A stretch of DNA of 64,000 nucleotides from an uncultured Nostoc sp. (lineage in GTDB: Bacteria > Cyanobacteriota > Cyanobacteriia > Cyanobacteriales > Nostocaceae): positions 899-64,898 of the forward strand of contig NZ_CAXTNP010000005.1 of NCBI RefSeq assembly GCF_964245575.1, in the 5' to 3' direction. The translations under genes and the position numbers were made by a program. Position 1 is the first letter of the stretch; each line of letters opens with the position of its first letter. The notes beneath the pieces were generated by a model, which worked only from the letters and a program-made list of their open reading frames with translations, ran no database searches and was not told the DNA's origin. Shown one piece after another: positions 1-64,000 of the stretch.

Positions 1-404
1 TACCGCAAGGCGGAAGTCATGCATTCAACACATTCACGCATTCATCTATAATTGTATTCCAAGCTCTTGCGCCATTTGAAATGGTGAACCAGCGCTGCGG
101 GAGGGTTTCCCTTTGCAGGCGACTGGTGAACCCGAAGGGTATGTTTATTTCCGCGCCTGCTGTACTAGTACACTAAGGCAATAAATAACAACTATCGAGT
201 TATAAATAACGCAAAGGCTGATAGTATAACCTTTCTTACCTCCTGCTTTTTTGCACTAGTTATGTCGGCTATATAACAATTAGTTCAGAGTAATTTCAAA
301 AGCTGGGGAGTCTCACAAATAATTGCATTGTTTTGACCGATTTTGGTCATTTCTTATTTTGCTGCTTTAGTTAGTGCAATGTCTAAGTTAGTAATGAAAA
401 GTTT

Positions 405-454
405 GTAGTAAGTACAAAGCGTGCTTAGAACATTAGGACTAAAGTCCTTACTAC
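405..454. repeat. Hairpin-type dispersed intergenic repeat
   Basis: Outer arms GTAGTAAG / CTTACTAC enclose a perfect inner palindrome AGGACT-AA-AGTCCT, in non-coding DNA. Confidence 0.4.
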
Positions 455-691
455 GAACTTGCTTATGCATCAATTTAAACTTGACGCACTAGTAGATGGC
501 TTCCAATAAACAGGTTTATTCATCTGCTTATTGATATTACCTACGTCAAAGCCATGAGTTTGGCTCAAGATTCTTCTCTAGAAAAAAAGAAAATCAGCCT
601 GCTAGCACCAGACCGTTCTCTTTAATTTGAGAATATGAAATAATGCAAATATTGCTTGACTCCACCATCCATCTATAGGTAGATTTATTAT

Positions 692-1045
692 TTAGGCTGC
701 TAGCACCAGGCTGTTATCTTTAACGGTGGTAAAAATGTCTTCATAAGTGGGAAAAATTTCAAACACTGAATCTAGTTGGGTAAGTTCCAAAATTAACCGT
801 ACAGGATCTTGCACGTTGCATAGAACCAAGCGACAACCACTCTGACGTGCAGCTTTCAACCCTTTTACTAAAGGGACTAACCCAGAACTGTCCATGAAAT
901 TAACTTCTGCTAGGTCGATAATCCAGAGTTGATGAGCTTGGGGCACTACTTTAGCCATCTGTTCACTCAAAGTCTTACCGCCTTCCAAATCTATACTTGC
1001 TTGGGGTTTAAACAAAATCACTTGAAGTTCTTGTGTGAGAATCAT
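692..1045 (-). CDS. STAS-domain anti-sigma-factor antagonist (SpoIIAA-like)
   Basis: 117 aa. Contains the STAS signature region LAEVNFMDSSGL followed by LVLCNV...L. Confidence 0.75.
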   Translation of the reverse strand: MILTQELQVILFKPQASIDLEGGKTLSEQMAKVVPQAHQLWIIDLAEVNFMDSSGLVPLVKGLKAARQSGCRLVLCNVQDPVRLILELTQLDSVFEIFPTYEDIFTTVKDNSLVLAA

Positions 1046-1533
1046 AAATTTAACAGGGTAGTTGGAATACTTGACGAGAAATTGAAAAAAGACATTAATA
1101 CTTCTTTTCTTTCAACAGCAAAATTACTGTTTTACCCTGATATTTGGGTAATTGCAGTCGTGCAGTTGAGAGTGATTATTTCAGTATTCATGCCGTATAA
1201 TTTGTGATAACTTTCATCAATATAGGCATAAACGCCTAACAATTTCGGTATCAACCGTATCTTTTACAAGATTTTTATCATTTAACTGGATATTTATAAA
1301 TTTTTTATAAAAATTTTAATTTGTTTGTAATAAATTATGAAATTTTGGTATGAACCTCTAAAAAATGCATAATTAATAGTAAAAAATTAATAGTTACCGT
1401 AAACTATAATTTATCGATTATTCAGAATTAAACTAATGACTCAATGGCTCTATGTAGCGGTTTAATTGACACCCCGTGCATAAACAAACAATGATATAAT
1501 AAAAGTAAAAATTTGTAAAGACGGTGGTGCGGG

Positions 1534-2166
1534 ATGTCTTTAGAGCTGATTTCACTAGAAAATATCCAGAAAGTCGCCCATACATACGGGTATTGGGCAA
1601 TTTTTTTGGGAATTTTGCTAGAAAATTTAGGCATTCCCCTTCCTGGCGAAACCGTAACCTTAGTAGGCGGGTTTTTAGCTGGCAGCGATGAACTGAATTT
1701 CTGGCTGGTTCTCGGTGATGCAGTTATGGGTGCTGTAATTGGCGGCACTTGTGGCTATTGGATTGGTAGAGTTAGCGGTTGGCCTTTTCTGGTAAAAGTT
1801 GGTAGCTTCTTTCGGGTTTCTGAAGTGCGGCTGCTGACTATTAAAGATCAATTTAGTCAAAATAGTGCTAAAGCAGTATTTTTTGGACGTTTTTTGGCAT
1901 TGTTGCGAGTTTTTGCTGCACCACTAGCTGGTATAGCCGAAATGCCCTTTGGAAAATTCTTTTTATACAACTTTTTAGGAGCAGTTGCTTGGGCTAGCTT
2001 GATGGTGACATTGGCTTTTTTTGCTGGCAAAATTGTTTCTTTAGAGCAATTAGTTGCTTGGGTGGGTCAATTTGCGATCGCAGCCTTACTGATATTGGCT
2101 ACCTTAATTTTTGTGCCCCTGTGGCTAGAGTCTCGCCAAGTTAAAGAAGCGAGTAGTGAAAAGTAA
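1534..2166 (+). CDS. DedA/SNARE-associated family membrane protein
   Basis: 210 aa, multi-TM. Has the DedA-like motifs GIPLPGETV and FFGRF. Confidence 0.8.
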   Translation: MSLELISLENIQKVAHTYGYWAIFLGILLENLGIPLPGETVTLVGGFLAGSDELNFWLVLGDAVMGAVIGGTCGYWIGRVSGWPFLVKVGSFFRVSEVRLLTIKDQFSQNSAKAVFFGRFLALLRVFAAPLAGIAEMPFGKFFLYNFLGAVAWASLMVTLAFFAGKIVSLEQLVAWVGQFAIAALLILATLIFVPLWLESRQVKEASSEK

Positions 2167-2187
2167 AAAATGAGGAGTGAGGAGTAG

Positions 2188-2207
2188 AGACGCGATTAAT
2201 CGCGTCT
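2188..2207. repeat. Palindromic intergenic repeat AGACGCGATTAATCGCGTCT (family copy 1); likely bidirectional terminator
   Basis: Perfect 20-nt palindrome between the convergent DedA and argG genes, preceded by GAGGAGT heptamers. Confidence 0.7.
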
Positions 2208-2356
2208 GTACAAAGTTATTTTTTACTTTTTGTATTTTGCATTTTTAACTCCTAACTCTGCCAATTTTGGATTTTAGATTTCTCCTTCAATCCAAAATCC
2301 AAGTTGCGCTTCCAGCGCACCAAAGGTGCGACCCAAAATCTAAAATTGAATGATTG

Positions 2357-3559
2357 CTAACTTTTAATTTTCTGCGACCAAATACGAGTTGGTAGCCCCC
2401 AAACGTAAATAAAGCCTTCAGCAGCTTTGTGATCAAATTGGTCTTCGGCTCCGTAGGTTGCTAAATCAGGAGTATAGAGGGAATTATCACTCGAACGCCC
2501 AACTATCGTAGAGTTGCCCTTGAACAACTTGACTCGCACGGTTCCAGAGACTTGCTCTTGTGTCTTTTGAATAAAGGCATCCAGGGCAACTTTGAGTGGA
2601 CTGTACCACAAACCGTTGTAAACGATTTGGCTGTAAGTCTCTTCAATCCCACGCTTGTAATGGGTGACATCTGCCGTCAAAGTCAAACTTTCTAAATCCC
2701 TATGTGCCTGAATTAGCACCAACATTGCCGGTGATTCGTAGATTTCCCGCGATTTGATGCCCACCAGACGGTTCTCGATCATGTCGATCCGTCCGATACC
2801 GTGATTTCCTGCCGCCTGATTGAGTTCTTCAATTAGTTCAACTGGCTTTTTAGCTATACCGTTGAGGGTTGTCGGAATACCACCGTGGAAGCCAATTTCG
2901 ATGTACTCTGGCTCGTTAGGAGTATCAGCGATCGCTTTGGTCATTTCATAAATTTCTTCTGGTGGCTCAAATGACGGATCTTCGAGTAAACCAGCTTCAA
3001 TACTACGACCGAGCAAATTTTTATCAATGCTGTAGGGAGAGGATTTTTTGACTGGTGAGAGGATACCAAACTTTTCCCCATAAGCGATGGTTTCCTCACG
3101 GCTCATGCCCCATTCTCTGGCTGGTGCGAGGATTTTTAGGTTGGGGTTTAAGGCGGTAACTGAGACATCAAAGCGAACCTGATCGTTACCTTTGCCGGTG
3201 CAACCGTGAGCGATCGCATCAGCGCCATATTTTTCAGCCGTTTCTACTAATACCTTGGCAATCAGTGGACGAGCAAGGGCAGTTCCGAGAGGATAACGAC
3301 TTTCATAAAGAGCGTTGGCTTGAATCGCTCCAAAGGCGTAATCTCTAACGAAGCTGTCTTTGACATCCGCCACGAGGGATTCACTTGCACCCGATTTCAG
3401 AGCTTTTTCTCGAACTGGCTCTAATTCATCTCCCTGACCTAAATCTGCTGCTAGGGTAATCACCTCTTCCACACCCCACTCCTGTTTGAGGTAAGGGATG
3501 CAAACGGAGGTATCCACTCCACCAGAATATGCTAGGACAACCTTTTTGGCGCGACCCAT
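2357..3559 (-). CDS. argG: Argininosuccinate synthase
   Basis: 400 aa. N-terminal [12 protein letters not shown]-pyrophosphatase motif; full-length resemblance to ArgG. Confidence 0.97.
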
Positions 3560-3802
3560 TAATTTCTCCAGTTAGGAAAACAAACAATGAGTCATTATTA
3601 TATCTAAACAATCCATGTATATTTTATTCATGCAACAACTAATAGGTTAATTAACTGCAAACCCAGACATTACCGTTAACTCTTGTCTGATGCTAATAAA
3701 ACGATGTAGTAATCCTAAATTATTATGTGAATAACAAGATTCCCTAACTTTTTAGAAAAATTGGGAATCTGAGCTTTGAGATTTTCTAATTTTAAAAATT
3801 TG

Positions 3803-3824
3803 CGGGGTAGATAATCCTACCCCG
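3803..3824 (-). terminator. Candidate stem-loop terminator downstream of the PEP-CTERM gene
   Basis: CGGGGTAG-ATAATC-CTACCCCG gives an 8-bp perfect stem. It is followed on the minus strand by an A/T-rich run. Confidence 0.45.
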
Positions 3825-3875
3825 TTATTCTTGATAATTTGATTTAAGCTTTTGTGCTTGATGGTTTAGAAGATG

Positions 3876-4349
3876 CTATCTTTTTACCCAAAATAAACTC
3901 AACCCGAATACAGACAATCCAAGCATCAAACTTGGCTCTGGAACACTGGTATAAGTGACGGTCTGAACACCTGCACTACTTGAATCGTTCAGATTGATAA
4001 AATTTTCGCGGTAGACATTAAAAGCGCTAGGTGTAAAATATAACCCTAACCCTGCTTGGTTAAAAATTGTTCCTGAGAAGTCAGTGAAAACTGACGCTAA
4101 AGGATCATCAGCTTCAGTGTATGACTGACCACCATAGCTAGCAGAAATCTTTAAACCTTCTGCGATCGTTACTTCTTGATCGTCTGCTGCTGCTTGGTCA
4201 AATGAAAAAGTGCCTGTGAGAGTTTTATCGTCGTTAGAAAAATTATAAGTTACGGCTGCTGCTTGAGCAGGGATAGTCTCCCCTAACGAAAAAATCAAAG
4301 CAGTTCCTACCGTTGCAGCTGCTAACTTCTTGAAGATGGAGTCAGTCAT
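3876..4349 (-). CDS. PEP-CTERM sorting-domain secreted protein
   Basis: 157 aa with an N-terminal signal peptide. The C-terminus VPEPSLMLGLSVFGLSLFWVKR shows PEP motif, TM helix and basic tail. Confidence 0.7.
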   Translation of the reverse strand: MTDSIFKKLAAATVGTALIFSLGETIPAQAAAVTYNFSNDDKTLTGTFSFDQAAADDQEVTIAEGLKISASYGGQSYTEADDPLASVFTDFSGTIFNQAGLGLYFTPSAFNVYRENFINLNDSSSAGVQTVTYTSVPEPSLMLGLSVFGLSLFWVKR

Positions 4350-4392
4350 TTTTTACCCTTGATAAAGAACAGGTGCAATAGTTTTTTGAGAC

Positions 4393-4416
4393 AGAGACGT
4401 GCTTACACACGTCTCT
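4393..4416. repeat. Variant palindromic repeat AGAGACGTG-cttaca-CACGTCTCT
   Basis: 9-bp perfect stem between the phosphatase stop and the PEP-CTERM start. Its arms are related to the GAGACGCG family. Confidence 0.5.
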
Positions 4417-4464
4417 GCAACACAAAGCTTTTCAGTTAGTGTTTAGTGAAGCGGTGTATTAATT

Positions 4465-6426
4465 TCACGGACTTGCGATCGCAGTTTTCATGGCTTGGAA
4501 GATATGACTTTGGTCAACCACACCCCGAACACCAGGGACACTGTAAGTACCAGAGCTATCTTTAATCTGAAAACCTTGTCCTAGCGATCGGGTCAGAGTT
4601 GATGCGTAAGCACCTTGGTAGTAAACAGGTACAACGCGGCGGCTATGGCTACCCCAGAGATATTTGTAATTTGGATCAGACCCCCAGAAGTGACCAGCAT
4701 CAGTAGGATTGTGCTTGACGAAGGTGATGTCCTTGGCGTTATATTTCAAGCCTTTAGCCTGATTTGGGTTAGGATTGGCAGTCAATTTAGAGGCAAAGTC
4801 ATTATTCAGAGTTAGGTAATGGTCATGGTCAGCAGTAACCAGTAGCAGGTTCTTGCTCCAACCACCATGATTATCTACCCAACTAATTACCTGCTGGACT
4901 GCCTTATCAAAATCATTCATGGTACCAATCAGGTTATCCATGTTGTTGTCATGAGCAGCCCAATCGATATCGCCTCCCTCAACCATCAGCCAGAAGCCAT
5001 CTTTGTCTTTACCTAAAACGGTTAAAGCTGCTTTGGTTAAATCAGCCAAAGTTGGATTTTCGTTAATTTCTTTGGCGATAAAGCTGGCATCAGTTTCACC
5101 AGGAGCCAGAGGACGAACAGTATCGGGTGCAGGAGCATTAGGAGCGATGGGATTACCAGCTGCATCAATGACAGGAACACAATCGCCAATACTACCAGTT
5201 ATTATCTTTCCTGATGGACAGGTAGCCGGAGTTCCAGGCTTGACAACAGAGGTATAAAGTGTGAAGTTACCCAGACCTGTACTGCTGTAGTCACCTTTAG
5301 AGGAGCTGGTAGGAATGTTGCCATCTTGTCCACGCGCACCATACAGACCAAATAATCTGCCTCCCTTATTGGGGTCGATTTTAGCAGCCGTTTTTAGGAG
5401 TGTCTTAGCTGCATTAGGGCCGCGTTCCAAAAAGGTATAGCCGTAACGATTGGATGTAGGATTATTCTTCAAATGCTGGTAAGTGTCTTCTGTAATATAC
5501 GTATACTTAAATACGCCATCGGCTGTACTTGTAGTGGCTTGATTTTCAAAATCTTTGGGATGACCGCCACCCAACAAAATATTGGGCTGAAAGTTCAGCA
5601 ATGTCTGTTGCAAAATGCTGTCTTGGTTGGTCTTGCTGGGGTCGTAAACACTGTCGTACTTACTACGACGATTTACGAAAGAAGCCGCAGCGCCAGGTGT
5701 TGCATGGCTAACAGGTACGGAAGTTACCAAGCCTGTAGACTTACCTTTTTCTTTGGCAATTTCCAGGATTGTTTTCAACTTCTTCTCGTAAATGTCTACG
5801 CCCATCGCGTTGTTAAAGCTTTTTACTCCCGTATACAGAGTTGTAGCTGTATTAGCAGAGTCGGGATAACTATATTTGATGTAATCTTTGTCATAAGTAC
5901 CAGAATTAGCAGGGGTCAAAGGAACCCAAGGAACAGGGCCGCCCTTACTGATGTCATAACCTGACAGATTACCATTCTCTAAGCTATTGCCATCAGCTCG
6001 ATTGCCAGGATTAAAAGGAGTAGGCTGGAATGAGAAGTTGGGACGAATAGGACTTGCACCAGTGAGTGGATTAGACCCATCTAAAGCAGAGTTAGTTGTT
6101 AGATGGGGTTGGTCTGTTGGGTTGGCTGGTGTATTTCCTTGAATTGTTGTGCCGTAAGTAGTCACCAATCCATATCCACTTAGCTTTTGGAAGCTCAGAC
6201 CTGAGCCTTTACCACTTGTGTAAAAAGGAGCGCCTTTGGCAACGGCTGCGGCCCGTGCCATATTCCAACCCATACCATCGCCAATCATGATAATTACGTT
6301 AATTCCATTACCAGCGGCCATAGTCGGCTGAAAAACAGAATTACCAAATACCAGTAGAACGGTGCAGAGGAAGCCAGCCATAGTAAAGGCTAGAAATCGC
6401 TTGTACTTTTGCAAAAATGAAATCAT
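4465..6426 (-). CDS. Alkaline phosphatase (PhoA family), secreted
   Basis: 653 aa. PhoA-type motifs present: IGDGMGW, DSANTATT (active-site Ser region), HATPGAA, EGGDIDWAAHDNN and VTADHDH. N-terminal signal/TM segment. Confidence 0.85.
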   Translation of the reverse strand: MISFLQKYKRFLAFTMAGFLCTVLLVFGNSVFQPTMAAGNGINVIIMIGDGMGWNMARAAAVAKGAPFYTSGKGSGLSFQKLSGYGLVTTYGTTIQGNTPANPTDQPHLTTNSALDGSNPLTGASPIRPNFSFQPTPFNPGNRADGNSLENGNLSGYDISKGGPVPWVPLTPANSGTYDKDYIKYSYPDSANTATTLYTGVKSFNNAMGVDIYEKKLKTILEIAKEKGKSTGLVTSVPVSHATPGAAASFVNRRSKYDSVYDPSKTNQDSILQQTLLNFQPNILLGGGHPKDFENQATTSTADGVFKYTYITEDTYQHLKNNPTSNRYGYTFLERGPNAAKTLLKTAAKIDPNKGGRLFGLYGARGQDGNIPTSSSKGDYSSTGLGNFTLYTSVVKPGTPATCPSGKIITGSIGDCVPVIDAAGNPIAPNAPAPDTVRPLAPGETDASFIAKEINENPTLADLTKAALTVLGKDKDGFWLMVEGGDIDWAAHDNNMDNLIGTMNDFDKAVQQVISWVDNHGGWSKNLLLVTADHDHYLTLNNDFASKLTANPNPNQAKGLKYNAKDITFVKHNPTDAGHFWGSDPNYKYLWGSHSRRVVPVYYQGAYASTLTRSLGQGFQIKDSSGTYSVPGVRGVVDQSHIFQAMKTAIASP

Positions 6427-6465
6427 TGCAGTGTGCCTTAAAGTTTATTGAGTAAGTGTTAGCCG

Positions 6466-6705
6466 TTAATACTGATAAAAATTGGGTTCTAGATGACTAG
6501 CACCAAAATCTGAGTATGTAGCAGTCACATCTGGCACAGTTGAGGCTGTAGCTTGACTTTGGTCAGAGGCGGTTGCTGGTTGTTGATTTGATGTTCCTAA
6601 GAACAACAAAGCTGCCATAACCAGACCAGATATAAACCAAACCAAGGCGCGTTTGTACTGTTTCAGTATTGAAATCATTTTGGATTTTTGAATTAGAGTA
6701 ATCAT
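6466..6705 (-). CDS. Small secreted/membrane protein of unknown function
   Basis: 79 aa (70 aa if it starts at the second Met, 6678). Its signal-peptide region is clearly similar to that of the downstream phosphatase. Confidence 0.35.
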   Translation of the reverse strand: MITLIQKSKMISILKQYKRALVWFISGLVMAALLFLGTSNQQPATASDQSQATASTVPDVTATYSDFGASHLEPNFYQY

Positions 6706-6881
6706 TAGGAAACCTCTTAGTAAATAACCAAGTTACAATCAGCGATCGCTATGCTTTGACAATTGGCAAAAATGTCAACAAGCATTATATTTAAAAATTA
6801 TTTAAAAGCTAAATTTAGATAAAAAATTGAGAAACCATACTAATAATTATCAAAACTATCTATTTAGCTAGGTTCTAGATT

Positions 6882-7856
6882 TTAATTTGTTTTATTGGCA
6901 GATAACTTAAAAACTAAATCTTGGTTAAATAAAGGATGAATTTGTAGCGCTGAAGGTTTTATACAGCTAGTTAACTGCAAAGTTATCTCAGCAATATTAA
7001 AAGTTTTTCGGATGTGAGTTTCCAACTTAGTAAGTAAGCGATCGCGTTCCTGGATAGTTATACATTCAACTGTCAAATTGGTACAAAGCATTACCTTGTC
7101 TAAGCTAATTGTCCAGATGTGAAGTTTTTCTACTTCAACAACACCAGGAAAAGATTTGAGAGATATTTCCACCTCAACAGGGTCTATTGATTCCGGTGCA
7201 TACTCCAAAAAAATCCTTAAACTTTCTTGCACTAAAGGTAAAGCACTCAAACCCGTAAAAGTTGCAACGACTATACTAATAGCAACATCTGCCCACCACC
7301 AATCCCAAAGATGAACTGCTAAAGCAGCTATAATTACGCCAACAGAACTAACAGTATCGGCGATGACATGAAGCAAAGCTCCCCGCAGGTTTAAGTCGTT
7401 GTGAGTGTGGGGATGAAGTAAAGTAATATTGAGCAGATTGACCATTAAGCCTAATACTGCTATTGCTAACATTGGTAAGCCTAAAATTGCTGCTGGATGT
7501 TGCCAGCGTTGAATAGCTTCAAATACGATAAAAGTAGCGATCGCAAGTAAACCTAATCCATTCACCAAAGCTGCTAAAACTTCGATACGCTGATGTCCAA
7601 ATGTTGCTTTTTTATTAGCTGGTTGCTGTGCTAAAAAACTAGCAAGTAGCGATATCACCAAGGCTGTAATATCCGATAGAATGTGTCCTGCATCCGCCTG
7701 TAAAGATAGACTTTGACTCCATAAACCCACACTCCACTCAGCAACAAAAAAAATAGCGAGTAAACCTACTGTTATCCACAAATTTTTTGCTTTTTGGTAA
7801 TTATTAACTACTTTTACACAATCATCTGCACATCCACACCATTGAAGTGAAAGCAT
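6882..7856 (-). CDS. Cation diffusion facilitator (CDF) metal efflux transporter (CzcD/ZitB-like)
   Basis: 324 aa with six predicted TM helices. HxxxD metal-site motifs (AGHILSDI, LLHVIADT), Cys-rich N-terminus and a C-terminal cytoplasmic domain. Confidence 0.85.
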   Translation of the reverse strand: MLSLQWCGCADDCVKVVNNYQKAKNLWITVGLLAIFFVAEWSVGLWSQSLSLQADAGHILSDITALVISLLASFLAQQPANKKATFGHQRIEVLAALVNGLGLLAIATFIVFEAIQRWQHPAAILGLPMLAIAVLGLMVNLLNITLLHPHTHNDLNLRGALLHVIADTVSSVGVIIAALAVHLWDWWWADVAISIVVATFTGLSALPLVQESLRIFLEYAPESIDPVEVEISLKSFPGVVEVEKLHIWTISLDKVMLCTNLTVECITIQERDRLLTKLETHIRKTFNIAEITLQLTSCIKPSALQIHPLFNQDLVFKLSANKTN

Positions 7857-8262
7857 TACTCAAAAAACCTTTTTACAGTACAGTAGTAGCTTCAAAAATT
7901 ATCACCAACCGTATTTGTGGTTAGGATTTTCTCAATTCGGAATTTATATCCTCAAATATTGTCTTTGAACAAGCTATGCTGAAATACTTTGTTTTCTATA
8001 CTTTTTTATAAAATTACTCACCAATATCTTCTGAAAATATGTTTTTTTAGATTCATTAGTATGTGAATACTATAAAAAAATTTATCCCGCTTAATTTAAG
8101 AAATGGTAATGCTTTTGTTAAAAATGAAAAATTAAAGTAAATTAACACTTATAATTTCCAGCAAACTTAGTACCAATCATCCTGTATGAATTTGTTACTA
8201 GTTACACATAAGTTTATTGGTAATCAAAACTTGCGATTAGCCTCCGAGTTGATATTATAGAA

Positions 8263-8277
8263 TGATAATCATTATTT
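8263..8277. promoter_or_regulatory. Zur/Fur-type 7-1-7 box TGATAAT-C-ATTATTT
   Basis: Apart from the spacer base, this is the same 15-mer as the box at 35008. It lies in the AT-rich 730-bp divergent region between the CDF and glycosyltransferase genes. Confidence 0.4.
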
Positions 8278-8585
8278 AAAACCTAATGATGTAGGTAATA
8301 AATATTTTTTTGATACGCAAATAGATATCTATAAGATGCGAATACAATTATCAAGTATATGAGCTTCTAATTTGTATATTCACTTATTACCAATACAGTT
8401 AGTTTAATCATTTTCATTTTTCAAAGTTCCTCCCGGTTCAGCCTGTACCAGAACCTATGACTCTTGGTGGTATAGCGAGCACTGGAAAGTAATATGGGCA
8501 GATTTACCATTTCCGTAACCAGAATTATCTAAGGAACAGTGTCAGCGTCACATCTGTCCTATCCTGGAGATGGATAAATAGTGTT

Positions 8586-9539
8586 GTGGGTGAGACTGTG
8601 TTTTTCAGCGTTGTGATACCGACTTATAATCGCCAACCGATTTTAGAAAAGTGCCTCCGCGCTTTAGAGGTGCAGGAATTAAGTAAGTCAAGTTCGGTTA
8701 CTGATTACGAGATTGTCTTGGTGGATGATGGTTCTACTGATGGCACATTGGAGTGGTTAGCAGCACACAAAGAAGAGTTTCCACATGTACGCTGGTTTCA
8801 GCAAGACCATGCTGGCCCTGCTGCGGCTCGAAATTTGGGGGTAGAACAGGCGCTGGGAGATACGATTATATTTATTGATAGTGATTTAGTAGTGCTGAAT
8901 AATTTCTTACATGCTCACGCTGAGGCGCTAGTGCAAGGAAAGGAGAAATTGGGGAGCGATCGCTTTTTTACTTACGGTGCAGTTATTAATACTTGTAATT
9001 TCAACAACCCAACGGCTGAACCCTACAAAGTAACCGATTTTTCCGCAGCTTTTTTTGCTACGGGAAATGTGGCAATCCCTAAATATTGGCTAGAGAAAGC
9101 TGGACTTTTTGACACTAGTTTCCAACTTTATGGCTGGGAAGATTTAGAACTAGGTGTGCGACTGAAAAAACTAGGTTTGACACTAATTAAATGTCCCGAA
9201 GCCGTCGGCTATCACTGGCATCCACCATTTAAATTAGAGCAAATTCCCCGATTGATTGACCAAGAAATTCAACGCGGACGTATGGGAGTTTTGTTTTATC
9301 AAAAGCATCCTATATGGGAAGTGCGAATGATGATTCAAATGACTTGGCTGCATCGTTTACTTTGGGGGATTTTATCACTCAATGGTGCGCTGAATGAACG
9401 GACAATGGCTCCATTGTTGCAATGGCTAATTAATTTAGGTAAACCACAATTAGCTTTAGAAATTGCCCGAATTTTTCTTAACTGGTATAACGTTAAAGGT
9501 GTTTATCAAGCTTATGCTGAAATGCAGCAAGCATCGTGA
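8586..9539 (+). CDS. Family 2 glycosyltransferase
   Basis: 317 aa. Motifs SVVIPTYNR, VDDGSTDGT and an IDSD (DxD) motif. Confidence 0.85.
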   Translation: MGETVFFSVVIPTYNRQPILEKCLRALEVQELSKSSSVTDYEIVLVDDGSTDGTLEWLAAHKEEFPHVRWFQQDHAGPAAARNLGVEQALGDTIIFIDSDLVVLNNFLHAHAEALVQGKEKLGSDRFFTYGAVINTCNFNNPTAEPYKVTDFSAAFFATGNVAIPKYWLEKAGLFDTSFQLYGWEDLELGVRLKKLGLTLIKCPEAVGYHWHPPFKLEQIPRLIDQEIQRGRMGVLFYQKHPIWEVRMMIQMTWLHRLLWGILSLNGALNERTMAPLLQWLINLGKPQLALEIARIFLNWYNVKGVYQAYAEMQQAS

Positions 9540-9584
9540 TTAAAAAGTAATGAGTACAGAGTTAGGTATAACACACAAGTAAAA

Positions 9585-12356
9585 TTACAAAATCCCTTTT
9601 CCTAATACCTTACGCTTCAAAACCAGTATCCGAGGTCTTGCTCCTGTACCTGAAAAACCTAAACCTTCGCGGAAGATTTCTGGCATATAAAATCGTGCCT
9701 CGCTATCCTTTTCCTTATCTTCGTAAATAACCCCCATTTCCTCTAGCATTCTTACTGTCGGCTGATCCATTTCAAATTGTTCTACGTCAAAAGGAATTTT
9801 TCGTTCAGAAGGGGGATATTTAGGTAGTATTTCTTCAACCCAAGTTTTGAAAGATGGATATTCTTCCTTAGCTTCTTCCACCTTCTTTTCACTACATGGC
9901 TTAAGAGCGCGGCGAATAGCTTGAGGAGGTAAAATACGGCTGGTAGACCACTTTTCAAATTGCACTTCTTTAGTTATTTCTACAGTAATATCGGCTGCAT
10001 GAAACAAAAAACGAACAATATCTCTCGCTTGAAGCCTACCATTAAAATCTGTCAAAGCTGCAAATATCCAGGAAGCTGTATATGCTTCTTTAGAGTTATC
10101 TGAACCTAGCCTTTTACCCCACAATTTTTCTAATCGCTCTATAATATTCTGTTTATTTAAACTGTTAATCTCTACTAGAGATGCATCTATTACTTGAGAC
10201 TGGCTGCATATCCAAAAGACTAAACGTAGAAAAGAATCTTGATCCCAAGATAGATCATAAGAAAGGTAAAGATTTTCAAATTGTTTTAAGTTTTGAGTAA
10301 TTGTATAACGCAGAAAATCACGGCGCAGAAAAATTATTACCCCAAGGTTAGACTGCCTAATTTCTGATAATCTCTTTGGCAAATCATCAATCAAAGCTTT
10401 TAAGGCAATTTTTTCTTGATTGCTGGATGCAATGTTTGAGAATATATCCTCTAATCCATCAAACAGAAAGATAATACGTAAGCCTCTATCTTTCAAATCA
10501 CGATTTATGATGTTAAGAATATTAAGACTATGTGTTTCAGGATTCACACCTATAGCTTTTGCAATTTGACCAATCCAGAATTCCGTCCATTCTGGTTCAC
10601 TCCAGTTTTCAGTTGCAATTGATCTTTTTATTCTATCCACATATTCTGAAAGTATAAACTCAGGAACACTATCTCCCAAAGCTAATCTCACCTCCTTTCT
10701 AGCTTCGTTAATCACAGTTTTTGCATTATCTTTAATGTTACTTGATTCAAGGAAAGGAAAAATATGTGTTTTTAGCTGTGATTCTTGAATAGTATTATCT
10801 ATACGATTCAAAAAACTTTCCCAGTATTTAAAACGTGATAACTGTATATAGTTAAACGTTTTTCCTGCACCTTTAGCTCCAATTGATACGACATGAGGTA
10901 ATTCATCTCGAAAATTAGTCGCTAAATTCTTCAATGGTTCCGTTACTAATAAATCTTCTCCCCGGCCTTGTTCAGCATACTCATATTGCTGACACAAATC
11001 TCTGAGTCTACGAACCTCAACAATTACCTGATGCTCTTTTATAGATTTTGACTTCAATTCCTGATCATTGGTTATAAACAACTGTTCTTTAGCCCACTCA
11101 TTTGCTACATTCATTACTGAAGTTGGACTTAGTTTTAAGCGGGAATCTTCCCAATTGTTAATATATAGTAATTCTTGGGCAAAATAGGTTTCTTTTATTT
11201 CTAATCTTGTAGCATATAAATTATCTTCTTCAGGCTGTGCATAAGCAGACTGAAATCTCACCAATGCATCTTCAAAGGCTGGTAAAGACTTTAGTTCTGG
11301 CATTAACATACTAATTAATAAACACGGCTCGTAATAGCTTTTATCATCAACTCTTTCTTCTGGCGGTGCAACTCTACCAATTTGCTCTAAAACAAGACTT
11401 GTACCTATGACTGATTGCTCGGTGATTGTTGTCACAAGAAAGCGTTGAATTCTGGGATCAAAAATGATGGGGCTGGATATTTCACTCAAACCCGCTCTCA
11501 AATCAATGAATACATAGTCAGCACCAACAGCCTTACCTAGACTATGAATAGCATTGCCCCATTCCCAAGCTCCGTCTGGACTTCTAACTAACTGCTCTGG
11601 CAGAATAGGTGTATCTAATACCTGATCATCATCAAGACAGGCAGGTAAAAAATAGACAGTTGATTTTCCTTCATATTTAGAAGATTTTTTAACTTCTCTG
11701 GCAAACAATGAGAGTGTTTGTTCTCTTTCAATAGGAGAATAGTGATAAACTTCAAGAAAATCAATTAAAGAAACAGATGGTTGCTGCTTTTCTGAACGAT
11801 TCCAATAGGTAAGACCAGGAGCTTCTAAATCAGCATCAATAACCAATACATTAATAGACAAATCTAGTTCTTTAGCTCTATCCAGTACAGCAAAAAGATG
11901 CGCTGCTAAATTCAATGTTCTACCTACACCACCCTTGAAAGAATAAAAGGCTACTAAATTAGGCTTTTCAGTATATGCATCTGGAAGTTTAACTTGTCTT
12001 TCTATTACACTTTCTGTTTCTGAATCATTTTCAATATAAGCAATTTCTTCCCAAAATGGACGTATAGAAATATCGATTGCAGATGCTTCTTCTCCGAGAA
12101 TAAATTCCACTGGTAATGTAGCATCACCAAGGTCGAGTTGTATAAGAGACTGATCTTCTTGATACCAGTCGCCAAACCATTCTTTTAAGGTATAGTTTGC
12201 ATTTTCTATACTCTGGTCGTTTTTCAGACCAATTTCTAAAGCATCTGAGAAACAACGAATTCTTAATACCCCATTTGGTAGTTTGCTGCCATAGTGGGTT
12301 TTACGACAAATAGTTCTTCTAACATCAAGCCATGTCAGTAGCCTTAGAGATTTCAT
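9585..12356 (-). CDS. Large dual P-loop NTPase: ParA/MinD-like module with KGGVGRT variant Walker A plus a second classical P-loop module
   Basis: 923 aa. Residues 140-147 are FKGGVGRT (nt 11916-11939), followed by VLVIDADLEAPG and YVFIDLRAGL. Residues 493-500 are GAKGAGKT (nt 10857-10880), with IIFLFDGLED at residues 628-637 (nt 10446-10475). The N-terminal ~130 aa and C-terminal ~170 aa are unassigned. Confidence 0.75.
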   Translation of the reverse strand: MKSLRLLTWLDVRRTICRKTHYGSKLPNGVLRIRCFSDALEIGLKNDQSIENANYTLKEWFGDWYQEDQSLIQLDLGDATLPVEFILGEEASAIDISIRPFWEEIAYIENDSETESVIERQVKLPDAYTEKPNLVAFYSFKGGVGRTLNLAAHLFAVLDRAKELDLSINVLVIDADLEAPGLTYWNRSEKQQPSVSLIDFLEVYHYSPIEREQTLSLFAREVKKSSKYEGKSTVYFLPACLDDDQVLDTPILPEQLVRSPDGAWEWGNAIHSLGKAVGADYVFIDLRAGLSEISSPIIFDPRIQRFLVTTITEQSVIGTSLVLEQIGRVAPPEERVDDKSYYEPCLLISMLMPELKSLPAFEDALVRFQSAYAQPEEDNLYATRLEIKETYFAQELLYINNWEDSRLKLSPTSVMNVANEWAKEQLFITNDQELKSKSIKEHQVIVEVRRLRDLCQQYEYAEQGRGEDLLVTEPLKNLATNFRDELPHVVSIGAKGAGKTFNYIQLSRFKYWESFLNRIDNTIQESQLKTHIFPFLESSNIKDNAKTVINEARKEVRLALGDSVPEFILSEYVDRIKRSIATENWSEPEWTEFWIGQIAKAIGVNPETHSLNILNIINRDLKDRGLRIIFLFDGLEDIFSNIASSNQEKIALKALIDDLPKRLSEIRQSNLGVIIFLRRDFLRYTITQNLKQFENLYLSYDLSWDQDSFLRLVFWICSQSQVIDASLVEINSLNKQNIIERLEKLWGKRLGSDNSKEAYTASWIFAALTDFNGRLQARDIVRFLFHAADITVEITKEVQFEKWSTSRILPPQAIRRALKPCSEKKVEEAKEEYPSFKTWVEEILPKYPPSERKIPFDVEQFEMDQPTVRMLEEMGVIYEDKEKDSEARFYMPEIFREGLGFSGTGARPRILVLKRKVLGKGIL

Positions 12357-12802
12357 AGTCTTTCAAGTTCTCCATTAATCCATTTGACAATTTCTAACAA
12401 TTTATTTTCTAATTCTTCATCAGTTGTATCTGCTAATGAAGAGCATCCACCATATCGCCACATTTGGTTAACTTCTCCAGGAGTAAATTTTCTTTCATCA
12501 TCCTTGCCACTTTTACCTTTTATTGGTTTCATACTTAACTGTGCTGGTAATTTCAAATTGTTGCCAGCAGATAAACAATCTAGTAGTTTGTTCACATCAT
12601 GCTGGCATTTCTCAATATCTCTACATAAATCGGTACGATTTGTTCGCCGTTTCTCTCTCCGCATCAAAACTGCTTTCAAACCACATTCAACTGCATAAAA
12701 TAAGAGTAACCGATGAGCGTTAGTTCGTGGTGTTATACAAGAAGCAGACCAATTATCTCGCCAAGCTTTCTCTATTTCTCTATCTGTAAACGGAATTACC
12801 AT
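12353..12802 (-). CDS. Small all-helical protein, HEPN-like (putative RNase-type effector)
   Basis: 149 aa. Its stop overlaps the start of the 923-aa gene in an ATGA. Has a helix-1-like AVECGLKAVL segment, then R61-x6-H68 (RDIEKCQHDVNKLL, nt 12599-12622). Confidence 0.55.
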   Translation of the reverse strand: MVIPFTDREIEKAWRDNWSASCITPRTNAHRLLLFYAVECGLKAVLMRREKRRTNRTDLCRDIEKCQHDVNKLLDCLSAGNNLKLPAQLSMKPIKGKSGKDDERKFTPGEVNQMWRYGGCSSLADTTDEELENKLLEIVKWINGELERL

Positions 12803-12846
12803 TATGCTATTTACAGTCTAAGTAACTACGAATAAACTCAGATATA

Positions 12847-15360
12847 TTATGTCAAAATCGCCCCACCCATCAATCGCTCATACCGATATTTCAACTCTTC
12901 TTTCATCAAATACCAGCGCTCTAAAGTTGCATCCGTCTCTATTATTTTCTCTGCTGCTTGCCGCGCTAAAAGTAAAACTTCTTCATCTTCAACCAAGCTT
13001 GCTAAGGTAAAATCTGGCACTCCAGATTGACGAGTTCCCAGTACTTGCCCTGGCCCACGAAAACGCATATCCATCTCTGAGATGAAAAAGCCATCCTGAG
13101 ATTGTTCCAATACCTTCAACCGTTGTTGAGCATCAGGACTCCTAGAACTGCTCATCAACAGACAGTAAGACTGAGCCGCGCCACGACCAACGCGCCCCCG
13201 CAGTTGGTGCAGTTGCGATAAGCCAAATCGCTCTGCATTTTCAATGAGCATAACCGTAGCATTAGGTACGTCTACACCAACTTCAACAACAGTAGTAGAA
13301 ACCAAAATTTGTGTTTGGTTATCACGAAATTTGGTAATCGCTTCATCCTTGTCGGCTGAACTCATACGACCATGTAGCAGCCCTACTTGAAAGTCAGGAA
13401 AAATGCTTTCTTGTAACTTTTGATGCTCCTCCACAGCCGATCGCAGATCCAGTTTTTCTGATTCTTCTACCAAGGGCAAAACCACGTAAACTTGTCTACC
13501 TTGAGCAATTTCTCGGCGGATGAGGTCGTAAGCATGGTTGCGTTGCTGACCTGACAAGACTGTTGTCTGAATCTTTTGTCGTCCTGGCGGTAACTCATCA
13601 ATTTGGCTCACATCCAAATCCCCGTGTATCGTCAGAGCCAAGGTTCTGGGAATCGGGGTAGCTGTCATAGTTAACACATGGGGTTGCTCACCTTTTTGCT
13701 GCAAACGCGCCCGTTGTTCTACCCCAAAGCGATGCTGCTCATCTATGACCACTAAGCCCAGTTGATGGAAGTTTACGGGGTCTTGAATCAATGCATGGGT
13801 TCCCACTAACAGAGGTAATTCACCAGTTCCTAACTGAGAATGTATTTGTCTTCGTTTAGCAGTTTTAGTAGAACCTGTCAGTAATTCCACTGGTAAATGC
13901 AAAAGGTTAAACCAACTAACTAACTTGCGATAATGTTGTTCTGCCAAAACTTCTGTGGGAGCCATCAGCGCTGCTTGGTAGCCAGATTGAATTGCTGCGA
14001 GGATAGCCAGTACAGCGACGACAGTTTTACCAGAACCGACATCGCCTTGCACCAAACGATTCATTGGTACAGGTTTCTGTAAATCGTTGAGGATGTCGTT
14101 GAGGACTCGTTGCTGTGCGCCAGTGAGTTGAAAAGGCAGTATTTCATGGAATTTCTCTACAAGTTGACCTCGTGGAACGAGGATGGCGCTGGTTTGAATC
14201 GCCCTTGCTTGCTGCTGACGTTGCAATAACCCAAGTTGCAGGTAGAAAAATTCATCAAATACTAGGCGACGACGGGCAACTTGCAGGACGGCGCTATCAT
14301 TGGGAAAATGGATATTAGCGATCGCATCTTTCAATTCCATCAAACCATACTTCTGTCGCAAACCATTTGGCAAAGGGTCTTTCAGGTGAGCCGCAGCAGG
14401 TAAAGCAGCTATTACCGCCTGTCGCACTGTATTCGCCACCACGCCTTCAGTCAGCCCATAAATTGGCACTACCCGCCCAATATTCAGCGACTCAATGGTA
14501 TCTCCTGGATTTGCCAAAACCTCTAATTCTGGATTATCTAGTGTCAAGCCGTATTTACTTTCTTTTACCAACCCACACGCCGCTAAAATACTACCCACTG
14601 GATAACGGCGTTTTAAACTTTCTTGCCAAGCGCGACTGCTAAAGCGCGTACCTGCATAAAAACGACCAATTTTGATTTGACCACTGTTATCTTTTACGAC
14701 CAGTTCTAAAATTGATAACTTCTGATTTTTAGGGCTAGTAAAGCAGTTGCAACGCTTCACTGTAGCCACTATTGTCACCGTCTCACCTGCCTGTAACTCG
14801 CGGATATTCACCTGACGCGCATAATCAATGTGGTCACGAGGATAGTAGAAAAGTAAATCGCGGACGGTGTGTAAACCAAGCCGTGCCAAATTACCAGCTT
14901 TTTTGAAGCCTATTTCTGGTAAATCGCTGAGTTTTTGGTCAATGTTCGGTGCAAGCCTCCGACTTACCTCAGTGATAATTTTAGATTTTGGGTCGCACCT
15001 TTGGTGCGCTGGAAGCGCAACTTGGATTTTGGATTGATAAATTCTCCCTTGCTCCCCTGCTCCTTTGCTCCTCTGCTCCCCATGCTCCTCTTGCTGTAGT
15101 TGCGAGAGATACCTACGAGTCTCTGCTACTAAATGTTGTCTTTCTTCTTGTGCGAGATGTGGATAACTAGCAAATTGCACCGCTAGTCCTTGCCAACGGC
15201 GGCGTTCAGTTTGGGGTAAGCCTGTTGGAAATTTGCCCAAAGTCAGGCTAAGAAATTCACTGAAGCGGTATTGTCTGCCCACCAAGTCTGTAAAGCCGCG
15301 TTCGGCTTCTATTGCCAAGGCTTTGTGCAATCGTATCCAATCTGGTTTTTCATTAGTCAT
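12847..15360 (-). CDS. recG: ATP-dependent DNA helicase RecG
   Basis: 837 aa. Wedge/OB region plus SF2 helicase motifs GDVGSGKT, DEQHRFG, TATPIPR and QLRGRVGRG. Confidence 0.95.
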   Translation of the reverse strand: MTNEKPDWIRLHKALAIEAERGFTDLVGRQYRFSEFLSLTLGKFPTGLPQTERRRWQGLAVQFASYPHLAQEERQHLVAETRRYLSQLQQEEHGEQRSKGAGEQGRIYQSKIQVALPAHQRCDPKSKIITEVSRRLAPNIDQKLSDLPEIGFKKAGNLARLGLHTVRDLLFYYPRDHIDYARQVNIRELQAGETVTIVATVKRCNCFTSPKNQKLSILELVVKDNSGQIKIGRFYAGTRFSSRAWQESLKRRYPVGSILAACGLVKESKYGLTLDNPELEVLANPGDTIESLNIGRVVPIYGLTEGVVANTVRQAVIAALPAAAHLKDPLPNGLRQKYGLMELKDAIANIHFPNDSAVLQVARRRLVFDEFFYLQLGLLQRQQQARAIQTSAILVPRGQLVEKFHEILPFQLTGAQQRVLNDILNDLQKPVPMNRLVQGDVGSGKTVVAVLAILAAIQSGYQAALMAPTEVLAEQHYRKLVSWFNLLHLPVELLTGSTKTAKRRQIHSQLGTGELPLLVGTHALIQDPVNFHQLGLVVIDEQHRFGVEQRARLQQKGEQPHVLTMTATPIPRTLALTIHGDLDVSQIDELPPGRQKIQTTVLSGQQRNHAYDLIRREIAQGRQVYVVLPLVEESEKLDLRSAVEEHQKLQESIFPDFQVGLLHGRMSSADKDEAITKFRDNQTQILVSTTVVEVGVDVPNATVMLIENAERFGLSQLHQLRGRVGRGAAQSYCLLMSSSRSPDAQQRLKVLEQSQDGFFISEMDMRFRGPGQVLGTRQSGVPDFTLASLVEDEEVLLLARQAAEKIIETDATLERWYLMKEELKYRYERLMGGAILT

Positions 15361-15385
15361 TGGTCAGCAGAGTTAGGAGTTAGGA

Positions 15386-15450
15386 GAGGCGATTAATCGC
15401 GTCTGTACAGGAGTGAGGAGTACAGACGCGATTAATCGCGTCTGTACAGG
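15386..15450. repeat. Tandem copies of the palindromic repeat GTACAGACGCGATTAATCGCGTCTGTAC
   Basis: One partial and one perfect copy (26-nt palindrome at 15421-15446), flanked by AGTTAGG heptamers. Confidence 0.75.
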
Positions 15451-15462
15451 AGTTAGGAATAA

Positions 15463-15497
15463 ATAACTCATAACTTATAATTCATAACTCATAACTT
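15463..15497. repeat. STRR-type heptamer tandem repeat (ATAACTC/ATAACTT/ATAATTC x5)
   Basis: Five consecutive heptamers read directly from the sequence. Confidence 0.8.
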
Positions 15498-16333
15498 TAT
15501 TCAAACCAACTAGCACGCCATGCAGCTTCAGCTTCAGCGATCGCTTTTTCTCGATGTTTCTTTTGATACTCTCGTCCTAGCTTGTTTAGCTGAACTAAAA
15601 TACTGCGGATTTGCCTGCGCTCAGAGGAGAGTGTTACATCAGCAAATTCAATTTCTCCTAACCGCAGGTTAATAGCCATAATTTGCGTCAGTCCAGAATC
15701 TTCTGACTGCTGCTCATTTTCAATTTCAATTACTAAGTTTAATAAGTTGGGTGGCCCTGGCATGGCCTCACCAGACGCTTCTGATGCCGCCGCAGCCGCA
15801 GCTGCTAAAATCGGTTCTGGTAATTTTTTCGGTAATACTCCAGATTTTTGTATTAAAATATTAGCATCATGCGAAAGTTTTTTCAGTATTTCTTGCATGA
15901 CCTCTTCTAAGTTCTGTTGCCATTTTACTAGTTCTATAGGATTATAGGTGTCGGCGGTGAAAGACTGAGAATTAGAGGTATCCAGAAGTCCAGAAGATAA
16001 AGAGGATGTTACTTCCTCATCCCTCTCATCCCTCTCATTTTCCCCAACTTCCTCACTTTTTATACAACCAAGCAACTGCTTTGCAGCCACTTGACCCAAC
16101 TTGCGGATGGCTTGTTGCAATTGTTGACGCTGATTCAATGACAAATGCAGAAAGTTTTCAGGATAGCCCTGAGTACAAAGGTGGTAACTCGCCAGAATCA
16201 ACTGTTTTCGTACAGCTAGCCCCAAGGTGTTTAGATAACTAGCATAAGCGTTTTGTAGTTCTACTGCGATCGCCCGAATCGCTTCTTTTATTGCTGCAAT
16301 ATCCCGTTCAATTCGCTCGATTGCTCTTGCCAT
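15497..16333 (-). CDS. Hypothetical coiled-coil protein with an acidic and poly-Ala central region
   Basis: 278-aa ORF with no overlapping competitor of comparable quality. I recognised no family signature. Confidence 0.55.
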   Translation of the reverse strand: MARAIERIERDIAAIKEAIRAIAVELQNAYASYLNTLGLAVRKQLILASYHLCTQGYPENFLHLSLNQRQQLQQAIRKLGQVAAKQLLGCIKSEEVGENERDERDEEVTSSLSSGLLDTSNSQSFTADTYNPIELVKWQQNLEEVMQEILKKLSHDANILIQKSGVLPKKLPEPILAAAAAAASEASGEAMPGPPNLLNLVIEIENEQQSEDSGLTQIMAINLRLGEIEFADVTLSSERRQIRSILVQLNKLGREYQKKHREKAIAEAEAAWRASWFE

Positions 16334-16547
16334 ATCTTTTTGTTCTTGTCCATGTGAACTATTACATAGTACAAATGTACAAATTTATTTTAGGATAACT
16401 TTCCAGAGGATTTTAGATTTTAAATTAAATGCGATATTTCGCGTCTCTACTAAAAAAATACAGGTCAGGCTATTTGCTTGACCTGTCCTTTAAGCAGTTA
16501 AGAATTAAGAATTATGAATTATAAAGCAACTTCCTATTAACTTTTAA

Positions 16548-16580
16548 CTCCTGTACAGACGCGATTAATCGCGTCTCTAC
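16548..16580. repeat. Palindromic repeat copy (CTCCTGTACAGACGCGATTAATCGCGTCTCTAC); likely tsf terminator
   Basis: Sits immediately 3' of the tsf stop codon. Confidence 0.7.
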
Positions 16581-16585
16581 TTATA

Positions 16586-17530
16586 TTACTTACTGCCCAT
16601 TTGTGCAGCGACTTCATCAGCAAAGCTAATTTCTTGCTTTTCAATGCCTTCGCCGAGTATATAGCGGACAAAGCGGGTCACTTGAATCTCTTCGCCTAAT
16701 TGCGCCTTTGCTTGCTTCAAGAGGTCTTCCACGGAAATACTCTGATCGCGAATGTAAGGCTGATCGAGCAAAGTCAATTCTTTCAGGCGTTTTTCAATCC
16801 GTCCCTGAACAATCTTTTCTTTGATGTTATCTGGCTTGTTCGCCAAATCATCCTTGCCCATTTCAATATCTTTTTCCTTTTGGGCAACTTCGGCGGGAAT
16901 TTGGTCTACGCTCACATACTCGACATTTGGACAAGCCGCAACTTGCATTGCAGTATTCCGTGCCAAAGTTTGGAACTCTTGATTGGTAGCTGCTGACTCA
17001 GTTTGAGAACCGAGTTCTACCAATACACCAACTCGACCGCCAGTGTGAATGTAGCTGTCTACTACACCTTGCGTGCCTTCTGCTAGTGCAAAATTCACAA
17101 AGCGACGCACTTGGATATTTTCACCGAGCGTGGCAATGGTTTGCTTGATGAATTCTTCTACAGTTGCATTTTCATTATCAATATAAGGTTGAGCCAACAA
17201 AGACTCAACACTATTAGCAGTCGCTGCTTGCTTTGCTAGATTCTTAACTAAAGCTTTAAAAGCCTCGTTACGAGCAACAAAGTCGGTTTGGCAGTTGACT
17301 TCTATGAGTACACCCACTCGACCACCGGGCTGAATGTAAGTGTCTACTAGACCTTCTGCCGCAATGCGATCGCTTTTTGCCCCCGCCTTAGAGATGCCCT
17401 TTTTTCGTAGCCAGTCTGCGGCTTCTTCTACGTTGCCTTCAGTCTCTATCAGCGCCTTTTTGCAGTCCATCATGCCGGCACCAGTTTTTTGGCGTAGCTC
17501 TTGGACGAGTTTTGCAGATATTTCCGCCAT
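16586..17530 (-). CDS. tsf: Translation elongation factor Ts
   Basis: 314 aa. N-terminus [20 protein letters not shown] is the UBA-like EF-Ts signature. Confidence 0.95.
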
Positions 17531-17749
17531 GTTGCCTCAATTCCTAACTTGACCTCAAGTTGTAATCGTTCACGGGTGTTGAGTATTTCTATCTTACTCA
17601 GGGCTGGGGGAGAAAAAATAATCAAGTTATAAGGTATGAGTTTTTTCGCCTCTACCTTAGCCTCCGATTTGCCGTTCTTCTAGGGCGGCTTGCTGCTACT
17701 CTGCCAGCCACCGCCCTCCAACGGAGCACTTGCTTCACCCCTGCTTTAC

Positions 17750-18544
17750 TTATTCCTCTGTTTCCTCGTCGGGAATTACGGCGTCAGTATATTCGGTTTC
17801 TTCGTAGTCATCGTCATACTCACCGCCGTCGTAATCTTCGTAATCATCTTCAGCCTCAAGCTGACCGTGACGACCTTCATAAATGGCATCTGCCAATTTT
17901 CCGACTATCAGCTTAATTGACCTGATAGCATCGTCGTTTGCCGGGATGGGGATATCTACTACATCGGGGTCACAGTTTGTATCCAGCATGGACACAATCG
18001 GAATATTCAGCTTTTGGCATTCTTGAACTGCGTTATATTCCCGCCGTTGGTCTACAATTACCACGATATCGGGTACTTTCCGCATTGTTTTAATGCCGCC
18101 TAAGTATTTCTGAAGCTTCGTCATTTCCCGACGTAGCATTGATGCTTCTTTTTTCGGTAATAAATCTAGTGCGCCAGTTTCTTCACGGCGTTCTAAATCT
18201 TTCAGACGGTCTACCCGTGTTTTGATGGTTGCCCAGTTGGTCAACATTCCGCCCAACCAGCGTTGGTTAATGTAGTGGGAACCACAACGGCTGGCTTCTT
18301 GGGCAATAATTCCAGCTGCTTGGCGCTTAGTGCCGACAAAAAGAAATTTCTTCCCTTGTTCTGCGTGCGATCGCATGTAGTTGTAAGCATTATCCATCAA
18401 CTGGGCAGTTTGCACCAAGTCGATGATATGCACACCATTGCGGGAAGTATAAATGTAAGGAGACATTTTTGGGTTCCAACGTCGGGTCTGATGCCCAAAG
18501 TGAACCCCTGACTCCATCATTTGAGCCAATGAAACTACTGGCAT
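17750..18544 (-). CDS. rpsB: 30S ribosomal protein S2
   Basis: The ORF track extends to 18607, but [27 protein letters not shown] is the canonical S2 N-terminus and has GGAG 10 nt upstream. The C-terminal tail is acidic. Confidence 0.93.
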
Positions 18545-18766
18545 ATATTTTTCAACTCCGATTCGGGTTAAACCTCCATCCAAGTGTATTTCCCAATCGG
18601 GAAACACCCGAATTCTTAGATGTGCGAGATTAGTTAACCATACTAGGTTAGCATATTCCGAAGAGTTGTAGTTGCTCGACAGAGTGACGGCGATAAAATA
18701 GTTATGTAGGACGGGCGTAGCTACAGCGTAGCTACAGCAACTTCTGGAATTACACCCTGTATGTTA

Positions 18767-18874
18767 CTGAATAGTATCAGGGTCTACATTGAGCGATCGC
18801 AACCTTGCCTTTAACTGTTCTATCTGCAATTCTGCCTGCTCTGCTCGTTGGCGTTCCTGTTCTGCACTACGAGA
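18767..18874 (-). pseudogene. Startless 36-codon remnant resembling the coiled-coil C-terminal tail of Uma2-type endonucleases
   Basis: Open frame SRSAEQERQRAEQAELQIEQLKARLRSLNVDPDTIQ, bounded by stop codons with no start codon. Confidence 0.3.
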
Positions 18875-18900
18875 TTATTGTAGAACAACTCTACTTCTCT

Positions 18901-19698
18901 CTAACTTGAGATGTGCAAGCTTTTCAAAATATAACTAGATAACTCACAAAATCCTTCGCCTTCGGCAGCGTTAGTAATATAAGCAGGGTGATATTTCAAC
19001 TGATTCACATATTCCAGTACGTTTGCCACGCCTACAGAAATAGGAAAATAACGCCGATCAAATAAACTTTCATCATTGGGGCTATCGCCCACAGTGACAA
19101 TTTGTTCTGGTGAGTACTGGGGTAAATATTCGCGCAAAACTTGCAACAATCCCACAGCTTTATCTTGCCCTTGGGGTTTAATGTGACACTGCACGTTGCT
19201 ATAGGTAAATCCCCAACCCATTTGTTGACAGAGATTGTCTAGGGTTTGTAGTTCATCTTCACGCAAACCAGCTACATCAAAAGTCCAATCGGTGATCCGA
19301 AAGCGATTATCAGCAGATTCTTGGATTTGGGGAAATTTAGTTTGTAAATTCTCAAAAGTCGTAGCCAAGTGCTGGCGATGTTTAGCTAAATCGGGAATGG
19401 ATGTTAAAACTACTGGTTTCTGGTTTGCAGGTGGAAAGTACAAACCGCCATTTTCTGCCATAGCACCTGCCACTGGCATAATCGCACTCAATCCACTCAC
19501 CCACCCAGCAGAACGTCCGGTGACAATCAGCACCTTAATGTCAGCTGCCGCTAAATCTTCTAAAGCTTGCAGCAATGCGGAAGTAAATTTTCCTCGTCTA
19601 GTCAAGGTGCCATCCATATCTGTGGCTATCAGACGAATATGAAGACAGTTTGTAGATGAAAACTCAGACAGGGCAGGGATACTCTGGTGTCTGGACAT
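18901..19698 (-). CDS. HAD-IIB family hydrolase (sugar-phosphate phosphatase-like)
   Basis: 265 aa. Motif I is ATDMDGTLT, followed by VTGRS and GDSPNDESL. Confidence 0.8.
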   Translation of the reverse strand: MSRHQSIPALSEFSSTNCLHIRLIATDMDGTLTRRGKFTSALLQALEDLAAADIKVLIVTGRSAGWVSGLSAIMPVAGAMAENGGLYFPPANQKPVVLTSIPDLAKHRQHLATTFENLQTKFPQIQESADNRFRITDWTFDVAGLREDELQTLDNLCQQMGWGFTYSNVQCHIKPQGQDKAVGLLQVLREYLPQYSPEQIVTVGDSPNDESLFDRRYFPISVGVANVLEYVNQLKYHPAYITNAAEGEGFCELSSYILKSLHISS

Positions 19699-19730
19699 AC
19701 GTAATTTGTAAAAGGCTGTAAAAAATATTA

Positions 19731-20624
19731 ATGATACAGCAAGATGGCATTGAAAATTTGGGCATCCTAAACATCAGGAGTCAAGTTTTTCAGTTTCCAA
19801 CCATGCCCACTTCGATGTTTCTTGCCCAAACCCAACAAGGAAAGCCTAAAAAAGCATCCCAGGAAGTGCCAGCAAGTAATCCTCAAATACCAGTATTATT
19901 GCTGGCAACTTCTGGAGGACTGGCTTTAGCTGTGATTGCAATGATAGTGTATAGTAAGCTCCAGAAGAATAAGCTGGAGAAAAAAGTTAAGTTTGAACAA
20001 TTCCGGGCGCGAGAATTAGAGAAAAAGTTTAAACTGGCGCTGGAAACGATTCGCAAAATGGAAACTAATCCCGATTTGGTCAATTCACGGGACTTTAACC
20101 TGGATTATCTGCGAATGCGGATGGCAGAAGAGGTGTTTCATTTTGCAATCCTTAATCAAGTGAAGATTCAGATCAAAGAAAAAGTTACTCAAGCCCTGCG
20201 TCCAAATCAAGCACAACTTGGATCAGTCGGAATTGCTAATAGCGCTGCACGGCAAGTAGATGAAATTTTTGATGTAGAGTATGAGACTGGTAGCCCGCCG
20301 AACTGTGCTAAAAGAGTACTATTTCGGATTCAAATCCGGTTAATGAAGTTACCGACGCAAGCGACTTCTGCAACTATTAGTCAAATTATTGACTGTATAG
20401 AAACTTACCTAAGCCCTATGGAAGATGAAGATAGTTGGCAACCAACAATTCAAGGTCGGATTGCTACTATGCATTGGGATCAAAAAGCTAAACCTACGCC
20501 TCTACTGGTGCTGGAGCAATCTAATGAAGGCGTGAATGTGACTTTTCGTACTAATCGCCAATCAAACACCCCAACTTTGCCAAACCAACCTAGAATGAAA
20601 AAATCAGGTTCGGCTAAACAATAA
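19731..20624 (+). CDS. Hypothetical membrane-anchored protein
   Basis: 297-aa ORF with one TM helix (VLLLATSGGLALAVIAMIVY). The start is uncertain and may be the internal Met MPTSMF. Confidence 0.5.
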   Translation: MIQQDGIENLGILNIRSQVFQFPTMPTSMFLAQTQQGKPKKASQEVPASNPQIPVLLLATSGGLALAVIAMIVYSKLQKNKLEKKVKFEQFRARELEKKFKLALETIRKMETNPDLVNSRDFNLDYLRMRMAEEVFHFAILNQVKIQIKEKVTQALRPNQAQLGSVGIANSAARQVDEIFDVEYETGSPPNCAKRVLFRIQIRLMKLPTQATSATISQIIDCIETYLSPMEDEDSWQPTIQGRIATMHWDQKAKPTPLLVLEQSNEGVNVTFRTNRQSNTPTLPNQPRMKKSGSAKQ

Positions 20625-20764
20625 ATTATGGCTGTCATTAGTCATTAGTGATTAGTCCTTTGTAGATACAAATGACTAATGAGAAAGAATGATTCTTATG
20701 AGTAAAATGGCTATGTTTATTTGCGTCACAGCTTAGTTATCAGTTGTGATTTATCACTTTGGAA

Positions 20765-21475
20765 TCATGACTGAATAGCTGTATTGGGGGAATTACGGGT
20801 TAAAAGACCATCTTCCATTTCTACGATGCGATCGGCTATATCTAAAATGCGGTTGTCGTGTGTCACTAATAAGATAGTAGTTCCCTGATTTTTGGCCAGA
20901 CTCTGCATTATTTCCACAACATCGCGTCCTGATTGTTTGTCTAATGCTGCTGTTGGTTCGTCTGCTAGCACCAGTGGGGGACGATTCACCAAGGCGCGAG
21001 CGATCGCAATTCTTTGTTTCTGTCCTCCAGAAAGATTGTCTGGGTAGTAATCAACTCGTTCTTCTAGACCCACAGACCCCAGCATGGCTTTTGATTTAGC
21101 CACTGCTTCTGTTTGAGAAATATTATCATTCAATTCTACCGCCATTTGCACATTTTGCTTCGCTGTCAAAAACCCTAGCAAATTGTGAGCTTGGAAAATA
21201 TAACCAATGTTGCGTCGCATCTGCACCAGTTTGTTTTGACTGACGCCAATGAGTTCTTCACCTAAAAATTTTAAACTTCCCTCTTGTACAGACCGCAAAC
21301 CACCAATTAAGCTCAGTAGTGTGGTTTTACCTGAACCTGATGGCCCGGTCATAATTACAATTTCACCTGGATATATTTCTAAGTTTATGTCAAATAATAT
21401 CTGTTTTCTCAGTGCCCCTTTGCCATAGTAGTGGTTGAGATTTTTAATGGCAATTACAGGTTCTTTTTCTATCAT
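20765..21475 (-). CDS. devA: DevA-family ABC exporter ATP-binding protein
   Basis: 236 aa. Walker A GPSGSGKTT, signature LSGGQKQR, Walker B LVLADEPT. Third gene of a devB-devC-devA arrangement. Confidence 0.8.
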   Translation of the reverse strand: MIEKEPVIAIKNLNHYYGKGALRKQILFDINLEIYPGEIVIMTGPSGSGKTTLLSLIGGLRSVQEGSLKFLGEELIGVSQNKLVQMRRNIGYIFQAHNLLGFLTAKQNVQMAVELNDNISQTEAVAKSKAMLGSVGLEERVDYYPDNLSGGQKQRIAIARALVNRPPLVLADEPTAALDKQSGRDVVEIMQSLAKNQGTTILLVTHDNRILDIADRIVEMEDGLLTRNSPNTAIQS

Positions 21476-21601
21476 ATTTTTATGAGTTACAAGTTAAGAG
21501 TTTTGAAACGTAACTGTAGTGCCTACAAAAAATCCAGCTTTCTTAATTATTGATTATAAACTATATTTTTTTATAAGAACTTTTAATTAATATTGACTTA
21601 A

Positions 21602-22771
21602 TTAAAAGATATCTGCTGGATCGGCAGAACTTAATTTGCGGACTGCGATCGCACCAGAAATAATGCACATCAGCATAGTCAAAATCAACACCATTACCGC
21701 CCGATCGAAACTCATGAAAACTGGTAAAAGTGTTGCACTTCTGGCGCTATTATACATAAATAAAGCAAAAACTATTCCAGGAAAATATCCTAAAATTGCT
21801 AATAATAAAGCCTCTTGAAGAATGACTGTCAATAAATAGTTTTGTGTGTAACCTATTGCCTTGAGAGTAGCGTACTCAGCTAAGTGATCTGCAACTTCTG
21901 TATAAAGTATTTGATAAACTATCACAGTCCCTACAATGAAACCCATGACAGTCCCTAATGTAAAAATAAACCCAATAGCTGTACTATTTGCCCAATAATT
22001 CCGCTCAAAATCAATAAATTCTTGCTTGGTTAAAACATTTACTTCATTAGGTAAATACTTTCGTAATTCTTGGGCAACAATGTTAGCATTAGCTCCCGGC
22101 TTTAATCTAATTAGCCCAATATCAATTAATCCTTTTTGACGATTACTGAATATTCGCAGAAAGTTAATATCACTCGTAATTAAATTACCATCTGCGCCAA
22201 ATGATGCTCCTAATGTAAATAGGCCTTCAACTTTAATTCGCCGCCTTCGCACTTCTGCTGTTACAGTCTTTTTTTGTTCATAATTAGCAGCAATTGGGCC
22301 ATACTCTACTCTAGAAGAACGGTCAAATAGAACTACATCAGGTAGTTTAAGTTTATCTAAATTCTCCTGAACTCCAGGTAAGTTAACTATGTTAGTTTCT
22401 GGGTTCATTCCAAATATCAGAATACTACGAGGGCGGCCTGTTACAGGATTTTTCCAAATTGTAAAGTCTAAATATATCGGATGTACTGATTGGACTGCGG
22501 GTAACTCTAAAGCTTTATATAACCGTCTTTGAGAAAAGCTCCTCATCGCCAGAACAGCGCTAGATTGACTGTTAATTAAAACAATATCGCCTTGCAAGCT
22601 GTTATGGAATCGAACATTACTATAATACAAAGCATCCCGAAAACCGAGTTGCATAAACATTAAAATATCAGCGAAAGCAATTCCTGCTAAAGCCACAGAT
22701 AGGCGAGTTTTTTCTCTTGTTAGTTGTAGCCACGACAGAGGTATTTTTTGACTCATTTTATAGGCATCCAA
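21602..22771 (-). CDS. devC: DevC-family ABC exporter permease (FtsX-like)
   Basis: 389 aa with an N-terminal TM helix, a large periplasmic loop and a C-terminal FtsX-type 3-TM bundle. The likely true start is MSQKIPLSW at 22756. Confidence 0.8.
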   Translation of the reverse strand: MDAYKMSQKIPLSWLQLTREKTRLSVALAGIAFADILMFMQLGFRDALYYSNVRFHNSLQGDIVLINSQSSAVLAMRSFSQRRLYKALELPAVQSVHPIYLDFTIWKNPVTGRPRSILIFGMNPETNIVNLPGVQENLDKLKLPDVVLFDRSSRVEYGPIAANYEQKKTVTAEVRRRRIKVEGLFTLGASFGADGNLITSDINFLRIFSNRQKGLIDIGLIRLKPGANANIVAQELRKYLPNEVNVLTKQEFIDFERNYWANSTAIGFIFTLGTVMGFIVGTVIVYQILYTEVADHLAEYATLKAIGYTQNYLLTVILQEALLLAILGYFPGIVFALFMYNSARSATLLPVFMSFDRAVMVLILTMLMCIISGAIAVRKLSSADPADIF

Positions 22772-22779
22772 GCACAGTT

Positions 22780-22856
22780 AAAATAATTCGTAATGACGCT
22801 ATCTACGAGACGCTAAAAGCAAATGAATACTAGCTTTGCGCGTCGCTAACGTAATT
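22780..22856 (+). repeat. ~75-nt dispersed repeat, copy A
   Basis: About 91 percent identical (7 mismatches in 75 nt, hand alignment) to the reverse complement of 25450-25524. A 15-nt fragment AAAATAATTCGTAAT also occurs at 54086-54100. Confidence 0.8.
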
Positions 22857-22977
22857 CTTAAAGACGCTCGGAGCGAATTTAGAGAATGCTTAAAGTTCAT
22901 TGGGCAGCCTAATTAATAATATTTATAATCCAAAATATCAAATTATGAATTAGTATTAATGCTCGTCAATGACTTAA

Positions 22978-24402
22978 TTAGTTATTAATATCGACAACAA
23001 CTTTAGCGTAAGTTAAACCAGAAACTTTCTGGCTATCTTCTGGAGATAGAGCAATTTTCACTTCTACGACTCTGGCATCCACATCTGCTGCTGGATCTGT
23101 ATTCAGCACATCTTTTTTACCAATTTTTCTGCCAATTTCAGTAACAGTTCCCTTTAATTCGCCGCTAAATGCTCCATTATCGCTGCTAATAGTGGCATTT
23201 TGACCAATACGCACTTTACCAATACTATCTTCGGCGACTTCCGCAATCACAAACATTTGGCTGGTTTGTCCAATTTCAGCAATGCCATTTGCACCGATCG
23301 CTTCGCCTGATTTGGTGTAAACCTTTAAAATCTCTCCAGCGATTGGTGCTTGAACGTAGCTTAACCTTAGTTCTGCTTCGGCTTTTCTGATATTTGCGAT
23401 CGCATTACTAACTTGGGCTTGCGCTACTTGCACATCGGTAGGACTAACGTCTAAAATTCTGCTCAGTTTGGCTTTTTCTTCATCGATTTGTCTTTGCAAA
23501 GTTGCTACGGTTTTATCACGGTTAACTTTGGCTTCGATTAGCTGCTGTTGCAAAGTTGCTAAATTTTGTATTTGGGTAGCTCTGGCTTCGGCAACTTGCT
23601 GTCGTAGAGTTGCCAATGTTTGCTTTAGTGTAGCTTGGCTTTCAGCAACCTGTTGATTAGAAGTTACTGCACTCAAGCGTCTTCTATCCCGCTCTTGCTG
23701 AGAAATAGCACCTTCTTTGTATAAATAATCATAGCGTCCGGCATCGACTTGAGCATTGCGCTGTTCGGCTTGAATACGTGTAAGCGTTGCTCTGAGAGCA
23801 TCTCTTTGCCCACTAAGTTCAGCTTCTAAGCGATTCACGGTTGCTTGTTGGACGAGTTTATCCCCACTTAACTGGGCTGCAATCCGCGCGATCGTCGCTT
23901 GCCCTGCATTCCTTTCCCCAATTAACTGCGCTTGTAGGCGAGCAATAACTGCTCTTTGGGCTTGAATATCTCTTGGAGATCCAGCCCTAACTTGCGCTAA
24001 ATTCGCACGGGCTTCTTGCACTTTGGCTTTTGCCTCTTGTAGTCCGGCTATTTGGGTATCGCGGTTGTCTAAAATTGCGACAATTTGGCCTTGCTTTACC
24101 TGTTCACCCTCTCTTACCAAAAGTTGCTGAATTCGTGACGATGGTGCTAATCCTGATGATGGAGCGGACAATTTAACAACTTCGCCTCGCGGTTCCAAAC
24201 GCCCAACAGCACTAATGCTATTGGTAGATGGCATTACGGGGACGGATGTAGTTAGTTTTCTCAACTGCTCGATTTTAGCTGTACCTAGTATCCCAGCAGC
24301 GATTACTATTGGCACAGCTACAGCGATACCCCACCAAATCTTAGGTTGTTCTTGATTAAATGCCTGCTCAGTTGGCTTTGGCTTTTCAGTCACCCTTGAC
24401 AT
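22978..24402 (-). CDS. devB: DevB-family membrane fusion protein (HlyD-like periplasmic adaptor)
   Basis: The ORF track extends to 24489; the likely start is MSRVTEKPK at 24402. Has a TM anchor, long Ala/Gln-rich coiled coils and a C-terminal beta-barrel region. Confidence 0.8.
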   Translation of the reverse strand: MSRVTEKPKPTEQAFNQEQPKIWWGIAVAVPIVIAAGILGTAKIEQLRKLTTSVPVMPSTNSISAVGRLEPRGEVVKLSAPSSGLAPSSRIQQLLVREGEQVKQGQIVAILDNRDTQIAGLQEAKAKVQEARANLAQVRAGSPRDIQAQRAVIARLQAQLIGERNAGQATIARIAAQLSGDKLVQQATVNRLEAELSGQRDALRATLTRIQAEQRNAQVDAGRYDYLYKEGAISQQERDRRRLSAVTSNQQVAESQATLKQTLATLRQQVAEARATQIQNLATLQQQLIEAKVNRDKTVATLQRQIDEEKAKLSRILDVSPTDVQVAQAQVSNAIANIRKAEAELRLSYVQAPIAGEILKVYTKSGEAIGANGIAEIGQTSQMFVIAEVAEDSIGKVRIGQNATISSDNGAFSGELKGTVTEIGRKIGKKDVLNTDPAADVDARVVEVKIALSPEDSQKVSGLTYAKVVVDINN

Positions 24403-24788
24403 AGTATGTTGCCCATTTACCTGAATTGTGCTGATGGAAGTAAAAATAAAAAGGTTTTTAATCAACAGCCAGCCGCTTAGGACAAACAACAGTGGTTTAA
24501 AGCTGGGTATGGCTTAAAATCCATTGCGCGATCAACGCTCAACACTATGGTTTTATAAAATGGTGTTTTCTATAGCGATCGCTCGTTTGTATGCAATACA
24601 TTTTGACCTCTAAAAGCAGAGAGCCTTTGAGGCATACTCCCCAACGCTAGTTCTTAAGGGGCTGTTGTTGTTAGGTCTGTATTGATATTGAGAAACGCTA
24701 TAGTAGCTGGCTATTCAAGAACTCTGAGTATTATTGAGACATGAGTGCAATGGAAGTTAGCAGAATTCACAAGCAGTATGAATCTAGA

Positions 24789-24818
24789 TGTAGAGACGCG
24801 ATGTATCGCGTCTCTACA
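24789..24818. repeat. Palindromic repeat copy with variant loop (TGTAGAGACGCGATGTATCGCGTCTCTACA)
   Basis: Perfect 12-bp arms in the devB upstream region. Confidence 0.7.
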
Positions 24819-24833
24819 CAAAATCCTAAATTG

Positions 24834-24876
24834 GTATGATGCGGTACTTTACTGCTACATTCACTACGGCTATAGT
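24834..24876 (+). promoter_or_regulatory. Candidate NtcA-activated promoter: GTA-N8-TAC, 23-nt spacer, TATAGT
   Basis: GTATGATGCGGTAC at 24834-24847 and TATAGT at 24871-24876 on the plus strand, pointing away from devB. The minus strand has no -10 at the equivalent spacing. Confidence 0.35.
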
Positions 24877-25449
24877 TAGTTACAAAATTGAAAAGAAACG
24901 TCAAAAATAGACTGTTGCCTTTGCTGGATACAATCTTGGTACAAAAGTTAGTCTTCCTTAAGTGAATCAAGGATTAATTAACTAAAAAATATCTGTCAAC
25001 TTGAGCATTCCTAACATTAGAGTTTCCTTAACTTTCTGGTCAATGAGTTAGCAGGGCTAGTTGCTTGCACCTACCAAGACAACAAACCATTTTTTTTGTG
25101 ATATTCGCTTCAAAGACCTTATATCATGTCCGCTTGATTACTTATGATAAAACGAGCAATGCAAATAACCTCAAGTTCTTTTTTCACGTACTTGGTGCAT
25201 TGAAATGATATCGTAACTGTTTTGCCGGACATGATATTACTATTCTCCCTGCTGCTGTTTTGGGACTCCATTAAACTCTCGTTGAATGAATTCTACATTT
25301 ATCCCTTAGGCGAAAACGTAACAGAGCCTACAGATAAGGGAGATCGGGAAAATGGGGGAGATGATTAACTAATTTCGGGGGTTTAAGTTAAGAGCAATTA
25401 ACAAGCGGCAAGTTTTGTGGCGCGGTCTAAATCACCGTTACAAAACTTA

Positions 25450-25524
25450 ATTAAGTTAGCGACGCGCAAAGCGAGTATTCGTTCGCTTTTAGGGTCTCGT
25501 AGAGAACGTCATTACGAATTATTT
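25450..25524 (-). repeat. ~75-nt dispersed repeat, copy B (inverted relative to copy A)
   Basis: See 22780-22856. It ends exactly at the pcyA stop codon. Confidence 0.8.
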
Positions 25525-26261
25525 TAAGTTGGGAGGTCGAATAAAACTGTGGTCATGTAATTTTCTGCCCAAGCTGGGCCAAAGGCTTTCTCTAGTACGC
25601 GGCGGGTTTTATCGTTTTGCTGCTGTTTAGTGCAGTAGTTGTGTTGTCCGGCGAGATTTTGTGTAACTTGTTCAGCTGAAACAGGATGTGAAGCGATGGC
25701 TTGGGTGCAATGAATATCTAAAAATTCTCGCACCCGCGAGAGAAACATTGTTTCTTCTTCTGGGGTACTGGGGCGCACAAAGATGCAAAAATCCGAAAAA
25801 ATATCTCCCCATTCAGGTAATTCACGGGGTTGGGAAAAGTTAAGCACTGTTAACTGTGTCAGTGCAGAAGTATAAGATTCTGGTAAGGTGCGCTCTAATT
25901 GAATAGGAGAAAGGTCTGCGATCGCAGCACTAATTTGACCTCTTCCCCCAACTAAATCGCAACCAAACATCGGCAGGTTGTATTCTGGACGGGGAAACAT
26001 GACGCAGTGCAAAATATCCAGCATATTTCCGATTTTTGCCAGTTCCAAATGCATTTTTCGGAACTGGGGCGTTTCATAGCAACGGTTTTCAATCGTCAAT
26101 TTTTCGCCTTCTAGTCTACCTTCCACATACCCCAACTCATCAGGCAAATGGTAGGGCGATAGATCCAGGTGCTGATGCCAAGCTGTTTCAATACAATCAG
26201 CTAGCTGACGAATTAGGGGATGTTGTTGCTCACGTAACGATGGTATAGAAGTAAATGACAT
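25524..26261 (-). CDS. pcyA: Phycocyanobilin:ferredoxin oxidoreductase
   Basis: 245 aa. [21 protein letters not shown]...[22 protein letters not shown] matches Nostocales PcyA as I remember it. Confidence 0.93.
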
Positions 26262-26283
26262 ATTCTAATACTTGATGGGAATT

Positions 26284-26354
26284 GGGCATGGGGCATGGGG
26301 CATTGGGCATTGAGCATTCACTAATGACAAATGACAAATGACAAATGACTAATG
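26284..26354. repeat. Two adjacent STRR heptamer tracts (GGGCATG x5, then AATGACA x4)
   Basis: Read directly from the sequence. Located between the pcyA start and the maf stop. Confidence 0.85.
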
Positions 26355-26357
26355 TGA

Positions 26358-26951
26358 CTATTGCCAGAAATCAGTGACATCGTATCCCAGTTCCTCTAGC
26401 ATCTGCCGTAGCAGGGGTAAGCTGAGTCCAATGACATTGGTATGACAGCCTTCAATTTTTTCGACGAAGAAACTACCAAAACCCTCAATTGCAAAGGCTC
26501 CAGCACATTTAAGGGGTTCACCTGTGGCAACGTATGCAAGAATTGCGCGATCGCTCATTTGAGTAAAGTAAACTCTTGTAACTTGAGCCTTGACTATAGT
26601 AACGTTTTGAGACACATCAATTAAGGCGTGACCTGTGTACAAGTCGCCAAAGTTATCTTGCATTATCTGCCAACGTGCGATCGCTTCAGAGGTGTCTGGT
26701 GGTTTGCCGTAAATTTCACCATTCATGAACAAAACCGAATCACAACCCATAATCAAAGCCGATTCAAACTGTGGAGCTACAGTTTCCGCCTTATATTGGG
26801 CAAGAGTTTTGACCAATTCTGCTGGTTCACTTAATTCAATTTGCGACTCATCAAAATCACTTGGTTTAACTATCGGTTCAATACCAACAGTTTGCAGCAA
26901 GCGGCGTCGGGCTGGGGAAGCTGAGGCAAGTACAAAAGGTGGAATTTTCAT
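26358..26951 (-). CDS. maf: Maf-like nucleoside triphosphate pyrophosphatase
   Basis: The ORF track extends to 26996. The likely start is [19 protein letters not shown], the canonical Maf N-terminus. Confidence 0.85.
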
Positions 26952-26997
26952 GATATTTCTGACAAACTTCCTAATTGGAAATAGAGCATGGGGCATT

Positions 26998-27086
26998 AAA
27001 AAGAGGCTCCAGGGGCAAGGAGCTTTTAGCAGAGAGAGCGGAAAATTCTTCTCCCTTGCTAAGAGCTAAGAGCTCCCCTGCTTCTT
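26998..27086. mobile_element. Short MITE-like palindromic element (~90 bp)
   Basis: Arms GAGGCTCCAGGGGCAAGGAGCTTTTAGC and GCTAAGAGCTCCCCTGCTTCTTC are imperfect inverted repeats. The right arm is about 85-90 percent identical to the right end of the element at 28195-28474. Confidence 0.4.
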
Positions 27087-27113
27087 CCCCATTCCCTATT
27101 CCCCACTCCCCAA

Positions 27114-27659
27114 TTAATAAACAGAAAAAGAATTTACAACCTCATCAATCATTCGTTTAACTTTCTGCCAGCGTTTTTCAGGAATTGAGGCGTTGAGGGT
27201 AAAAACTTTACCACGGCTAACAGCGACGCTGGCGATGTTGTGTCGTTGCTGTTGATTGGGGAGTTTAACCTCATACTCTAAAAGGTAGTATATTTTACCG
27301 TCTACTTCTCGCTGTGCAGCATTGACTAATTCAGCTGAACGACCAGAGTCAGGAGGCGCAAGAGCTGCTTTTCCCAACTTATATCCTACTTCTGTTGGGG
27401 TTCCCAATTCTGACAAAGTTTTGCCTTCTGGAACTGGGCTAATCACAACCGAAACATTTTCAGACACCTCAATCAAATCGTGGAAAACCACATCTGGCCC
27501 GTTGGCAACTTTAACTTGCAGCCAGCCGTTAGGATATAAAAACTGATAGCCATCATTAGTGTTTACAAAGCTTTTGAGTCCAGATGCTGCCGCTACATCA
27601 GAATTACTCAGGCTGAAGCTCAACACCAATAGCAAAATTAATATAATTCGTTTCCACAT
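27114..27659 (-). CDS. psbP: PsbP-family protein (CyanoP)
   Basis: 181 aa with a signal peptide. DGYQFLYPNGW, VVISPV and the remaining fold pattern are typical of PsbP-like proteins. Confidence 0.82.
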   Translation of the reverse strand: MWKRIILILLLVLSFSLSNSDVAAASGLKSFVNTNDGYQFLYPNGWLQVKVANGPDVVFHDLIEVSENVSVVISPVPEGKTLSELGTPTEVGYKLGKAALAPPDSGRSAELVNAAQREVDGKIYYLLEYEVKLPNQQQRHNIASVAVSRGKVFTLNASIPEKRWQKVKRMIDEVVNSFSVY

Positions 27660-28194
27660 TTTTACAGATTCCTTTGGGCTGGAGACAACACCAAGCTTGC
27701 ATCATTTCTCGTTATTATTCTCCCACCAACCGACACGCTTCGGATGAAGCATTATATGGGGAGGGATAAATGCTCAAATGTTGGTAAATACTCCCTGACT
27801 CCCTGGTGTATCGCAAGTGATGTGAAATGCGTAAGCGTAGATTGTCGTAGACATCGCCTACCCGCTTCGGAATGAATTCCAAGGCTAATAGCGAAAGTCA
27901 TCTCAAAGATGACTAAAGAAAAGTTAAAAAAATTAAAGGCTAATTGAAAACACAAAAAACCCCGACTTGATAGCCGAGGTAGATGGGAGAAGTCCAAATG
28001 TCGATGGGATATACCGATACCGAAATCTTTTTTTCTTAGCTAACACCAGTTAGATAGTTAACGTTTGGTCTTTGCTAAGTTATGTTAATAAATTTAACAA
28101 TAACATTACAAATAGTCAACTAGACTTGACAAAAAAAGACTGATATCTTTTATAAGAACTACTTATCAAGGACAGTATAGGATTATTTTTCAAC

Positions 28195-28474
28195 GAAGAG
28201 GCAGTTCTTCAAGGGGGCTAAAAGCTTGGGGAAATCACCCCAACATTGAGCCGTGAAATGAAGGGGGGAACATGTTCTTACTTCCCCCACTTTTAATAAG
28301 TGGTTCTGGAATTGATTGGGTGGTCACTGAGCGACTTGCCTTGATCTATTGTACTGAGCATCTCGACTTCGCTCGATGGAACCGTAGTCGAAGTAAGTCG
28401 AAAGGAGCCGAAGTGTCGAATCCCAATTTTTTTCCTTCTCCCAAGCTTTAAGCTAATAGCTCCCTTGCCTCTTC
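28195..28474. mobile_element. MITE-like element (~280 bp) with ~35-nt imperfect terminal inverted repeats
   Basis: Left end is GAAGAGGCAGTTCTTCAAGGGGGCTAAAAGCTTGG. The reverse complement of the right end is GAAGAGGCAAGGGAGCTATTAGCTTAAAGCTTGG. The interior contains GTCGAAG-type sub-repeats and has no coding capacity. Confidence 0.45.
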
Positions 28475-28691
28475 CTCAAGGTGTGGTGAGTGAAGTAGGG
28501 AAAATAAAACAGTTACTGGCTAAGATAGTGAGATGAAAATGAGAACATATCTGCTGTAAAGAGTACAAAACTGAGTGATTAGCTGCATAAATCAGGGTAG
28601 TTGGAATTAAGCCAGAGATTTTAGAAGCTAGCTACTAGATCACCAAAGTCTTTACAATTCCTTTGTTAGCTCAAAAAGTATTTCTCGACCT

Positions 28692-29528
28692 ATGACGAAT
28701 CAAGCTCCTATCCCGGTTATTGTCAACGGTGCTGCTGGTAAAATGGGCCGTGAGGTGATTAAGGCGGTGGCGCAAGCGCCAGACTTAAACCTAGTGGGTG
28801 CAATTGACCACAGTTTAGAACATCAAGATAAAGACGCTGGAGAATTAGCGGGTTTAAGCGAACCCTTGGAAGTGCCAATTACCAATCAATTAGAACCGAT
28901 GTTGGGGTATGTGGCTGGCGACAGACAGTCTCCTCCAGGAGTGATTGTAGACTTTACCCATCCCGATTCAGTTTATGACAATATTCGTAGTGCGATCGCC
29001 TACGGTATTCGTCCTGTAGTCGGCACCACTGGGTTAAGCCCAGAACAAATTCAAGACTTGGCAGACTTTGCCGACAAAGCTAGCACTGGTTGTCTAATTA
29101 TTCCTAACTTTTCCATTGGCATGGTGCTATTACAACAAGCCGCGATCGCAGCCTCCAAATATTTTGACCATGTGGAAATTATCGAACTGCATCATAACCA
29201 AAAAGCTGATGCTCCAAGTGGTACTGCCATTCAAACGGCGCAGTTATTAGGAGAATTGGGTAAAACTTTTAACCCTGCTCTTGTAGAAGAAACGGAGAAA
29301 TTACCAGGAGCAAGGGGTAGTATAGCAGATGAAGGGATTAGAATTCATAGCGTGCGCTTACCAGGATTGATTGCTCATCAAGAAGTTATTTTTGGCGCAG
29401 CAGGACAGATTTATACTTTACGACATGATACGAGCGATCGCGCTTGTTATATGCCAGGAGTGCTACTAGCGATTCGCAAAATCTTAGCGCTAAAGTCGTT
29501 AGTATATGGATTAGAAAAGATCCTTTAA
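28692..29528 (+). CDS. dapB: 4-hydroxy-tetrahydrodipicolinate reductase
   Basis: 278 aa. NAD-binding motif VNGAAGKMG and catalytic region [15 protein letters not shown]. Confidence 0.95.
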
Positions 29529-29546
29529 ACATACTATTCAGGACTC

Positions 29547-30233
29547 ATGTTAGTACCACTAACTCGCCAGAAATTTGAACAAGTTATCCCCCTAATTGCC
29601 ACTGGTTTGCAGTACAAGTACTACTGGGGGAAGTTCTCAAATTTTTTGCAACGGCTGTTAATTTCTGTAGTTGCCGTAGTTGTTATTTTGCTTGTGACAA
29701 TCATTTTTAGGCTTGAGTTTGCTTCAATAGTATTTGTGCTGGGGGTAATTAGCGCTTTTTTTTGGCTGTGGTATCCAGTGTTTCAAGCAAGTATGCGGAA
29801 TTTGCAATGCCGCCGTTATAAGTATGGCGGCTTTTTCCGTGGTCGAGTGCTAGATTGGTGGATTACAGACCAGTTGATGGGTAAAACTGAAACAGTCAAC
29901 AGCAAAGGCGAATTGGTGATTGTAGAAAATCGAGAAAAACAGATTAACTTAGAGGTGGGTGATGAAACAGGATTTAGTATTGAGTTTGTAGCACCATTAC
30001 GTCCTGCCCACAAAGTTATTACTCGTGGTCAAATTGCAGAAATGGTAGTGATGTCAAATCGCCCAGATTTGAGCAGTATTGAAGAATTCAGCGATATATA
30101 CTTTCCTAGCAGTGACCTGTGGGTTAGCGATTATCCTTATCTACGGCGAGACTTCTTTAACGAAGTTGGTCGCCGCTTGCGTGAAGACCAACAACAAAAG
30201 CCACGTCGGCGGCGTCGTAGCACAGAAGAGTAA
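29547..30233 (+). CDS. Hypothetical membrane protein with a basic C-terminal tail
   Basis: 228 aa with two TM helices. Lies 18 bp downstream of dapB. Confidence 0.55.
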   Translation: MLVPLTRQKFEQVIPLIATGLQYKYYWGKFSNFLQRLLISVVAVVVILLVTIIFRLEFASIVFVLGVISAFFWLWYPVFQASMRNLQCRRYKYGGFFRGRVLDWWITDQLMGKTETVNSKGELVIVENREKQINLEVGDETGFSIEFVAPLRPAHKVITRGQIAEMVVMSNRPDLSSIEEFSDIYFPSSDLWVSDYPYLRRDFFNEVGRRLREDQQQKPRRRRRSTEE

Positions 30234-30366
30234 ACTAGTCAGCAATCAAAAGATTTACGAACGGCATAATCTAGGCTCCTTGCTCGCCACTAATTAACAA
30301 AAATATCTGGATCTTAAATATTTTAAAATAGTATTTGCCATAAAGAGTCCAATAGAGCCGACGTTC

Positions 30367-30996
30367 CTAACTCCCCCGATTTCCATCTTGTCCATAGGCT
30401 TGCCAAGCCAAGTCTACCAATCCATCAACGATCGCAGCTGCTACAACTGCATTACCTTTGCGGCTATCAATTGTAATGTGAGGCACTAAGGAGTCTTGTA
30501 AGCGCCTCTTCGCTTCATCAACATCTACAAATCCCACTGGAGTAGCAATTATCAAAGCAGGTCTAATTTCCTCAGCTTCAATTAAATCCACCAGTGCTGT
30601 TAGTGCTGTTTGCGCTTGGCCCACCACAAAAATGCCCTCTGGATAACGCTTTGCTAAGGTTTCTATTCCCCATGCTGCCCGAGTTTTTTCTTTTTGAGGA
30701 CGTGTCAGAGCTTCCATGCTGCAATACAGGGGATTGGCAAAGGTGTTTTGAATCTCGTAGGCAATACCTACTTGCACCATCGGGACATCTACCACAATTG
30801 TGGTACGCGCGGCTAGTGCTGCTGCTCCTGCTTGCAAGGCACGCTCAGAGAAACGAATCAAATACTTATACTCAAAGTCAGCTGTAGAGTATATTACCCG
30901 ACGCACAATTTCATACTCTGCGGGTGAAAAAACATGATTTTCAATTTCACTATCAATGATTGCTAAACTTTGAGCATCAGTTACGTGCCATTCCAT
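30367..30996 (-). CDS. cobH: Precorrin-8X methylmutase
   Basis: The likely start is MEWHV at 30996. RRVIYSTADFEY...VVDVPMVQVGI matches the CobH/CbiC pattern. Confidence 0.8.
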   Translation of the reverse strand: MEWHVTDAQSLAIIDSEIENHVFSPAEYEIVRRVIYSTADFEYKYLIRFSERALQAGAAALAARTTIVVDVPMVQVGIAYEIQNTFANPLYCSMEALTRPQKEKTRAAWGIETLAKRYPEGIFVVGQAQTALTALVDLIEAEEIRPALIIATPVGFVDVDEAKRRLQDSLVPHITIDSRKGNAVVAAAIVDGLVDLAWQAYGQDGNRGS

Positions 30997-31100
30997 TTTT
31001 GTTGAGCTTCTCAAATATTAGCTTTCAGCTTATCAGCTTCAGAGAGTCAGGAGTTAGGAGTTAAAAATTATAAGTTAATTAAAAACTCATAACTCAGCAC

Positions 31101-31949
31101 TCATAATTCATTACTGGAAGAAGACCGACTGAAAACAGGAGATAGGTAAGCAACCAAGACACCAATAAGAAACCCAGAGATATTGCGAACTAGAGGTAAC
31201 CAGTCGCTTGTGCGTGTCACTACTGGCCCAATGCCAAAAGCAAGAAACAAGATTCCCCACAAAGGTGAGAAAATTAAAGCCCATTGCCAAGCGAAAACTT
31301 GTCCTTTCTCGCGGGGTTGAGCTGCAAATCCACAAATCACCCCACCAATAATTGAGGTAATCAAGGTGAGAATCCATTGCTCTCGTGGCAGTCCGGGGAC
31401 AACATTGCAACCACCTTTGAGCAAACAGCCTTTAACCGATTCTAAGGCTTGCAGAATCGCTTGGTCTTCGCCTTGTTCGCGGACAAAGTACAAGTTACCG
31501 AAGCGGGTTTGCAGTTCTATCCAGAACGTCCGGGGTAAAAGTTCATAAACAGCATCGCCAACGCTAAAACTGAGGATGTTACCGCCACGAGAATCGGCAA
31601 CTAGTAGAATGCTTTTGTCATCCAAACCCCAATATTTTATAACTGCCCGACCTGGGGTGCGGTCATACTGGGTCAATACTCGCAGTTTCCAGCCCGTATC
31701 GGCTTCAAACTGCTCTAAATCTTTGACAAGCTTTTCTTCTTGCTGCACAGGAAGAGATTTTGCTAAGTCTACAACTGGGGTAAAGGTGCTAGGAAGTAAG
31801 TCAGGATTGTCGTAAGCCAGTGCTGGGGGAGAATGCATGACCCAAATTGACCCAGCCAGGAAAAATACTGCAATGGATACCAGAATTCGTCGCCAAAAAC
31901 AAGATTGCATAGACGTTTTTATACAAATATCAACGGTAAAAGCGAACAA
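31101..31949 (-). CDS. TPM-domain protein (Psb32/TLP18.3-like) with a C-terminal multi-TM extension
   Basis: 282 aa. Signal/TM segment, then a TPM-like region (VVDLAKSLP..QEEKL...LEQFEADTGWKLRVLTQ), then 3-4 TM helices. Confidence 0.65.
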   Translation of the reverse strand: MFAFTVDICIKTSMQSCFWRRILVSIAVFFLAGSIWVMHSPPALAYDNPDLLPSTFTPVVDLAKSLPVQQEEKLVKDLEQFEADTGWKLRVLTQYDRTPGRAVIKYWGLDDKSILLVADSRGGNILSFSVGDAVYELLPRTFWIELQTRFGNLYFVREQGEDQAILQALESVKGCLLKGGCNVVPGLPREQWILTLITSIIGGVICGFAAQPREKGQVFAWQWALIFSPLWGILFLAFGIGPVVTRTSDWLPLVRNISGFLIGVLVAYLSPVFSRSSSSNEL

Positions 31950-32118
31950 GTTGTTTTAAAAGAGTAGTGGAAAAGTGATGCTTCTTTACACTTGTTTACT
32001 TTACTCTAATCTAAGGGATCAAAGCAAAGCGTTTTTAAGGAGTGGGGATTGGGAGTGGCATTCGTGATAAGTAAAGATAAAGTCCATTTTGTCAATCAGT
32101 TAAAATACTTTATTTTAA

Positions 32119-32201
32119 TGAAAATGATAATCGTGGATGGTGAGAGGTGTAGCAGGCAGTTGTCGCATACCTCCTACCCCTCTTTTTAATTATCATTATC
32201 G
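32119..32201. promoter_or_regulatory. Inverted pair of Fur/Zur-like AT-rich boxes (TGAAAAT-G-ATAATCG and TAATTAT-C-ATTATCG) separated by 53 nt
   Basis: Each box matches about 11/14 of TGATAATNATTATCA. The two are also inverted repeats of each other, so a hairpin or MITE is an alternative reading. Confidence 0.25.
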
Positions 32202-32283
32202 TCAAAGTTGAGAACAACTCAAAATTGACTAAGCCATAGCGGAGTTCCCCATACAATAAAAGGGGAATGATTATAGGTGAGAG

Positions 32284-32397
32284 ATGACTAACAAAGAATT
32301 ATTAATTCGAGAAATAGAAAATTTACCGCCGGAGTTGCTAACAGAAGCACTCGATTTGATCCGTTCTATTAAGGTTAACTATACAAACTGGATATAA
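32284..32397 (+). CDS. 37-aa DUF2281-like antitoxin N-terminal fragment (below the ORF-track cutoff)
   Basis: MTNKELLIREIENLPPELLTEALDLIRSIKVNYTNWI has the same ...LPxExxxEvLDFI pattern as the N-terminus of the 42926 antitoxin. No partner toxin is present. Confidence 0.35.
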   Translation: MTNKELLIREIENLPPELLTEALDLIRSIKVNYTNWI

Positions 32398-32685
32398 ATA
32401 TTTGCCAAACTCACACAAATTGACAACATTACGAGTGCGAATGTAGCCTTTATCAAAACTGCGATATCCGCTAAGTTTTGCAAATACAAATAAATCTCCT
32501 ATTGAACTGTCCCAAGATTTATATTGGCTATTCACGCTATCTACAAATTTGCGAACAACTTCGTATGTACTTGGTTCCTGACAAAAATTTGGAAACAAGC
32601 ACATTTATCCTAAAAAGATGGCTTCATTAAAATATGCTTCAGCCGTTTTCCCAAATTGCGGAATACAATGCCAAAGTTTATCCAT
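32338..32685 (-). pseudogene. Unknown gene interrupted by an in-frame TAA
   Basis: Track ORFs 32605-32835 and 32338-32604 are in the same frame, separated only by TAA at 32605-32607 with an ATG directly after it. The upstream part overlaps the real gene 32780-33319, so a start at MDKLWHC (32685) is more plausible. Confidence 0.3.
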
Positions 32686-32779
32686 AAACAAAAAAAATCG
32701 CTTTTTTTTAAGCTGATAAAATAGCACGTTTTGACACCGTAACAAGGAAGATAAGCAAAGCCCCACGCCCTTTTTTTGG

Positions 32780-33319
32780 TCAATCTTCATCATTGAAATT
32801 GTTTTCCCAGCTTGCGGCATCGTTATAACCGTCATTAACGCGGTATACTTCTGCTTTGCTTTGGTGATTTTCTTGCTTTAGCACTTCCCGTTCTCGCAAC
32901 GTTAGTGGTGGTTTTTCATTGCTTGGCAAGTGATCGCCTGTTCGCCTTGTGGGTTTTTGGTGCGTGAATTTTCTCCAAGCAGCTTTCGCGCCAACAAAGA
33001 TGCTGCGTGTACCTACTTGCAGATTTTGAGCCTGAATTCTTGCACTATCAAGGCTTTGATCGACTTGTTTCACGACTTTACTAGCACTTTTTACACCTTC
33101 ACTGACATCATCAGTTAAGTCAGTGATTTCCAAACCAGTCACACGGATAGCTTCTAGAGTGGGCGGTAACTCCCGCGAGAGTGTATCAAATAGCTTTTCT
33201 GCACTACGAGCAGCGCGTGCTAACTCCTGCAAAGCAGGTATTGCCGCCACTAAAACCGCAGTCAAACTTGTGGCGACTAAGAGTAAAGAAAGTCCCAACC
33301 AAAACAGGGGGTCAATCAC
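32780..33319 (-). CDS. DUF948-like membrane-anchored protein
   Basis: 179 aa. N-terminal TM helix plus a helical region (LQELARAARSAEKLFDTLSRELPPTLEAIR). Paired with the YtxH gene. Confidence 0.65.
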   Translation of the reverse strand: MIDPLFWLGLSLLLVATSLTAVLVAAIPALQELARAARSAEKLFDTLSRELPPTLEAIRVTGLEITDLTDDVSEGVKSASKVVKQVDQSLDSARIQAQNLQVGTRSIFVGAKAAWRKFTHQKPTRRTGDHLPSNEKPPLTLREREVLKQENHQSKAEVYRVNDGYNDAASWENNFNDED

Positions 33320-33330
33320 GGTTATGTCAT

Positions 33331-33681
33331 TTATGAGCGTTCTAATTGCTGGGGAAGAGAATCTGAGTCTTCAACAGATGTTTGCCGCTTCAAGACTTGG
33401 CTTTCTCGCTGACTGGCATCTACACCTGCTGCGATCGCTTCCTGTAATCTATCTAAAGTATCATCCCAGTTTCGTAAGGCGATCGCAGAAAGACGATCTG
33501 CCTGGATTTGCACACTCGTTGATAAATCTTCTGCCAATTCTGGGATAGCATTAGCAGATTTTTTCAAAATTTTACGCGTTTCGCGCCCTGTGCGGGGAGC
33601 TACGAGCAAACCGGTCAAAGCACCGATGGTAGCTCCCAGCATCAAACCGCCAAAAAATACTCCAGAACGGTTATTAGACAT
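33331..33681 (-). CDS. YtxH-domain protein
   Basis: 116 aa. GGLMLGATIGALTGLLVAPRTGRETR is the YtxH signature. Confidence 0.75.
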   Translation of the reverse strand: MSNNRSGVFFGGLMLGATIGALTGLLVAPRTGRETRKILKKSANAIPELAEDLSTSVQIQADRLSAIALRNWDDTLDRLQEAIAAGVDASQRESQVLKRQTSVEDSDSLPQQLERS

Positions 33682-33917
33682 CTTGTTATTTCTCTCCTTA
33701 CACCTATTTTAGGTGGGTTTTCTCTCCTTGTAAGACTGCACCGATTTTATTCAGTTAATCTATCGTGACAAAATATCAGCCAAAAATGTTGCTTTTATTC
33801 ATTAAAATATCAAAACCACTAATTACTTATAATTCAAAACTCACGGCGTCCCCGTCTCAACGTGTCACCGCGTCCCTGTGTCAGCCCTAATTATAAATGT
33901 TCATGTGTTGACATAAC

Positions 33918-34253
33918 TCATTTTCCAACAGTTCTTTTCCCTGGTGTTAACTCTAGCCTACGAAAATAACGCTGCCAGATTTGCTGTCCTAGCAAAAGTA
34001 GACTGATAATTTGCCGCACTTGTTGGATTTGCATTTGTAGCGCTTGATTTCTCTGCCGTAAATTATAAATATTCTCCTGACTGAGATAAATATTTTCGGG
34101 TGCTTTATTCAGTGCTGCATGGGTACAACTTTCATAGACGGTTAAACTATCTGCTATGTATGCTAGCTGTCGCTTGAGTTGCCCCACCCGCCAAGCCACA
34201 TAGAGTAGTATCAGCGAAATGAGGGTGTTAACGAGGATAACTAAAATTACCAT
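33918..34253 (-). CDS. Hypothetical single-TM protein
   Basis: 111 aa with an N-terminal TM helix followed by a helical Gln-rich region. Confidence 0.45.
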   Translation of the reverse strand: MVILVILVNTLISLILLYVAWRVGQLKRQLAYIADSLTVYESCTHAALNKAPENIYLSQENIYNLRQRNQALQMQIQQVRQIISLLLLGQQIWQRYFRRLELTPGKRTVGK

Positions 34254-35007
34254 TGTTTATCTTTACCAATATCAGTTTTGAGGAATTGTTCTATATACTT
34301 GACTTGGCTGTTAATTTAATGATGAAGAAACTAAAGGATAAAAATTATGGTATAAAGTACAGCCGGGATTATGGCAAGAAAGAACAGTTAGATGATGCTC
34401 TGAGCGTTATTGAAAGGCTTTAGTTGGTGTAAATTCGTGTAAGAAAGGCTGATGGCTAAAAAATCGCCAATTCGCCAATTTTATAACAACTATATGCCCA
34501 CACCTCGCAAAACCACAGCTACAATTGCCTTAGATTCACGACTCGGGAAGGCGAAATCAACCCGTATGCTCAATCAGCTCCAGCATTACTACGTTCCACT
34601 CCAAAACCTGATAATCCTAGACAATTTGCGACCTTTGTGGAATGTAAGCACAATGGTATAGCCCCTTCAACAGACGGTGAGAGAACTACACTACACTCTT
34701 TACCGGAGGCTCCCCAGCATCACCTTTATTATTGTGCTTTTACTTCTACCTGTTTTCCAGTCTGTCGCGTGAACTTAACTAACATTTTGCCTGCAAAAAC
34801 CTCACTTGGGGTTCACCAAGCAAAAATTGCTGGATGTGCAATGGGCAAAGGAGAGAGTCTATTAATTCCTCTTCTCTTAAAAAGGCTTGCTCTAATTCCC
34901 TCCTTGTTAAAAAGGGTTAGGGACGATCAAGCCTTAACCCAAGCGTATTGCCTTTAAACTCTTCCTTGTTGAAGGCTTCCACCTGGTATTTCACTAATCC
35001 GCTTACT

Positions 35008-35022
35008 GATAATGATTATTTT
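35008..35022. promoter_or_regulatory. Zur-type operator TGATAAT-G-ATTATTT
   Basis: 13/15 match to the 7-1-7 palindrome TGATAATNATTATCA. It ends 27 nt upstream of the ATG of the ZnuA-like gene. Confidence 0.55.
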
Positions 35023-35048
35023 TTCTATACATCCAGTAGGAGTTTAGG

Positions 35049-36041
35049 ATGTCAAAAAAATTACCATCAACTAATTCCTTCCGAGCTATTCTTGTTGCCT
35101 TGACGATTGGATTTGTTGGGTGTGGAACTCAAACTGCAAGAACTGCATTCACTCAGACTACCACTCAGGTAAATGAAAATCTTCCCAGAGTCGTTGCAAC
35201 TACAAGTGTATTATGTGACTTAACCAAACAAGTTGCCGGAAATACAGTTAACCTCACCTGCTTAATTGACCCTAGTGCCAACCCCCAATTTTATAAACCA
35301 AAGCCGGAAGATCGTAGAGCCATTGAGCAAGCTAATCTTATTCTCTATAGTGGCTATAATTTAGAACCAAATCTGATCAAATTAATTAAAGTGACTAAAA
35401 ACACTGCACCGAAAATAGCCGTTGGTCAACTTGCGGTGTCTAAGCCACAAAAATTTCAGAAAGGGGGCAAGAATGTAACTAATCCTCATCTTTGGCACAA
35501 TACTAAGAATACTATCAGGATGGTGGAGGTAATTAATAGTAACCTGAGAAAATTAGAATCTAGCGAAGCGGAGGCTTATACCAGCAATACCAAAAGAATC
35601 ACAAATGAACTCACTCAACTAGATAGCTGGATTAAGTCAAGAATTGCCAGTATTCCTCCCAAAGAACGCAAGTTAGTTACAACCTCTAATGCACTGAGTT
35701 ATTACACCAAAGCATACGGTATTCCATTAGCTGGGGGATTACAAGGTATTAGTAGTAGCGAAAACCTCACAGATGCAAGAGTGAAAAATTTGGTTACAAA
35801 TATTAAACTGGCTAAAGTATCAACAATTTTCCCTGAGGCGGCAACTAACCCTAATTTGCTTCAATCTGTAGCAAGAGTTGCTGAAGTGAAAATTTCTGAG
35901 AGGAAGTTGTATGCTGAGGGACTTGGTGAACCAGGAAGCGAGGCGGACACTTATCAGAAAATGATGATTGCCAATACACGCACAATTGTAGAAGGGTTAG
36001 GAGGGACATATTTAATGTTTGAAGCGAAATCTGCTCAGTAG
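35049..36041 (+). CDS. Metal ABC transporter substrate-binding lipoprotein (ZnuA/TroA family), solitary
   Basis: 330 aa. Lipobox IGFVGC. TroA-type pattern: VVATTSVLCDL, NPHLWHN and the C-terminal lobe. No permease or ATPase gene is adjacent. Confidence 0.8.
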   Translation: MSKKLPSTNSFRAILVALTIGFVGCGTQTARTAFTQTTTQVNENLPRVVATTSVLCDLTKQVAGNTVNLTCLIDPSANPQFYKPKPEDRRAIEQANLILYSGYNLEPNLIKLIKVTKNTAPKIAVGQLAVSKPQKFQKGGKNVTNPHLWHNTKNTIRMVEVINSNLRKLESSEAEAYTSNTKRITNELTQLDSWIKSRIASIPPKERKLVTTSNALSYYTKAYGIPLAGGLQGISSSENLTDARVKNLVTNIKLAKVSTIFPEAATNPNLLQSVARVAEVKISERKLYAEGLGEPGSEADTYQKMMIANTRTIVEGLGGTYLMFEAKSAQ

Positions 36042-36062
36042 TTAGAACCTCAATTGATTAAT

Positions 36063-36105
36063 CTGATAAACCGACTTTTTTATTACATAAAATTCGGTTT
36101 ATCAG
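36063..36105. terminator. Bidirectional stem-loop between convergent genes
   Basis: CTGATAAACCGA ... TCGGTTTATCAG gives a perfect 12-bp stem with a 19-nt loop, followed by CCTCTTTTG. Confidence 0.5.
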
Positions 36106-36134
36106 CCTCTTTTGTTAAAATGAAAATGGGAATG

Positions 36135-36668
36135 CTATTTGTCTTTTAATCTGATATCAATAACAGTTGCATTGAAGTTATAGTTAAAGCCTTCTAACTC
36201 AAATGGCATTCCAATTTTAACTTTACTGTTACCGAGAACCGGGCCATTATCAGTTAACTGGGCTTTGCCATCTAAAGTCAAAATCAAATCTGTACTAAAA
36301 TTGTTGCTTTTTGGATCTGGTAATTCTTTAACAGTACCATCAGGTTGGGGAATATTGATTGTTCTAGGTAGCTGTTGAACGGATTTAATCTCAATCTGTC
36401 CGTAGGGTTGATTGCGGATAATCACATTAGTTTTTCCGCCTTTTTTGAATCCGTTATTGAATAATTGTTCCGGGTCACGGACATTCAAACCACGAACTAC
36501 TAAGTCTACTTCTATGGGTACTGTTTTCGCACCGACTTGGGCAACAGAACCAGAAGTGCCAGGAAAGATAAAGATGCCAAATATAACTAGCAGAATTACT
36601 AGTGCAGCACCTAAATCTAAGAGGTTGATTTTGCCGAACAAGCGACCTTTTGAATCTAAAATAGCCAT
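36135..36668 (-). CDS. DUF4330-like protein
   Basis: 177 aa. MAILDSKGRLFGKINLLDLGAALVILLV matches the N-terminus typical of this cyanobacterial family, as I recall it. Confidence 0.65.
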   Translation of the reverse strand: MAILDSKGRLFGKINLLDLGAALVILLVIFGIFIFPGTSGSVAQVGAKTVPIEVDLVVRGLNVRDPEQLFNNGFKKGGKTNVIIRNQPYGQIEIKSVQQLPRTINIPQPDGTVKELPDPKSNNFSTDLILTLDGKAQLTDNGPVLGNSKVKIGMPFELEGFNYNFNATVIDIRLKDK

Positions 36669-37062
36669 AAAAAGTTTTCCGAGGTAATAGCGAAGTAATT
36701 GATTGTAGCAAGAAGGTTTTGAATGGGAATAGCAATTTTCCCTATTTGGTAATAAAGGAAAAGCGGCTGGGCATTGCGGTTATGCGACAGTTTATCACGA
36801 GTTCGGAAGTTCGCAAGGGTGGCAGCTAACCCTCAAACTTTTGCCTGTTAAGACTGACACACCCAAAATAGTAATATCTAGTGTTTAAGCCTATTTCAAG
36901 AGGGAATCTCTAACCAGCGCAATTCGGTAGATTTGCCTAAACATTAGCTGTATAACAACTCCTTTGGTCTTGATTTAAGAATGCAACTTAGAATACTCTA
37001 AATCCGTCTCATAATTTGTCCCATCATTTTATGTTCTCCCAAAATAATCTTCAGAGCGTATT

Positions 37063-37926
37063 ATGTTCAACTGGAAAAGTTTTGTTGCAAATTACCGTGT
37101 GTGGCGGCGTAGCTGGTTTTATCCTTTAATTTCAGTGATAGTTGCCTTGAGTCTGTGCCTGAGTACACCGTTACCTGGAAGAACTTTAGACTTTTTGCCT
37201 CTTCTACTCCAAGGAGTTCAGGCATTTCAGCTTTCTAATATGTCCCCTCGCCAGGAAGTTGATCTGGGTAAGCAGATTAATCAAGAATTAGTAGGCAGTG
37301 AAGTGCGGCTTTACCGGAATCCAGAAGTTAATCGCTATGTGGAACAAGTTGGTCGGCGTTTAGCAGCTAATAGCGATCGCCCCGATCTCCCCTATACTTT
37401 CCAAGTAGTTCAGGATGACAGTATTAATGCTTTTGCTACCTTGGGCGGCTATGTATATGTCCATACGGGTTTGCTGAAAACCGCAGACAATGAAGCGGAA
37501 CTAGCAAGTGTACTCGCCCATGAAATTGGTCACATTGGCGGTAAACACGTAGTTAAACAGATGCAGCAAAAAGCGCTCGAAAGTGGTCTATTAACAGCAG
37601 CTGGCTTAGACCGGAATACGGCGGTGCAAATTGGTGTACAGTTAGCGCGAGACTTGCCACGCAGTCGTAACAATGAATTTGAGGCTGATCAAAGAGGGTT
37701 AAGAACTTTGACACGGACTGGTTACGCCCAGTCTGCAATGGTTTCCTTTATGCAAAAGCTGCTGAAAAAGGGTGGTTCTGCCCCGACATTTTTGAGTACG
37801 CACCCCGGAACGAGCGATCGCATTGATGCCCTCAGACGTGCAATTAACTCTCAACCTAGTAAGGGAAATTACGGCTTGGATAAGGCTAGTTATAAAGCTA
37901 AGATTCGACTATTAGTAAGGTCTTGA
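37063..37926 (+). CDS. M48-family zinc metallopeptidase
   Basis: 287 aa. HEIGH zinc motif (AHEIGHIGGKH) and a downstream EFEAD. Confidence 0.85.
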   Translation: MFNWKSFVANYRVWRRSWFYPLISVIVALSLCLSTPLPGRTLDFLPLLLQGVQAFQLSNMSPRQEVDLGKQINQELVGSEVRLYRNPEVNRYVEQVGRRLAANSDRPDLPYTFQVVQDDSINAFATLGGYVYVHTGLLKTADNEAELASVLAHEIGHIGGKHVVKQMQQKALESGLLTAAGLDRNTAVQIGVQLARDLPRSRNNEFEADQRGLRTLTRTGYAQSAMVSFMQKLLKKGGSAPTFLSTHPGTSDRIDALRRAINSQPSKGNYGLDKASYKAKIRLLVRS

Positions 37927-37986
37927 GGGTATTAGGCAATTGGCATTGGGTATTCTCCTTGTCTCCCTCATCCCCCTCAACTCCAC

Positions 37987-38011
37987 ACTCCCCACTCCCC
38001 ACTCCCCACTC
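37987..38011. repeat. STRR heptamer tract (ACTCCCC x3.5)
   Basis: Read directly from the sequence. Confidence 0.8.
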
Positions 38012-38025
38012 ATCTCGAATATTGC

Positions 38026-38781
38026 TTAATTCTTATTGCGGCGATCGACTTTGATTTTCGCTGGATCAACTCTAATCACTACATCTTCTAAAGGCAGGGT
38101 ACGGAGATAGTCTTTAAAAATATTAACTTGATAAACCAGGTTATTTGTGACATCTAGTCCAGTCAACCAGCCACTCCGGGGATGATAAGCGCCAGTATCT
38201 ATGTCTAGCCATCCCTGCCCTTGTGCCAGTTTACCAGGAGAAACACCCGGCAGAGTAAAGGTAATGGTGTGACCGATGATAATGAGCTTATCTGGAAAGT
38301 AGGGTTTTTCAATGCTGTGAAATTCTTCTCGTATCCAGCACAGTTCATCGGTAGTTTGTTCTGTCACCGACTTGCAAGGATCAACACCAGCATGAGTTAA
38401 CCAAATATCCCCCAAGTCGAGATATGTAGGCAAACTCTTGAACCAATCCAGATGGTCATCAGGAATAGAAGCTTCGTGGTAACTGGCTACAGTAGCTTGC
38501 CCCCCACTGTACAGCCATGCTTGCATCGTCGGGGAGGAAGTTCTTTCATTGGTCAGAATGTTTAATAACATCTGCTCATGATTTCCCAGCAAACATGGGT
38601 AGTTATGTCGCTTGACAAAATTTACTACTTGTGAGCTATGAGGCCCACGATCAATTAAGTCTCCCAGAAAATAGATTTGATCGTCTGACGTGGGGGCGAT
38701 TGCCTCCAACAATGTCATCAAACCTTCATAGTGGCCATGCACATCCCCAATTACAATTCGTCTGGGGCTAGTTTCGCTCAT
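38026..38781 (-). CDS. Metallophosphoesterase (PPP-family Ser/Thr phosphatase or ApaH-like)
   Basis: 251 aa. Motifs GDVHGH, GDLIDRGP and GNHE. Confidence 0.85.
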   Translation of the reverse strand: MSETSPRRIVIGDVHGHYEGLMTLLEAIAPTSDDQIYFLGDLIDRGPHSSQVVNFVKRHNYPCLLGNHEQMLLNILTNERTSSPTMQAWLYSGGQATVASYHEASIPDDHLDWFKSLPTYLDLGDIWLTHAGVDPCKSVTEQTTDELCWIREEFHSIEKPYFPDKLIIIGHTITFTLPGVSPGKLAQGQGWLDIDTGAYHPRSGWLTGLDVTNNLVYQVNIFKDYLRTLPLEDVVIRVDPAKIKVDRRNKN

Positions 38782-38886
38782 TGTCTCTTGGCTTCAATAG
38801 TTTGGCTAATACTTCTGCTACAGTTTAAGCTGTTTGGTTTCCATAATAGAAGGTAAAAATACTGAATAAGTTTTATTTAAATTTAA

Positions 38887-38904
38887 TTATTTACGTGTAA
38901 ATAA
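38887..38904. promoter_or_regulatory. Perfect 8-2-8 palindrome TTATTTAC-GT-GTAAATAA in a divergent promoter region
   Basis: Read directly from the sequence. Lies between the phosphoesterase start (38781) and the DUF2470 start (39033). Confidence 0.3.
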
Positions 38905-39032
38905 TATTAATTTATGATAAACCGGGTAAAATGCAAAATTTTGAGTGCTAAGAAAGAAAATCAGTAAATTTCATTCGCGTTATTAGCTTAAAATTTAAGC
39001 TGTTGCTGTATTGCTCACTTTCTATCTCAACA

Positions 39033-39317
39033 ATGTCTAAGGATTTTTCTGCTGATATTAGTTCGCGCATCTGCAAGCACATGAATGATGATCATGCTGA
39101 TGCCATAGTTGTGTATGCTAAGGCTTTTGGCGGTATAAGAAATGCGATCGCAGCACAAATGCTGTCAATTGATGCACAAGGTATGGATTTGACAGCGCAA
39201 GTGAATGGGGAAGCTGTGCCAGTTCGCATTGAGTTTGATCATGTTTTAGCAGATGCGGAAGATGCCCATCAAACTTTAATTGCGATGGTGAAGCAGGCGC
39301 GGGTGAAGGCAAAGTAG
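39033..39317 (+). CDS. DUF2470-domain protein (heme-utilisation HugZ C-terminal-like)
   Basis: The track ORF starts at a TTG (39003). The ATG at 39033 gives MSKDFSADISSRICKHMNDDHADAIVVYAK, typical of DUF2470. Confidence 0.7.
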   Translation: MSKDFSADISSRICKHMNDDHADAIVVYAKAFGGIRNAIAAQMLSIDAQGMDLTAQVNGEAVPVRIEFDHVLADAEDAHQTLIAMVKQARVKAK

Positions 39318-39378
39318 AAATTGGGCTAATTGTATGACTAATGCTTGGGTGTCTTTAGACATGCCGTTTCGCTTTATC

Positions 39379-42300
39379 TTAGCTGTTAAGGATATTGGCT
39401 ACTGTGGCATAAGCCTTGGTTTGGATAATTTCAAACTTCCAGTCTGAAGAATAATCAGGCAACTCATAGCCAACACTCTTAACATGAGCCAACATCAACT
39501 CATCTCGTTGATGCCAAACTGCAAATATTCTCTCTCTGCCATCATAAAGCGTTTCTAGGTCGATTTGATAAACCTCATTTATCCGCTTTAGTTTCAAGCC
39601 TAACAAATTTAACAGTCGGCTGAGTATTTTTATTGCCGAAATCTGCTCTTTCTCGCCGACTAAGTTAATACTAAGCGCTCTCTTAATATGCTTACTATGC
39701 TGAAAAACAACATTTTTCAGCAATATTAAATCTGGATTACTCTCGGTAAATTCTCGTTCTGCTTCGAGAAACTGAAGTATTCTCAAAGCTCTCATAGCCT
39801 CAACTTTGAGCGTGTAAGTTTTTAAATCTGGCAGAAAAACTTTCCCTTCACCCCAAGACAATTGCTGATGCCATTCTTGCTGATCTCTGACGTGAAAATA
39901 CTCGCTTTCGTGAGTTAGATAATAATGAATTAACAGTTGACGATAATATCCGTGGTCATCCTGCAATTTCAGGCAAGGAGTAACTTCTACACCATACCTT
40001 TGCCTAAGGACATATTTATTGATTTGGTTGCGTTCTCCATCAGTCAGAGAATGCTTCATTAATAACTGCTCATATTCTACATAATCGATATCTTTAGCAT
40101 TAGCTACAGCAGTTGCTACAGATAGTTGATTTTGCTGCTTAATATCTTTAATTTTGCGTTTAATATCTTTAGCTTTTTGACGGCTTTGCGTCCAATCTTT
40201 TTGAACTTTGACAATTTCTAAAATTAATCTTCTGCGGGTAGCTAAATCATCAGCGTCAGTTGCCAAAAACGCCAGGCGTAAATCTCGAATAATATTATTG
40301 TGAACAGCATTACTCCGCATCTGAATTTGATGTCCATCAGCAATCAAACCATCTTGCATTGATTGACGGTAGAGGCGGATAGAGGCATTTACCCGTGCAG
40401 ATAACTTGGCCCAAGTTCGCAAATGAATCGGATCATAAACTAAAGGTAAATCCACATCTATTTTATGTAGTGGACTAAGCAAAGCTAAGTTTTCTTTTTG
40501 ATTTTCTTGATACCAATCAGATAGCAAGCGATAATTTGTACTACCACTACCAATTAAGCCAATACCTCGTTTAGCGCACCAGACGACACGCGGCACATCA
40601 TCCCGCACTCTTGCTAATGCTTGTCTTGCTTCTGAGTCAGGAATTACCCCTTGAAAAATGCCATAAACTCGGTCGAAATGTTGGACATCAATACTAATTC
40701 CTGTACCAAGGCTTGGGGTAACAAAAACGCCGTCATATTCAGAGATTTTTTGGTTGATAGCTGCGATAAAATCAACCGCTGCGTGGCCGGGTGTGTTTGT
40801 AGTGTGGCTACTAACCACCAAAGTTTTAGGAAATTGCCTTCGTAATTTTTGTAACCGCTCTTTCAGATAACGCTCAATTGTTTCACAACTGTAACGCCCA
40901 GCGCGACTATCGGTAGTAACATAACATTTACGTCCAGCAAGTAAATCTAATTCCAGTTGGTGAATTAGCGGTGTTGGATTCGGCGAATCATAAAAAGTTA
41001 CGTCCCAACCATGCTGAGGTTTCCACTGGTTAAGAACTACCCAAGGTGTTAATTTAATTCCTGCCAATCCCTGTAAATATTCAAGTGACACATCTGATAA
41101 ATCGGCATCTTGGGCAATTACTAATCCCCCAGTTGTTAAAACTGTAGAAATTAGTCGCTGGAATAATTTTAATATTTTTACACGCTTGTGTTTACAAGTA
41201 TTACTGTTTAATAGATGCCACAAAGATTGCTCCACCTCATCCAGAATTACTATTGCTCCCCGCCAATTTTCCAGGTTAAGTTTCCAAATAGAATCAACGC
41301 ACAATCCAAGAGAGTGCTGAGGAGAGAGAGAGCGAAGAATGGGAGGAGCGGGGGTAAGTGTTTTATCAATCCTTTTATCCGCATCTTCTTTATGTGTTCC
41401 CCATTGAATACCAATTTTATCACACAAAAATCTTCCTAGTAGGATTCTGTGAGTAATTAACAAAACGGGTTGATTTCTAATTTTTGCTTGCTGAACAACG
41501 GCTTGCAGTGCTGTAGTTTTACCTGTTCCTTTTGCTGATTTGACTCCTACTAATCCAGAGGTGGGGAAAGGTATTTCACTTATATAAGGGCGATTGAAGG
41601 TGAGTGCAGCAGGAATGCTTAACTCGGTGTGGGGTTTGGTTTGAGCAAGATAAATTTCTAAATCAACACTTTGACGATAAACTTTCTCGAAACTACTTGC
41701 ACCTTTAGCAACGATAAACTCATCAACTCCTTTTTCTATTCCTGGAAGTTCAATGACTTTAACAGTGCAATTTTTTTGCTGGAATAAACAACCAAGCTGG
41801 GAAATGGCATTATTTACAGCAGCAATTGTTTTAGGTTGAGTTTCAAAATCAAAGCAAATATAAAAGCTACGCTTTGTAATTGCAAACGCTGCTAAATCAG
41901 GAATTAGCTGACGACGGGTAACTTTGCCAAATTCATCTTTAACAACCCGATAACCACTGGTAATTCCGGGAATGGCAATAGCTGCATATCCTTGCGTCAA
42001 AAGCGTTGCTGCTTTCTTCACACCCTCGCAAAGAATGAGCGGAATGTTCTGTTGCATCACCCATTGCCAAAAGCCTTCAGCTTCACCATCAGCAGTAATG
42101 GTGATATTGTCAGGCATAACCAGATTGTAACGTCCAGCGACTTGCTGCCATACTTGCAGCGTTACGCGCAAACAAAATATCCGCGTTGGTGTGCTAGGGG
42201 GATGCTCGTATTTGATGGATTTACCATTGTGATTCTGTCGGGGCTGGTTTGGCTTAAAGCATCCCCATTCCATCATTTGCCAATTATTCAAAGGGTCTAG

Positions 42301-42537
42301 CCCCGAACACCACCAACCACCTTCAGTGATATGAGCATAACGCTGCAACCATCCACTTTTCACCATTCCGGTATTGGTGCGAGGGAGTAGCTCAGAAATC
42401 AATAGGTACTCATAAGCTGTTACGCCTTGGAGCGACTTAAAATTGAGTTGCGCTAAGTGTAAGTCTATACCACTACTCTTGACTAATTCTTCAAGGTGTT
42501 GGGGGTGTAAGTAGTGCAGATGCATAGGGAAAGGCAC
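39379..42537 (-). CDS. Toprim-like (DUF3854) + P-loop helicase-like replication protein, CyRepA-type
   Basis: 1052 aa. The N-terminal region has ILCEGVKKA (Toprim-like Glu) and ICFDFE. Walker A is GVKSAKGTGKTT (residues 331-342, nt 41512-41547). Walker B is IVILDEVEQ (residues 429-437). The C-terminal ~450 aa is helical. Confidence 0.65.
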   Translation of the reverse strand: MPFPMHLHYLHPQHLEELVKSSGIDLHLAQLNFKSLQGVTAYEYLLISELLPRTNTGMVKSGWLQRYAHITEGGWWCSGLDPLNNWQMMEWGCFKPNQPRQNHNGKSIKYEHPPSTPTRIFCLRVTLQVWQQVAGRYNLVMPDNITITADGEAEGFWQWVMQQNIPLILCEGVKKAATLLTQGYAAIAIPGITSGYRVVKDEFGKVTRRQLIPDLAAFAITKRSFYICFDFETQPKTIAAVNNAISQLGCLFQQKNCTVKVIELPGIEKGVDEFIVAKGASSFEKVYRQSVDLEIYLAQTKPHTELSIPAALTFNRPYISEIPFPTSGLVGVKSAKGTGKTTALQAVVQQAKIRNQPVLLITHRILLGRFLCDKIGIQWGTHKEDADKRIDKTLTPAPPILRSLSPQHSLGLCVDSIWKLNLENWRGAIVILDEVEQSLWHLLNSNTCKHKRVKILKLFQRLISTVLTTGGLVIAQDADLSDVSLEYLQGLAGIKLTPWVVLNQWKPQHGWDVTFYDSPNPTPLIHQLELDLLAGRKCYVTTDSRAGRYSCETIERYLKERLQKLRRQFPKTLVVSSHTTNTPGHAAVDFIAAINQKISEYDGVFVTPSLGTGISIDVQHFDRVYGIFQGVIPDSEARQALARVRDDVPRVVWCAKRGIGLIGSGSTNYRLLSDWYQENQKENLALLSPLHKIDVDLPLVYDPIHLRTWAKLSARVNASIRLYRQSMQDGLIADGHQIQMRSNAVHNNIIRDLRLAFLATDADDLATRRRLILEIVKVQKDWTQSRQKAKDIKRKIKDIKQQNQLSVATAVANAKDIDYVEYEQLLMKHSLTDGERNQINKYVLRQRYGVEVTPCLKLQDDHGYYRQLLIHYYLTHESEYFHVRDQQEWHQQLSWGEGKVFLPDLKTYTLKVEAMRALRILQFLEAEREFTESNPDLILLKNVVFQHSKHIKRALSINLVGEKEQISAIKILSRLLNLLGLKLKRINEVYQIDLETLYDGRERIFAVWHQRDELMLAHVKSVGYELPDYSSDWKFEIIQTKAYATVANILNS

Positions 42538-42925
42538 GAAGGGAAGACAATGAGATTAAAACATTAACATGCATCTGCTTTTTTTCTCTAAGAGAGATTG
42601 CGATGCTTTTATGATGCTTTTTTTACTTCGTTATAGGAGATACATCGGTTCGGATATTAGTAGGTTATTCTGCCTATTAGATCCCCGAAGTAATAATTTT
42701 GTATTGTGATATTTGTTCGCTATTAATTTTTATTTATCAGTAAATTTTTCTGTTAAGCAATGCGATCGCTTGAGGGGTTACCGCAGCGATCGCTATGGGG
42801 TGACATTTTGCAAGACAAGCGTTGTCAGGATTCATAGATGCACAGTAGGTTGTCGTCAGATATTACTTTTGGGATAAAAGCCTATTATTCTGGCTAGAAG
42901 CGATGAGTTACACTATTAAGCAAAG

Positions 42926-43222
42926 ATGGTGTCTGTAAACATGGATTCTCTCAAAGAAAATATTTTAGAGAAACTAGAACACCTTCGAGAAAATGCACAG
43001 CAGGAAGTTCTAGATTTCTTACAGTTTCTAGAGTGGCGAAAACAGAATCGTCAGGAATCTCAGTTATCTGTAGTCAGTGAAGAATCGGATGCAGCATGGC
43101 TAGAGACTGACTTATCAAATTTGGGTAGCTATGAACCTTATGATTGGCAAACCGGTGAACTAGATAAGGGTTTGCCTATTAAGTATGTTTCTGGGATGGG
43201 AGTAGTAATTGTTGAAGAATGA
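42926..43222 (+). CDS. DUF2281-like antitoxin
   Basis: 98 aa (93 aa from MDSLKENI at 42941). LEHLRENAQQEVLDFLQFL motif. Its stop overlaps the ATG of the toxin remnant in an ATGA. Confidence 0.55.
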   Translation: MVSVNMDSLKENILEKLEHLRENAQQEVLDFLQFLEWRKQNRQESQLSVVSEESDAAWLETDLSNLGSYEPYDWQTGELDKGLPIKYVSGMGVVIVEE

Positions 43223-43365
43223 CAACTCGTTCTTTACAGTTTGGGGACGTTGTAACAGCACGTTTTCCTCAACAAAACCCCCAAGGTCGTGAGCAAGAAG
43301 GTTATAGACCTGCAAATGTTATTAGTATAATCACTTTAAACTGCCCTGTATATATCATATATTAA
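43219..43365 (+). pseudogene. Truncated PemK/MazF-family toxin (48 codons instead of ~110)
   Basis: MTTRSLQFGDVVTARFPQQNPQGREQEGYRPANVIS fits the MazF N-terminal pattern GDvv.v.FP....G.E..G.RPa.Vis. Similarity then ends, and a stop follows 12 codons later. Confidence 0.5.
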
Positions 43366-43447
43366 TAAATTTTAACCCGTATAATTTCCGAGGCTACCCA
43401 ATAAGTCTAAAACAGAAAATGTAGATGTGTATTTAGAGGGTGTAGCC

Positions 43448-44512
43448 ATGTCAGAAAGTTCAGCTTTTGCTCGTGTGTTTAACTTAGGAGTAGACCTTCT
43501 TCAGAAAGGAGATAAGCAAGGAGCAATTATGGCTTGGAACGAAGCATTAAGTCTGAATCATAATAATTCCCATGCTTACTATTATAGAGGTGTCACCAAA
43601 GCTGAGATAGGAGATTACAACGGTGCAGTTGAAGACTTGAACCAGGCACTCCGTATCACTCCCCAATATTTAAATGCTAAACGTAAATTAGAAAAAATAT
43701 ATCAAGATTTATCACCAGATGTCTTTACACCTCAAGCAAATGACCATCTTACACGCTATCGACGTGGAATATTTAGATTACAATTTCAAGAGTATGAAGA
43801 AGCAATCAAAGAATTCAATCAATCATTACACATTAGTCATGATTTTGCACCAGCATACTACAATCGAGGAAAGAGCTTTCATAAATTGAAAAAAAATGAT
43901 GAAGCTGCTAAAGACTTTCAAATAGCTGCCAAATTATTTTGTGAAAATGGTCAATCAGAAAAACTAGCTGTTTGGAATCCATTTGAGTTAGGTGAGTCTA
44001 AGAGAGAGGAAGCAATTTCTTATCTTATTACATATTTATCAAGAACAAGTTCCTATGATGACAAAAGATTAGCCGCATCAGCTATACGCAAACTTGCTAT
44101 AAACTTCAAAACTGTTCCTGATTTAGCTATTAATCTTTTATTAGATAACTTAACTCATCCTGCTCCACAGGTTAGACAGTATGTTTTAAAGGCTCTTACA
44201 GTTATCAACTTACCTAGTTATGTAATTCCAAATATTGAAGAAATAGCTAAGAATGATCCCAAAGTATATAATAGAAAGATAGCAGAAGATATGTTACAAA
44301 AATTAAAACCTGTTTCTCATAAAAGATTCCAAAATCACAATAAATATGAACCAGATCATATACATTCTGTAAAGGAAGCAGATGTGGATTCGGAAGAATT
44401 TAGTCATTCTTGGAATCAAGAATATTTTTATGAACAGGCACATGACACATCTATGGATTATGGTTATTTGGATGACCTAAGTAATCCAGAGGATTATCTT
44501 TACAATTATTAA
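43448..44512 (+). CDS. TPR + HEAT-repeat protein
   Basis: The track starts at GTG 43427; the ATG at 43448 gives MSESSAF. Has three or more TPR units (AIMAWNEALSLNHNNSHAYYYRGV...), then HEAT/PBS-lyase-like repeats (DKRLAASAIRKLA, APQVRQYVLKAL), then an acidic Tyr-rich tail. Confidence 0.65.
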   Translation: MSESSAFARVFNLGVDLLQKGDKQGAIMAWNEALSLNHNNSHAYYYRGVTKAEIGDYNGAVEDLNQALRITPQYLNAKRKLEKIYQDLSPDVFTPQANDHLTRYRRGIFRLQFQEYEEAIKEFNQSLHISHDFAPAYYNRGKSFHKLKKNDEAAKDFQIAAKLFCENGQSEKLAVWNPFELGESKREEAISYLITYLSRTSSYDDKRLAASAIRKLAINFKTVPDLAINLLLDNLTHPAPQVRQYVLKALTVINLPSYVIPNIEEIAKNDPKVYNRKIAEDMLQKLKPVSHKRFQNHNKYEPDHIHSVKEADVDSEEFSHSWNQEYFYEQAHDTSMDYGYLDDLSNPEDYLYNY

Positions 44513-44627
44513 TCTTTGATAAGAGTGAGGACGTTATTTTTAAGTAACGCCTCTGTATCAAAAGCGTTGATTTTTTTGAAACCGCGATCGCAGAGAAAAG
44601 TCAGCCATGAGTTTGATTTTTTCTCCT

Positions 44628-44879
44628 TTAAACTGTCTGTCTTGTATCATTTTCAATACTTCCCCAGGTTTCAGGTAGAGGGTTAACCCAGGAAATAGGC
44701 ACGGTAACTACATCTAGAGTTTCACCGTCTTTAAAGATTTCTAAAATATATCCTGGCTCTTGCTGAGTTTTAATAGGACGCAGATGATCCAACACAACTC
44801 CTCTATCGCCAGCTTTTACAGGGCTGTTAGGAACATGCTGCTTCAGTTCTACCCACTGAAATAAACTAGCTGTTGTCAT
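44628..44879 (-). CDS. DUF4926-like small protein
   Basis: 83 aa. VKAGDRGVVLD...YILEIFKDGETLDVVTVP fits the SH3-like pattern of that family, as I recall it. Confidence 0.5.
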   Translation of the reverse strand: MTTASLFQWVELKQHVPNSPVKAGDRGVVLDHLRPIKTQQEPGYILEIFKDGETLDVVTVPISWVNPLPETWGSIENDTRQTV

Positions 44880-45054
44880 CGTTTAATTCTCCCGTGATTT
44901 ATCAGGATATAGTGTTATAAATAGTTGCGATTGTTCCCAAGCTAAACAAAGGCTTTCTTCCACTTGCTATTTGGACATATAATGAGATTCTGAACATCTT
45001 AGTTAAATACTCATTTTATAATGTTCTTTTTATCATTTATAACTGGTGATTAAA

Positions 45055-45312
45055 ATGGCTAAAACATTAACAATACAGTTGTCAGACGACTTAGAAAGTA
45101 AATTAACTGCTCAGGCGCAAAAACTGAATCTATCTTTAGAAGATTTAATTCTGCAATCGTTATCTCAATCAGCTAAACAGGAAAATATCTCCGAATTCGA
45201 TCCAATTTTACCTTTACTAGGTACATTGAAATTTGATAATTCTGATATAGGAGAAAACCACGATCAATATCTCCAGCAAAGTTTGCAGCAGGAATTAAAG
45301 ATTGGCGAATAA
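45055..45312 (+). CDS. Ribbon-helix-helix antitoxin (VapB-like)
   Basis: MAKTLTIQLSDDLESKLTAQAQKLNLSLEDLI is an RHH-like N-terminus. The gene overlaps the PIN gene by 11 nt. Confidence 0.6.
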   Translation: MAKTLTIQLSDDLESKLTAQAQKLNLSLEDLILQSLSQSAKQENISEFDPILPLLGTLKFDNSDIGENHDQYLQQSLQQELKIGE

Positions 45313-45727
45313 AGTCTTTATAGATACATCGGGATGGGCTAATTTATTTATTGCAACTGAGTCCTACCATGAACAAGCAAAGCAGTGGTTTCAACATAAG
45401 CGTCAGCAAAATCAAGCAATGGTAACAACTAATTATGTTGTTATTGAACTGGTGGCTTTGCTGAATAGCCCTTTACGCGTACCTCGTCCGCAGTTATTTA
45501 AATATATAGAAGCTGTCAGAACTGCTCCTTATATCAACTTGATTTATATTGAACCAGCAATAGATTCAGTAGCTTGGGAACTACTCAAAACTAGAGAAGA
45601 TAAAGCTTGGTCTTTGGTGGATAGCACTTCTTTTATAGTCATGCAACAGCTTGGCATTAAAGAGGCATTAACCACAGATCACCACTTTGAACAAGCTGGC
45701 TTTATTCGTCTGCTGAAGTCACAATAA
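45302..45727 (+). CDS. PIN-domain toxin (VapC family)
   Basis: 141 aa with a TTG start. VFIDTSGW (first acidic residue), a later conserved ...VDSTSF... and TTDHHF are typical of PIN domains. Confidence 0.78.
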   Translation: MANKVFIDTSGWANLFIATESYHEQAKQWFQHKRQQNQAMVTTNYVVIELVALLNSPLRVPRPQLFKYIEAVRTAPYINLIYIEPAIDSVAWELLKTREDKAWSLVDSTSFIVMQQLGIKEALTTDHHFEQAGFIRLLKSQ

Positions 45728-45729
45728 GT

Positions 45730-45769
45730 AATAATAAAAGGCATTCATTAAGATATGCCCTTTATTATT
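45730..45769. terminator. Bidirectional stem-loop between the PIN gene and chlB
   Basis: AATAATAAAAGGCAT-(10 nt)-ATGCCCTTTATTATT gives a 15-bp stem with one mismatch. Confidence 0.55.
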
Positions 45770-45790
45770 AAAAATTGCTAACCCGTTAAC

Positions 45791-47317
45791 TTACGCCCCG
45801 ACAGCTTCCTTGGCAGCATACAACACCTCAGCGTTGATTTCCTTGAAACCGCGATCGCGGGCAAATTTCTCGGTATTACGCTTCACTTTCCCGCGCACAA
45901 ATCCCGGAATCTTATTCAATTCTGCTTGACCATCTTTTGTCCAATTCAAATCAGAATCAGCAGAAATTCCCCTAGTAATAACTTCTTTGGTATCATGACC
46001 ACCGAAGATTTCTAACAGGTGATCTTCCATTCCCAAAGTGAAGGAATTGTAGATCAAATCTGTAATCTGATTCGTGCCTTCGTAACCCATAAATGGTTTG
46101 TAACCAATAGGGAAGTTTTGGACGTGGATTGGTGCAGCAATTACGCCACAGGGAATATCCAAGCGTTTACCAACGTGGCGTTCCATTTGGGTGCCGAAAA
46201 TGGCAGAGGGTTCGACACGAGCGATCGCATCCCCAATTGCACCATGATCTTCAGAAATTAGCACTTCATCGCAATACTCGCTAACTTGTTCGCGGAACCA
46301 ATCTGCATCATATTTACAGTAGGTTCCAGCCCAAACAACATGAATCCCCATTTCTCGCGCCAGAATCTTGGTAATAGCAGCAGCGTGGGTGTTGTCACCA
46401 AAGACTACAGCTTTTTTGCCAGTCAAGTTTTGACAGTCAATCGAACGAGAGAACCAAGCAGCCTGAGATACATACAGGGTTTGCTCATTGATGAAGTCTT
46501 CATAGTCAACTTCTGCGCCTTGAGCGTTGATTACCTGCTGAATCTTGCGAATACAACGGGCAGTTTCCACTACACCCATTGGAGTAATGTCTATATAAGG
46601 TGTGCCAAATTGTTCTTCCAGGTAACGGGCTGTGGTCAAACCGAGTTCACGGTAAGGCACTAAGTTAAACCAAGCTTTGGGCATCTTCTTCAAGTCGTTC
46701 ACCGAAGCACCTTCGGGAATTAAGGTATTTACCTCAATTCCCAAGTCAGCCATCAGCCGCTTGAGTTCGGTGCAGTCGTGATTGTTGTGGAAACCAAGGG
46801 TGGTAGTACCGATAATGTTAACCGAGGGCTTTGCTGTTTTGCCCTCTGCCAATTCGCCCCGTTTCCGGGCTTTTTCAATGTAGTATTGGACAATTTGATC
46901 CAAAGTGCGATCGGCTGCTTGCAGTTCGTTGTAGCGGTAGTGGTTCACATCCGCCAGCATTACGTCTCCTTTAGCTTCCAACTGCGATCGTTCGACAAAG
47001 TTGTGTAAATCCTCTTGCAAAATGCTGGAGGTGCAGGTGGGAGTTAACACAATCAAATCTGGGTGTTCCTCAGCATCCTTGCGGACGATGTTATCTACCA
47101 CCTTTTCTTGGGAGCCGCGTGCTAAAACGTTGCGGTCAACGACACTGGTTGTTACCGGAGTAAAATCTCTCTCCCGCGATAGCATGGAGCGCATGACGTT
47201 AAAGTAGTCATCGCCAATAGGGGCGTGCATGATCGCATGGACATTTTTAAAAGAGCTAGCGATTCGCAGAGTGCCGATGTGGGCTGGGCCTGCATACATC
47301 CAGTAAGCCAATTTCAT
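45791..47317 (-). CDS. chlB: Light-independent protochlorophyllide reductase subunit B
   Basis: The track extends to 47350. [23 protein letters not shown] is the canonical ChlB N-terminus. Confidence 0.95.
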
Positions 47318-47792
47318 GTTTGTGTTCTCCCTTTTCAACAGAAATAACACGGAGTCCGATAAAAGTGGACTATAAGTGCTTGATTATTATTAAATCGTTT
47401 CTGATTGTCTCAAAAGTTGTATACCTGATGAAGTGAAGACTTGTAAGGGTTTTAGCTGTGGTGTCTAGGCGTAGGCATCGCTCAAACCTTCTCCCTGATT
47501 GGAATCTAGCTTCTGAATTTAACAACATTACTGAAGATTTTTTAAAATAAATCTTAATTTTTCGGCAAATTTGTTTTTAATTTGGGGCGGTGTATTAACC
47601 ATCACCAATAAATTTAAAAAATTTATGTACAACTTCTCGAAAATTACAAACATCCTCTCAGAGGATGTTTGTAAAAAATCACCCTGTATCAATATCCCCT
47701 CTAACCCTCCTTAAACAAGGAAAAAAGGGGATAATAATACTAGCGCAATTTGTTCATTCGAGGGAGTAGAAATTAACTTAGAGAGGTGTTAA

Positions 47793-48362
47793 TTACTGCC
47801 GAAAAATTTCTACTTTTTCTAACACTACGTCTTGATTCGGACGATCTCTAGTTGTAGGAACATTGGCGATGCGGTTGACTATATCCATACCTTCAACAAC
47901 TTTACCAAAAACACTGTGTTTGCGGTCAAGATGAGGCGTTGGCCCTTCTGTAATGAACCATTGCGAACCATTTGTACCGCGTCCTGCATTTGCCATTGAG
48001 AGGATACCTGCACTAGAGTGTTTCAATTCAGGATGAAACTCATCTTCAAATTGATATCCCGGGCCACCAGTACCCCACCGATTGGCCATATCCGGATAAC
48101 GAGCCAGGGGATCGCCACACTGAATCATAAAATCAGGGATGACTCGGTGAAAGCGAACTCCATCGTAGGCAGGAGTCCCTTTCAGAGATTGACCTGTCTT
48201 AGGGTCTTTCCAGTCGATTGTCCCGGTTGCTAAACCTACAAAATTTTTGACGGTGTTGGGAGTTTTGTCTTCCTCCAAACGAACTATAATTTGACCCAAG
48301 GAAGTAATTAAACGAGCGTGCAGTGTGCCTTCACCGGGAATATTAATTTCTGGAAAATTCAT
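47793..48362 (-). CDS. Cyclophilin-type peptidyl-prolyl cis-trans isomerase
   Basis: 189 aa. Motifs [15 protein letters not shown] and [18 protein letters not shown]. Confidence 0.9.
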
Positions 48363-48483
48363 GAGCTATCCTATGAATGAAAACTGCCAGTATTTGACCT
48401 ACGATAAGCTTATCAGCATTCAAGTTACAGGTTTACGGATTGCGAAAAGACTGAAACCTTGGAAACTTTAGAAAAAGAATATT

Positions 48484-50484
48484 TTACTCTGGTAAATTAA
48501 TTGCTGGATTACGGCTAAAGAATCCTCTAGGTACTAGCTTAAAGCCAACTTGGTGAACAGGCATCACAGGCCAATCTTCCGATCGCGGAATATGAGTTAC
48601 GCCCATTGTGTACCACAGCACGATATCTTCACCCATCAAGGATTCATCGTCTGCAATATATTTTGGTAAACCCTGTCCGGGCTGAGTCTGGTTGGGATAA
48701 TCACCGCCAGCATAGAGTTCAGCAGGTTTATATTTTGTTACCCAGACGTGGTGAGTTGCAAATTCTGCCTTTTGACGGATGTTTGAGCCTTCCACAGGGA
48801 AAAATATGGAATTTCCTCCAGGCATTAGCATATATCCAGGTGCAGCTCCTAACGTATTTTTCTTATCTGCACTAACAATCATCCATTCCCGACTGCTTTT
48901 CATATCCAAATCGCGCAAAGCAGATGTTTCGTTTGCTAGTGGGGTTTGTGTAATTGCGATCGCATTTCCTAAAGGATTTTTCTCATCCATCGGCAAAGCT
49001 TTCACATTCATTTCCATCACAGAATTAGCCTGTCCATCGACATCGAAATCTAGGCGGTAGTTGAAAAAGTGCTGGTGATTTACTCCGAAGATATTCTTAG
49101 CAATTAGCCGACCATAAGAATCATCCTCAGATTGCTTTTGGGCAGCCGTTCCCTGCGCCAGTACGATACCCGTTAATTCATTTTGGACTTCCAAAGTCCC
49201 ATCTTGGTGAAAAATCCAATTAATGCTGTAATCATAGTTGTCAACGGCCGCAGTCATCGTCATCACTAATTCTCGATTGCGACGGACATCATTACGCTGA
49301 GTATTATACTCATAGTGTTTCCAAAGCATTCCGTTATCGCGTTCATAGATACCGATAACTCCTGGTATCTTATAAGGTTCTCCCTGCTGATTAGCAAATA
49401 CAGCATTTAGCAAAAGACCGTTTTCAGGAATTTCTTTACCTAACTCCATCGTATTTGCTAGCAAACCAAGGTTATATTCTCCAACATCAAATGCATTTCT
49501 AAACGACCAAGTAGGATCTGGATCGCCATAAGGAACTACCATTTCTGATAGGCTAGCGCGGTATAAAACTGGTCGAATATTTTCCCCGTCATTGTGCGTC
49601 ACTTGATAAAGCATTAATCCATTACGAGGATGCATTAAATAGCGAAACTTCCAACCTTGCCAGCTAATTTCATTGTCTTGAATCTGGAAACTTGCACCAT
49701 TTGGTTGCAGAATCTTTAATGCTTTAGGCGCTGAAAGTAATTTGCCCAAGGACTTTAAATCGTAGTTCCAGTTTTCTTTAGAGAAAGGTACTTTTCCTCT
49801 GTCAACAAAACTGGCGATTTTACCCGTGTTTAAATTGACTGTTGCTAAAACTTCTTCAATGGGACTACCGTAATAGTTCCAGCCTTTGCCTTTGTAGTAA
49901 GATAAGGCTCGACACAGACGATTACCTGTTGCTTCTTCCTGTTTACTTAAAATTCCTGATGCCCAACAACTAATTGTGACTTGATCAAAATCAGTAATTC
50001 CCCGCCTTTGCATCGCTTTTTGCCATCGGAGATCGGCTTTAACTACCTGAGTTGCGAGTTCATATTCTGGATTGACGATCGCAGGTTGAACAGAGGGTAT
50101 TTCTTTCCAAGAACTTAAGGTTTTGCTTGTGAGATCAACAATTCCTTCATAGGTTTTATTTAGCGATCGCTCATAGATTATCAAAAAAGCTTTTCGCCCA
50201 AAAGCTTTACCAGATGTAAATTTCAGAACTTCTTCTTTATCTGGTTCTTGTAAAGCAATCAGTGGAAAAACTGCCATTTCGCTCAAACTTTTTTCTCTTT
50301 TGATCGCTGAAACTGCTGTGCTAATTTCTGCCTCGGTTAGCGAAGTCAGAGGATGGGAAATCGAAGCTTGTTGAGCCGTCAATTTTTCCATTAATCCCAG
50401 TGAAATAGAAATGACGATAGTGATAGTAATAGCTATCCAAAAAAACTGTAGCCGCTTAATCATTCCTTTACATTCTTTCAACAA
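48484..50484 (-). CDS. Copper-containing primary-amine oxidase (topaquinone enzyme), secreted
   Basis: 666 aa. TPQ precursor motif T-x-x-N-Y-D-Y (TAAVDNYDY), copper-ligand region VNHQHFFNYRLDFDVDG, and HIPRSEDWPVMP near the C-terminus. N-terminal signal peptide; the likely start is MIKRLQFF at 50463. Confidence 0.85.
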   Translation of the reverse strand: MLKECKGMIKRLQFFWIAITITIVISISLGLMEKLTAQQASISHPLTSLTEAEISTAVSAIKREKSLSEMAVFPLIALQEPDKEEVLKFTSGKAFGRKAFLIIYERSLNKTYEGIVDLTSKTLSSWKEIPSVQPAIVNPEYELATQVVKADLRWQKAMQRRGITDFDQVTISCWASGILSKQEEATGNRLCRALSYYKGKGWNYYGSPIEEVLATVNLNTGKIASFVDRGKVPFSKENWNYDLKSLGKLLSAPKALKILQPNGASFQIQDNEISWQGWKFRYLMHPRNGLMLYQVTHNDGENIRPVLYRASLSEMVVPYGDPDPTWSFRNAFDVGEYNLGLLANTMELGKEIPENGLLLNAVFANQQGEPYKIPGVIGIYERDNGMLWKHYEYNTQRNDVRRNRELVMTMTAAVDNYDYSINWIFHQDGTLEVQNELTGIVLAQGTAAQKQSEDDSYGRLIAKNIFGVNHQHFFNYRLDFDVDGQANSVMEMNVKALPMDEKNPLGNAIAITQTPLANETSALRDLDMKSSREWMIVSADKKNTLGAAPGYMLMPGGNSIFFPVEGSNIRQKAEFATHHVWVTKYKPAELYAGGDYPNQTQPGQGLPKYIADDESLMGEDIVLWYTMGVTHIPRSEDWPVMPVHQVGFKLVPRGFFSRNPAINLPE

Positions 50485-50655
50485 ACGTATAGTTATTTAT
50501 TTCTAAGCAATAGCTCAGAAACCGATAGATTAAGAAATTAATTTGCTAACAGTATTTGTAATTATCAAATCCATCACTCTAATCAATTGTTAGCTTTACA
50601 TTCAAACCTGGGAATACTGTATACAGGTATTCATGGTAAATTGGAGTACACTGTT

Positions 50656-51159
50656 ATGCAGCAAGCAAATTCAGGCGTCGCATACATTCTTTGGTGTTTG
50701 TGCTTCTTTGGTATCTGTGGTGGGCAAAGATTCTACACCGGACAGATTGGTAGTGGTTTGATATATTTCTTTACAATTGGTTTTTTTGGGATTGGTCAAC
50801 TAATCGATTTGGCTCTCATTCCTGGTATGGTTGACAAGCGAAATATTTATCTGCGTGGGTTACATGGTAATGGAACCCCCAGTGTCAATCAATCAATTAC
50901 GTTGAACATTGGTGAGATTCCCCAACTTCAACAGTTACAAGCCATACAGCCACCAATATCTACAGGTAGTCCAATGCAGAAACTGCTCAAAGCTGCAAAG
51001 GAACATAATGGGCAACTTTCCATCGCTCAAGCGGCTATGTATACTGAGCTAGAATCAGAGCATCTGAAAGAGTTGCTTCTTGAAGCAACGAAGATAGGGT
51101 ACGCTGAAGTCAACAATGATCCAAATACTGGAGCTATCCGTTATCACTTTGATGTCTAA
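50656..51159 (+). CDS. TM2-domain membrane protein
   Basis: The track starts at a TTG (50587). The ATG at 50656 gives MQQANSGVAYILWCLCFFGICGGQRFYTGQ, the TM2 signature. Confidence 0.75.
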   Translation: MQQANSGVAYILWCLCFFGICGGQRFYTGQIGSGLIYFFTIGFFGIGQLIDLALIPGMVDKRNIYLRGLHGNGTPSVNQSITLNIGEIPQLQQLQAIQPPISTGSPMQKLLKAAKEHNGQLSIAQAAMYTELESEHLKELLLEATKIGYAEVNNDPNTGAIRYHFDV

Positions 51160-51304
51160 GGTTTAAAAGTAAATATTCATATATTTTCAGATTTAGGACT
51201 TACGCATCAATCACGAAATCCGAGGGCAATTCATAAATTGCCCCCACGGGAAATCAAGACTATAATCATCTGTTAATAACTGATCAATTCTGATCCGTTA
51301 GCAA

Positions 51305-51829
51305 TCACGCAGAAACTAAACGACGTAAAGATTCAGCACGACGTTTAGCAATAGAGTTATTTGGAGCGAATTTTAGTGCTTCTTCATAACTTTGTAACGC
51401 CTGACTAGTTAACTTTTTTTTCTCATAGGCATGACCGAGATTATTCAACCCTGTTACGTAGTCTGGTTTAGATTTGAGGGCTTCTTTATACTGACGAATT
51501 GCTAGGTCATATTGCTCTTGGATAAAATAAACATAACCCAGCCCGTTGTAAATGGGGGCAATATTTTCTTCTCCCTCTTCTGGGGCAGCTTTCAGAGCTT
51601 TTTGAAACAGCGCGATCGCTTGAGAATACATTTTTTTGTCTGAATAAATACTGGCTAACTCATAATATTCTTGAGTCGTACCTTTTTCTTTCTCTAACTT
51701 CTTCCGCAATCTTGCAAAGGAGCCTTCAATCTTACGAGTTTTGAAAATCTGGCGAAAAACACCCACGGCTGCAATTGTGAGTATACCCACCAAAACTGAG
51801 AGATAAACAACGGCTAGACTGTTATCCAT
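51305..51829 (-). CDS. TPR protein with an N-terminal TM helix (Ycf37-like architecture)
   Basis: 174 aa. TM helix followed by three TPR units (YYELASIYSDKKMYSQAIALFQKALK...). Confidence 0.6.
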   Translation of the reverse strand: MDNSLAVVYLSVLVGILTIAAVGVFRQIFKTRKIEGSFARLRKKLEKEKGTTQEYYELASIYSDKKMYSQAIALFQKALKAAPEEGEENIAPIYNGLGYVYFIQEQYDLAIRQYKEALKSKPDYVTGLNNLGHAYEKKKLTSQALQSYEEALKFAPNNSIAKRRAESLRRLVSA

Positions 51830-51918
51830 TGCTGCAAATACAAATATTAAAAGTTACTTCTGTAATCTATTATCAGCCTATTGTCATTTGTCCTTTGTTA
51901 TTCACTAATGACCAATCA

Positions 51919-52746
51919 CTAATGATCAATTGACGGTAAGCCCCAATATTGAACACGTTGCTGGAGCCAACCTTCTGCTAAGTAACGAGCGATCGCTTGA
52001 TTCACATTTCGTCTTAACTTATCGTACTGCAATCCTTTGGGCATGACTACAGACAAGGGTTCAGTTGATAGCTTGGTTGGCAGTAGCCGATATTGGGGAT
52101 ATTGTTGCACCCAACCGCTCAAAACGCTAGCATCTGCGGCAAAGGCAAAGGCTGCATTATTTTCTATTTTCTCTCGCGCTTCTTGATATGAATTCACTCC
52201 TACTAACTCGGCGTTTGGCACATAGTACCGCACTTGGGCAATGGTGCTGGAGTTATTCAGTACAGCAATTTTTTGTTTTGCCAACTCACTAAACTTCTGC
52301 ACAGAGGCATCTTTTGTAACTAATACAGTGCCATCCAAATAGTAAGGAACACTTAAACTAACTATGCGGCTGCGAGATTCAGTTGCTGTTACCCTAGCGA
52401 TCGCAAAATCAACTTTCTTATCTAAGACTACAGACAAGCGATCGCGATTCGCTACGGGTTTCAATTTGACAGCCTCGGCTTTGCCAACCAAGTCAAGTGC
52501 CAATCGCTGTGCCAAGTCAATTTCTAAGCCTTGCAAATTACCGTTAGCGTCTCTAAATCCCAACGGACGCAAGTTATCTTTAACGGCAACAGTTAGATAG
52601 CCTCGCTGCTGAATTTCTGGCATTTCGGCAGCAGATGCAGTTAATCCTGTCCCCACTATGGAAAAGCAACATATCCAAAAAATAGTGGCGGATAATACCA
52701 GATGTAACCGAGTCATTACTTGCAATCTGTTACATCTGTTATACAT
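51919..52746 (-). CDS. Amino-acid ABC transporter substrate-binding protein (family 3)
   Basis: 275 aa with a signal peptide. LTVAVKDNLRPLGFRD...G..IDLA and DFAIARVT match the family pattern. Confidence 0.78.
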   Translation of the reverse strand: MYNRCNRLQVMTRLHLVLSATIFWICCFSIVGTGLTASAAEMPEIQQRGYLTVAVKDNLRPLGFRDANGNLQGLEIDLAQRLALDLVGKAEAVKLKPVANRDRLSVVLDKKVDFAIARVTATESRSRIVSLSVPYYLDGTVLVTKDASVQKFSELAKQKIAVLNNSSTIAQVRYYVPNAELVGVNSYQEAREKIENNAAFAFAADASVLSGWVQQYPQYRLLPTKLSTEPLSVVMPKGLQYDKLRRNVNQAIARYLAEGWLQQRVQYWGLPSIDH

Positions 52747-52758
52747 CCCTTACCACCT

Positions 52759-53115
52759 TTATCCTTTAGCTTGATTTGCGAGTTCAGCAACTTTGCCGAA
52801 GCTAGTTGGATCGAGGATTGCTAATTGTGCCAACATCTTGCGATTTAGTTGGATATCAGCTTTTTTCAAGTTACCAATCAACTGGCTGTAACTCAAGCCG
52901 TGTTGCCTTGAAGCAGCGTTGATCCGGGTGATCCACAGGCGACGAAAATCGCGCTTTTTCTTTTTGCGATCGCGGTAGGCACTTCGTAGTGCCTTCATCA
53001 CTTGTTGGTTGGCAGTTCTAAACAGAGTTGAGTGAGAACCGCGAAAACCTTTAGCTAGTTTGAGAATTTTATTGCGGCGTTTCCGAGCTACATTACCGCG
53101 TTTTACCCGAGTCAT
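52759..53115 (-). CDS. rplT: 50S ribosomal protein L20
   Basis: [26 protein letters not shown] is the canonical L20 N-terminus. Confidence 0.97.
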
Positions 53116-53134
53116 AACTTATTTCCTTAAATAC

Positions 53135-53332
53135 TTACAAATATGGGAGCATCAAGCGCACGTTAAGTTCATCGCGTTCATGTACAAGCGCACTCTGACG
53201 CATACTACGCTTTTTGTCAGAACTTTTATGTTCTAAAAGGTGGCTTTTGAACGCTTTACGACGGACGATTTTGCCGGTGCCGGTGGCACGGAATCGCTTT
53301 GCTGCTGCTTTACGAGTCTTTAGTTTAGGCAT
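53135..53332 (-). CDS. rpmI: 50S ribosomal protein L35
   Basis: [31 protein letters not shown] is the canonical L35 N-terminus. Confidence 0.95.
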
Positions 53333-53490
53333 GGTCTAGCTTTAATTCGACACGATCCATTATTATACTAATAAAATTGCTTGAATGGTAATTAAGTGAA
53401 CTATTTAACCAACTACCACTGTTATAGACAAAATTAATTTCACCGATAAATGAAGTAAATATAGTCGAATATGACCCACGGTGGCAGACT

Positions 53491-53982
53491 TTGTTTGCAC
53501 AAGAAGCCGAGCGGATTTGGCAGGTACTAGGCAATGACTTGGTTGTGGAAATTGAACATATTGGGAGTACGGCAGTACCAGGAATGGCAGGCAAGCCAGT
53601 TGTTGACATCATGGTAGGAGTCTGTTCCTTAGTAAATGCGAAATCTACTATTCCGGCATTGGAATCTTTGGGATACGTTTATTGGCGTGAAAATCCAGAT
53701 CCAGGACGGATGTTTTTTGTGAAAGGAATGCCACCATACGCAAAGCAACGTACTCATCATGTTCACATAGTCGGGGTTGACAGCGAATTTTGCCAGGAGC
53801 ACAAGCTATTTTGCGACTATCTGAGAAGGCATCCTGAAGAGGCGAAACGATATGAAGCTTTAAAACGCGATTTGGCGGCAAGTTTTCGGAGCGATCGCGA
53901 GGCTTATACCAATGGTAAAAATGACTATATCCGGGCTGTGATGGCAAAAGCACAGTGTGAAAAGATGGGGAAAAAAGAGTGA
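53491..53982 (+). CDS. GrpB-family protein
   Basis: HIGSTAVPGMAGKPVVDIMV is the GrpB signature. The conserved N-terminal segment continues upstream of the called TTG start (see findings). Confidence 0.8.
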   Translation: MFAQEAERIWQVLGNDLVVEIEHIGSTAVPGMAGKPVVDIMVGVCSLVNAKSTIPALESLGYVYWRENPDPGRMFFVKGMPPYAKQRTHHVHIVGVDSEFCQEHKLFCDYLRRHPEEAKRYEALKRDLAASFRSDREAYTNGKNDYIRAVMAKAQCEKMGKKE

Positions 53983-54146
53983 GTGGGTTCAATCACTACG
54001 AGTAGAATTCTGGCAAACAGTTCAGCCGAAAATAATTACTTTCTTATGACTTATTGATATATTCGACAGGGGTTAGAGCAAGATTAAAATAATTCGTAAT
54101 TGATAATACTACCCTTTGGCGAGTATTACAAATGACAAATAACAAA

Positions 54147-56207
54147 TTAATTCGCTGCCGTTTGGGCTTCTTGATAAACTATTTCTTGAAACTGGATCAT
54201 ATCTTTTTGCGGATCGGCGTGGCTAACTTTCACCAATATCTGTTCGCCCAACTTCACAGAACGTTTGAAAACCATTGGTAACTGCAAGCCCAAATCTTCT
54301 AACAAAATTAGAGCTAAGTTGCTGTCTTCTCGCAGCCACATCAACACTGTTACATCCCAAGTTTCCTCTGGATGACGGCGTAAATATTCTAGAGCATAAT
54401 ATCTATTAGTTTGCCGTTCCACCATTGTCACCTCTTGGGTAATGCTGGTGACAGTCATCATCACTTCTTTAAGTTGATCTGCGGTAAATGGTAAAACTTC
54501 ACCCCGCAAATGGGCTTTAAGTTGGAAGTGGGTAAGCAAATCACTGTAACGACGGATGGGAGAGGTTGCTTGGGTGTAAGTATCCAAACCCAAACCAGCA
54601 TGGCGCAGAGGCGTAATGCTCATTTCGCTCTTGGGCATACAACGACGCATAGCGCAAGCGCGAACGAATCCGGCGGGAAGTAGCAGCAATTCCTCTTCTG
54701 GGGGTAATTCTGGTTGCGGCTGACCGCGAAAGGGCAAAGGTATGTTATGAGCTTTACCATAACGAGCTGCAACTTCACCGGCAACAATCATCATTTCAGC
54801 CACTACTTGCCGTGATGGGGAATCGTCCAAAATGTCAATATTGATCTCGTCATCTTTGACTTTGATCATCGCTTCCGGCATGGTGATGCTAATTGCCCCT
54901 TGGGCGTAACGCCAAGCTTTGCGCTTCTGTGCCCAAGTTGCGATCGCTGCAATTTCCGGTTCTGCCTGTACCCGTAATTGCAGCATTTCATCTACATCTT
55001 CGTAGGTGAGACGATAAGTCGGCTTAATCAAGCTGGTATGAATGCTGTAATCTTCTACTACCCCACTTGTACCTAAAATAATTCCGAAACTGAGGGCGCA
55101 ACAAACCCGTCCCTGGATCAGACTCATTGGCCCAGTCGCTAATACCTCTGGGAACATGGGAATCATCCCCGTAGGTAAATAGACTGTACTACCCCGCTTT
55201 CTGGCTTCCAAATCTAATTCATCTTCGGGTACTAACCATCGAGTAGGATCGGCTATATGCACCCACAGGCGTTCTTGCCCATCGGGTAGTACTTCCCAAC
55301 TCAGACCATCGTCGATTTCTGTGGTAGTTTCATCATCAATGGTGTATACCTTCAGGTGAGTCAGATCAAGGCGGTTTGTATCTGAGTCAATTGGCGGGAA
55401 ATCCAAACGCTGTTGCGCCACTTCTAATACCTTATTAGGAAATTGGATCGGAATTGAAGAACGACGCAGGAACAAGTTTTCATAAGGACTCCAGCAACCT
55501 AAATCCACCAACAGTTGAAAGGCCCCTTGGGGTGTTGTGGGGCGTCCCAGCATGGTCATAGTTTCTAATACTGGAGCGCTTGGCGGATAAGCGCGAGCCA
55601 AGGAGTCATAATTGACCCCTGTCCGCACGGTGTCAGCAAGCAACGCGGCGTATTTTTCGAGTCCTTCTAAGCGCTGGCGATCGTGACGCCCCCACTCTAC
55701 TGCTTCACCTTTGAGCGCCTGCTCTACACGAGTTAAAAATTCCTGCTGTCCCTTAGCTTTTAATGCCTCTACTTCCATCTGGTGCTGGCGTTCTGCCACC
55801 TGAGCAGCAGTTCGCGGCTCGTAAGCGTCTCCTTTTTGCTTGAAATAAAGTTTGTCGTCTGATAACAAGCAATAGGCGGCGTAACAAGGAGGCGCAGTTG
55901 ATTCTGAAAATAGCAGATTCGCCATTTGGTCGGGGGTGACTGTTTCCCCATCCTCAACCAGTAATTCCCAAGCTACTTCTAAGCTAGATGGGTCTAAATA
56001 AGGCTTTAGCTGCTCCAAAAAGCTGGCAATCTCTGAGGGCTTGTACGTCTGTCCGGTAACTGTATAAGTTATTTGTCTAGGCGCGAGGCTGTGGGATTGA
56101 CCACGTTCGTCTACCACAAACCAGCGGGTTTTACCGTCTGGACGTTCTACGATGCCCAGACGGCGATCGCCTTGAACCCTAAATTCAACTAGCGTCCCCT
56201 TCTCCAC
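54147..56207 (-). CDS. RNase II/R-family 3'-5' exoribonuclease
   Basis: 686 aa. RNB-domain motifs YTIDDETTTEIDDGLS and ATSPIRRYSDLLTHFQ, plus a C-terminal S1-like region. Confidence 0.9.
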   Translation of the reverse strand: MEKGTLVEFRVQGDRRLGIVERPDGKTRWFVVDERGQSHSLAPRQITYTVTGQTYKPSEIASFLEQLKPYLDPSSLEVAWELLVEDGETVTPDQMANLLFSESTAPPCYAAYCLLSDDKLYFKQKGDAYEPRTAAQVAERQHQMEVEALKAKGQQEFLTRVEQALKGEAVEWGRHDRQRLEGLEKYAALLADTVRTGVNYDSLARAYPPSAPVLETMTMLGRPTTPQGAFQLLVDLGCWSPYENLFLRRSSIPIQFPNKVLEVAQQRLDFPPIDSDTNRLDLTHLKVYTIDDETTTEIDDGLSWEVLPDGQERLWVHIADPTRWLVPEDELDLEARKRGSTVYLPTGMIPMFPEVLATGPMSLIQGRVCCALSFGIILGTSGVVEDYSIHTSLIKPTYRLTYEDVDEMLQLRVQAEPEIAAIATWAQKRKAWRYAQGAISITMPEAMIKVKDDEINIDILDDSPSRQVVAEMMIVAGEVAARYGKAHNIPLPFRGQPQPELPPEEELLLLPAGFVRACAMRRCMPKSEMSITPLRHAGLGLDTYTQATSPIRRYSDLLTHFQLKAHLRGEVLPFTADQLKEVMMTVTSITQEVTMVERQTNRYYALEYLRRHPEETWDVTVLMWLREDSNLALILLEDLGLQLPMVFKRSVKLGEQILVKVSHADPQKDMIQFQEIVYQEAQTAAN

Positions 56208-56250
56208 AACTCTCGCACTTGTAATTTGGTGAACAGTTTAAATAGTTTTA

Positions 56251-56275
56251 AGTTAGGAGTTAGGAGTTAGGAGTT
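56251..56275. repeat. STRR heptamer tract (AGTTAGG x3.5)
   Basis: Read directly from the sequence. Confidence 0.8.
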
Positions 56276-56286
56276 TTGATTCTTAA

Positions 56287-56344
56287 CTCCTGTACAGACG
56301 CAATTAATCGCGTCTCTCCTGTACGCGATTAATCGCGTCTCTCC
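56287..56344. repeat. Tandem (1.5x) palindromic repeat GTACAGACGCAATTAATCGCGTCTCTCC / GTACGCGATTAATCGCGTCTCTCC
   Basis: Same family as 2188, 15386, 16548 and 24789. Lies between the rpsR stop and the RNase R start. Confidence 0.7.
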
Positions 56345-56350
56345 TCATTT

Positions 56351-56566
56351 TTAGCCTTCCGCATTGATAAATGGCAACAAGGCCACAATCCGCGAACGTT
56401 TAATTGCTAATGTCAACTCTCGCTGTTGCTGAGACGTAAGCCCAGTAATCCGACGTGGTAATATTTTACCCCGCTCGGTGACAAACTTACGCAATAAATC
56501 AACATCTTTATAATCGATTGGTTCTCCTGGCTTGATTGGAGAAAGACGACGACGGAAATAACTCAT
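56351..56566 (-). CDS. rpsR: 30S ribosomal protein S18
   Basis: [26 protein letters not shown] is the canonical S18 core. Confidence 0.95.
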
Positions 56567-56568
56567 CT

Positions 56569-56763
56569 CTACTTAATTTCCTTATGAACGGTATGTTTGT
56601 TGCAGTGGGTGCAGAACTTTTTCAGTTCTAGGCGGTTAGTGGTGTTGCGGCGATTCTTGGTGCTGGTATAACGTGAAACACCAGCAGAACGCTTGTCTGA
56701 ATTTGTCCGACACTCGGTACACTCTAGTGTCACAATAATGCGGGCACCTTTACTCTTAGCCAT
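56569..56763 (-). CDS. rpmG: 50S ribosomal protein L33 (Zn-ribbon C+ form)
   Basis: 64 aa. CTEC...CTHC zinc ribbon, and the protein ends in KEIK. Confidence 0.95.
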
Positions 56764-56806
56764 AATCTTACAAACAGTGAAGCCTGAAGAGAATTAACAC
56801 AAATGA

Positions 56807-57364
56807 CTATCTTCTCACATTCCGCCGCATATTATCAACTAATCTTTTGATTTTTATGTCGAGCGAGTAGCCACGACGCGACGAAACGATAAAAGTTCCA
56901 CAATAGCGATCGTGTAAAGCCTGCCGCATCTGAGCATCAGAGAAGGCAGTCCCACAATCAATTGCTAGGGGAAGTACTAGCAGTATAGCAGTGGGATTGG
57001 CTCTAATATTGCTCAGGGCAATTGACACTAAAAGGGCACCCAAGCCGACGATCGCCTCTCGCTTCACCAGTGAGAGCAAATCTGGAATTCTGCCCATTAC
57101 TTCCCCATCTTCAACTTCTAACACTTTTAAATCGAAGGCCCAACGCCCTAAACTTTGCCCTTGATTGTTGTATGCCACCAGCACCCGCAAAATCAGCCAA
57201 AATATCACAAAAACTAGGATTTGCATAAATTGAATCCCGATATCGCCGCCTCCCAGTAGAGAACTGACTAACCAGACACCAAGGAAATCAAGCCCCAATG
57301 CCATACCTCGCCGCCCAATTTCAGCCTTTGGATAGTGTTTTTGGGGAAGTCGTTCGATAGTCAT
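56807..57364 (-). CDS. RDD-family membrane protein
   Basis: 185 aa with three TM helices. The C-terminal ..LHDRYCGTFIV motif is typical of RDD domains. Confidence 0.7.
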   Translation of the reverse strand: MTIERLPQKHYPKAEIGRRGMALGLDFLGVWLVSSLLGGGDIGIQFMQILVFVIFWLILRVLVAYNNQGQSLGRWAFDLKVLEVEDGEVMGRIPDLLSLVKREAIVGLGALLVSIALSNIRANPTAILLVLPLAIDCGTAFSDAQMRQALHDRYCGTFIVSSRRGYSLDIKIKRLVDNMRRNVRR

Positions 57365-57781
57365 ACAACACAGGTATTTTTATTTAGGGATTGGGAAATA
57401 ATTGCTCCTGTTTTTAATATTAAGGTGATGACTTAGCTTTGGCGTTTAGACTTGTTTTGGATGAAGAGAGCGTTTTTGGTAAAGTTTAGTAAATTATTAA
57501 ACGTTTGTATCCAAAGAGCCTCAAAGGCTTATTTGAACAGTGAGTCAATCCTAACTACTGAGGATTTTTAGAGGGTGTAGAGGATTGCTCTTGGCGTCAT
57601 ATTGGTTTACATCTAGATCAATGGACAGGTGAACCGAAAGGTTCTACAATCTGACTGATTGCGGTAAATTTACCTATTGCCCAATCAACATAAGCATAGT
57701 AAAGATTTTCTAGTGATTACGTTTGATTGCGGAAGCATTAAATTAATATAGGAAAGTCTTGAAGTAAGGGGCAGCAAAAAA

Positions 57782-57904
57782 ATGGATGTAAAGCTGATTC
57801 TAGCTGGATTGACAGTTATCTTTACGGTTTCGTGCTTATTTTTTGGCACGAAAAATGGATTCTATGATTCAGATAACTATCACGGCAATGGCTCTGCACA
57901 TTGA
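57782..57904 (+). CDS. 40-aa single-TM small protein (below the ORF-track cutoff)
   Basis: MDVKLILAGLTVIFTVSCLFFGTKNGFYDSDNYHGNGSAH. Clean TM helix plus a polar tail, in an otherwise empty 840-bp intergenic region. I could not place it among the photosystem, b6f or NDH small subunits I remember. Confidence 0.4.
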   Translation: MDVKLILAGLTVIFTVSCLFFGTKNGFYDSDNYHGNGSAH

Positions 57905-58203
57905 GATAAATCTGTAGACGCTTGGGCGACTTCCCGTAGGGTGAGTTGGTTAAGAGCGTTCAGAACTTGCAAAGGGAAAATAAACAAGAGGCATCCTTGA
58001 GCTAGTAATTTGATGGCTTCTGGTTAGTCCACCTTTCTGAACCAGTGCGGGTTCGGTAGAGGCGTCCTCCCCAATCAAAAATCTGTATTCTCAGGGTGTA
58101 GGGGCGCACGATAAAACTTACCCCTAAGTCACAAAACCAAAATTTTTGTAATTTTTGGCTTTTGAGATATGTCCATGATGATGAGGTTTGAGGGGAGGAG
58201 AGC

Positions 58204-59871
58204 ATGAGGGATAATCTGTCGCCATCCTCTCGCGTAGATGCTGCGGAAGGGGGTAGTGAATTAGAATGTTTCCCCTATAGTGTCCAGCATTACGATGAGG
58301 GTGTGTGTTTATTGGTGAAGATGGGGCCACACCGCATCCTGTTGGATTGTGGTTTGGAGGATATTTCATCGCTGGCGAAGGGGCTTACTAAGTCGGTACG
58401 TGGAGTTGGTTCGCCCTCACCAGCAGATTTCGTTTTAATTAGTCACGCCCACCCAGATCACGCCAGAGGCCTACTGGCACTTCATAAAGCTTTTCCAAAG
58501 TTACCTATTTATGGTAGCGAAGTAACCAGCAAGTTACTGCCGTTGAATTGGCTAGACCAAGATCCTGAGAAAATTTCCGAATTTTGTCATGCTTTGCCTT
58601 TGCGATCGCCTGTGGAATTCCAAGATGGTTTGGTGGCAGAATTATTTCCCGCAGGGCATCTACCAGGGGCAGTGGCAATTCTCCTTACCTACACCACTAA
58701 GCAGCGTACTTACAAGCTACTGTATACAGGAGATTTTTTCCTGTCAAACTCCCGGTTGGTAGAAGGTTTGCGTTTAGAGGAACTGCGAGGATTAGACTTA
58801 GATGTGCTAATTATTGAAGGCAGTTATGGTACATCCCGTCATCCTCACCGCCGCAACCAAGAAAATCAACTAGCAGAACGAATTAATCGCGCGATCGCTG
58901 ATCATTGTTCTGTAATTCTTCCCACTCCTGCTTTAGGGCTGGGTCAAGAATTATTAATGCTCTTACGCTCTCATCACTATTTCACTGGACGAGATTTAGA
59001 TATCTGGGTAGATGGTGCTGTGGCTACTGGGTGTGATGCCTACTTAGAACTGCTACCCCATCTTCCCCCATCTGTACAGAACTTCGCCCGCCATCAACCC
59101 TTATTTTGGGATGAACGGGTGCGTCCTTGCGTGCGTCGTTTACAACCAGAATATCGTCCCACTGTGGGTAAGTCACCTTGTATTGTCCTTACCGACTCTA
59201 CAGATGATTTGGGTAAGTACTGCCAACTAGACACTGGGCCTTGGCTGATCCTCGTACCAGAAAAAATTGATATAAAAGTTAATAAAGAATATTTAGCACC
59301 TACCACTGTTGAAGCTTATCTCTTGGCTCAACATAGTGATGGCCCTGGTACTACGCAGCTAATTCATAATTTGCGACCCCAGCACGTCATTTTTATTCAC
59401 GGTTCTCCTGCCTACTTGGCAGACCTGACTAGCTTAGAGGAGTTGCAAAACCGCTACCATGTCCATTCTCCGGCGGCTGACACTTTAGTAGAATTGCCTA
59501 TCGGCGATACATTTTTACAACCCGCAGCACCAGAAACTAATTACGAAGGCGAACTGACAGAGTTGGGAAGAGTAATCACAATCACCCTAGCCGATGTTAT
59601 TACTACCGATCCACGTTGGCAGCAATTTGCCGATACTGGTTTAATCGAAGCTCGTTGGCAAGGCGAAGAACTAGTATTGAGGGGATTGTCTCAACGAGAA
59701 TTGCTCAATCAAAATAGCGATCGCTATACATGGACAAATGTAGACTGTTGCGGTACTTGCCGACATCAAAGGGGGCAGCGGTGTTGGAATCCAGCTTCCC
59801 CGTTGTATAACTTTAAGGTAACTCTAGAAGGTTACTGTCCTGCTTTTGAAGGTTTGAATGATAGCCAATAG
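58204..59871 (+). CDS. MBL-fold metallo-hydrolase (beta-CASP-like) with a Cys-rich C-terminal domain
   Basis: 555 aa. ISHAHPDHARG (HxHxDH motif). C-terminus is CCGTCRHQRGQRCW...GYCPAFE. Confidence 0.78.
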   Translation: MRDNLSPSSRVDAAEGGSELECFPYSVQHYDEGVCLLVKMGPHRILLDCGLEDISSLAKGLTKSVRGVGSPSPADFVLISHAHPDHARGLLALHKAFPKLPIYGSEVTSKLLPLNWLDQDPEKISEFCHALPLRSPVEFQDGLVAELFPAGHLPGAVAILLTYTTKQRTYKLLYTGDFFLSNSRLVEGLRLEELRGLDLDVLIIEGSYGTSRHPHRRNQENQLAERINRAIADHCSVILPTPALGLGQELLMLLRSHHYFTGRDLDIWVDGAVATGCDAYLELLPHLPPSVQNFARHQPLFWDERVRPCVRRLQPEYRPTVGKSPCIVLTDSTDDLGKYCQLDTGPWLILVPEKIDIKVNKEYLAPTTVEAYLLAQHSDGPGTTQLIHNLRPQHVIFIHGSPAYLADLTSLEELQNRYHVHSPAADTLVELPIGDTFLQPAAPETNYEGELTELGRVITITLADVITTDPRWQQFADTGLIEARWQGEELVLRGLSQRELLNQNSDRYTWTNVDCCGTCRHQRGQRCWNPASPLYNFKVTLEGYCPAFEGLNDSQ

Positions 59872-59904
59872 TCATCAATCCGATGCCATTAGTCATTTTT
59901 AATT

Positions 59905-59946
59905 AATGACTAATGACTAATGACTAATGACTAATGACTAATGACT
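59905..59946. repeat. STRR heptamer tract (AATGACT x6)
   Basis: Six perfect consecutive copies. Confidence 0.9.
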
Positions 59947-59955
59947 ACTAATTAA

Positions 59956-60267
59956 TTATTCTGGATTCGAGTCAGTGTAACGGTTGTGGATGCGTTCGGC
60001 TTCGGGACAGTCTTCAGTCATCAAAGGTTCCACATTACCGCGTGGTACTGAAGCCAGTTTTTGCGTTACAGCACCAATGCTCTCGAGACGAACCATTTCT
60101 TCCCAAGAACAAACTTCATCCTCTTCTTCTGTTTCATAGCGTAGGGTCACTAAATCTCCCTCTATGTCGATGATGCGGGCGCGTTCAATCCAGCGTTGCT
60201 GGTCCCGCAAGAAAACACATACCTCGCGCCCATCGCAACAGAGTTGATAAATCTTGCGGTGTAGCAT
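59956..60267 (-). CDS. Hypothetical small acidic protein
   Basis: 103-aa ORF with no competing frame. No family recognised. Confidence 0.5.
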   Translation of the reverse strand: MLHRKIYQLCCDGREVCVFLRDQQRWIERARIIDIEGDLVTLRYETEEEDEVCSWEEMVRLESIGAVTQKLASVPRGNVEPLMTEDCPEAERIHNRYTDSNPE

Positions 60268-60912
60268 GTACTGTTTCTGCCTTTTTAAACAACGTAGTTA
60301 AACCTATCAAAATCTGGGTTCTACCCAATTACATTACACCTTTAAGAGGTTAATTTCACCGTTCAGAACAAGTACACTTCATCACCCAATCCCAAAACTT
60401 GCATGTAGTTGCCAAATATTGAGAAATTTTGGGTCATAAATCAATGCTTGTTTTAGCAATGAACTCAATCTCCCTCCGGCTCATTCTACGGAATGTCTGC
60501 TTCATTGAAGTCAAACAATTCGGAACCTGTCCTAACCAGGTTGATATTTGCTGGTGAGTCCTTGTTACCATTATGTAATAAAGAATACTCAAAACCAATC
60601 GTTGATTGCGGTTGTTTAACTTGCCTACTTATAATCATTGGCATTGCTGGGAAGTCCGGGGACTTGGTTTTACTTTTACCCATGTGTATATGATCTTAAC
60701 TCATTCTCTTGCTGACCTTGATGGTTTTCAACAATAACACCTAAATAGTTTTGATTTTTGAAGGTTTTTGCTTGATGATGGCTAACAAAAAGGCAGGGGA
60801 GGAAAAAGAGTTATTAGGCAATAATTCTTTCTCCCCCTGCTTCTCTTCTCCCCCTGCTTCCCTTGCTCACCTCAACAAATAACTTTCTCTTTTCCAAACT
60901 CTATTGGGAGTA

Positions 60913-61131
60913 TCAGCAAGATTTATATGGTAGCGGAAATTCCATAAGCACGTTCGATGAGGAGGCTTCTCGTTTAATTTTACCTGCCCGAACTGCATCG
61001 TATAGGGCTGCAAGGGCTGACAAATCCTCTTCCTTCCAGCATTTAGTGACCAGCACTTGATAGAGTAATCCCTCAGATTCAACACTAAGATATCCAGTTT
61101 GGAAAGCAGATTCAACGAGTGTGCGAATCAT
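60913..61131 (-). CDS. Hypothetical small protein
   Basis: 72 aa. The helical N-terminal 55 aa (MIRTLVESAFQTGYLSVESEGLLYQVL...) looks protein-like. A same-strand ORF in another frame and an antisense ORF overlap it. Confidence 0.4.
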   Translation of the reverse strand: MIRTLVESAFQTGYLSVESEGLLYQVLVTKCWKEEDLSALAALYDAVRAGKIKREASSSNVLMEFPLPYKSC

Positions 61132-61422
61132 CTTGGTTAGGACAGAGTAAACAAATTGTTATGTCAAGTGTGGAACATTTCCCTCTGATAATAATTGATA
61201 TGGAACATGAATATCATGTGATTATCATTACACCTAATTAGTGATTTAGATCACAAAAAGGGGTCACAATATGACATTTAAGTGCATCTATCTATTGATA
61301 CACGGATACATGTAAAACACTAAATTTCGATTTTATACGTAGGCAGCACATAATTTAACAATTCTTTTAAGATAGGGAAATTTTTAAGTAAGTATCCCCA
61401 AAATATAGTGAAACATAAGCAA

Positions 61423-62229
61423 TCAAGCAAAAAACTGGCGGAAATCTTCATCCTTTTGACTTAATTGCACCCAGTCTAAGTTTAAAGACTGGAATTTTTG
61501 CACTAAGCGATCGCAAGCCGGACGTTCGGTAGCGTAATGTCCGGCATCGATTAAAATGAGATTGCGATCGCGGCTTTCTTGAAACTGATGAAACTTACAG
61601 TCAGAAGTCAGATAAGCTTGAGCACCACTTTTGGCGACGGCTGAAATAAAACTAGCCCCCGAACCACCCAAAACAGCAACTCGTGAAATTGTTTGCTGTA
61701 AATCAGCGCTTGGGGAAAAAATCAAATTAGGAGGAGCAAGTCGCCCTTGAATGGTTGCGAGTAATTCATGTAATGTCATAAATGGCTCTAGCAAACCAAT
61801 ACGACCATATCCTAATCCTGCTTGTGTAGGTTGTATAGGAGTAACTTCTTTGAGTTCTAAAATTTGAGCTAAAACGTCAGCAGTACCATCTTGCACTTGG
61901 TCAAAATTCGTATGGGCAGTGTAAATACCAATATTGTGGGTAAAGGATAACCGTACCATTTCGGCGATCGCTTCACCACTGCATAAAGATTTGGGAGGAG
62001 TAAAAATCAAGGGATGATGGGCAAATATCAGGTTAGCATTTTCTGCGATCGCTTCCTGCATTACTGCCAAAGTCGGTGTCAAACATACCAAAACCCGTGC
62101 TTTTTCTTGCAACACTCCTGGTTCAATCTGCCAGCCGCAATTATCCCAGCTTTCACACCAAGTGGGATCTGCCCATGCTTCAAACCAAGTAATTAAGTCA
62201 GCAATTTTCATAATTATTTTCTTCAGCAA
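61423..62229 (-). CDS. Nif3-like dinuclear metal-centre protein
   Basis: 268 aa. WDN.G, the HHPLIF motif and the C-terminal GHY.TE pattern. Confidence 0.85.
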   Translation of the reverse strand: MLKKIIMKIADLITWFEAWADPTWCESWDNCGWQIEPGVLQEKARVLVCLTPTLAVMQEAIAENANLIFAHHPLIFTPPKSLCSGEAIAEMVRLSFTHNIGIYTAHTNFDQVQDGTADVLAQILELKEVTPIQPTQAGLGYGRIGLLEPFMTLHELLATIQGRLAPPNLIFSPSADLQQTISRVAVLGGSGASFISAVAKSGAQAYLTSDCKFHQFQESRDRNLILIDAGHYATERPACDRLVQKFQSLNLDWVQLSQKDEDFRQFFA

Positions 62230-62250
62230 TTTTTAATTTTCAATTGCTAA

Positions 62251-63000
62251 TCAGTGTCTCTGTGGTTGAATATTTAATTTTAATGCTAATTGCTGGCGCA
62301 TTTCTTGGAAAGGTTTGTTCCAGACAGGGCTAGCATTCCAGTTCCACACTGCTACTGGGATAAGTTCTTCTTGGGCAAGATAAGTTAGTAGACGATATTC
62401 ATCTTCCGGTTCACGAGAAAAAGTGAAGGGATTACGGTAGCCTGTATCACATAGTTTATAAGATGTGATTTGACCATGATTAATCCGTTGTAAAAGTTCT
62501 TTCCCTTTGACGAGCAAATAATCCAAAAAAACCAAACTAAAAGGCTCTATGTGTGCGCGTTTTTGTGGCTCTTTTTGTACCCATCTTGCCCACTCGAACC
62601 CATACATAAAATCGTGAACGTAACGGAAGCGCATTTCCGTTTTATTTCCGAACATTTCTGTAAGATAAACCATTTTTTCACCAAAATATTTTAAAAAATT
62701 TATAGCACCTTCATCTGCTACTAAAGCCTGCCTAAGCATACTATTTACCAGAAAATCAAAATCCCAGAATATGTTTTCTGGGAAGTTTTGCAACTGAGTA
62801 CATACTATACTTTCAAGAGTTTCTTGAAGGCTTATGAGGAATTCAATATCAGTGTTGTGTTCAGTAATTAAATTTTCAAATTCTGCAAAACTGGTAATTA
62901 ATGTTTTTTTGGGATTAAGTGATAATATGTTAATAGACTGTTGGGCAAGGATTTCATCAATAAATTGGAAAGTATGAGTGGGTGTCAGTTCTTGCTTCAT
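62251..63000 (-). CDS. Hypothetical protein
   Basis: 249-aa ORF, 21 bp upstream of the Nif3-like gene on the same strand. No family recognised. Confidence 0.55.
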   Translation of the reverse strand: MKQELTPTHTFQFIDEILAQQSINILSLNPKKTLITSFAEFENLITEHNTDIEFLISLQETLESIVCTQLQNFPENIFWDFDFLVNSMLRQALVADEGAINFLKYFGEKMVYLTEMFGNKTEMRFRYVHDFMYGFEWARWVQKEPQKRAHIEPFSLVFLDYLLVKGKELLQRINHGQITSYKLCDTGYRNPFTFSREPEDEYRLLTYLAQEELIPVAVWNWNASPVWNKPFQEMRQQLALKLNIQPQRH

Positions 63001-63280
63001 AGTAATTGAAATAGCCCAGACAGCTTACAGTAAATATTAGTTTATCTCGTAAAAATCATATTTTTAAAATTTACAAATAAACTTTACTTTTGTATTTACA
63101 AATTGACACGAATTATTTAGTGTGGATTTGATTAATTTTCATGACAAAACGATCGCGGCAAAATTTATTTAATGCATATCACCGCGAGTTTATGAGATTA
63201 TAGCCAAAAGGTAAGCGGAGTAACCAGAGTATTTAAACTCTACAGGACTCCACCTTAAATAAATAAAACTTGAGAATCGG

Positions 63281-63694
63281 TTATCCAGAAATATGGACAA
63301 CCAATTCTCTTAAATGACTGCGCTGGCGGTGTTCCCAAATATAAATTCCTTGCCAAGTTCCCAGTACTAAATGACCACGATTAATGGGGATATGTTCAGA
63401 AGTGTGGGTGAGTGCGGTACGAATGTGCGCTGGCATATCATCGGGGCCTTCTGCATCGTGAATATATTTTCCCGATTCTGGTACAAGTTTTGCCATAAAG
63501 TTAGCTAAATCCACAAGGACATCGGGATCGGCATTTTCTTGGATAACTAAACTGGCTGAAGTGTGGCGTAAAAATAGAGTACAAAGACCAGTTTCAACTC
63601 CCGATTCTGCAACTGTGGCTGCAATTTTCGCAGTGATGTTGTAAAAAGATTTACCAGTGGTGGAAATTTTTAGTAGCTTTTGGTAGTGAGTCAT
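63281..63694 (-). CDS. yjbQ: YjbQ/UPF0047 family (secondary thiamine-phosphate synthase) protein
   Basis: 137 aa. The HTSASLVIQENADPDV and HIRTALTHTS..IPI..G.L.LGTWQGIY patterns match. Confidence 0.85.
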   Translation of the reverse strand: MTHYQKLLKISTTGKSFYNITAKIAATVAESGVETGLCTLFLRHTSASLVIQENADPDVLVDLANFMAKLVPESGKYIHDAEGPDDMPAHIRTALTHTSEHIPINRGHLVLGTWQGIYIWEHRQRSHLRELVVHISG

Positions 63695-63810
63695 CTAGAA
63701 CACTGTTATTGATGTTGGTAAGAGCTAATTAGCGGTTCAATCTGCTGGATGTTGCCATTGTTCAGATCAATAGCAGAAAGTTTAAGAACAATAATAATAT
63801 TTATACCGCA

Positions 63811-63998
63811 CTGAAGAGACTGAATCTGGTAATGAGTTTAGATATGGTCAGAAAACTTAGCATTGCACTGTTTGTGACAAATAAGATGTTCATCTGGGTG
63901 ATTAAAATTTGCCGCTCTTCTTTTTGCCTTTCTAGCACTCGACGCACATCTTGAGCGGCTAATTCCAGCGTTTCTTCGTCTATTATTAATTTATGTTG
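63811..63998 (-). CDS. 3' end of a gene that starts beyond the window edge
   Basis: The open frame ...LELAAQDVRRVLERQKEERQILITQMNILFVTNSAMLSFLTISKLI...SAV-stop runs off the right edge. Confidence 0.3.
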
Positions 63999-64000
63999 TT

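Follow-up and report, generated by a model that had tools for sequence, protein, structure and literature searches.

Locus and base composition

The window analysed here, a 64-kb stretch of DNA from an uncultured Nostoc sp., carries two minus-strand genes, designated A and BC, between recG and a gene for a GT2 glycosyltransferase (Table 1). The initial annotation had described ORFs of 149 and 923 aa overlapping in an ATGA and placed between these flanking genes, and the reading frames, the 4-nt overlap and the flanks (coordinates, together with Pfam matches on an orthologous locus) all agree with that description. The overlap is a predicted site of translational coupling between A and BC. A terminator scan of the spacer between recG and A found no terminator-like site, and a single promoter-like match near the spacer (12873-12846) was not above chance; it is possible that A and BC are co-transcribed with recG. 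The spacer that separates BC from the GT2 gene marks where a variable slot ends on the downstream side.

Table 1. Coordinates of the genes, domains and motifs at the A-BC locus (positions within the window).
Feature	Position	Strand	Description	Basis
recG	12847..15360	-	Upstream flank of the pair	Coordinates; Pfam on orthologous locus
recG-A spacer	12803..12846	-	44 bp, recG stop codon to A start, same strand	Coordinates
Gene A	12353..12802	-	149 aa, small helical protein, putative effector or partner	ORF
A motif YAVECGLK (Y36, E39, G41, K43)	12674-12697	-	Family-invariant	
A residue H68	12599-12601	-	Family-invariant	
A motif RYGG (R116-Y117)	12446-12457	-	Family-invariant	
ATGA overlap	12353..12356	-	BC start codon overlaps A stop codon, 4 nt	Sequence read directly
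Gene BC	9585..12356	-	923 aa, two NTPase modules; corresponds to a PDC-M28B+PDC-M28C fusion	ORF, PADLOC, NCBIfam
BC N-terminal domain, aa 1-125	11982..12356	-	Small alpha/beta domain	Invariant columns, AF2
BC ParA/MinD-like (SIMIBI) domain	11379..11963	-	Variant P-loop	NF047398 above curated cut-off
BC first P-loop KGGVGRT, aa 141-147	11916-11936	-		Motif
BC ParA-like domain motif LVIDADLEAPGLT	11808-11846	-		Motif
BC ParA-like domain motif YVFIDLRAGLSE	11481-11516	-		Motif
BC helical linker, aa 327-485	10902..11378	-	In part low-confidence in model	AF2
BC Sll1717-family ORC/Cdc6-STAND-like NTPase module	9774..10889	-		NF047389, Foldseek, motifs
BC Walker A GAKGAGKT, aa 493-500	10857-10880	-		Motif
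BC Walker B IIFLFDGLED	10446-10475	-		Motif
BC RRD element, after next strand	10317-10325	-		Motif
BC C-terminal tail, aa 862-923	9588..9773	-	Invariant motif RFYMPEIFREGLGF	Invariant columns, AF2
BC-GT2 spacer	9540..9584	.	45 bp between convergent 3' ends	Coordinates
GT2 glycosyltransferase gene	8586..9539	+	Downstream flank	Coordinates; Pfam on orthologous locus

The impression that the cassette is more AT-rich than its surroundings was borne out by its GC content (0.36 for the pair versus 0.41 for the window) and by its GC3 (0.241 and 0.227 versus a window median of ~0.36), with a single ORF in the window scoring lower. The lack of HIP1 sites that had been noted alongside it is real (none in the 3.2 kb of the cassette, 51 across the window) but is a weak signal that does not reach significance by itself (Poisson P = 0.077 for 3.2 kb). 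The longest HIP1-free gap in the window (8956-14318; 5362 bp) contains the cassette, and the longest among 52 intervals is expected to measure ~5 kb.

The small protein A

The search for A homologs found 531 proteins, and the family comprises 539 clusters at 50% identity, almost all of them standalone proteins of 130-165 aa. Residues Y36, E39, G41, K43, H68, R116 and Y117 are invariant in the homolog alignments. The Y/E/K/H/R/Y cluster is retained down to 25% identity and in a paralog family, and it looks catalytic. The AF2 model of A (pLDDT 91.7) is a compact all-alpha bundle with a beta-hairpin insert.

A had been proposed to be HEPN-like, with R61 and H68 as its catalytic pair. The helical fold of A is confidently modelled, but its resemblance to the four-helix up-down bundle of HEPN proteins is weak. 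HEPN entries lead the list of PDB fold matches (1wol, 4nqf, 2hsb and 1ufb; E 0.35-1, TM 0.33-0.41) and supply the best match among viral structures (E 0.29, TM 0.41-0.43), but these matches are non-significant, and the Foldseek search of the PDB gave no significant match to any fold. The Pfam HEPN models touch 2 of 73 A relatives, at E 0.003 or weaker. Some databases name A relatives 'HEPN domain-containing'. The reading of A as an Rx4-6H protein is not supported, as R61 varies even among close homologs though H68 is invariant, and no conserved Arg is found 4-6 residues before H68. Compared with HEPN RNase effectors (HepT, Cas13/Csm6, HEC-08 and others), A is likewise a small all-alpha bundle, but it differs from them in its beta-hairpin insert and in its conserved residues: in place of the defining Rx4-6H it has Y, E, K, H and R-Y, which lie on different helices.

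Domain architecture of BC

BC has more than 1222 homologs, and its AF2 model is of moderate confidence overall (pLDDT 68.6). The N-terminal domain (pLDDT about 70-88 across aa 10-90) had no match in the Pfam search and contains the invariant residues W9, D11, R14, S37, D38, E41, W60, W64, E84, W102 and E104. The domain that follows matches the NCBIfam model NF047398 (AAA_KGGVGR) at 2e-46 and 158.7 bits (curated cut-off 90) and, weakly, models of ParA, MinD, VirC1 and BcsQ. Its motifs FYSFKGGVGR[ST], DxDL[ED]APG and hhhhDxRxG are invariant throughout the superfamily, split B proteins included, and in all members examined Arg replaces the P-loop Lys while the signature Lys (K141) is kept. The dual P-loops seen in BC by the initial annotation are both present (KGGVGRT and GAKGAGKT), although the first is non-canonical in this respect.

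Databases label BC-type proteins 'ParA family protein'. The domain does share the signature lysine, GG, DxD and hhhhD with the ParA/MinD/Soj ATPases of the SIMIBI class, but in those enzymes the deviant Walker A motif KGGxxGK[ST] has a catalytic P-loop lysine where the BC domain invariantly has arginine. Moreover, the BC domain is part of a 923-aa multidomain protein, and no ParB/parS, MinE or similar partner recurs among the neighbours of the pair, A being the sole conserved partner. We therefore rejected BC as a ParA partition ATPase and consider the ParA label misleading.

The linker region is modelled at pLDDT below 50 for aa 288-396 and as helices for aa 402-481, and a Pfam search of aa 327-485 gave no match. 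The second NTPase module (pLDDT 80-94) matches NCBIfam NF047389 (ATPase_Sll1717) across aa 490-861 at E 5.4e-18 and 65 bits, which is under the curated cut-off of 75. It carries the STAND core set of Walker A, a Walker B of the hhhhD[GD]xDE type and a sensor arginine, the last within an RRD element that we take to resemble the TTRD sensor motif of STAND proteins. Foldseek placed archaeal ORC2 (1w5s) first for the C-terminal half of BC (E 6e-4, probability 1.0), with Dark/Apaf-1 at 8e-3 and NOD2 at ~0.09; the alignment with ORC2 covers ~475 columns, but at a TM of 0.19-0.35. In the AF2 model, aa 700-900 form helical domains with small beta elements, and the tail contains small beta-hairpin and helix elements (E878-880, E888-890, H893-899) that may represent a winged-helix-like end.

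With STAND/NLR-like anti-phage NTPases (Avs and bNACHT; Apaf-1/NB-ARC and NACHT), BC shares a GxxGxGKT Walker A, a NACHT-like hhhhDGLED Walker B, the RRD element and the fold matches to ORC2, Dark/Apaf-1 and NOD2. It differs from them in several ways. STAND immune receptors typically have a C-terminal sensor of TPR, WD40 or LRR repeats, whereas BC has ~220 aa after the core and none of these, and Pfam searches of BC returned no repeat families and no NACHT or NB-ARC match. N-terminal effectors are usual in STAND immune proteins, whereas BC has no recognised one and instead adds an inserted ParA-like NTPase domain and a separate small partner gene. The combination of a ParA-like domain bearing a fixed Lys-to-Arg P-loop with a STAND-like NTPase has no studied precedent. 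Kaur et al. 2020 (PMC7159879) described inactive MinD/ParA-like domains joined to STAND AP-ATPases in the conflict systems that multicellular bacteria carry. Those systems can be likened to BC by architecture, as in both a MinD/ParA-type domain predicted to be non-canonical is combined with a NTPase of the STAND type, and both are enriched in multicellular bacteria, but they occur in vWA-MoxR ternary or peptide-processing contexts, whereas our pair is without such genes and has A as a dedicated partner.

Relationship to the PADLOC candidate PDC-M28

The initial annotation held that the pair could not be mapped onto any named system and suggested DefenseFinder and PADLOC as a check. PADLOC did find a counterpart: a scan of A and BC at E up to 1 returned the models of PDC-M28 alone, and all three components matched (PDC-M28B 4.6e-14 and PDC-M28C 5e-11, both partial; PDC-M28A 0.008), although PDC-M28 is itself only a candidate. 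No validated defence system model was returned; Septu, Gabija, PARIS, Lamassu, Hachiman, Avs, Mokosh, Menshen and others were without a match. PDC-M28 is one of 145 candidates, carries no proposed mechanism, and belongs to a set defined by embedding within loci of the BREX, DISARM or type I RM systems (Payne et al. 2024, bioRxiv 10.1101/2024.01.29.577857).

Where A, B and C are split, the match to PDC-M28 covers the full length (B 5e-60, C 2e-58, A 1e-12); the fused paralogs fall in between, giving a graded series from the window pair to full-length PDC-M28. PDC-M28A matches 11 of 73 A relatives at 0.01 or better, and an hhalign comparison between the A family and the paralogous A proteins from bona fide PDC-M28-like loci gave a probability of 96.3% (E 1.5e-9); ECxLK, H and RY motifs are common to both. 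The homology of A to PDC-M28A is remote, and A+BC is a divergent relative of the candidate PDC-M28 (A+B+C) with B and C fused. Gene order is identical and the three parts are homologous (a small A, a B carrying the ParA-like KGGVGR domain, and a C from the Sll1717 P-loop family). In PDC-M28, however, each of the three parts has its own gene, in the order A>>B>>C (FAM_01482>>FAM_02546>>FAM_01036), whereas the window subfamily has B and C in one ORF (split versions exist elsewhere, as in loci L067 and L076) and a divergent N-terminal 125 aa. The setting differs as well, with the pair lying between recG and GT2 rather than in a BREX, DISARM or type I RM locus, and none of these genes is among the top neighbour families of the pooled loci. 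PADLOC would probably not call the window locus, because its matches there are weak and partial.

Co-occurrence and distribution of A and BC

Wherever an orthologous locus includes sequence upstream of BC, A is the gene immediately before it. Most relatives that share 30-35% identity, from seven further phyla or classes, show this adjacency too. Of 47 informative loci from different phyla, 35 have the 4-nt ATGA overlap; in the remainder, the junction varies between a 1-nt overlap and a gap of 24 nt. A and BC co-evolve (mirror-tree correlation r = 0.864; Mantel 0/2000). These results support the reading of the pair as a self-contained, translationally coupled module whose two genes co-occur across phyla.

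Carriers are mostly filamentous, colonial or giant bacteria, namely Nostocales, Coleofasciculus, Planktothrix, Microcystis, cable bacteria, Thiomargarita, Parabeggiatoa and Polyangiaceae. The copies of Cyanobacteria and Desulfobacterota share 60-62% identity, and such identity between phyla implies transfer of the pair. GC3 of the pair is lower than that of its flanks in nearly all loci. Occurrence on plasmids is almost nil, the sole matches being Ralstonia megaplasmids, and a complete paralog-type A+BC is present on a viral contig.

The slot after recG

In 16 loci from genera across the Nostocales, and in two other cyanobacterial MAGs, the pair comes directly after recG in the same orientation, but recG adjacency is missing outside that clade and in Desmonostoc. 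The 44-bp spacing is likewise kept between Nostocales genera. The initial annotation had regarded fixed presence at this locus throughout the Nostocales as speaking against a defence cassette. The 16 loci lean in that direction and indicate that the pair is not a recent insertion here, and the position is more stable than for most defence genes. Presence is not universal, however: in the slot, Nostoc edaphicum has a caspase+Pepco pair, Anabaena cylindrica has HEC-01, some other Nostocales have ordinary genes, and the close relative Nostoc CCCryo 231-06 has an in-frame deletion remnant. The downstream neighbour of the pair also differs between genera. A majority of the pooled neighbours are ordinary genes, and the pool includes matches to NsnB, MADS, AriA, IetA, NB-ARC and Phd. 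In Microcystis, the pair has PIN and HigB-type TA pairs and a D12 methyltransferase as neighbours.

A fragment of BC in Mic1-like phages

Mic1_05 and four orthologs from Mic1-like Microcystis phages match the second NTPase core of BC alone, sharing 61% identity with the copy in the Microcystis host and 39% with the window BC. The P-loop is destroyed in every phage copy. The fragment has a dN/dS of 0.32-0.37, indicative of purifying selection, and is 67-69% identical among the phages versus 89-96% for the flanking phage genes. That it is under purifying selection yet evolving faster than its neighbours suggests that it is a decoy, and the retention by phages of a disabled copy points to a real role of the pair in phage-host conflict. 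Mic1 ORF5 has been taken as a ParA homolog in arguing for a ParABS-based lysogenic cycle; we rejected that assignment.

Discussion

Our favoured interpretation, to which we assign a probability of about 60%, is that the cassette is a two-gene conflict module, most likely anti-phage, of the PDC-M28 superfamily with a fused BC. Several indirect, independent lines of evidence support a conflict or defence role: homology to a PADLOC candidate, the variable slot with defence-like cargo, location in TA and defence islets, low GC3, inter-phylum transfer and the phage-borne copy. Weighing against it are the weak, partial matches of the window pair to PDC-M28, the lack of a significant enzymatic fold match for A, the absence of a repeat-type sensor from BC, the moderate confidence of the BC model, the stable position behind recG in Nostocales and the mostly ordinary genes among the pooled neighbours. 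BC may act as sensor and switch, with an infection cue triggering NTP-dependent assembly of its STAND-like module. The KGGVGR domain would work not as a fast hydrolase but as a clamp or dimerisation element that depends on nucleotide. Once assembled, BC would release or activate a toxic effector, namely A and perhaps its own N-terminal domain as well, in keeping with the initial suggestion that the NTPase licenses the small protein. As effector, A would probably be a metal-independent nuclease, remotely HEPN-like, and its activation would result in abortive infection or growth arrest. The Mic1-like fragment, a STAND-like core with a dead P-loop, might co-assemble with BC and poison it. A bolder proposal, which we put forward only tentatively, is that the pair represents an uncharacterised class of anti-phage immunity in which an Arg-P-loop ParA-type dimerisation switch and a STAND/ORC-like NTPase within a single protein control a small effector with a new catalytic constellation, Y-E-K-H-R-Y, and which Mic1-like phages disarm with a truncated decoy derived from the host.

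An alternative within the same module, somewhat unlikely in our estimation, is that the effector is the BC N-terminal domain (aa 1-125) or BC itself and that A is a non-nuclease adaptor, sensor or inhibitor. The many invariant acidic and aromatic residues of that domain, the usual placement of STAND effectors and the lack of a significant nuclease fold or family match for A in Foldseek, PDB and Pfam searches are consistent with this arrangement. The domain is likewise without a family or fold match, however, and its homology is weak in paralogs, whereas the deeply conserved cluster of A looks catalytic.

Two further explanations, which we regard as improbable to a similar degree, overlap with the anti-phage module. 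The pair could be a selfish addiction module akin to a toxin-antitoxin system, with A as toxin and BC as an ATP-dependent antidote or regulator, maintained by post-segregational killing rather than phage protection. Such a role would suit the compact two-gene architecture with overlapping frames, the company of TA pairs in Microcystis and Phd antitoxins elsewhere, and a patchy distribution with horizontal transfer. But a 900-aa dual-NTPase antidote would be atypical, the near absence from plasmids is contrary to expectation, and syntenic retention in Nostocales and a phage-borne BC mimic fit infection sensing better; many TA systems act in defence too. Alternatively, the pair may mediate regulated cell death or kin conflict in multicellular bacteria, with stress or developmental cues, and not specifically phages, as the stimulus. 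The concentration of the family in filamentous, colonial or giant bacteria and the echo of the systems of Kaur et al. 2020 (PMC7159879) are in line with this, whereas the phage-encoded BC fragments point to phages as the antagonist and PDC-M28 is embedded in anti-phage loci; this explanation and the anti-phage module are not mutually exclusive.

DNA binding is common among ParA-type domains. Least probable, by a small step, is that the pair works alongside recG in DNA repair, replication or segregation, its ParA-like and ORC/Cdc6-like modules acting on DNA, and is co-transcribed with recG as a housekeeping accessory in polyploid filamentous cyanobacteria: the same-strand position behind recG, the terminator-free 44-bp spacer and the ORC2/Cdc6 fold match favour it, but the adjacency is lost outside the clade and in Desmonostoc, the slot elsewhere holds unrelated cargo or a deletion remnant, GC3 is low everywhere, ~60% inter-phylum identity implies transfer, the Microcystis copy is in a TA islet, and phages carry a disabled fragment.

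Two annotations are corrected, in that BC-type proteins are not ParA partition ATPases and Mic1 ORF5, which has been cited in favour of ParABS-based lysogeny, is not a ParA homolog. If the proposed poisoning is true, the Mic1 decoy would be a new type of anti-defence in which an immune NTPase oligomer is poisoned by a captured subunit fragment, and Microcystis and Mic1 offer a concrete host-phage pair for defence and possible decoy-type counter-defence. If the cassette is a defence system, it would constitute a widespread immune module of bloom-forming and symbiotic cyanobacteria, including Nostoc, Dolichospermum, Microcystis and Planktothrix, and the family extends to cable bacteria and giant sulfur bacteria, in which defence systems have been little studied.

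A fused and divergent form of PDC-M28

The cassette formed by A, a small helical protein, and BC, a large protein with two NTPase modules, is a fused, N-terminally divergent form of an already known candidate system, PDC-M28. The initial annotation could not map the pair to any named system it knew, but the pair does map to one, since PADLOC matches cover all three components of PDC-M28: PDC-M28B at BC residues 129-201 (4.6e-14), PDC-M28C at residues 735-860 (5e-11) and, weakly, PDC-M28A in A (0.008). PDC systems are 145 predicted 'phage defence candidates', the prediction being based on the presence of members within BREX, DISARM or type I RM loci. PDC-M28 itself comprises three families and has 121 instances in RefSeq, and the supplement supplies only its family IDs (Payne et al. 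2024, bioRxiv 10.1101/2024.01.29.577857). A literature search returned no relevant paper on PDC-M28, KGGVGR or Sll1717 in this sense.

A and BC form one system. In a sample of 78 loci from a species-level genome collection, every orthologous locus whose upstream DNA is available has an A homolog immediately before BC, and the adjacency holds at 30-35% identity in Alteromonadaceae, Selenomonadaceae, Symbiobacteriaceae, Terrabacter, Polyangiaceae, Acidobacteriaceae and Omnitrophota. The two genes share the 4-nt ATGA overlap in 35 of 47 informative loci, and their pairwise distances are correlated (r = 0.864; Mantel 0/2000). Outside close relatives, the neighbourhood comparison found no recurring neighbour besides A and BC.

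A more distant group of paralogs (21-29% identity) has its own A-like gene; B and C are fused in some members and are separate genes in others. The loci with separate genes are matched by the PDC-M28 models from end to end (B 5e-60, C 2e-58, A about 1e-12), and the fused paralogs are intermediate (B about 1e-40, C about 1e-27). The window cassette, in which B and C are fused, is thus the most divergent branch of the PDC-M28 superfamily. What sets it apart from PDC-M28 is the fused BC together with a divergent N-terminal domain. The nearest published concept comes from conflict systems of multicellular bacteria, in which predicted-inactive MinD/ParA-like domains are fused to STAND AP-ATPases (Kaur et al. 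2020, PMC7159879).

Layout and composition of the cassette

The two minus-strand ORFs described in the initial annotation are real, as are their flanks, recG and a GT2 glycosyltransferase gene (see table), and the stop codon of A overlaps the start codon of BC in an ATGA. The reported AT-richness is also borne out: GC of the pair is 0.36 against 0.41 for the window, and GC3 values of 0.241 and 0.227 compare with a median of about 0.36 in the window, where only one ORF is lower. Cassette GC3 is likewise below flank GC3 in nearly every locus and phylum. HIP1 occurs 51 times in the 64-kb window and is absent from the cassette, which falls within the longest HIP1-free gap (5362 bp). The absence itself is thus correct, but the argument built on it was overstated and we do not take HIP1 depletion by itself as evidence of foreign origin, because a 3.2-kb stretch would lack sites with a probability of 0.077 and chance alone predicts a longest gap of about 5 kb. 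Scans for promoters and terminators in the cassette region gave nothing above chance, and an Rfam scan found no RNA family within or near the cassette.

Elsewhere in the window, and unrelated to the cassette, Rfam identified the photosynthesis regulatory sRNA PsrR1 (71.5 bits, E 1.7e-11). A protein with a DUF3854 domain (3.7e-50) and a remainder without assignment adjoins a TPR/HEAT-repeat protein whose GC3 of 0.211 is the window minimum; the two may mark another foreign or mobile-element-related region.

Coordinates of the cassette, its flanks and the features compared with it
Feature	Source	Coordinates	Strand	Description
A	window	12353..12802	-	ORF, 149 aa
BC	window	9585..12356	-	ORF, 923 aa
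recG	window	12847..15360	-	44 bp upstream of A
GT2 glycosyltransferase	window	8586..9539	+	converges on 3' end of BC
PsrR1	window	27955-28034	-	sRNA
DUF3854 protein	window	39382-42555	-	1058 aa
TPR/HEAT-repeat protein	window	43385-44509	+	
Mic1 gene 05	Microcystis phage Mic1 (L086)	4031-4651 = MN013189.1 nt 8171-8791		206 aa, annotated 'ParA family protein'
Mic1_05 orthologs	four viral contigs (L089-L092)	around 4941-5516		same end points
Caspase/FGE-sulfatase and Pepco proteins	Nostoc edaphicum CCNP1411 (L082)	9076-11275		
Uma2 and HEC-01A/B	Anabaena cylindrica (L085)	8725-11263		
NsnB-like ATPase pair	Nostoc sp. MS1 (L083)	627-2547		
A-BC remnant	Nostoc sp. CCCryo 231-06 (L055)	9746-10282		in frame
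BC relative	Desulfobacterales bacterium HSG2 (L051)	9779-12676		
Paralog-type A and BC	predicted viral contig, IMG/VR UViG 3300029959_001625 (L093)	5180-8529		170 aa and 948 aa
KGGVGR[ST] protein	viral contig (L094)	2374-4239		622 aa
KGGVGR[ST] protein	viral contig (L096)	5980-9300		1107 aa

Domains of BC

Pfam contains no significant family for whole A, whole BC or three sub-regions of BC, profile searches of PDB sequences with A and BC gave nothing significant, and exact-protein look-ups returned no record for P0121 or P0110. NCBIfam assigns BC residues 132-326 to the 'KGGVGR-motif variant AAA ATPase' domain (2e-46, above the cut-off) and residues 490-861 to the 'Sll1717 family P-loop ATPase' (5.4e-18, just below it). 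The first module is ParA/MinD-like, with the motifs FYSFKGGVGRT, LVIDADLEAPG and YVFIDLRAGLSE. Its P-loop retains the signature lysine and has arginine in place of the canonical P-loop lysine. Every member examined has the arginine, including the window family and the B proteins encoded separately in other phyla, and it is an ancient fixed feature rather than decay. Since two viral contigs carry an N-terminal KGGVGR[ST] in different, longer architectures, the KGGVGR domain is one that recurs as a module in several settings.

In the second module, Walker A is canonical (GAKGAGKT) and Walker B resembles that of NACHT proteins (IIFLFDGLED); an RRD element follows the next strand. The AlphaFold2 model of BC is of moderate confidence overall (pLDDT 68.6) and good at residues 480-900; its best PDB match is archaeal ORC2/Cdc6 (E 6e-4, probability 1.0), with Dark/Apaf-1 and NOD2 also matched. 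By its motifs and fold matches, this module is an NTPase of the ORC/STAND type. Residues 1-125, at the N-terminus, make up a small alpha/beta domain that has many invariant positions and no relatives detectable in the Pfam sub-region searches. S37-D38-x-x-E41 in this domain prompted a PD-(D/E)xK reading, which was dropped as no conserved lysine follows.

The small protein A

The initial annotation described A as HEPN-like, with R61 and H68 as its motif. H68 is indeed invariant, but R61 varies even among close homologs. The model of A is a confident helical bundle (pLDDT 91.7) with a beta-hairpin insert, for which Foldseek found no significant structural neighbour in PDB or BFVD. HEPN proteins head the PDB and viral fold lists at non-significant values (E 0.3-1, TM 0.33-0.43), and Pfam HEPN models touch only 2 of 73 A-family members (best E 0.003). 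We therefore did not adopt the HEPN assignment, and a HEPN-like identity is at most remotely possible. Across the 73 relatives (to 25% identity), Y36, E39, G41, K43, H68, R116 and Y117 are invariant, and so, among the A proteins of the paralogs, are the positions E, C, K, H and R-Y; hhalign relates the two families at 96% probability. We regard A as a putative enzyme whose active site would be non-canonical. With 539 clusters at 50% identity in a set of 1.84 billion representatives, its family is small, and nearly all members are standalone proteins of 130-165 residues.

Genomic context and distribution

In Nostocales, the block rpsB-tsf-orf278-recG-A-BC is kept in 16 loci with a variable downstream side; Nostoc, Calothrix, Aulosira, Dolichospermum, Trichormus, Anabaena and Sphaerospermopsis are represented, plus two other cyanobacterial MAGs. 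BC identity follows recG identity at a lower level (66-74% vs 80-86%), which indicates that the pair has long occupied this site in Nostocales. To that extent the finding goes against the defence reading by the standard of the initial annotation itself, which had named presence at this locus throughout Nostocales as a counter-argument. The arrangement is not universal, and the slot after recG varies elsewhere in the order. In Nostoc edaphicum CCNP1411, whose recG is 95% identical, a caspase/FGE-sulfatase protein and a Pepco protein lie between recG and GT2, and in Anabaena cylindrica the slot holds Uma2 and a full-length HEC-01 pair. HEC-01 gave no protection when assayed by its source paper, so we do not count it as a validated defence system in the same slot. 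Nostoc MS1 and Fischerella have ordinary genes after recG; an NsnB-like ATPase pair is found in the rpsB-tsf-recG neighbourhood of MS1. Nostoc sp. CCCryo 231-06 has a natural near-empty site, where recG and GT2 are intact and enclose an in-frame fusion of A residues 1-66 with BC residues about 829-923. The neighbourhood behaves as a hotspot for defence-like cargo where the window has A-BC. As a rival explanation, the pair might have a DNA function linked to recG; in Desmonostoc it is located away from recG.

The Microcystis copy of the cassette is found among PIN and HigB-type TA pairs and a D12 methyltransferase. About one in ten of the 122 pooled neighbours from 24 non-syntenic loci match defence families (NsnB, MADS, AriA, IetA, AbiLi, NB-ARC+TPR, Phd), the remainder being ordinary genes. 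Copies from Cyanobacteria and Desulfobacterota are 60-62% identical, which implies horizontal transfer. A predicted viral contig carries a complete paralog-type A and BC.

Several copies appear broken. BC is split into two ORFs at L025, L033, L035 and L052, A is split or truncated at L071, L012 and L056, and BC of Rhizonema (L036/L037) stops at about residue 437. These could reflect frequent pseudogenisation, typical of dispensable defence genes, or assembly error, and since the latter is possible the apparent frameshifts at L025, L033, L035, L052 and L071 were not counted as pseudogenes. The HSG2 locus, where a BC relative at 35% identity without the KGGVGR motif is preceded by a 65-aa C-terminal A remnant with two unrelated small ORFs before it, is probably a degenerating copy.

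A phage-borne fragment of BC

A search of phage-genome proteins with BC gave one match, gene 05 of Microcystis phage Mic1. Mic1_05 aligns to BC residues 478-700, the second NTPase core (39%, E 9e-49), and is 61% identical to the BC of its Microcystis host. Its position between Mic1_04 and the FEN gene is fixed, and orthologs occur on four further viral contigs. The P-loop is lost in all phage copies, differently in each (host IGAKGAGKTF; phage IGEDVAKKTF, IGEGVAENTF, IGEGVAENIF and IGADVAEYTF), with good conservation from Walker B through to the sensor element. The orthologs are only 67-69% identical, against 89-96% for all neighbouring phage genes, and dN/dS among them is 0.32-0.37 with dS unsaturated. 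Published work interprets Mic1 ORF5 as the ParA component of a ParABS partition system (PMC7156551, PMC11237433). NCBIfam places it in the Sll1717 module only and no NCBIfam ParA model matches it, so the published reading was apparently carried over from the 'ParA family' label on BC proteins. Because the fragment is host-derived, unable to bind nucleotide and fast-evolving yet still under selection, it is a candidate anti-defence decoy that may poison an oligomerising immune NTPase. Mic1_05 is independent evidence that BC matters to phages.

Possible mechanism and significance

The initial annotation was right to see a coupled small-protein/large-NTPase module with conflict-system features. 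Beyond the gene coupling, domain composition, motif states and co-evolution observed for the cassette, we infer that BC senses infection and assembles via its STAND-like NTPase, with the KGGVGR domain mediating nucleotide-dependent dimerisation and hydrolysing nucleotide barely or not at all. Assembly would activate A, and possibly the N-terminal domain of BC too, as a toxic effector. An alternative is that BC, not A, is the effector, and another is that the pair has a role in developmental cell death. A pure addiction module is not favoured, because the plasmid search found the family to be essentially absent, with matches limited to Ralstonia megaplasmids. These matches, in Ralstonia pseudosolanacearum and R. 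solanacearum (NZ_CP069246.1, 786711-789437; CP065532.1, 1548688-1552524), are full-length BC relatives at 36% identity, and the plasmid gene table lists no feature beneath them.

The A-BC family is widespread in ecologically important cyanobacteria. Microcystis and phage Mic1 provide a direct experimental handle on the cassette.

Follow-up and report, generated by a model that had tools for sequence, protein, structure and literature searches.

A gene in the window (the whole 64-kb stretch of Nostoc DNA analysed here) encodes a 923-aa double NTPase that joins a ParA/MinD-fold module, in which the P-loop reads KGGVGR, to a STAND-like NTPase. With a 149-aa partner it probably forms a conserved, horizontally mobile, NTP-dependent two-gene cassette, whose role most likely lies in conflict between phages or other mobile elements and their hosts. 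Its components are already catalogued, the KGGVGR variant and the Sll1717-type module in NCBIfam and a related candidate system, PDC-M28, in PADLOC. Literature searches returned no relevant publication on the KGGVGR motif, and nothing relevant on the Sll1717 family or on PDC-M28.

The large gene is an intact ORF with an ATG start (Table 1), and its orthologues in other Nostoc are 95-100% identical. No second copy of the cassette was found within the 64-kb window. Relatives of the large protein carry the database names 'ParA family protein' and 'BcsQ'. In an AlphaFold2 model of the protein (pLDDT 91.9, pTM 0.84), the first P-loop lies between strand 133-139 and helix 146-163 and the second between strand 488-493 and helix 499-509; strands 281-285 and 627-632 each terminate in a Walker B motif. 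The motifs quoted in a preliminary description of this DNA proved exact at every residue position when compared with the ORF translation. A Pfam scan of the window's large protein alone gave nothing at E <= 0.01, and PDB sequence and profile searches with the whole protein or its C-terminal half returned nothing meaningful; the ParA-type and STAND-type Pfam signals were visible only when members of the whole family were scanned. The preliminary description had seen no signature at either end of the protein. This holds for the N-terminal 130 residues, which have no known relative and gave no meaningful match in PDB sequence and profile searches; W9, D11, I72, L74 and P100 are conserved there family-wide. 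It does not hold for the C-terminal region, most of which the Sll1717 profile covers, reaching residue 861. W704, W746, Q776, D779, E832 and P855 are invariant in this region, and the element at 865-899 looks like a winged helix in the model.

Table 1. Features of the cassette, with positions counted from the first nucleotide of the window.
Feature	Residues	Position	Strand	Remarks
Large gene		9585..12356	-	Order: N-terminal domain, KGGVGR ParA-like module, linker, Sll1717/STAND-like NTPase, helical C-terminus
N-terminal domain	1-130	11967..12356	-	Small alpha/beta domain (about 1-90) and linker
KGGVGR-variant ParA/MinD-fold module	131-426	11079..11966	-	NCBIfam, Pfam member scan, Foldseek
Deviant Walker A FKGGVGRT	140-147	11916..11939	-	K141 invariant; R146 replaces the P-loop Lys
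Switch-I region VLVIDADLEAPG	170-181	11814..11849	-	D174, D176, E178, A179, P180, G181 invariant
Walker B YVFIDLRAGL	281-290	11487..11516	-	D285 invariant; family-specific R287 in 130/131
Inter-module linker	427-485	10902..11078	-	Low-confidence 430-439, helices 442-481 (AlphaFold2 model)
Second P-loop NTPase core	486-700	10257..10901	-	Sll1717 family, STAND-like; part copied by cyanophage Mic1
Canonical Walker A GAKGAGKT	493-500	10857..10880	-	G496, G498, K499 invariant
Walker B IIFLFDGLED	628-637	10446..10475	-	D633, G634 invariant; E636 in 128/131
Strand ending in invariant R678-x-D680	671-678	10317..10346	-	Putative sensor-1
C-terminal region	701-923	9588..10256	-	Helical, with helix/beta-hairpin/helix at 865-899
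Small partner gene		12353..12802	-	149 aa, helical with one beta hairpin
ATGA overlap		12353..12356	-	Small-gene stop / large-gene start
Sigma-70-like promoter match TTGATG, 16 nt, TG-CATAAT		12846..12873	-	9/12 matches; recG 3' end

The small gene ends within the start of the large one, and this ATGA overlap implies that the two are translationally coupled. An identical 4-nt overlap is present at loci L001, L003, L004 and L103. The large gene is directly preceded by a homologue of the ~145-aa partner in 79 of 84 loci; beyond these two genes, the cassette loci have no conserved member. The promoter match sits just upstream of the small gene and is a weak signal, such sites being no more numerous in the region than in shuffled sequence; a terminator scan around the cassette found none.

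Residues Y36, E39, K43, H68, R116 and Y117 are invariant in the small partner. In size, apparent helical bundle and the pattern E-x-x-L-K ... H-[DN]-L-x-x-L ... R-Y it is reminiscent of PF05168-type HEPN proteins (TT1696 1ufb, TM0613 1o3u, ST0689 1wol). In contrast to these, it has an inserted beta hairpin and lacks the His that completes the Rx4-6H motif: no conserved His stands 4-6 residues after invariant R116, and the invariant His is H68. Foldseek searches against PDB and BFVD gave E > 0.8 throughout, the best PDB TM-scores being 0.38-0.39 (2hsb, 1ufb; weak matches with E > 2). With hhalign, comparison to an alignment of three solved HEPN proteins gave a probability of 24.5%, for the C-terminal half alone, and none of 22 small-partner members had a Pfam HEPN match. 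Two sources label members of this family 'HEPN domain-containing'. A PDB profile search gave no significant match either, and we do not name the small partner a HEPN protein. Since it shows neither a significant profile or structure match nor the Rx4-6H motif, its role as an effector is a guess.

The cassette is related to PDC-M28, an untested PADLOC-DB candidate that came from guilt-by-embedding (Payne et al. 2024 preprint, 10.1101/2024.01.29.577857). The window proteins match its components remotely (B, 4.6e-14; C, 5e-11; A, 0.0078). Across the family, PDC-M28B is matched by 39 of 39 large proteins (best 2.4e-30), PDC-M28C by 34 of 39 (best 1.9e-16) and PDC-M28A by 5 of 32 small proteins. 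The order A, B, C is also the same, the small protein corresponding to A, the N-terminal domain with the KGGVGR module to B and the Sll1717-like half to C. However, PDC-M28 consists of three genes, whereas here B and C are one ORF in 84 of 84 loci, leaving two. Because all three parts match A, B and C, the cassette is, at the level of profile comparison, a B-C fused relative of this candidate phage-defence system. The preliminary description had overlooked both the coupled upstream partner and this kinship, which set the functional context of the large protein.

The fused protein was found in 328 representatives of 50%-identity clusters at E<=1e-30, the best 150 of which are nearly all full length; on sequence grounds, the fusion is ancient. 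The cassette is present in at least 537 species-level genomes of many phyla, including one archaeon, with a patchy distribution and several paralogous cassettes per clade. It is frequent in filamentous cyanobacteria, cable bacteria, Thiomargarita, actinomycetes and Chloroflexota. We also observed it commonly in Nostoc, Dolichospermum, Planktothrix, Microcystis and gut Lachnospiraceae. Its GC content is 36%, compared to 42.9 +/- 3.5% for the other genes of the window, and the flanking genes vary between lineages. In Microcystis, the cassette has PIN and Gp49 toxin-antitoxin genes and a D12 methyltransferase as neighbours, and a sister cassette on a Pantoea plasmid adjoins an integrase and an Rpn nuclease. 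When 106 flanking ORFs were scanned with Pfam and PADLOC, most proved to be housekeeping genes; the few matches to defence models were DpdF, PglX, a type I S subunit and a type IV REase, and no defence-island enrichment is shown among these ORFs, so that the flanks are not counted in favour of a defence role. Only one full-length copy was found in IMG/VR.

Part of the large protein also occurs in phages. Gp05 of Microcystis phage Mic1 shares 61% identity with residues 471-687 of the large protein from Microcystis and represents a truncated second NTPase core in which Walker A is destroyed. Four further related viral contigs hold the same fragment. With dN/dS values of 0.13-0.34, the phage fragment is under purifying selection. 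In Mic1, gp05 lies outside the early gene set, a point against the conflict reading. Because cyanophages carry a disabled copy of the second ATPase core, a role of the cassette in phage-host conflict is probable.

A selfish addiction module would have a similar outward appearance, with the small protein as a toxin that the large NTPase restrains, and with persistence on mobile elements ensured by post-segregational killing instead of by defence against phage. The translationally coupled two-gene layout and low GC content of the cassette are consistent with such a module, as are the toxin-antitoxin neighbours in Microcystis, the integrases beside plasmid copies and a KGGVGR protein of Massilia that is paired with an MqsA-type antitoxin homologue. 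However, usual antitoxins are much simpler than a double NTPase of 923 aa, and copies on plasmids are rare: among 72,556 plasmid records, 6 gave any match, and the 2 full-length matches are both on Ralstonia megaplasmids. In addition, the decoy-like phage fragment suggests a direct interaction with phage. We consider addiction as the explanation unlikely; note that addiction and phage-defence roles are compatible and do not exclude each other.

The second half of the large protein has clear homology to the Sll1717 family in profile searches. The NCBIfam model NF047389 (ATPase_Sll1717) matched residues 490-861 with an E value of 5e-18, covering profile positions 33-387 of 454, at scores below its curated cut-off of 75 (the whole protein reached 65.3 bits and its C-terminal half 67.8 bits). 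It was matched by 38 of 38 diverse C-terminal halves (best 4.9e-25). Sll1717-type proteins are stand-alone and about 454 aa long, whereas the version in the window is fused behind the KGGVGR module. Pfam scans of the same half in family members gave sub-threshold matches to AAA_16 (26/38), nSTAND1 (21/38; 7e-7) and NACHT (20/38), and many members had weak matches to AAA_22 and AAA. The window protein itself matched nSTAND1 with E 0.13, under the gathering threshold, and reached no Pfam STAND family at the curated threshold. The assignment as STAND-like rests on these sub-threshold matches. Both the Walker A (GxxxxGK[ST]) and the Walker B (hhhhD[GD]xx[DE]) of STAND NTPases are present, and the module has in common with the bacterial Avs/NLR-like members the Walker A, a Walker B of the form hhhhDGLE/D and an Arg after the next strand. 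By analogy with the 'TTR' of NB-ARC and the 'TSR' of NACHT proteins, R678-x-D680 may serve as sensor-1. As for STAND NTPases, the genomic context of the family is conflict-like. In contrast to STAND NTPases with TPR, WD40 or LRR arrays and fused nuclease, TIR or protease effectors, neither such a repeat sensor nor a fused effector was recognised in the large protein, which ends at residue 923. With the full-length model as query, the matches listed by Foldseek were ParA-type entries.

The preliminary description had identified this half as a P-loop NTPase of AAA/STAND-like type, in agreement with the member scans (AAA_16, NACHT, nSTAND) and with the nucleotide-binding-fold arrangement in the AlphaFold2 model. 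It had further proposed that the ParA-like half is a regulatory switch and that the second module does the work; in such a model the latter would be an AAA-type engine, for example an unfoldase, translocase or remodeller. The canonical and invariant Walker A and B motifs, the acidic pair D633/E636, R678 and the weak AAA_22 and AAA matches would be compatible with an engine. However, the best and commonest matches are STAND-type, and STAND-type NTPases are oligomerisation switches, not motors. The module's Walker B follows the hhhhDGLE/D pattern that is characteristic of NACHT, and no pore-loop or hexamer-type signature was identified at the sequence level. Moreover, the module appears in the model to have its own C-terminal helical, winged-helix-like region, as in STAND and Orc/Cdc6-like switches. 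The proposal that the second module does the work thus found no support, its closest relatives being STAND-type, and an AAA engine is decidedly unlikely. Because these relatives are oligomerisation switches, we favour a reading in which the protein comprises two switches.

We obtained a strong match of the first half to the NCBIfam model NF047398 (AAA_KGGVGR), with E 2e-46 and 158.7 bits at a cut-off of 90 (residues 132-326). The motif trio KGGVGR[TS], DxDxEAPG and DxR[AT]G is common to this model and the window family. NF047398 covers the domain alone, and its closest matches are mostly stand-alone proteins of 200-350 aa; unlike these, the window protein places the domain between the N-terminal domain and the second NTPase. 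Foldseek against PDB retrieved FleN, ParA (3ea0), FlhG and MinD (E 2e-6 to 1e-3, probability 1.0; target-normalised TM 0.6-0.75). PDB profile searches matched the ParA-like half only from the P-loop to switch I, and the window protein scores under the Pfam gathering thresholds for ParA-type families. The module shares with ParA, MinD, FleN, FlhG and Soj the fold, the signature Lys, the switch-I DxD and the Walker-B Asp. It differs from them in the Arg replacing the P-loop Lys, in the lack of a ParB- or MinE-type partner, and in having, in addition, an invariant Glu-Ala-Pro-Gly behind switch I and an Arg two positions past the Walker-B Asp.

Among the aligned full-length homologues, down to 27% identity, position 146 is Arg in 130 of 131 and Lys in one, and the signature K141 is present in 131 of 131. 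A regular-expression search found Arg in the P-loop of 121 of 125 cluster representatives, and Arg is also present in 118 of 120 stand-alone KGGVGR proteins. The near-invariance across the 131 homologues argues that Arg146 is a hallmark of the family, under selection and not accidental. Invariance of K141, D174, D176, E178-G181, D285 and R287 argues likewise for a functional rather than a decayed pocket. When the corresponding change, K120R, is engineered into F-plasmid ParA, the protein still binds ATP, but hydrolysis is lost and partition is defective. Based on this analogy, the most reasonable reading of the KGGVGR module is a re-tuned, poorly hydrolysing nucleotide switch; since the catalytic Asp residues are kept, it could still hydrolyse ATP. 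Both the ParA/MinD-type (SIMIBI) nature of the first half, confirmed by profile scans and Foldseek, and re-tuning by the substitution, now judged most reasonable by analogy with K120R, had been put forward in the preliminary description, which had also named a private mutation as an objection. This objection fails, as Arg is near-universal in the alignment.

A ParA/MinD fold might also indicate a housekeeping ATPase that positions or segregates cargo or the nucleoid, perhaps in RecG-dependent repair, with the second ATPase as an accessory. The database names would agree with this, as would the mostly housekeeping flanking genes and the adjacency of recG, seen in the window and at five or six further loci of Nostocales. 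In Nostocales (6 loci), recG is a stable neighbour of the cassette, which resembles vertical inheritance and is a point against the mobile-cassette reading. However, in Planktothrix, Crocosphaera, Microcystis and all non-cyanobacteria recG is not linked to the cassette; a functional link to recG was rejected, being confined to Nostocales. No gene for ParB, MinE, McdB or a similar adaptor or activator was found alongside; the one conserved neighbour is the ~145-aa partner, which is unlike all of them. The patchy spread across phyla with several paralogous cassettes per clade, the disabled copy borne by phages, and the fact that K-to-R corresponds to the partition-defective, hydrolysis-dead state of F ParA also argue against a housekeeping role, which we regard as very improbable. 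A further reading, in which KGGVGR would be meaningless because of a private mutation to Arg or decay of the gene, is refuted by the homologue alignment (Arg in 130/131), with an intact ORF, an NCBIfam model defined by the KGGVGR motif and nothing found in its favour, and has a negligible probability.

For the mobile conflict cassette that we prefer, the KGGVGR and STAND-like modules would both act as nucleotide switches, not motors. The STAND-like half would bind ATP and oligomerise upon a trigger. The KGGVGR half would bind ATP and form the usual ATP-sandwich dimer but hydrolyse poorly, as F ParA K120R does, and so may function as a latch or scaffold, or may itself be an effector aimed at division or the nucleoid. 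In this scheme the small protein, translated in coupling with the large one, would act as the effector or toxin-like partner under regulation. A more specific version is possible but tentative: a widespread immune module in which the K-to-R 'locked' ParA-like unit and a STAND-like sensor, connected in series within one chain, control the partner of novel fold, while Mic1 and related cyanophages counter it with a host-derived copy of the STAND-like core that is devoid of nucleotide binding and poisons the assembly.

There is a precedent for parts of this scheme in the 'inactive MinD/ParA-like' effector domains of NTP-dependent conflict systems that Kaur, Burroughs, Iyer and Aravind described (2020, eLife; PMC7159879). 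Predicted to be catalytically impaired, these domains occur as fusions to, or in association with, STAND proteins (AP-ATPases), and chiefly in bacteria that are multicellular. By this description the KGGVGR domain may be similar to them, and the window family is likewise frequent in filamentous cyanobacteria and the other groups listed above. In contrast, the systems of PMC7159879 are ternary (vWA-MoxR/VMAP), and the window cassette contains no component of that kind.

If it serves in defence, the cassette would represent a mechanistically unusual class, since no nuclease, TIR or protease effector is recognisable in it. The ParA-like module naturally contains the substitution that geneticists use to trap ParA in the ATP-bound, non-hydrolysing state, here coupled to a STAND-like switch, making the family a natural experiment on a P-loop Arg in a SIMIBI ATPase. 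The disabled core carried by phages is a predicted inhibitor and offers an experimental handle. The published claim of a ParABS partition ATPase in Mic1 is called into question. Should the immune-module version be true, there would be a new defence system with a matched anti-defence gene, and what was published as the 'ParA' of phage Mic1 would have to be reinterpreted as the latter. Since the cassette is common in ecologically important groups, a defence function could shape phage-host dynamics in bloom-forming and filamentous cyanobacteria, cable bacteria and gut Lachnospiraceae.

The preliminary description had placed two P-loop modules in one polypeptide, the first carrying KGGVGR in place of KGGVGK. 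This observation was confirmed: the ORF is real and lies on the minus strand, all five quoted motifs were found at their reported residue numbers in the 923-aa product, and the profile signals are far above chance. In NCBIfam, NF047398 ("KGGVGR-motif variant AAA ATPase") covers residues 132-326 of this protein with 158.7 bits (E 2e-46), against a curated cut-off of 90 bits for this domain model. NF047389 ("P-loop ATPase, Sll1717 family") covers residues 490-861 with 65.3 bits (E 5e-18), slightly below its cut-off of 75. A Pfam search with the same protein returned no match at E <= 0.01. Its homologues number more than 1,200, including a 100% identical entry from an uncultured Nostoc sp.

To place it within its family, we used an exhaustive homologue search over 1.84 billion cluster representatives, which recovered 1,220 relatives, including 328 with E <= 1e-30. 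Nearly all of the best 150 relatives were full length (850-950 aa) and aligned continuously, at identities down to 30%; the two NTPase modules thus form a fused architecture in a single chain. Conservation was analyzed across 131 aligned full-length members (27-77% identity). R146 as a private mutation was ruled out, as 130 of the 131 members carry Arg at this position and Lys is not the majority state. Three motifs of the first module, KGGVGR[TS], DxDxEAPG and DxRTG, are also common to stand-alone KGGVGR proteins. Invariance of this degree indicates that the nucleotide pocket is under selection and has not decayed. The Lys-to-Arg change at the P-loop is universal in the family, and both nucleotide pockets are invariant.

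Features of the two-gene cassette, with domain boundaries and conserved residues of the large protein
Feature	Position	Strand	State or source
Large gene, 923 aa, ATG start	9585..12356	minus	ORF call
Small partner ORF, 149 aa, directly upstream of the large gene	12353..12802	minus	ATGA overlap
N-terminal small alpha/beta domain, linker onward to residue 130	residues ~1-90		AlphaFold2 model
ParA-like alpha/beta module	residues 131-426		AlphaFold2 model
Low-confidence linker, then helices	residues 430-439		AlphaFold2 model
Second alpha/beta NTPase	residues 486-700		AlphaFold2 model
Helical C-terminus, final helix/hairpin/helix element			AlphaFold2 model
ParA-like module	R146		Arg 130/131, Lys 1/131
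ParA-like module	K141 (signature Lys)		invariant, 131 members
ParA-like module	D174, D176		invariant, 131 members
ParA-like module	E178-A-P-G181		invariant, 131 members
ParA-like module	D285		invariant, 131 members
ParA-like module	R287		130/131
Second module	G496, G498, K499		invariant, 131 members
Second module	D633, G634		invariant, 131 members
Second module	E636		128/131
Second module	R678, D680, Q776, D779		invariant, 131 members

The AlphaFold2 model of the large protein, computed from the 131-sequence alignment, was confident (pLDDT 91.9, pTM 0.84). Foldseek against the PDB grouped the first module with FleN, Chlorobium ParA, FlhG, MinD, Soj and McdA (probability 1.0, target TM 0.6-0.75), and ParA-type entries filled the listing for the whole model. 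Pfam was scanned member by member on 38 diverse family members. The first halves matched AAA_31 (37/38), VirC1 (34/38), CbiA (33/38) and ParA (21/38). The second halves matched AAA_22 and AAA_16 (26/38 each), nSTAND1 (21/38, best 7e-7), NACHT (20/38) and nSTAND5 (14/38), and all 38 also matched the NCBIfam Sll1717 family. STAND-type NTPases have a Walker B of the form hhhhDGLE/D and an Arg after the following strand. The second module shares this Walker B form and has an invariant Arg after the next strand, and its sequence would fit a STAND-type NTPase. The N-terminal domain is conserved across the family (W9, D11, I72, L74, P100), and a search for its relatives detected none.

The large gene is accompanied by a small one, which the preliminary description had missed along with the system context. 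In 79 of 84 loci the adjacent upstream gene, in the same orientation, encodes a homologue of the small protein, and the small gene with the same 4-nt overlap is found in Planktothrix, Crocosphaera, a deltaproteobacterial MAG and Microcystis amid wholly different neighbours. No third conserved gene was found at the cassette loci, and recG adjoins the cassette in six Nostocales loci only. When one genome per species was scanned, relatives were present in at least 537 species-level genomes, including Cyanobacteria, cable bacteria, Thiomargarita, Beggiatoa, methanotrophs, Betaproteobacteria, Campylobacterota, Nitrospirota, Actinomycetota, Chloroflexota, Lachnospiraceae, Bacteroidales, Acidobacteriota and one Methanotrichaceae archaeon. 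The small gene is an obligate partner of the large gene, to which it is translationally coupled, and the cassette is mobile across phyla. Both genes (9585-12802) have 36% GC, ~2 SD below the mean of the 29 other ORFs in the window (42.9 +/- 3.5%). Such a low value would agree with an origin outside this genome, though the site beside recG is conserved within Nostocales. Note that a 278-aa ORF between recG and tsf (15497-16333, minus strand) matched nothing in Pfam, NCBIfam or PADLOC at the cut-offs applied.

A further cassette in Nostocales genomes is a highly diverged paralogue, sharing ~30% identity with the window protein; in at least one genome, that of Rhizonema sp. PD37, it is present together with the orthologous one. 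Conflict systems typically diversify in this way. A more distant sister cassette occurs on Pantoea agglomerans plasmid NZ_CP031652.1 (4200-7448 of the examined locus), where a 150-aa protein that shares the small partner's signature Y..E..LK / HDL..L / RY accompanies a 928-aa KGGVGRT...GDKGTGKT protein beside an integrase (tyrosine recombinase), a nucleotidyltransferase-domain gene and an Rpn nuclease; an HMM trained on cyanobacterial small proteins did not detect the 150-aa protein. A different architecture was seen on Massilia forsythiae plasmid NZ_CP051687.1 (locus positions 4434-6854). Here a 619-aa protein has the KGGVGRT domain at its extreme N-terminus and a long helical C-terminus, and its gene is preceded, with a gap of 3 nt, by that of an MqsA-family antitoxin-like zinc-finger/HTH protein. 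Other two-gene modules thus also employ the KGGVGR domain.

The small partner was confidently predicted to be helical with one beta hairpin (pLDDT 87.5). Y36, E39, K43, H68, R116 and Y117 are invariant in 40 diverse members. This residue pattern is similar to that of PF05168-type HEPN proteins, and members of the family are named HEPN in two sources. Foldseek gave no significant match, the top TM-scores (0.38-0.39) being to the HEPN structures 2hsb and 1ufb; hhalign against three solved HEPN proteins reached 24.5% probability, and the Rx4-6H motif was absent from the small partner. Its fold is possibly HEPN-derived.

We compared the cassette with catalogued defence systems using PADLOC. The model for PDC-M28B matched the N-terminal half in 39 of 39 family members (best 2.4e-30), that for PDC-M28C the C-terminal half in 34 of 39 (best 1.9e-16), and that for PDC-M28A the small protein weakly (5 of 32; E 0.0078 for the small protein in the window). 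PDC-M28 comprises three protein families and occurs 121 times. Its nomination came from "guilt by embedding" within BREX, DISARM, type I RM and Hma loci; it belongs to a set of 145 candidate systems that are explicitly untested (10.1101/2024.01.29.577857). Because all three models match its parts, the window cassette is a relative of PDC-M28 in which B and C are fused. That they are fused is in itself an argument for joint action of the two NTPases. Eight family members also weakly matched mad8 of the MADS defence system (best 5e-5), a hint that the second NTPase may be distantly related to a MADS component.

Among the 106 flanking genes no defence island was seen; most are housekeeping genes, with a few defence matches (DpdF, PglX, a type I S subunit and a type IV REase). 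The Microcystis copy of the cassette (metagenome contig, 2226-9908) lies in a cluster of genes of toxin-antitoxin type, which encode two PIN proteins and a Gp49/HigB-like protein plus its small partner, and of a D12-class adenine methyltransferase gene. The best clue to phage conflict is a related fragment encoded by Microcystis phage Mic1. Its gp05 (Mic1_05; MN013189.1, 4031-4651; 206 aa), which bears the annotation "ParA family protein", corresponds to no part of the window protein other than residues 478-700 (39% identity, E 8e-49) and aligns with residues 471-687 of the Microcystis host protein at 61% identity (E 1e-80). In gp05 the Walker B (DGLEN) and the HRD strand are retained, but Walker A is destroyed and reads IGEDVAKKTF where the host has IGAKGAGKTF. 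Four further IMG/VR viral contigs carry the same fragment (around 3940-4516; 67-69% identity), with a ~50-aa deletion and P-loops more degenerate still, such as IGEGVAENTF and IGADVAEYTF. All phage copies are ~190-206 aa long, comprise the second NTPase core only and have a common C-terminal boundary; dN/dS between them is 0.13-0.34 over 125 codons. These features suggest an NTPase core of host origin that is predicted to be unable to bind nucleotide, that persists in a phage lineage, and that may serve as a dominant-negative anti-defence decoy of a putatively oligomerising host protein, although gp05 falls outside the Mic1 early gene set.

Mic1 ORF5 has been published as the ParA of a ParABS partition system and used as evidence of lysogeny (PMC7156551, PMC11237433). 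In NCBIfam, gp05 matched no ParA model and gave only a weak Sll1717 match (E 1.9e-4). The domain content of ORF5 thus does not support the ParABS claim, and the ParA label is probably an annotation transfer from the fused host protein.

The P-loop Arg of the KGGVGR module is the same substitution as K120R in F-plasmid ParA, a variant that still binds ATP but no longer hydrolyses it and is blocked from the ATP* state. In ParA/MinD proteins the signature Lys reaches across the sandwich dimer. We infer that the KGGVGR module would bind ATP and dimerise via its retained signature Lys with slow or no turnover; as D174 and D176 are kept, there may be residual or partner-stimulated hydrolysis. The module could function as a latch or scaffold; alternatively, it could be a division- or nucleoid-directed effector. 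The STAND-like half would sense a trigger and then oligomerise, and the small protein would be the controlled effector or partner. The earlier suggestion of a re-tuned switch is thus plausible, but the view that the second module does the work lacks support. "Inactive MinD/ParA-like" effector domains have been described in NTP-dependent conflict systems and on AP-ATPases of multicellular bacteria (Kaur et al. 2020, PMC7159879). The searched literature yielded no mention of KGGVGR as this ATPase motif, of Sll1717 or of PDC-M28.

In conclusion, the cassette is a fused version of a candidate system that is catalogued but untested, and the two domain families of which it is made are likewise catalogued but unstudied. 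Prior cataloguing limits the interest of the cassette, which lies in a natural P-loop Arg under strict selection and in a putative phage decoy.
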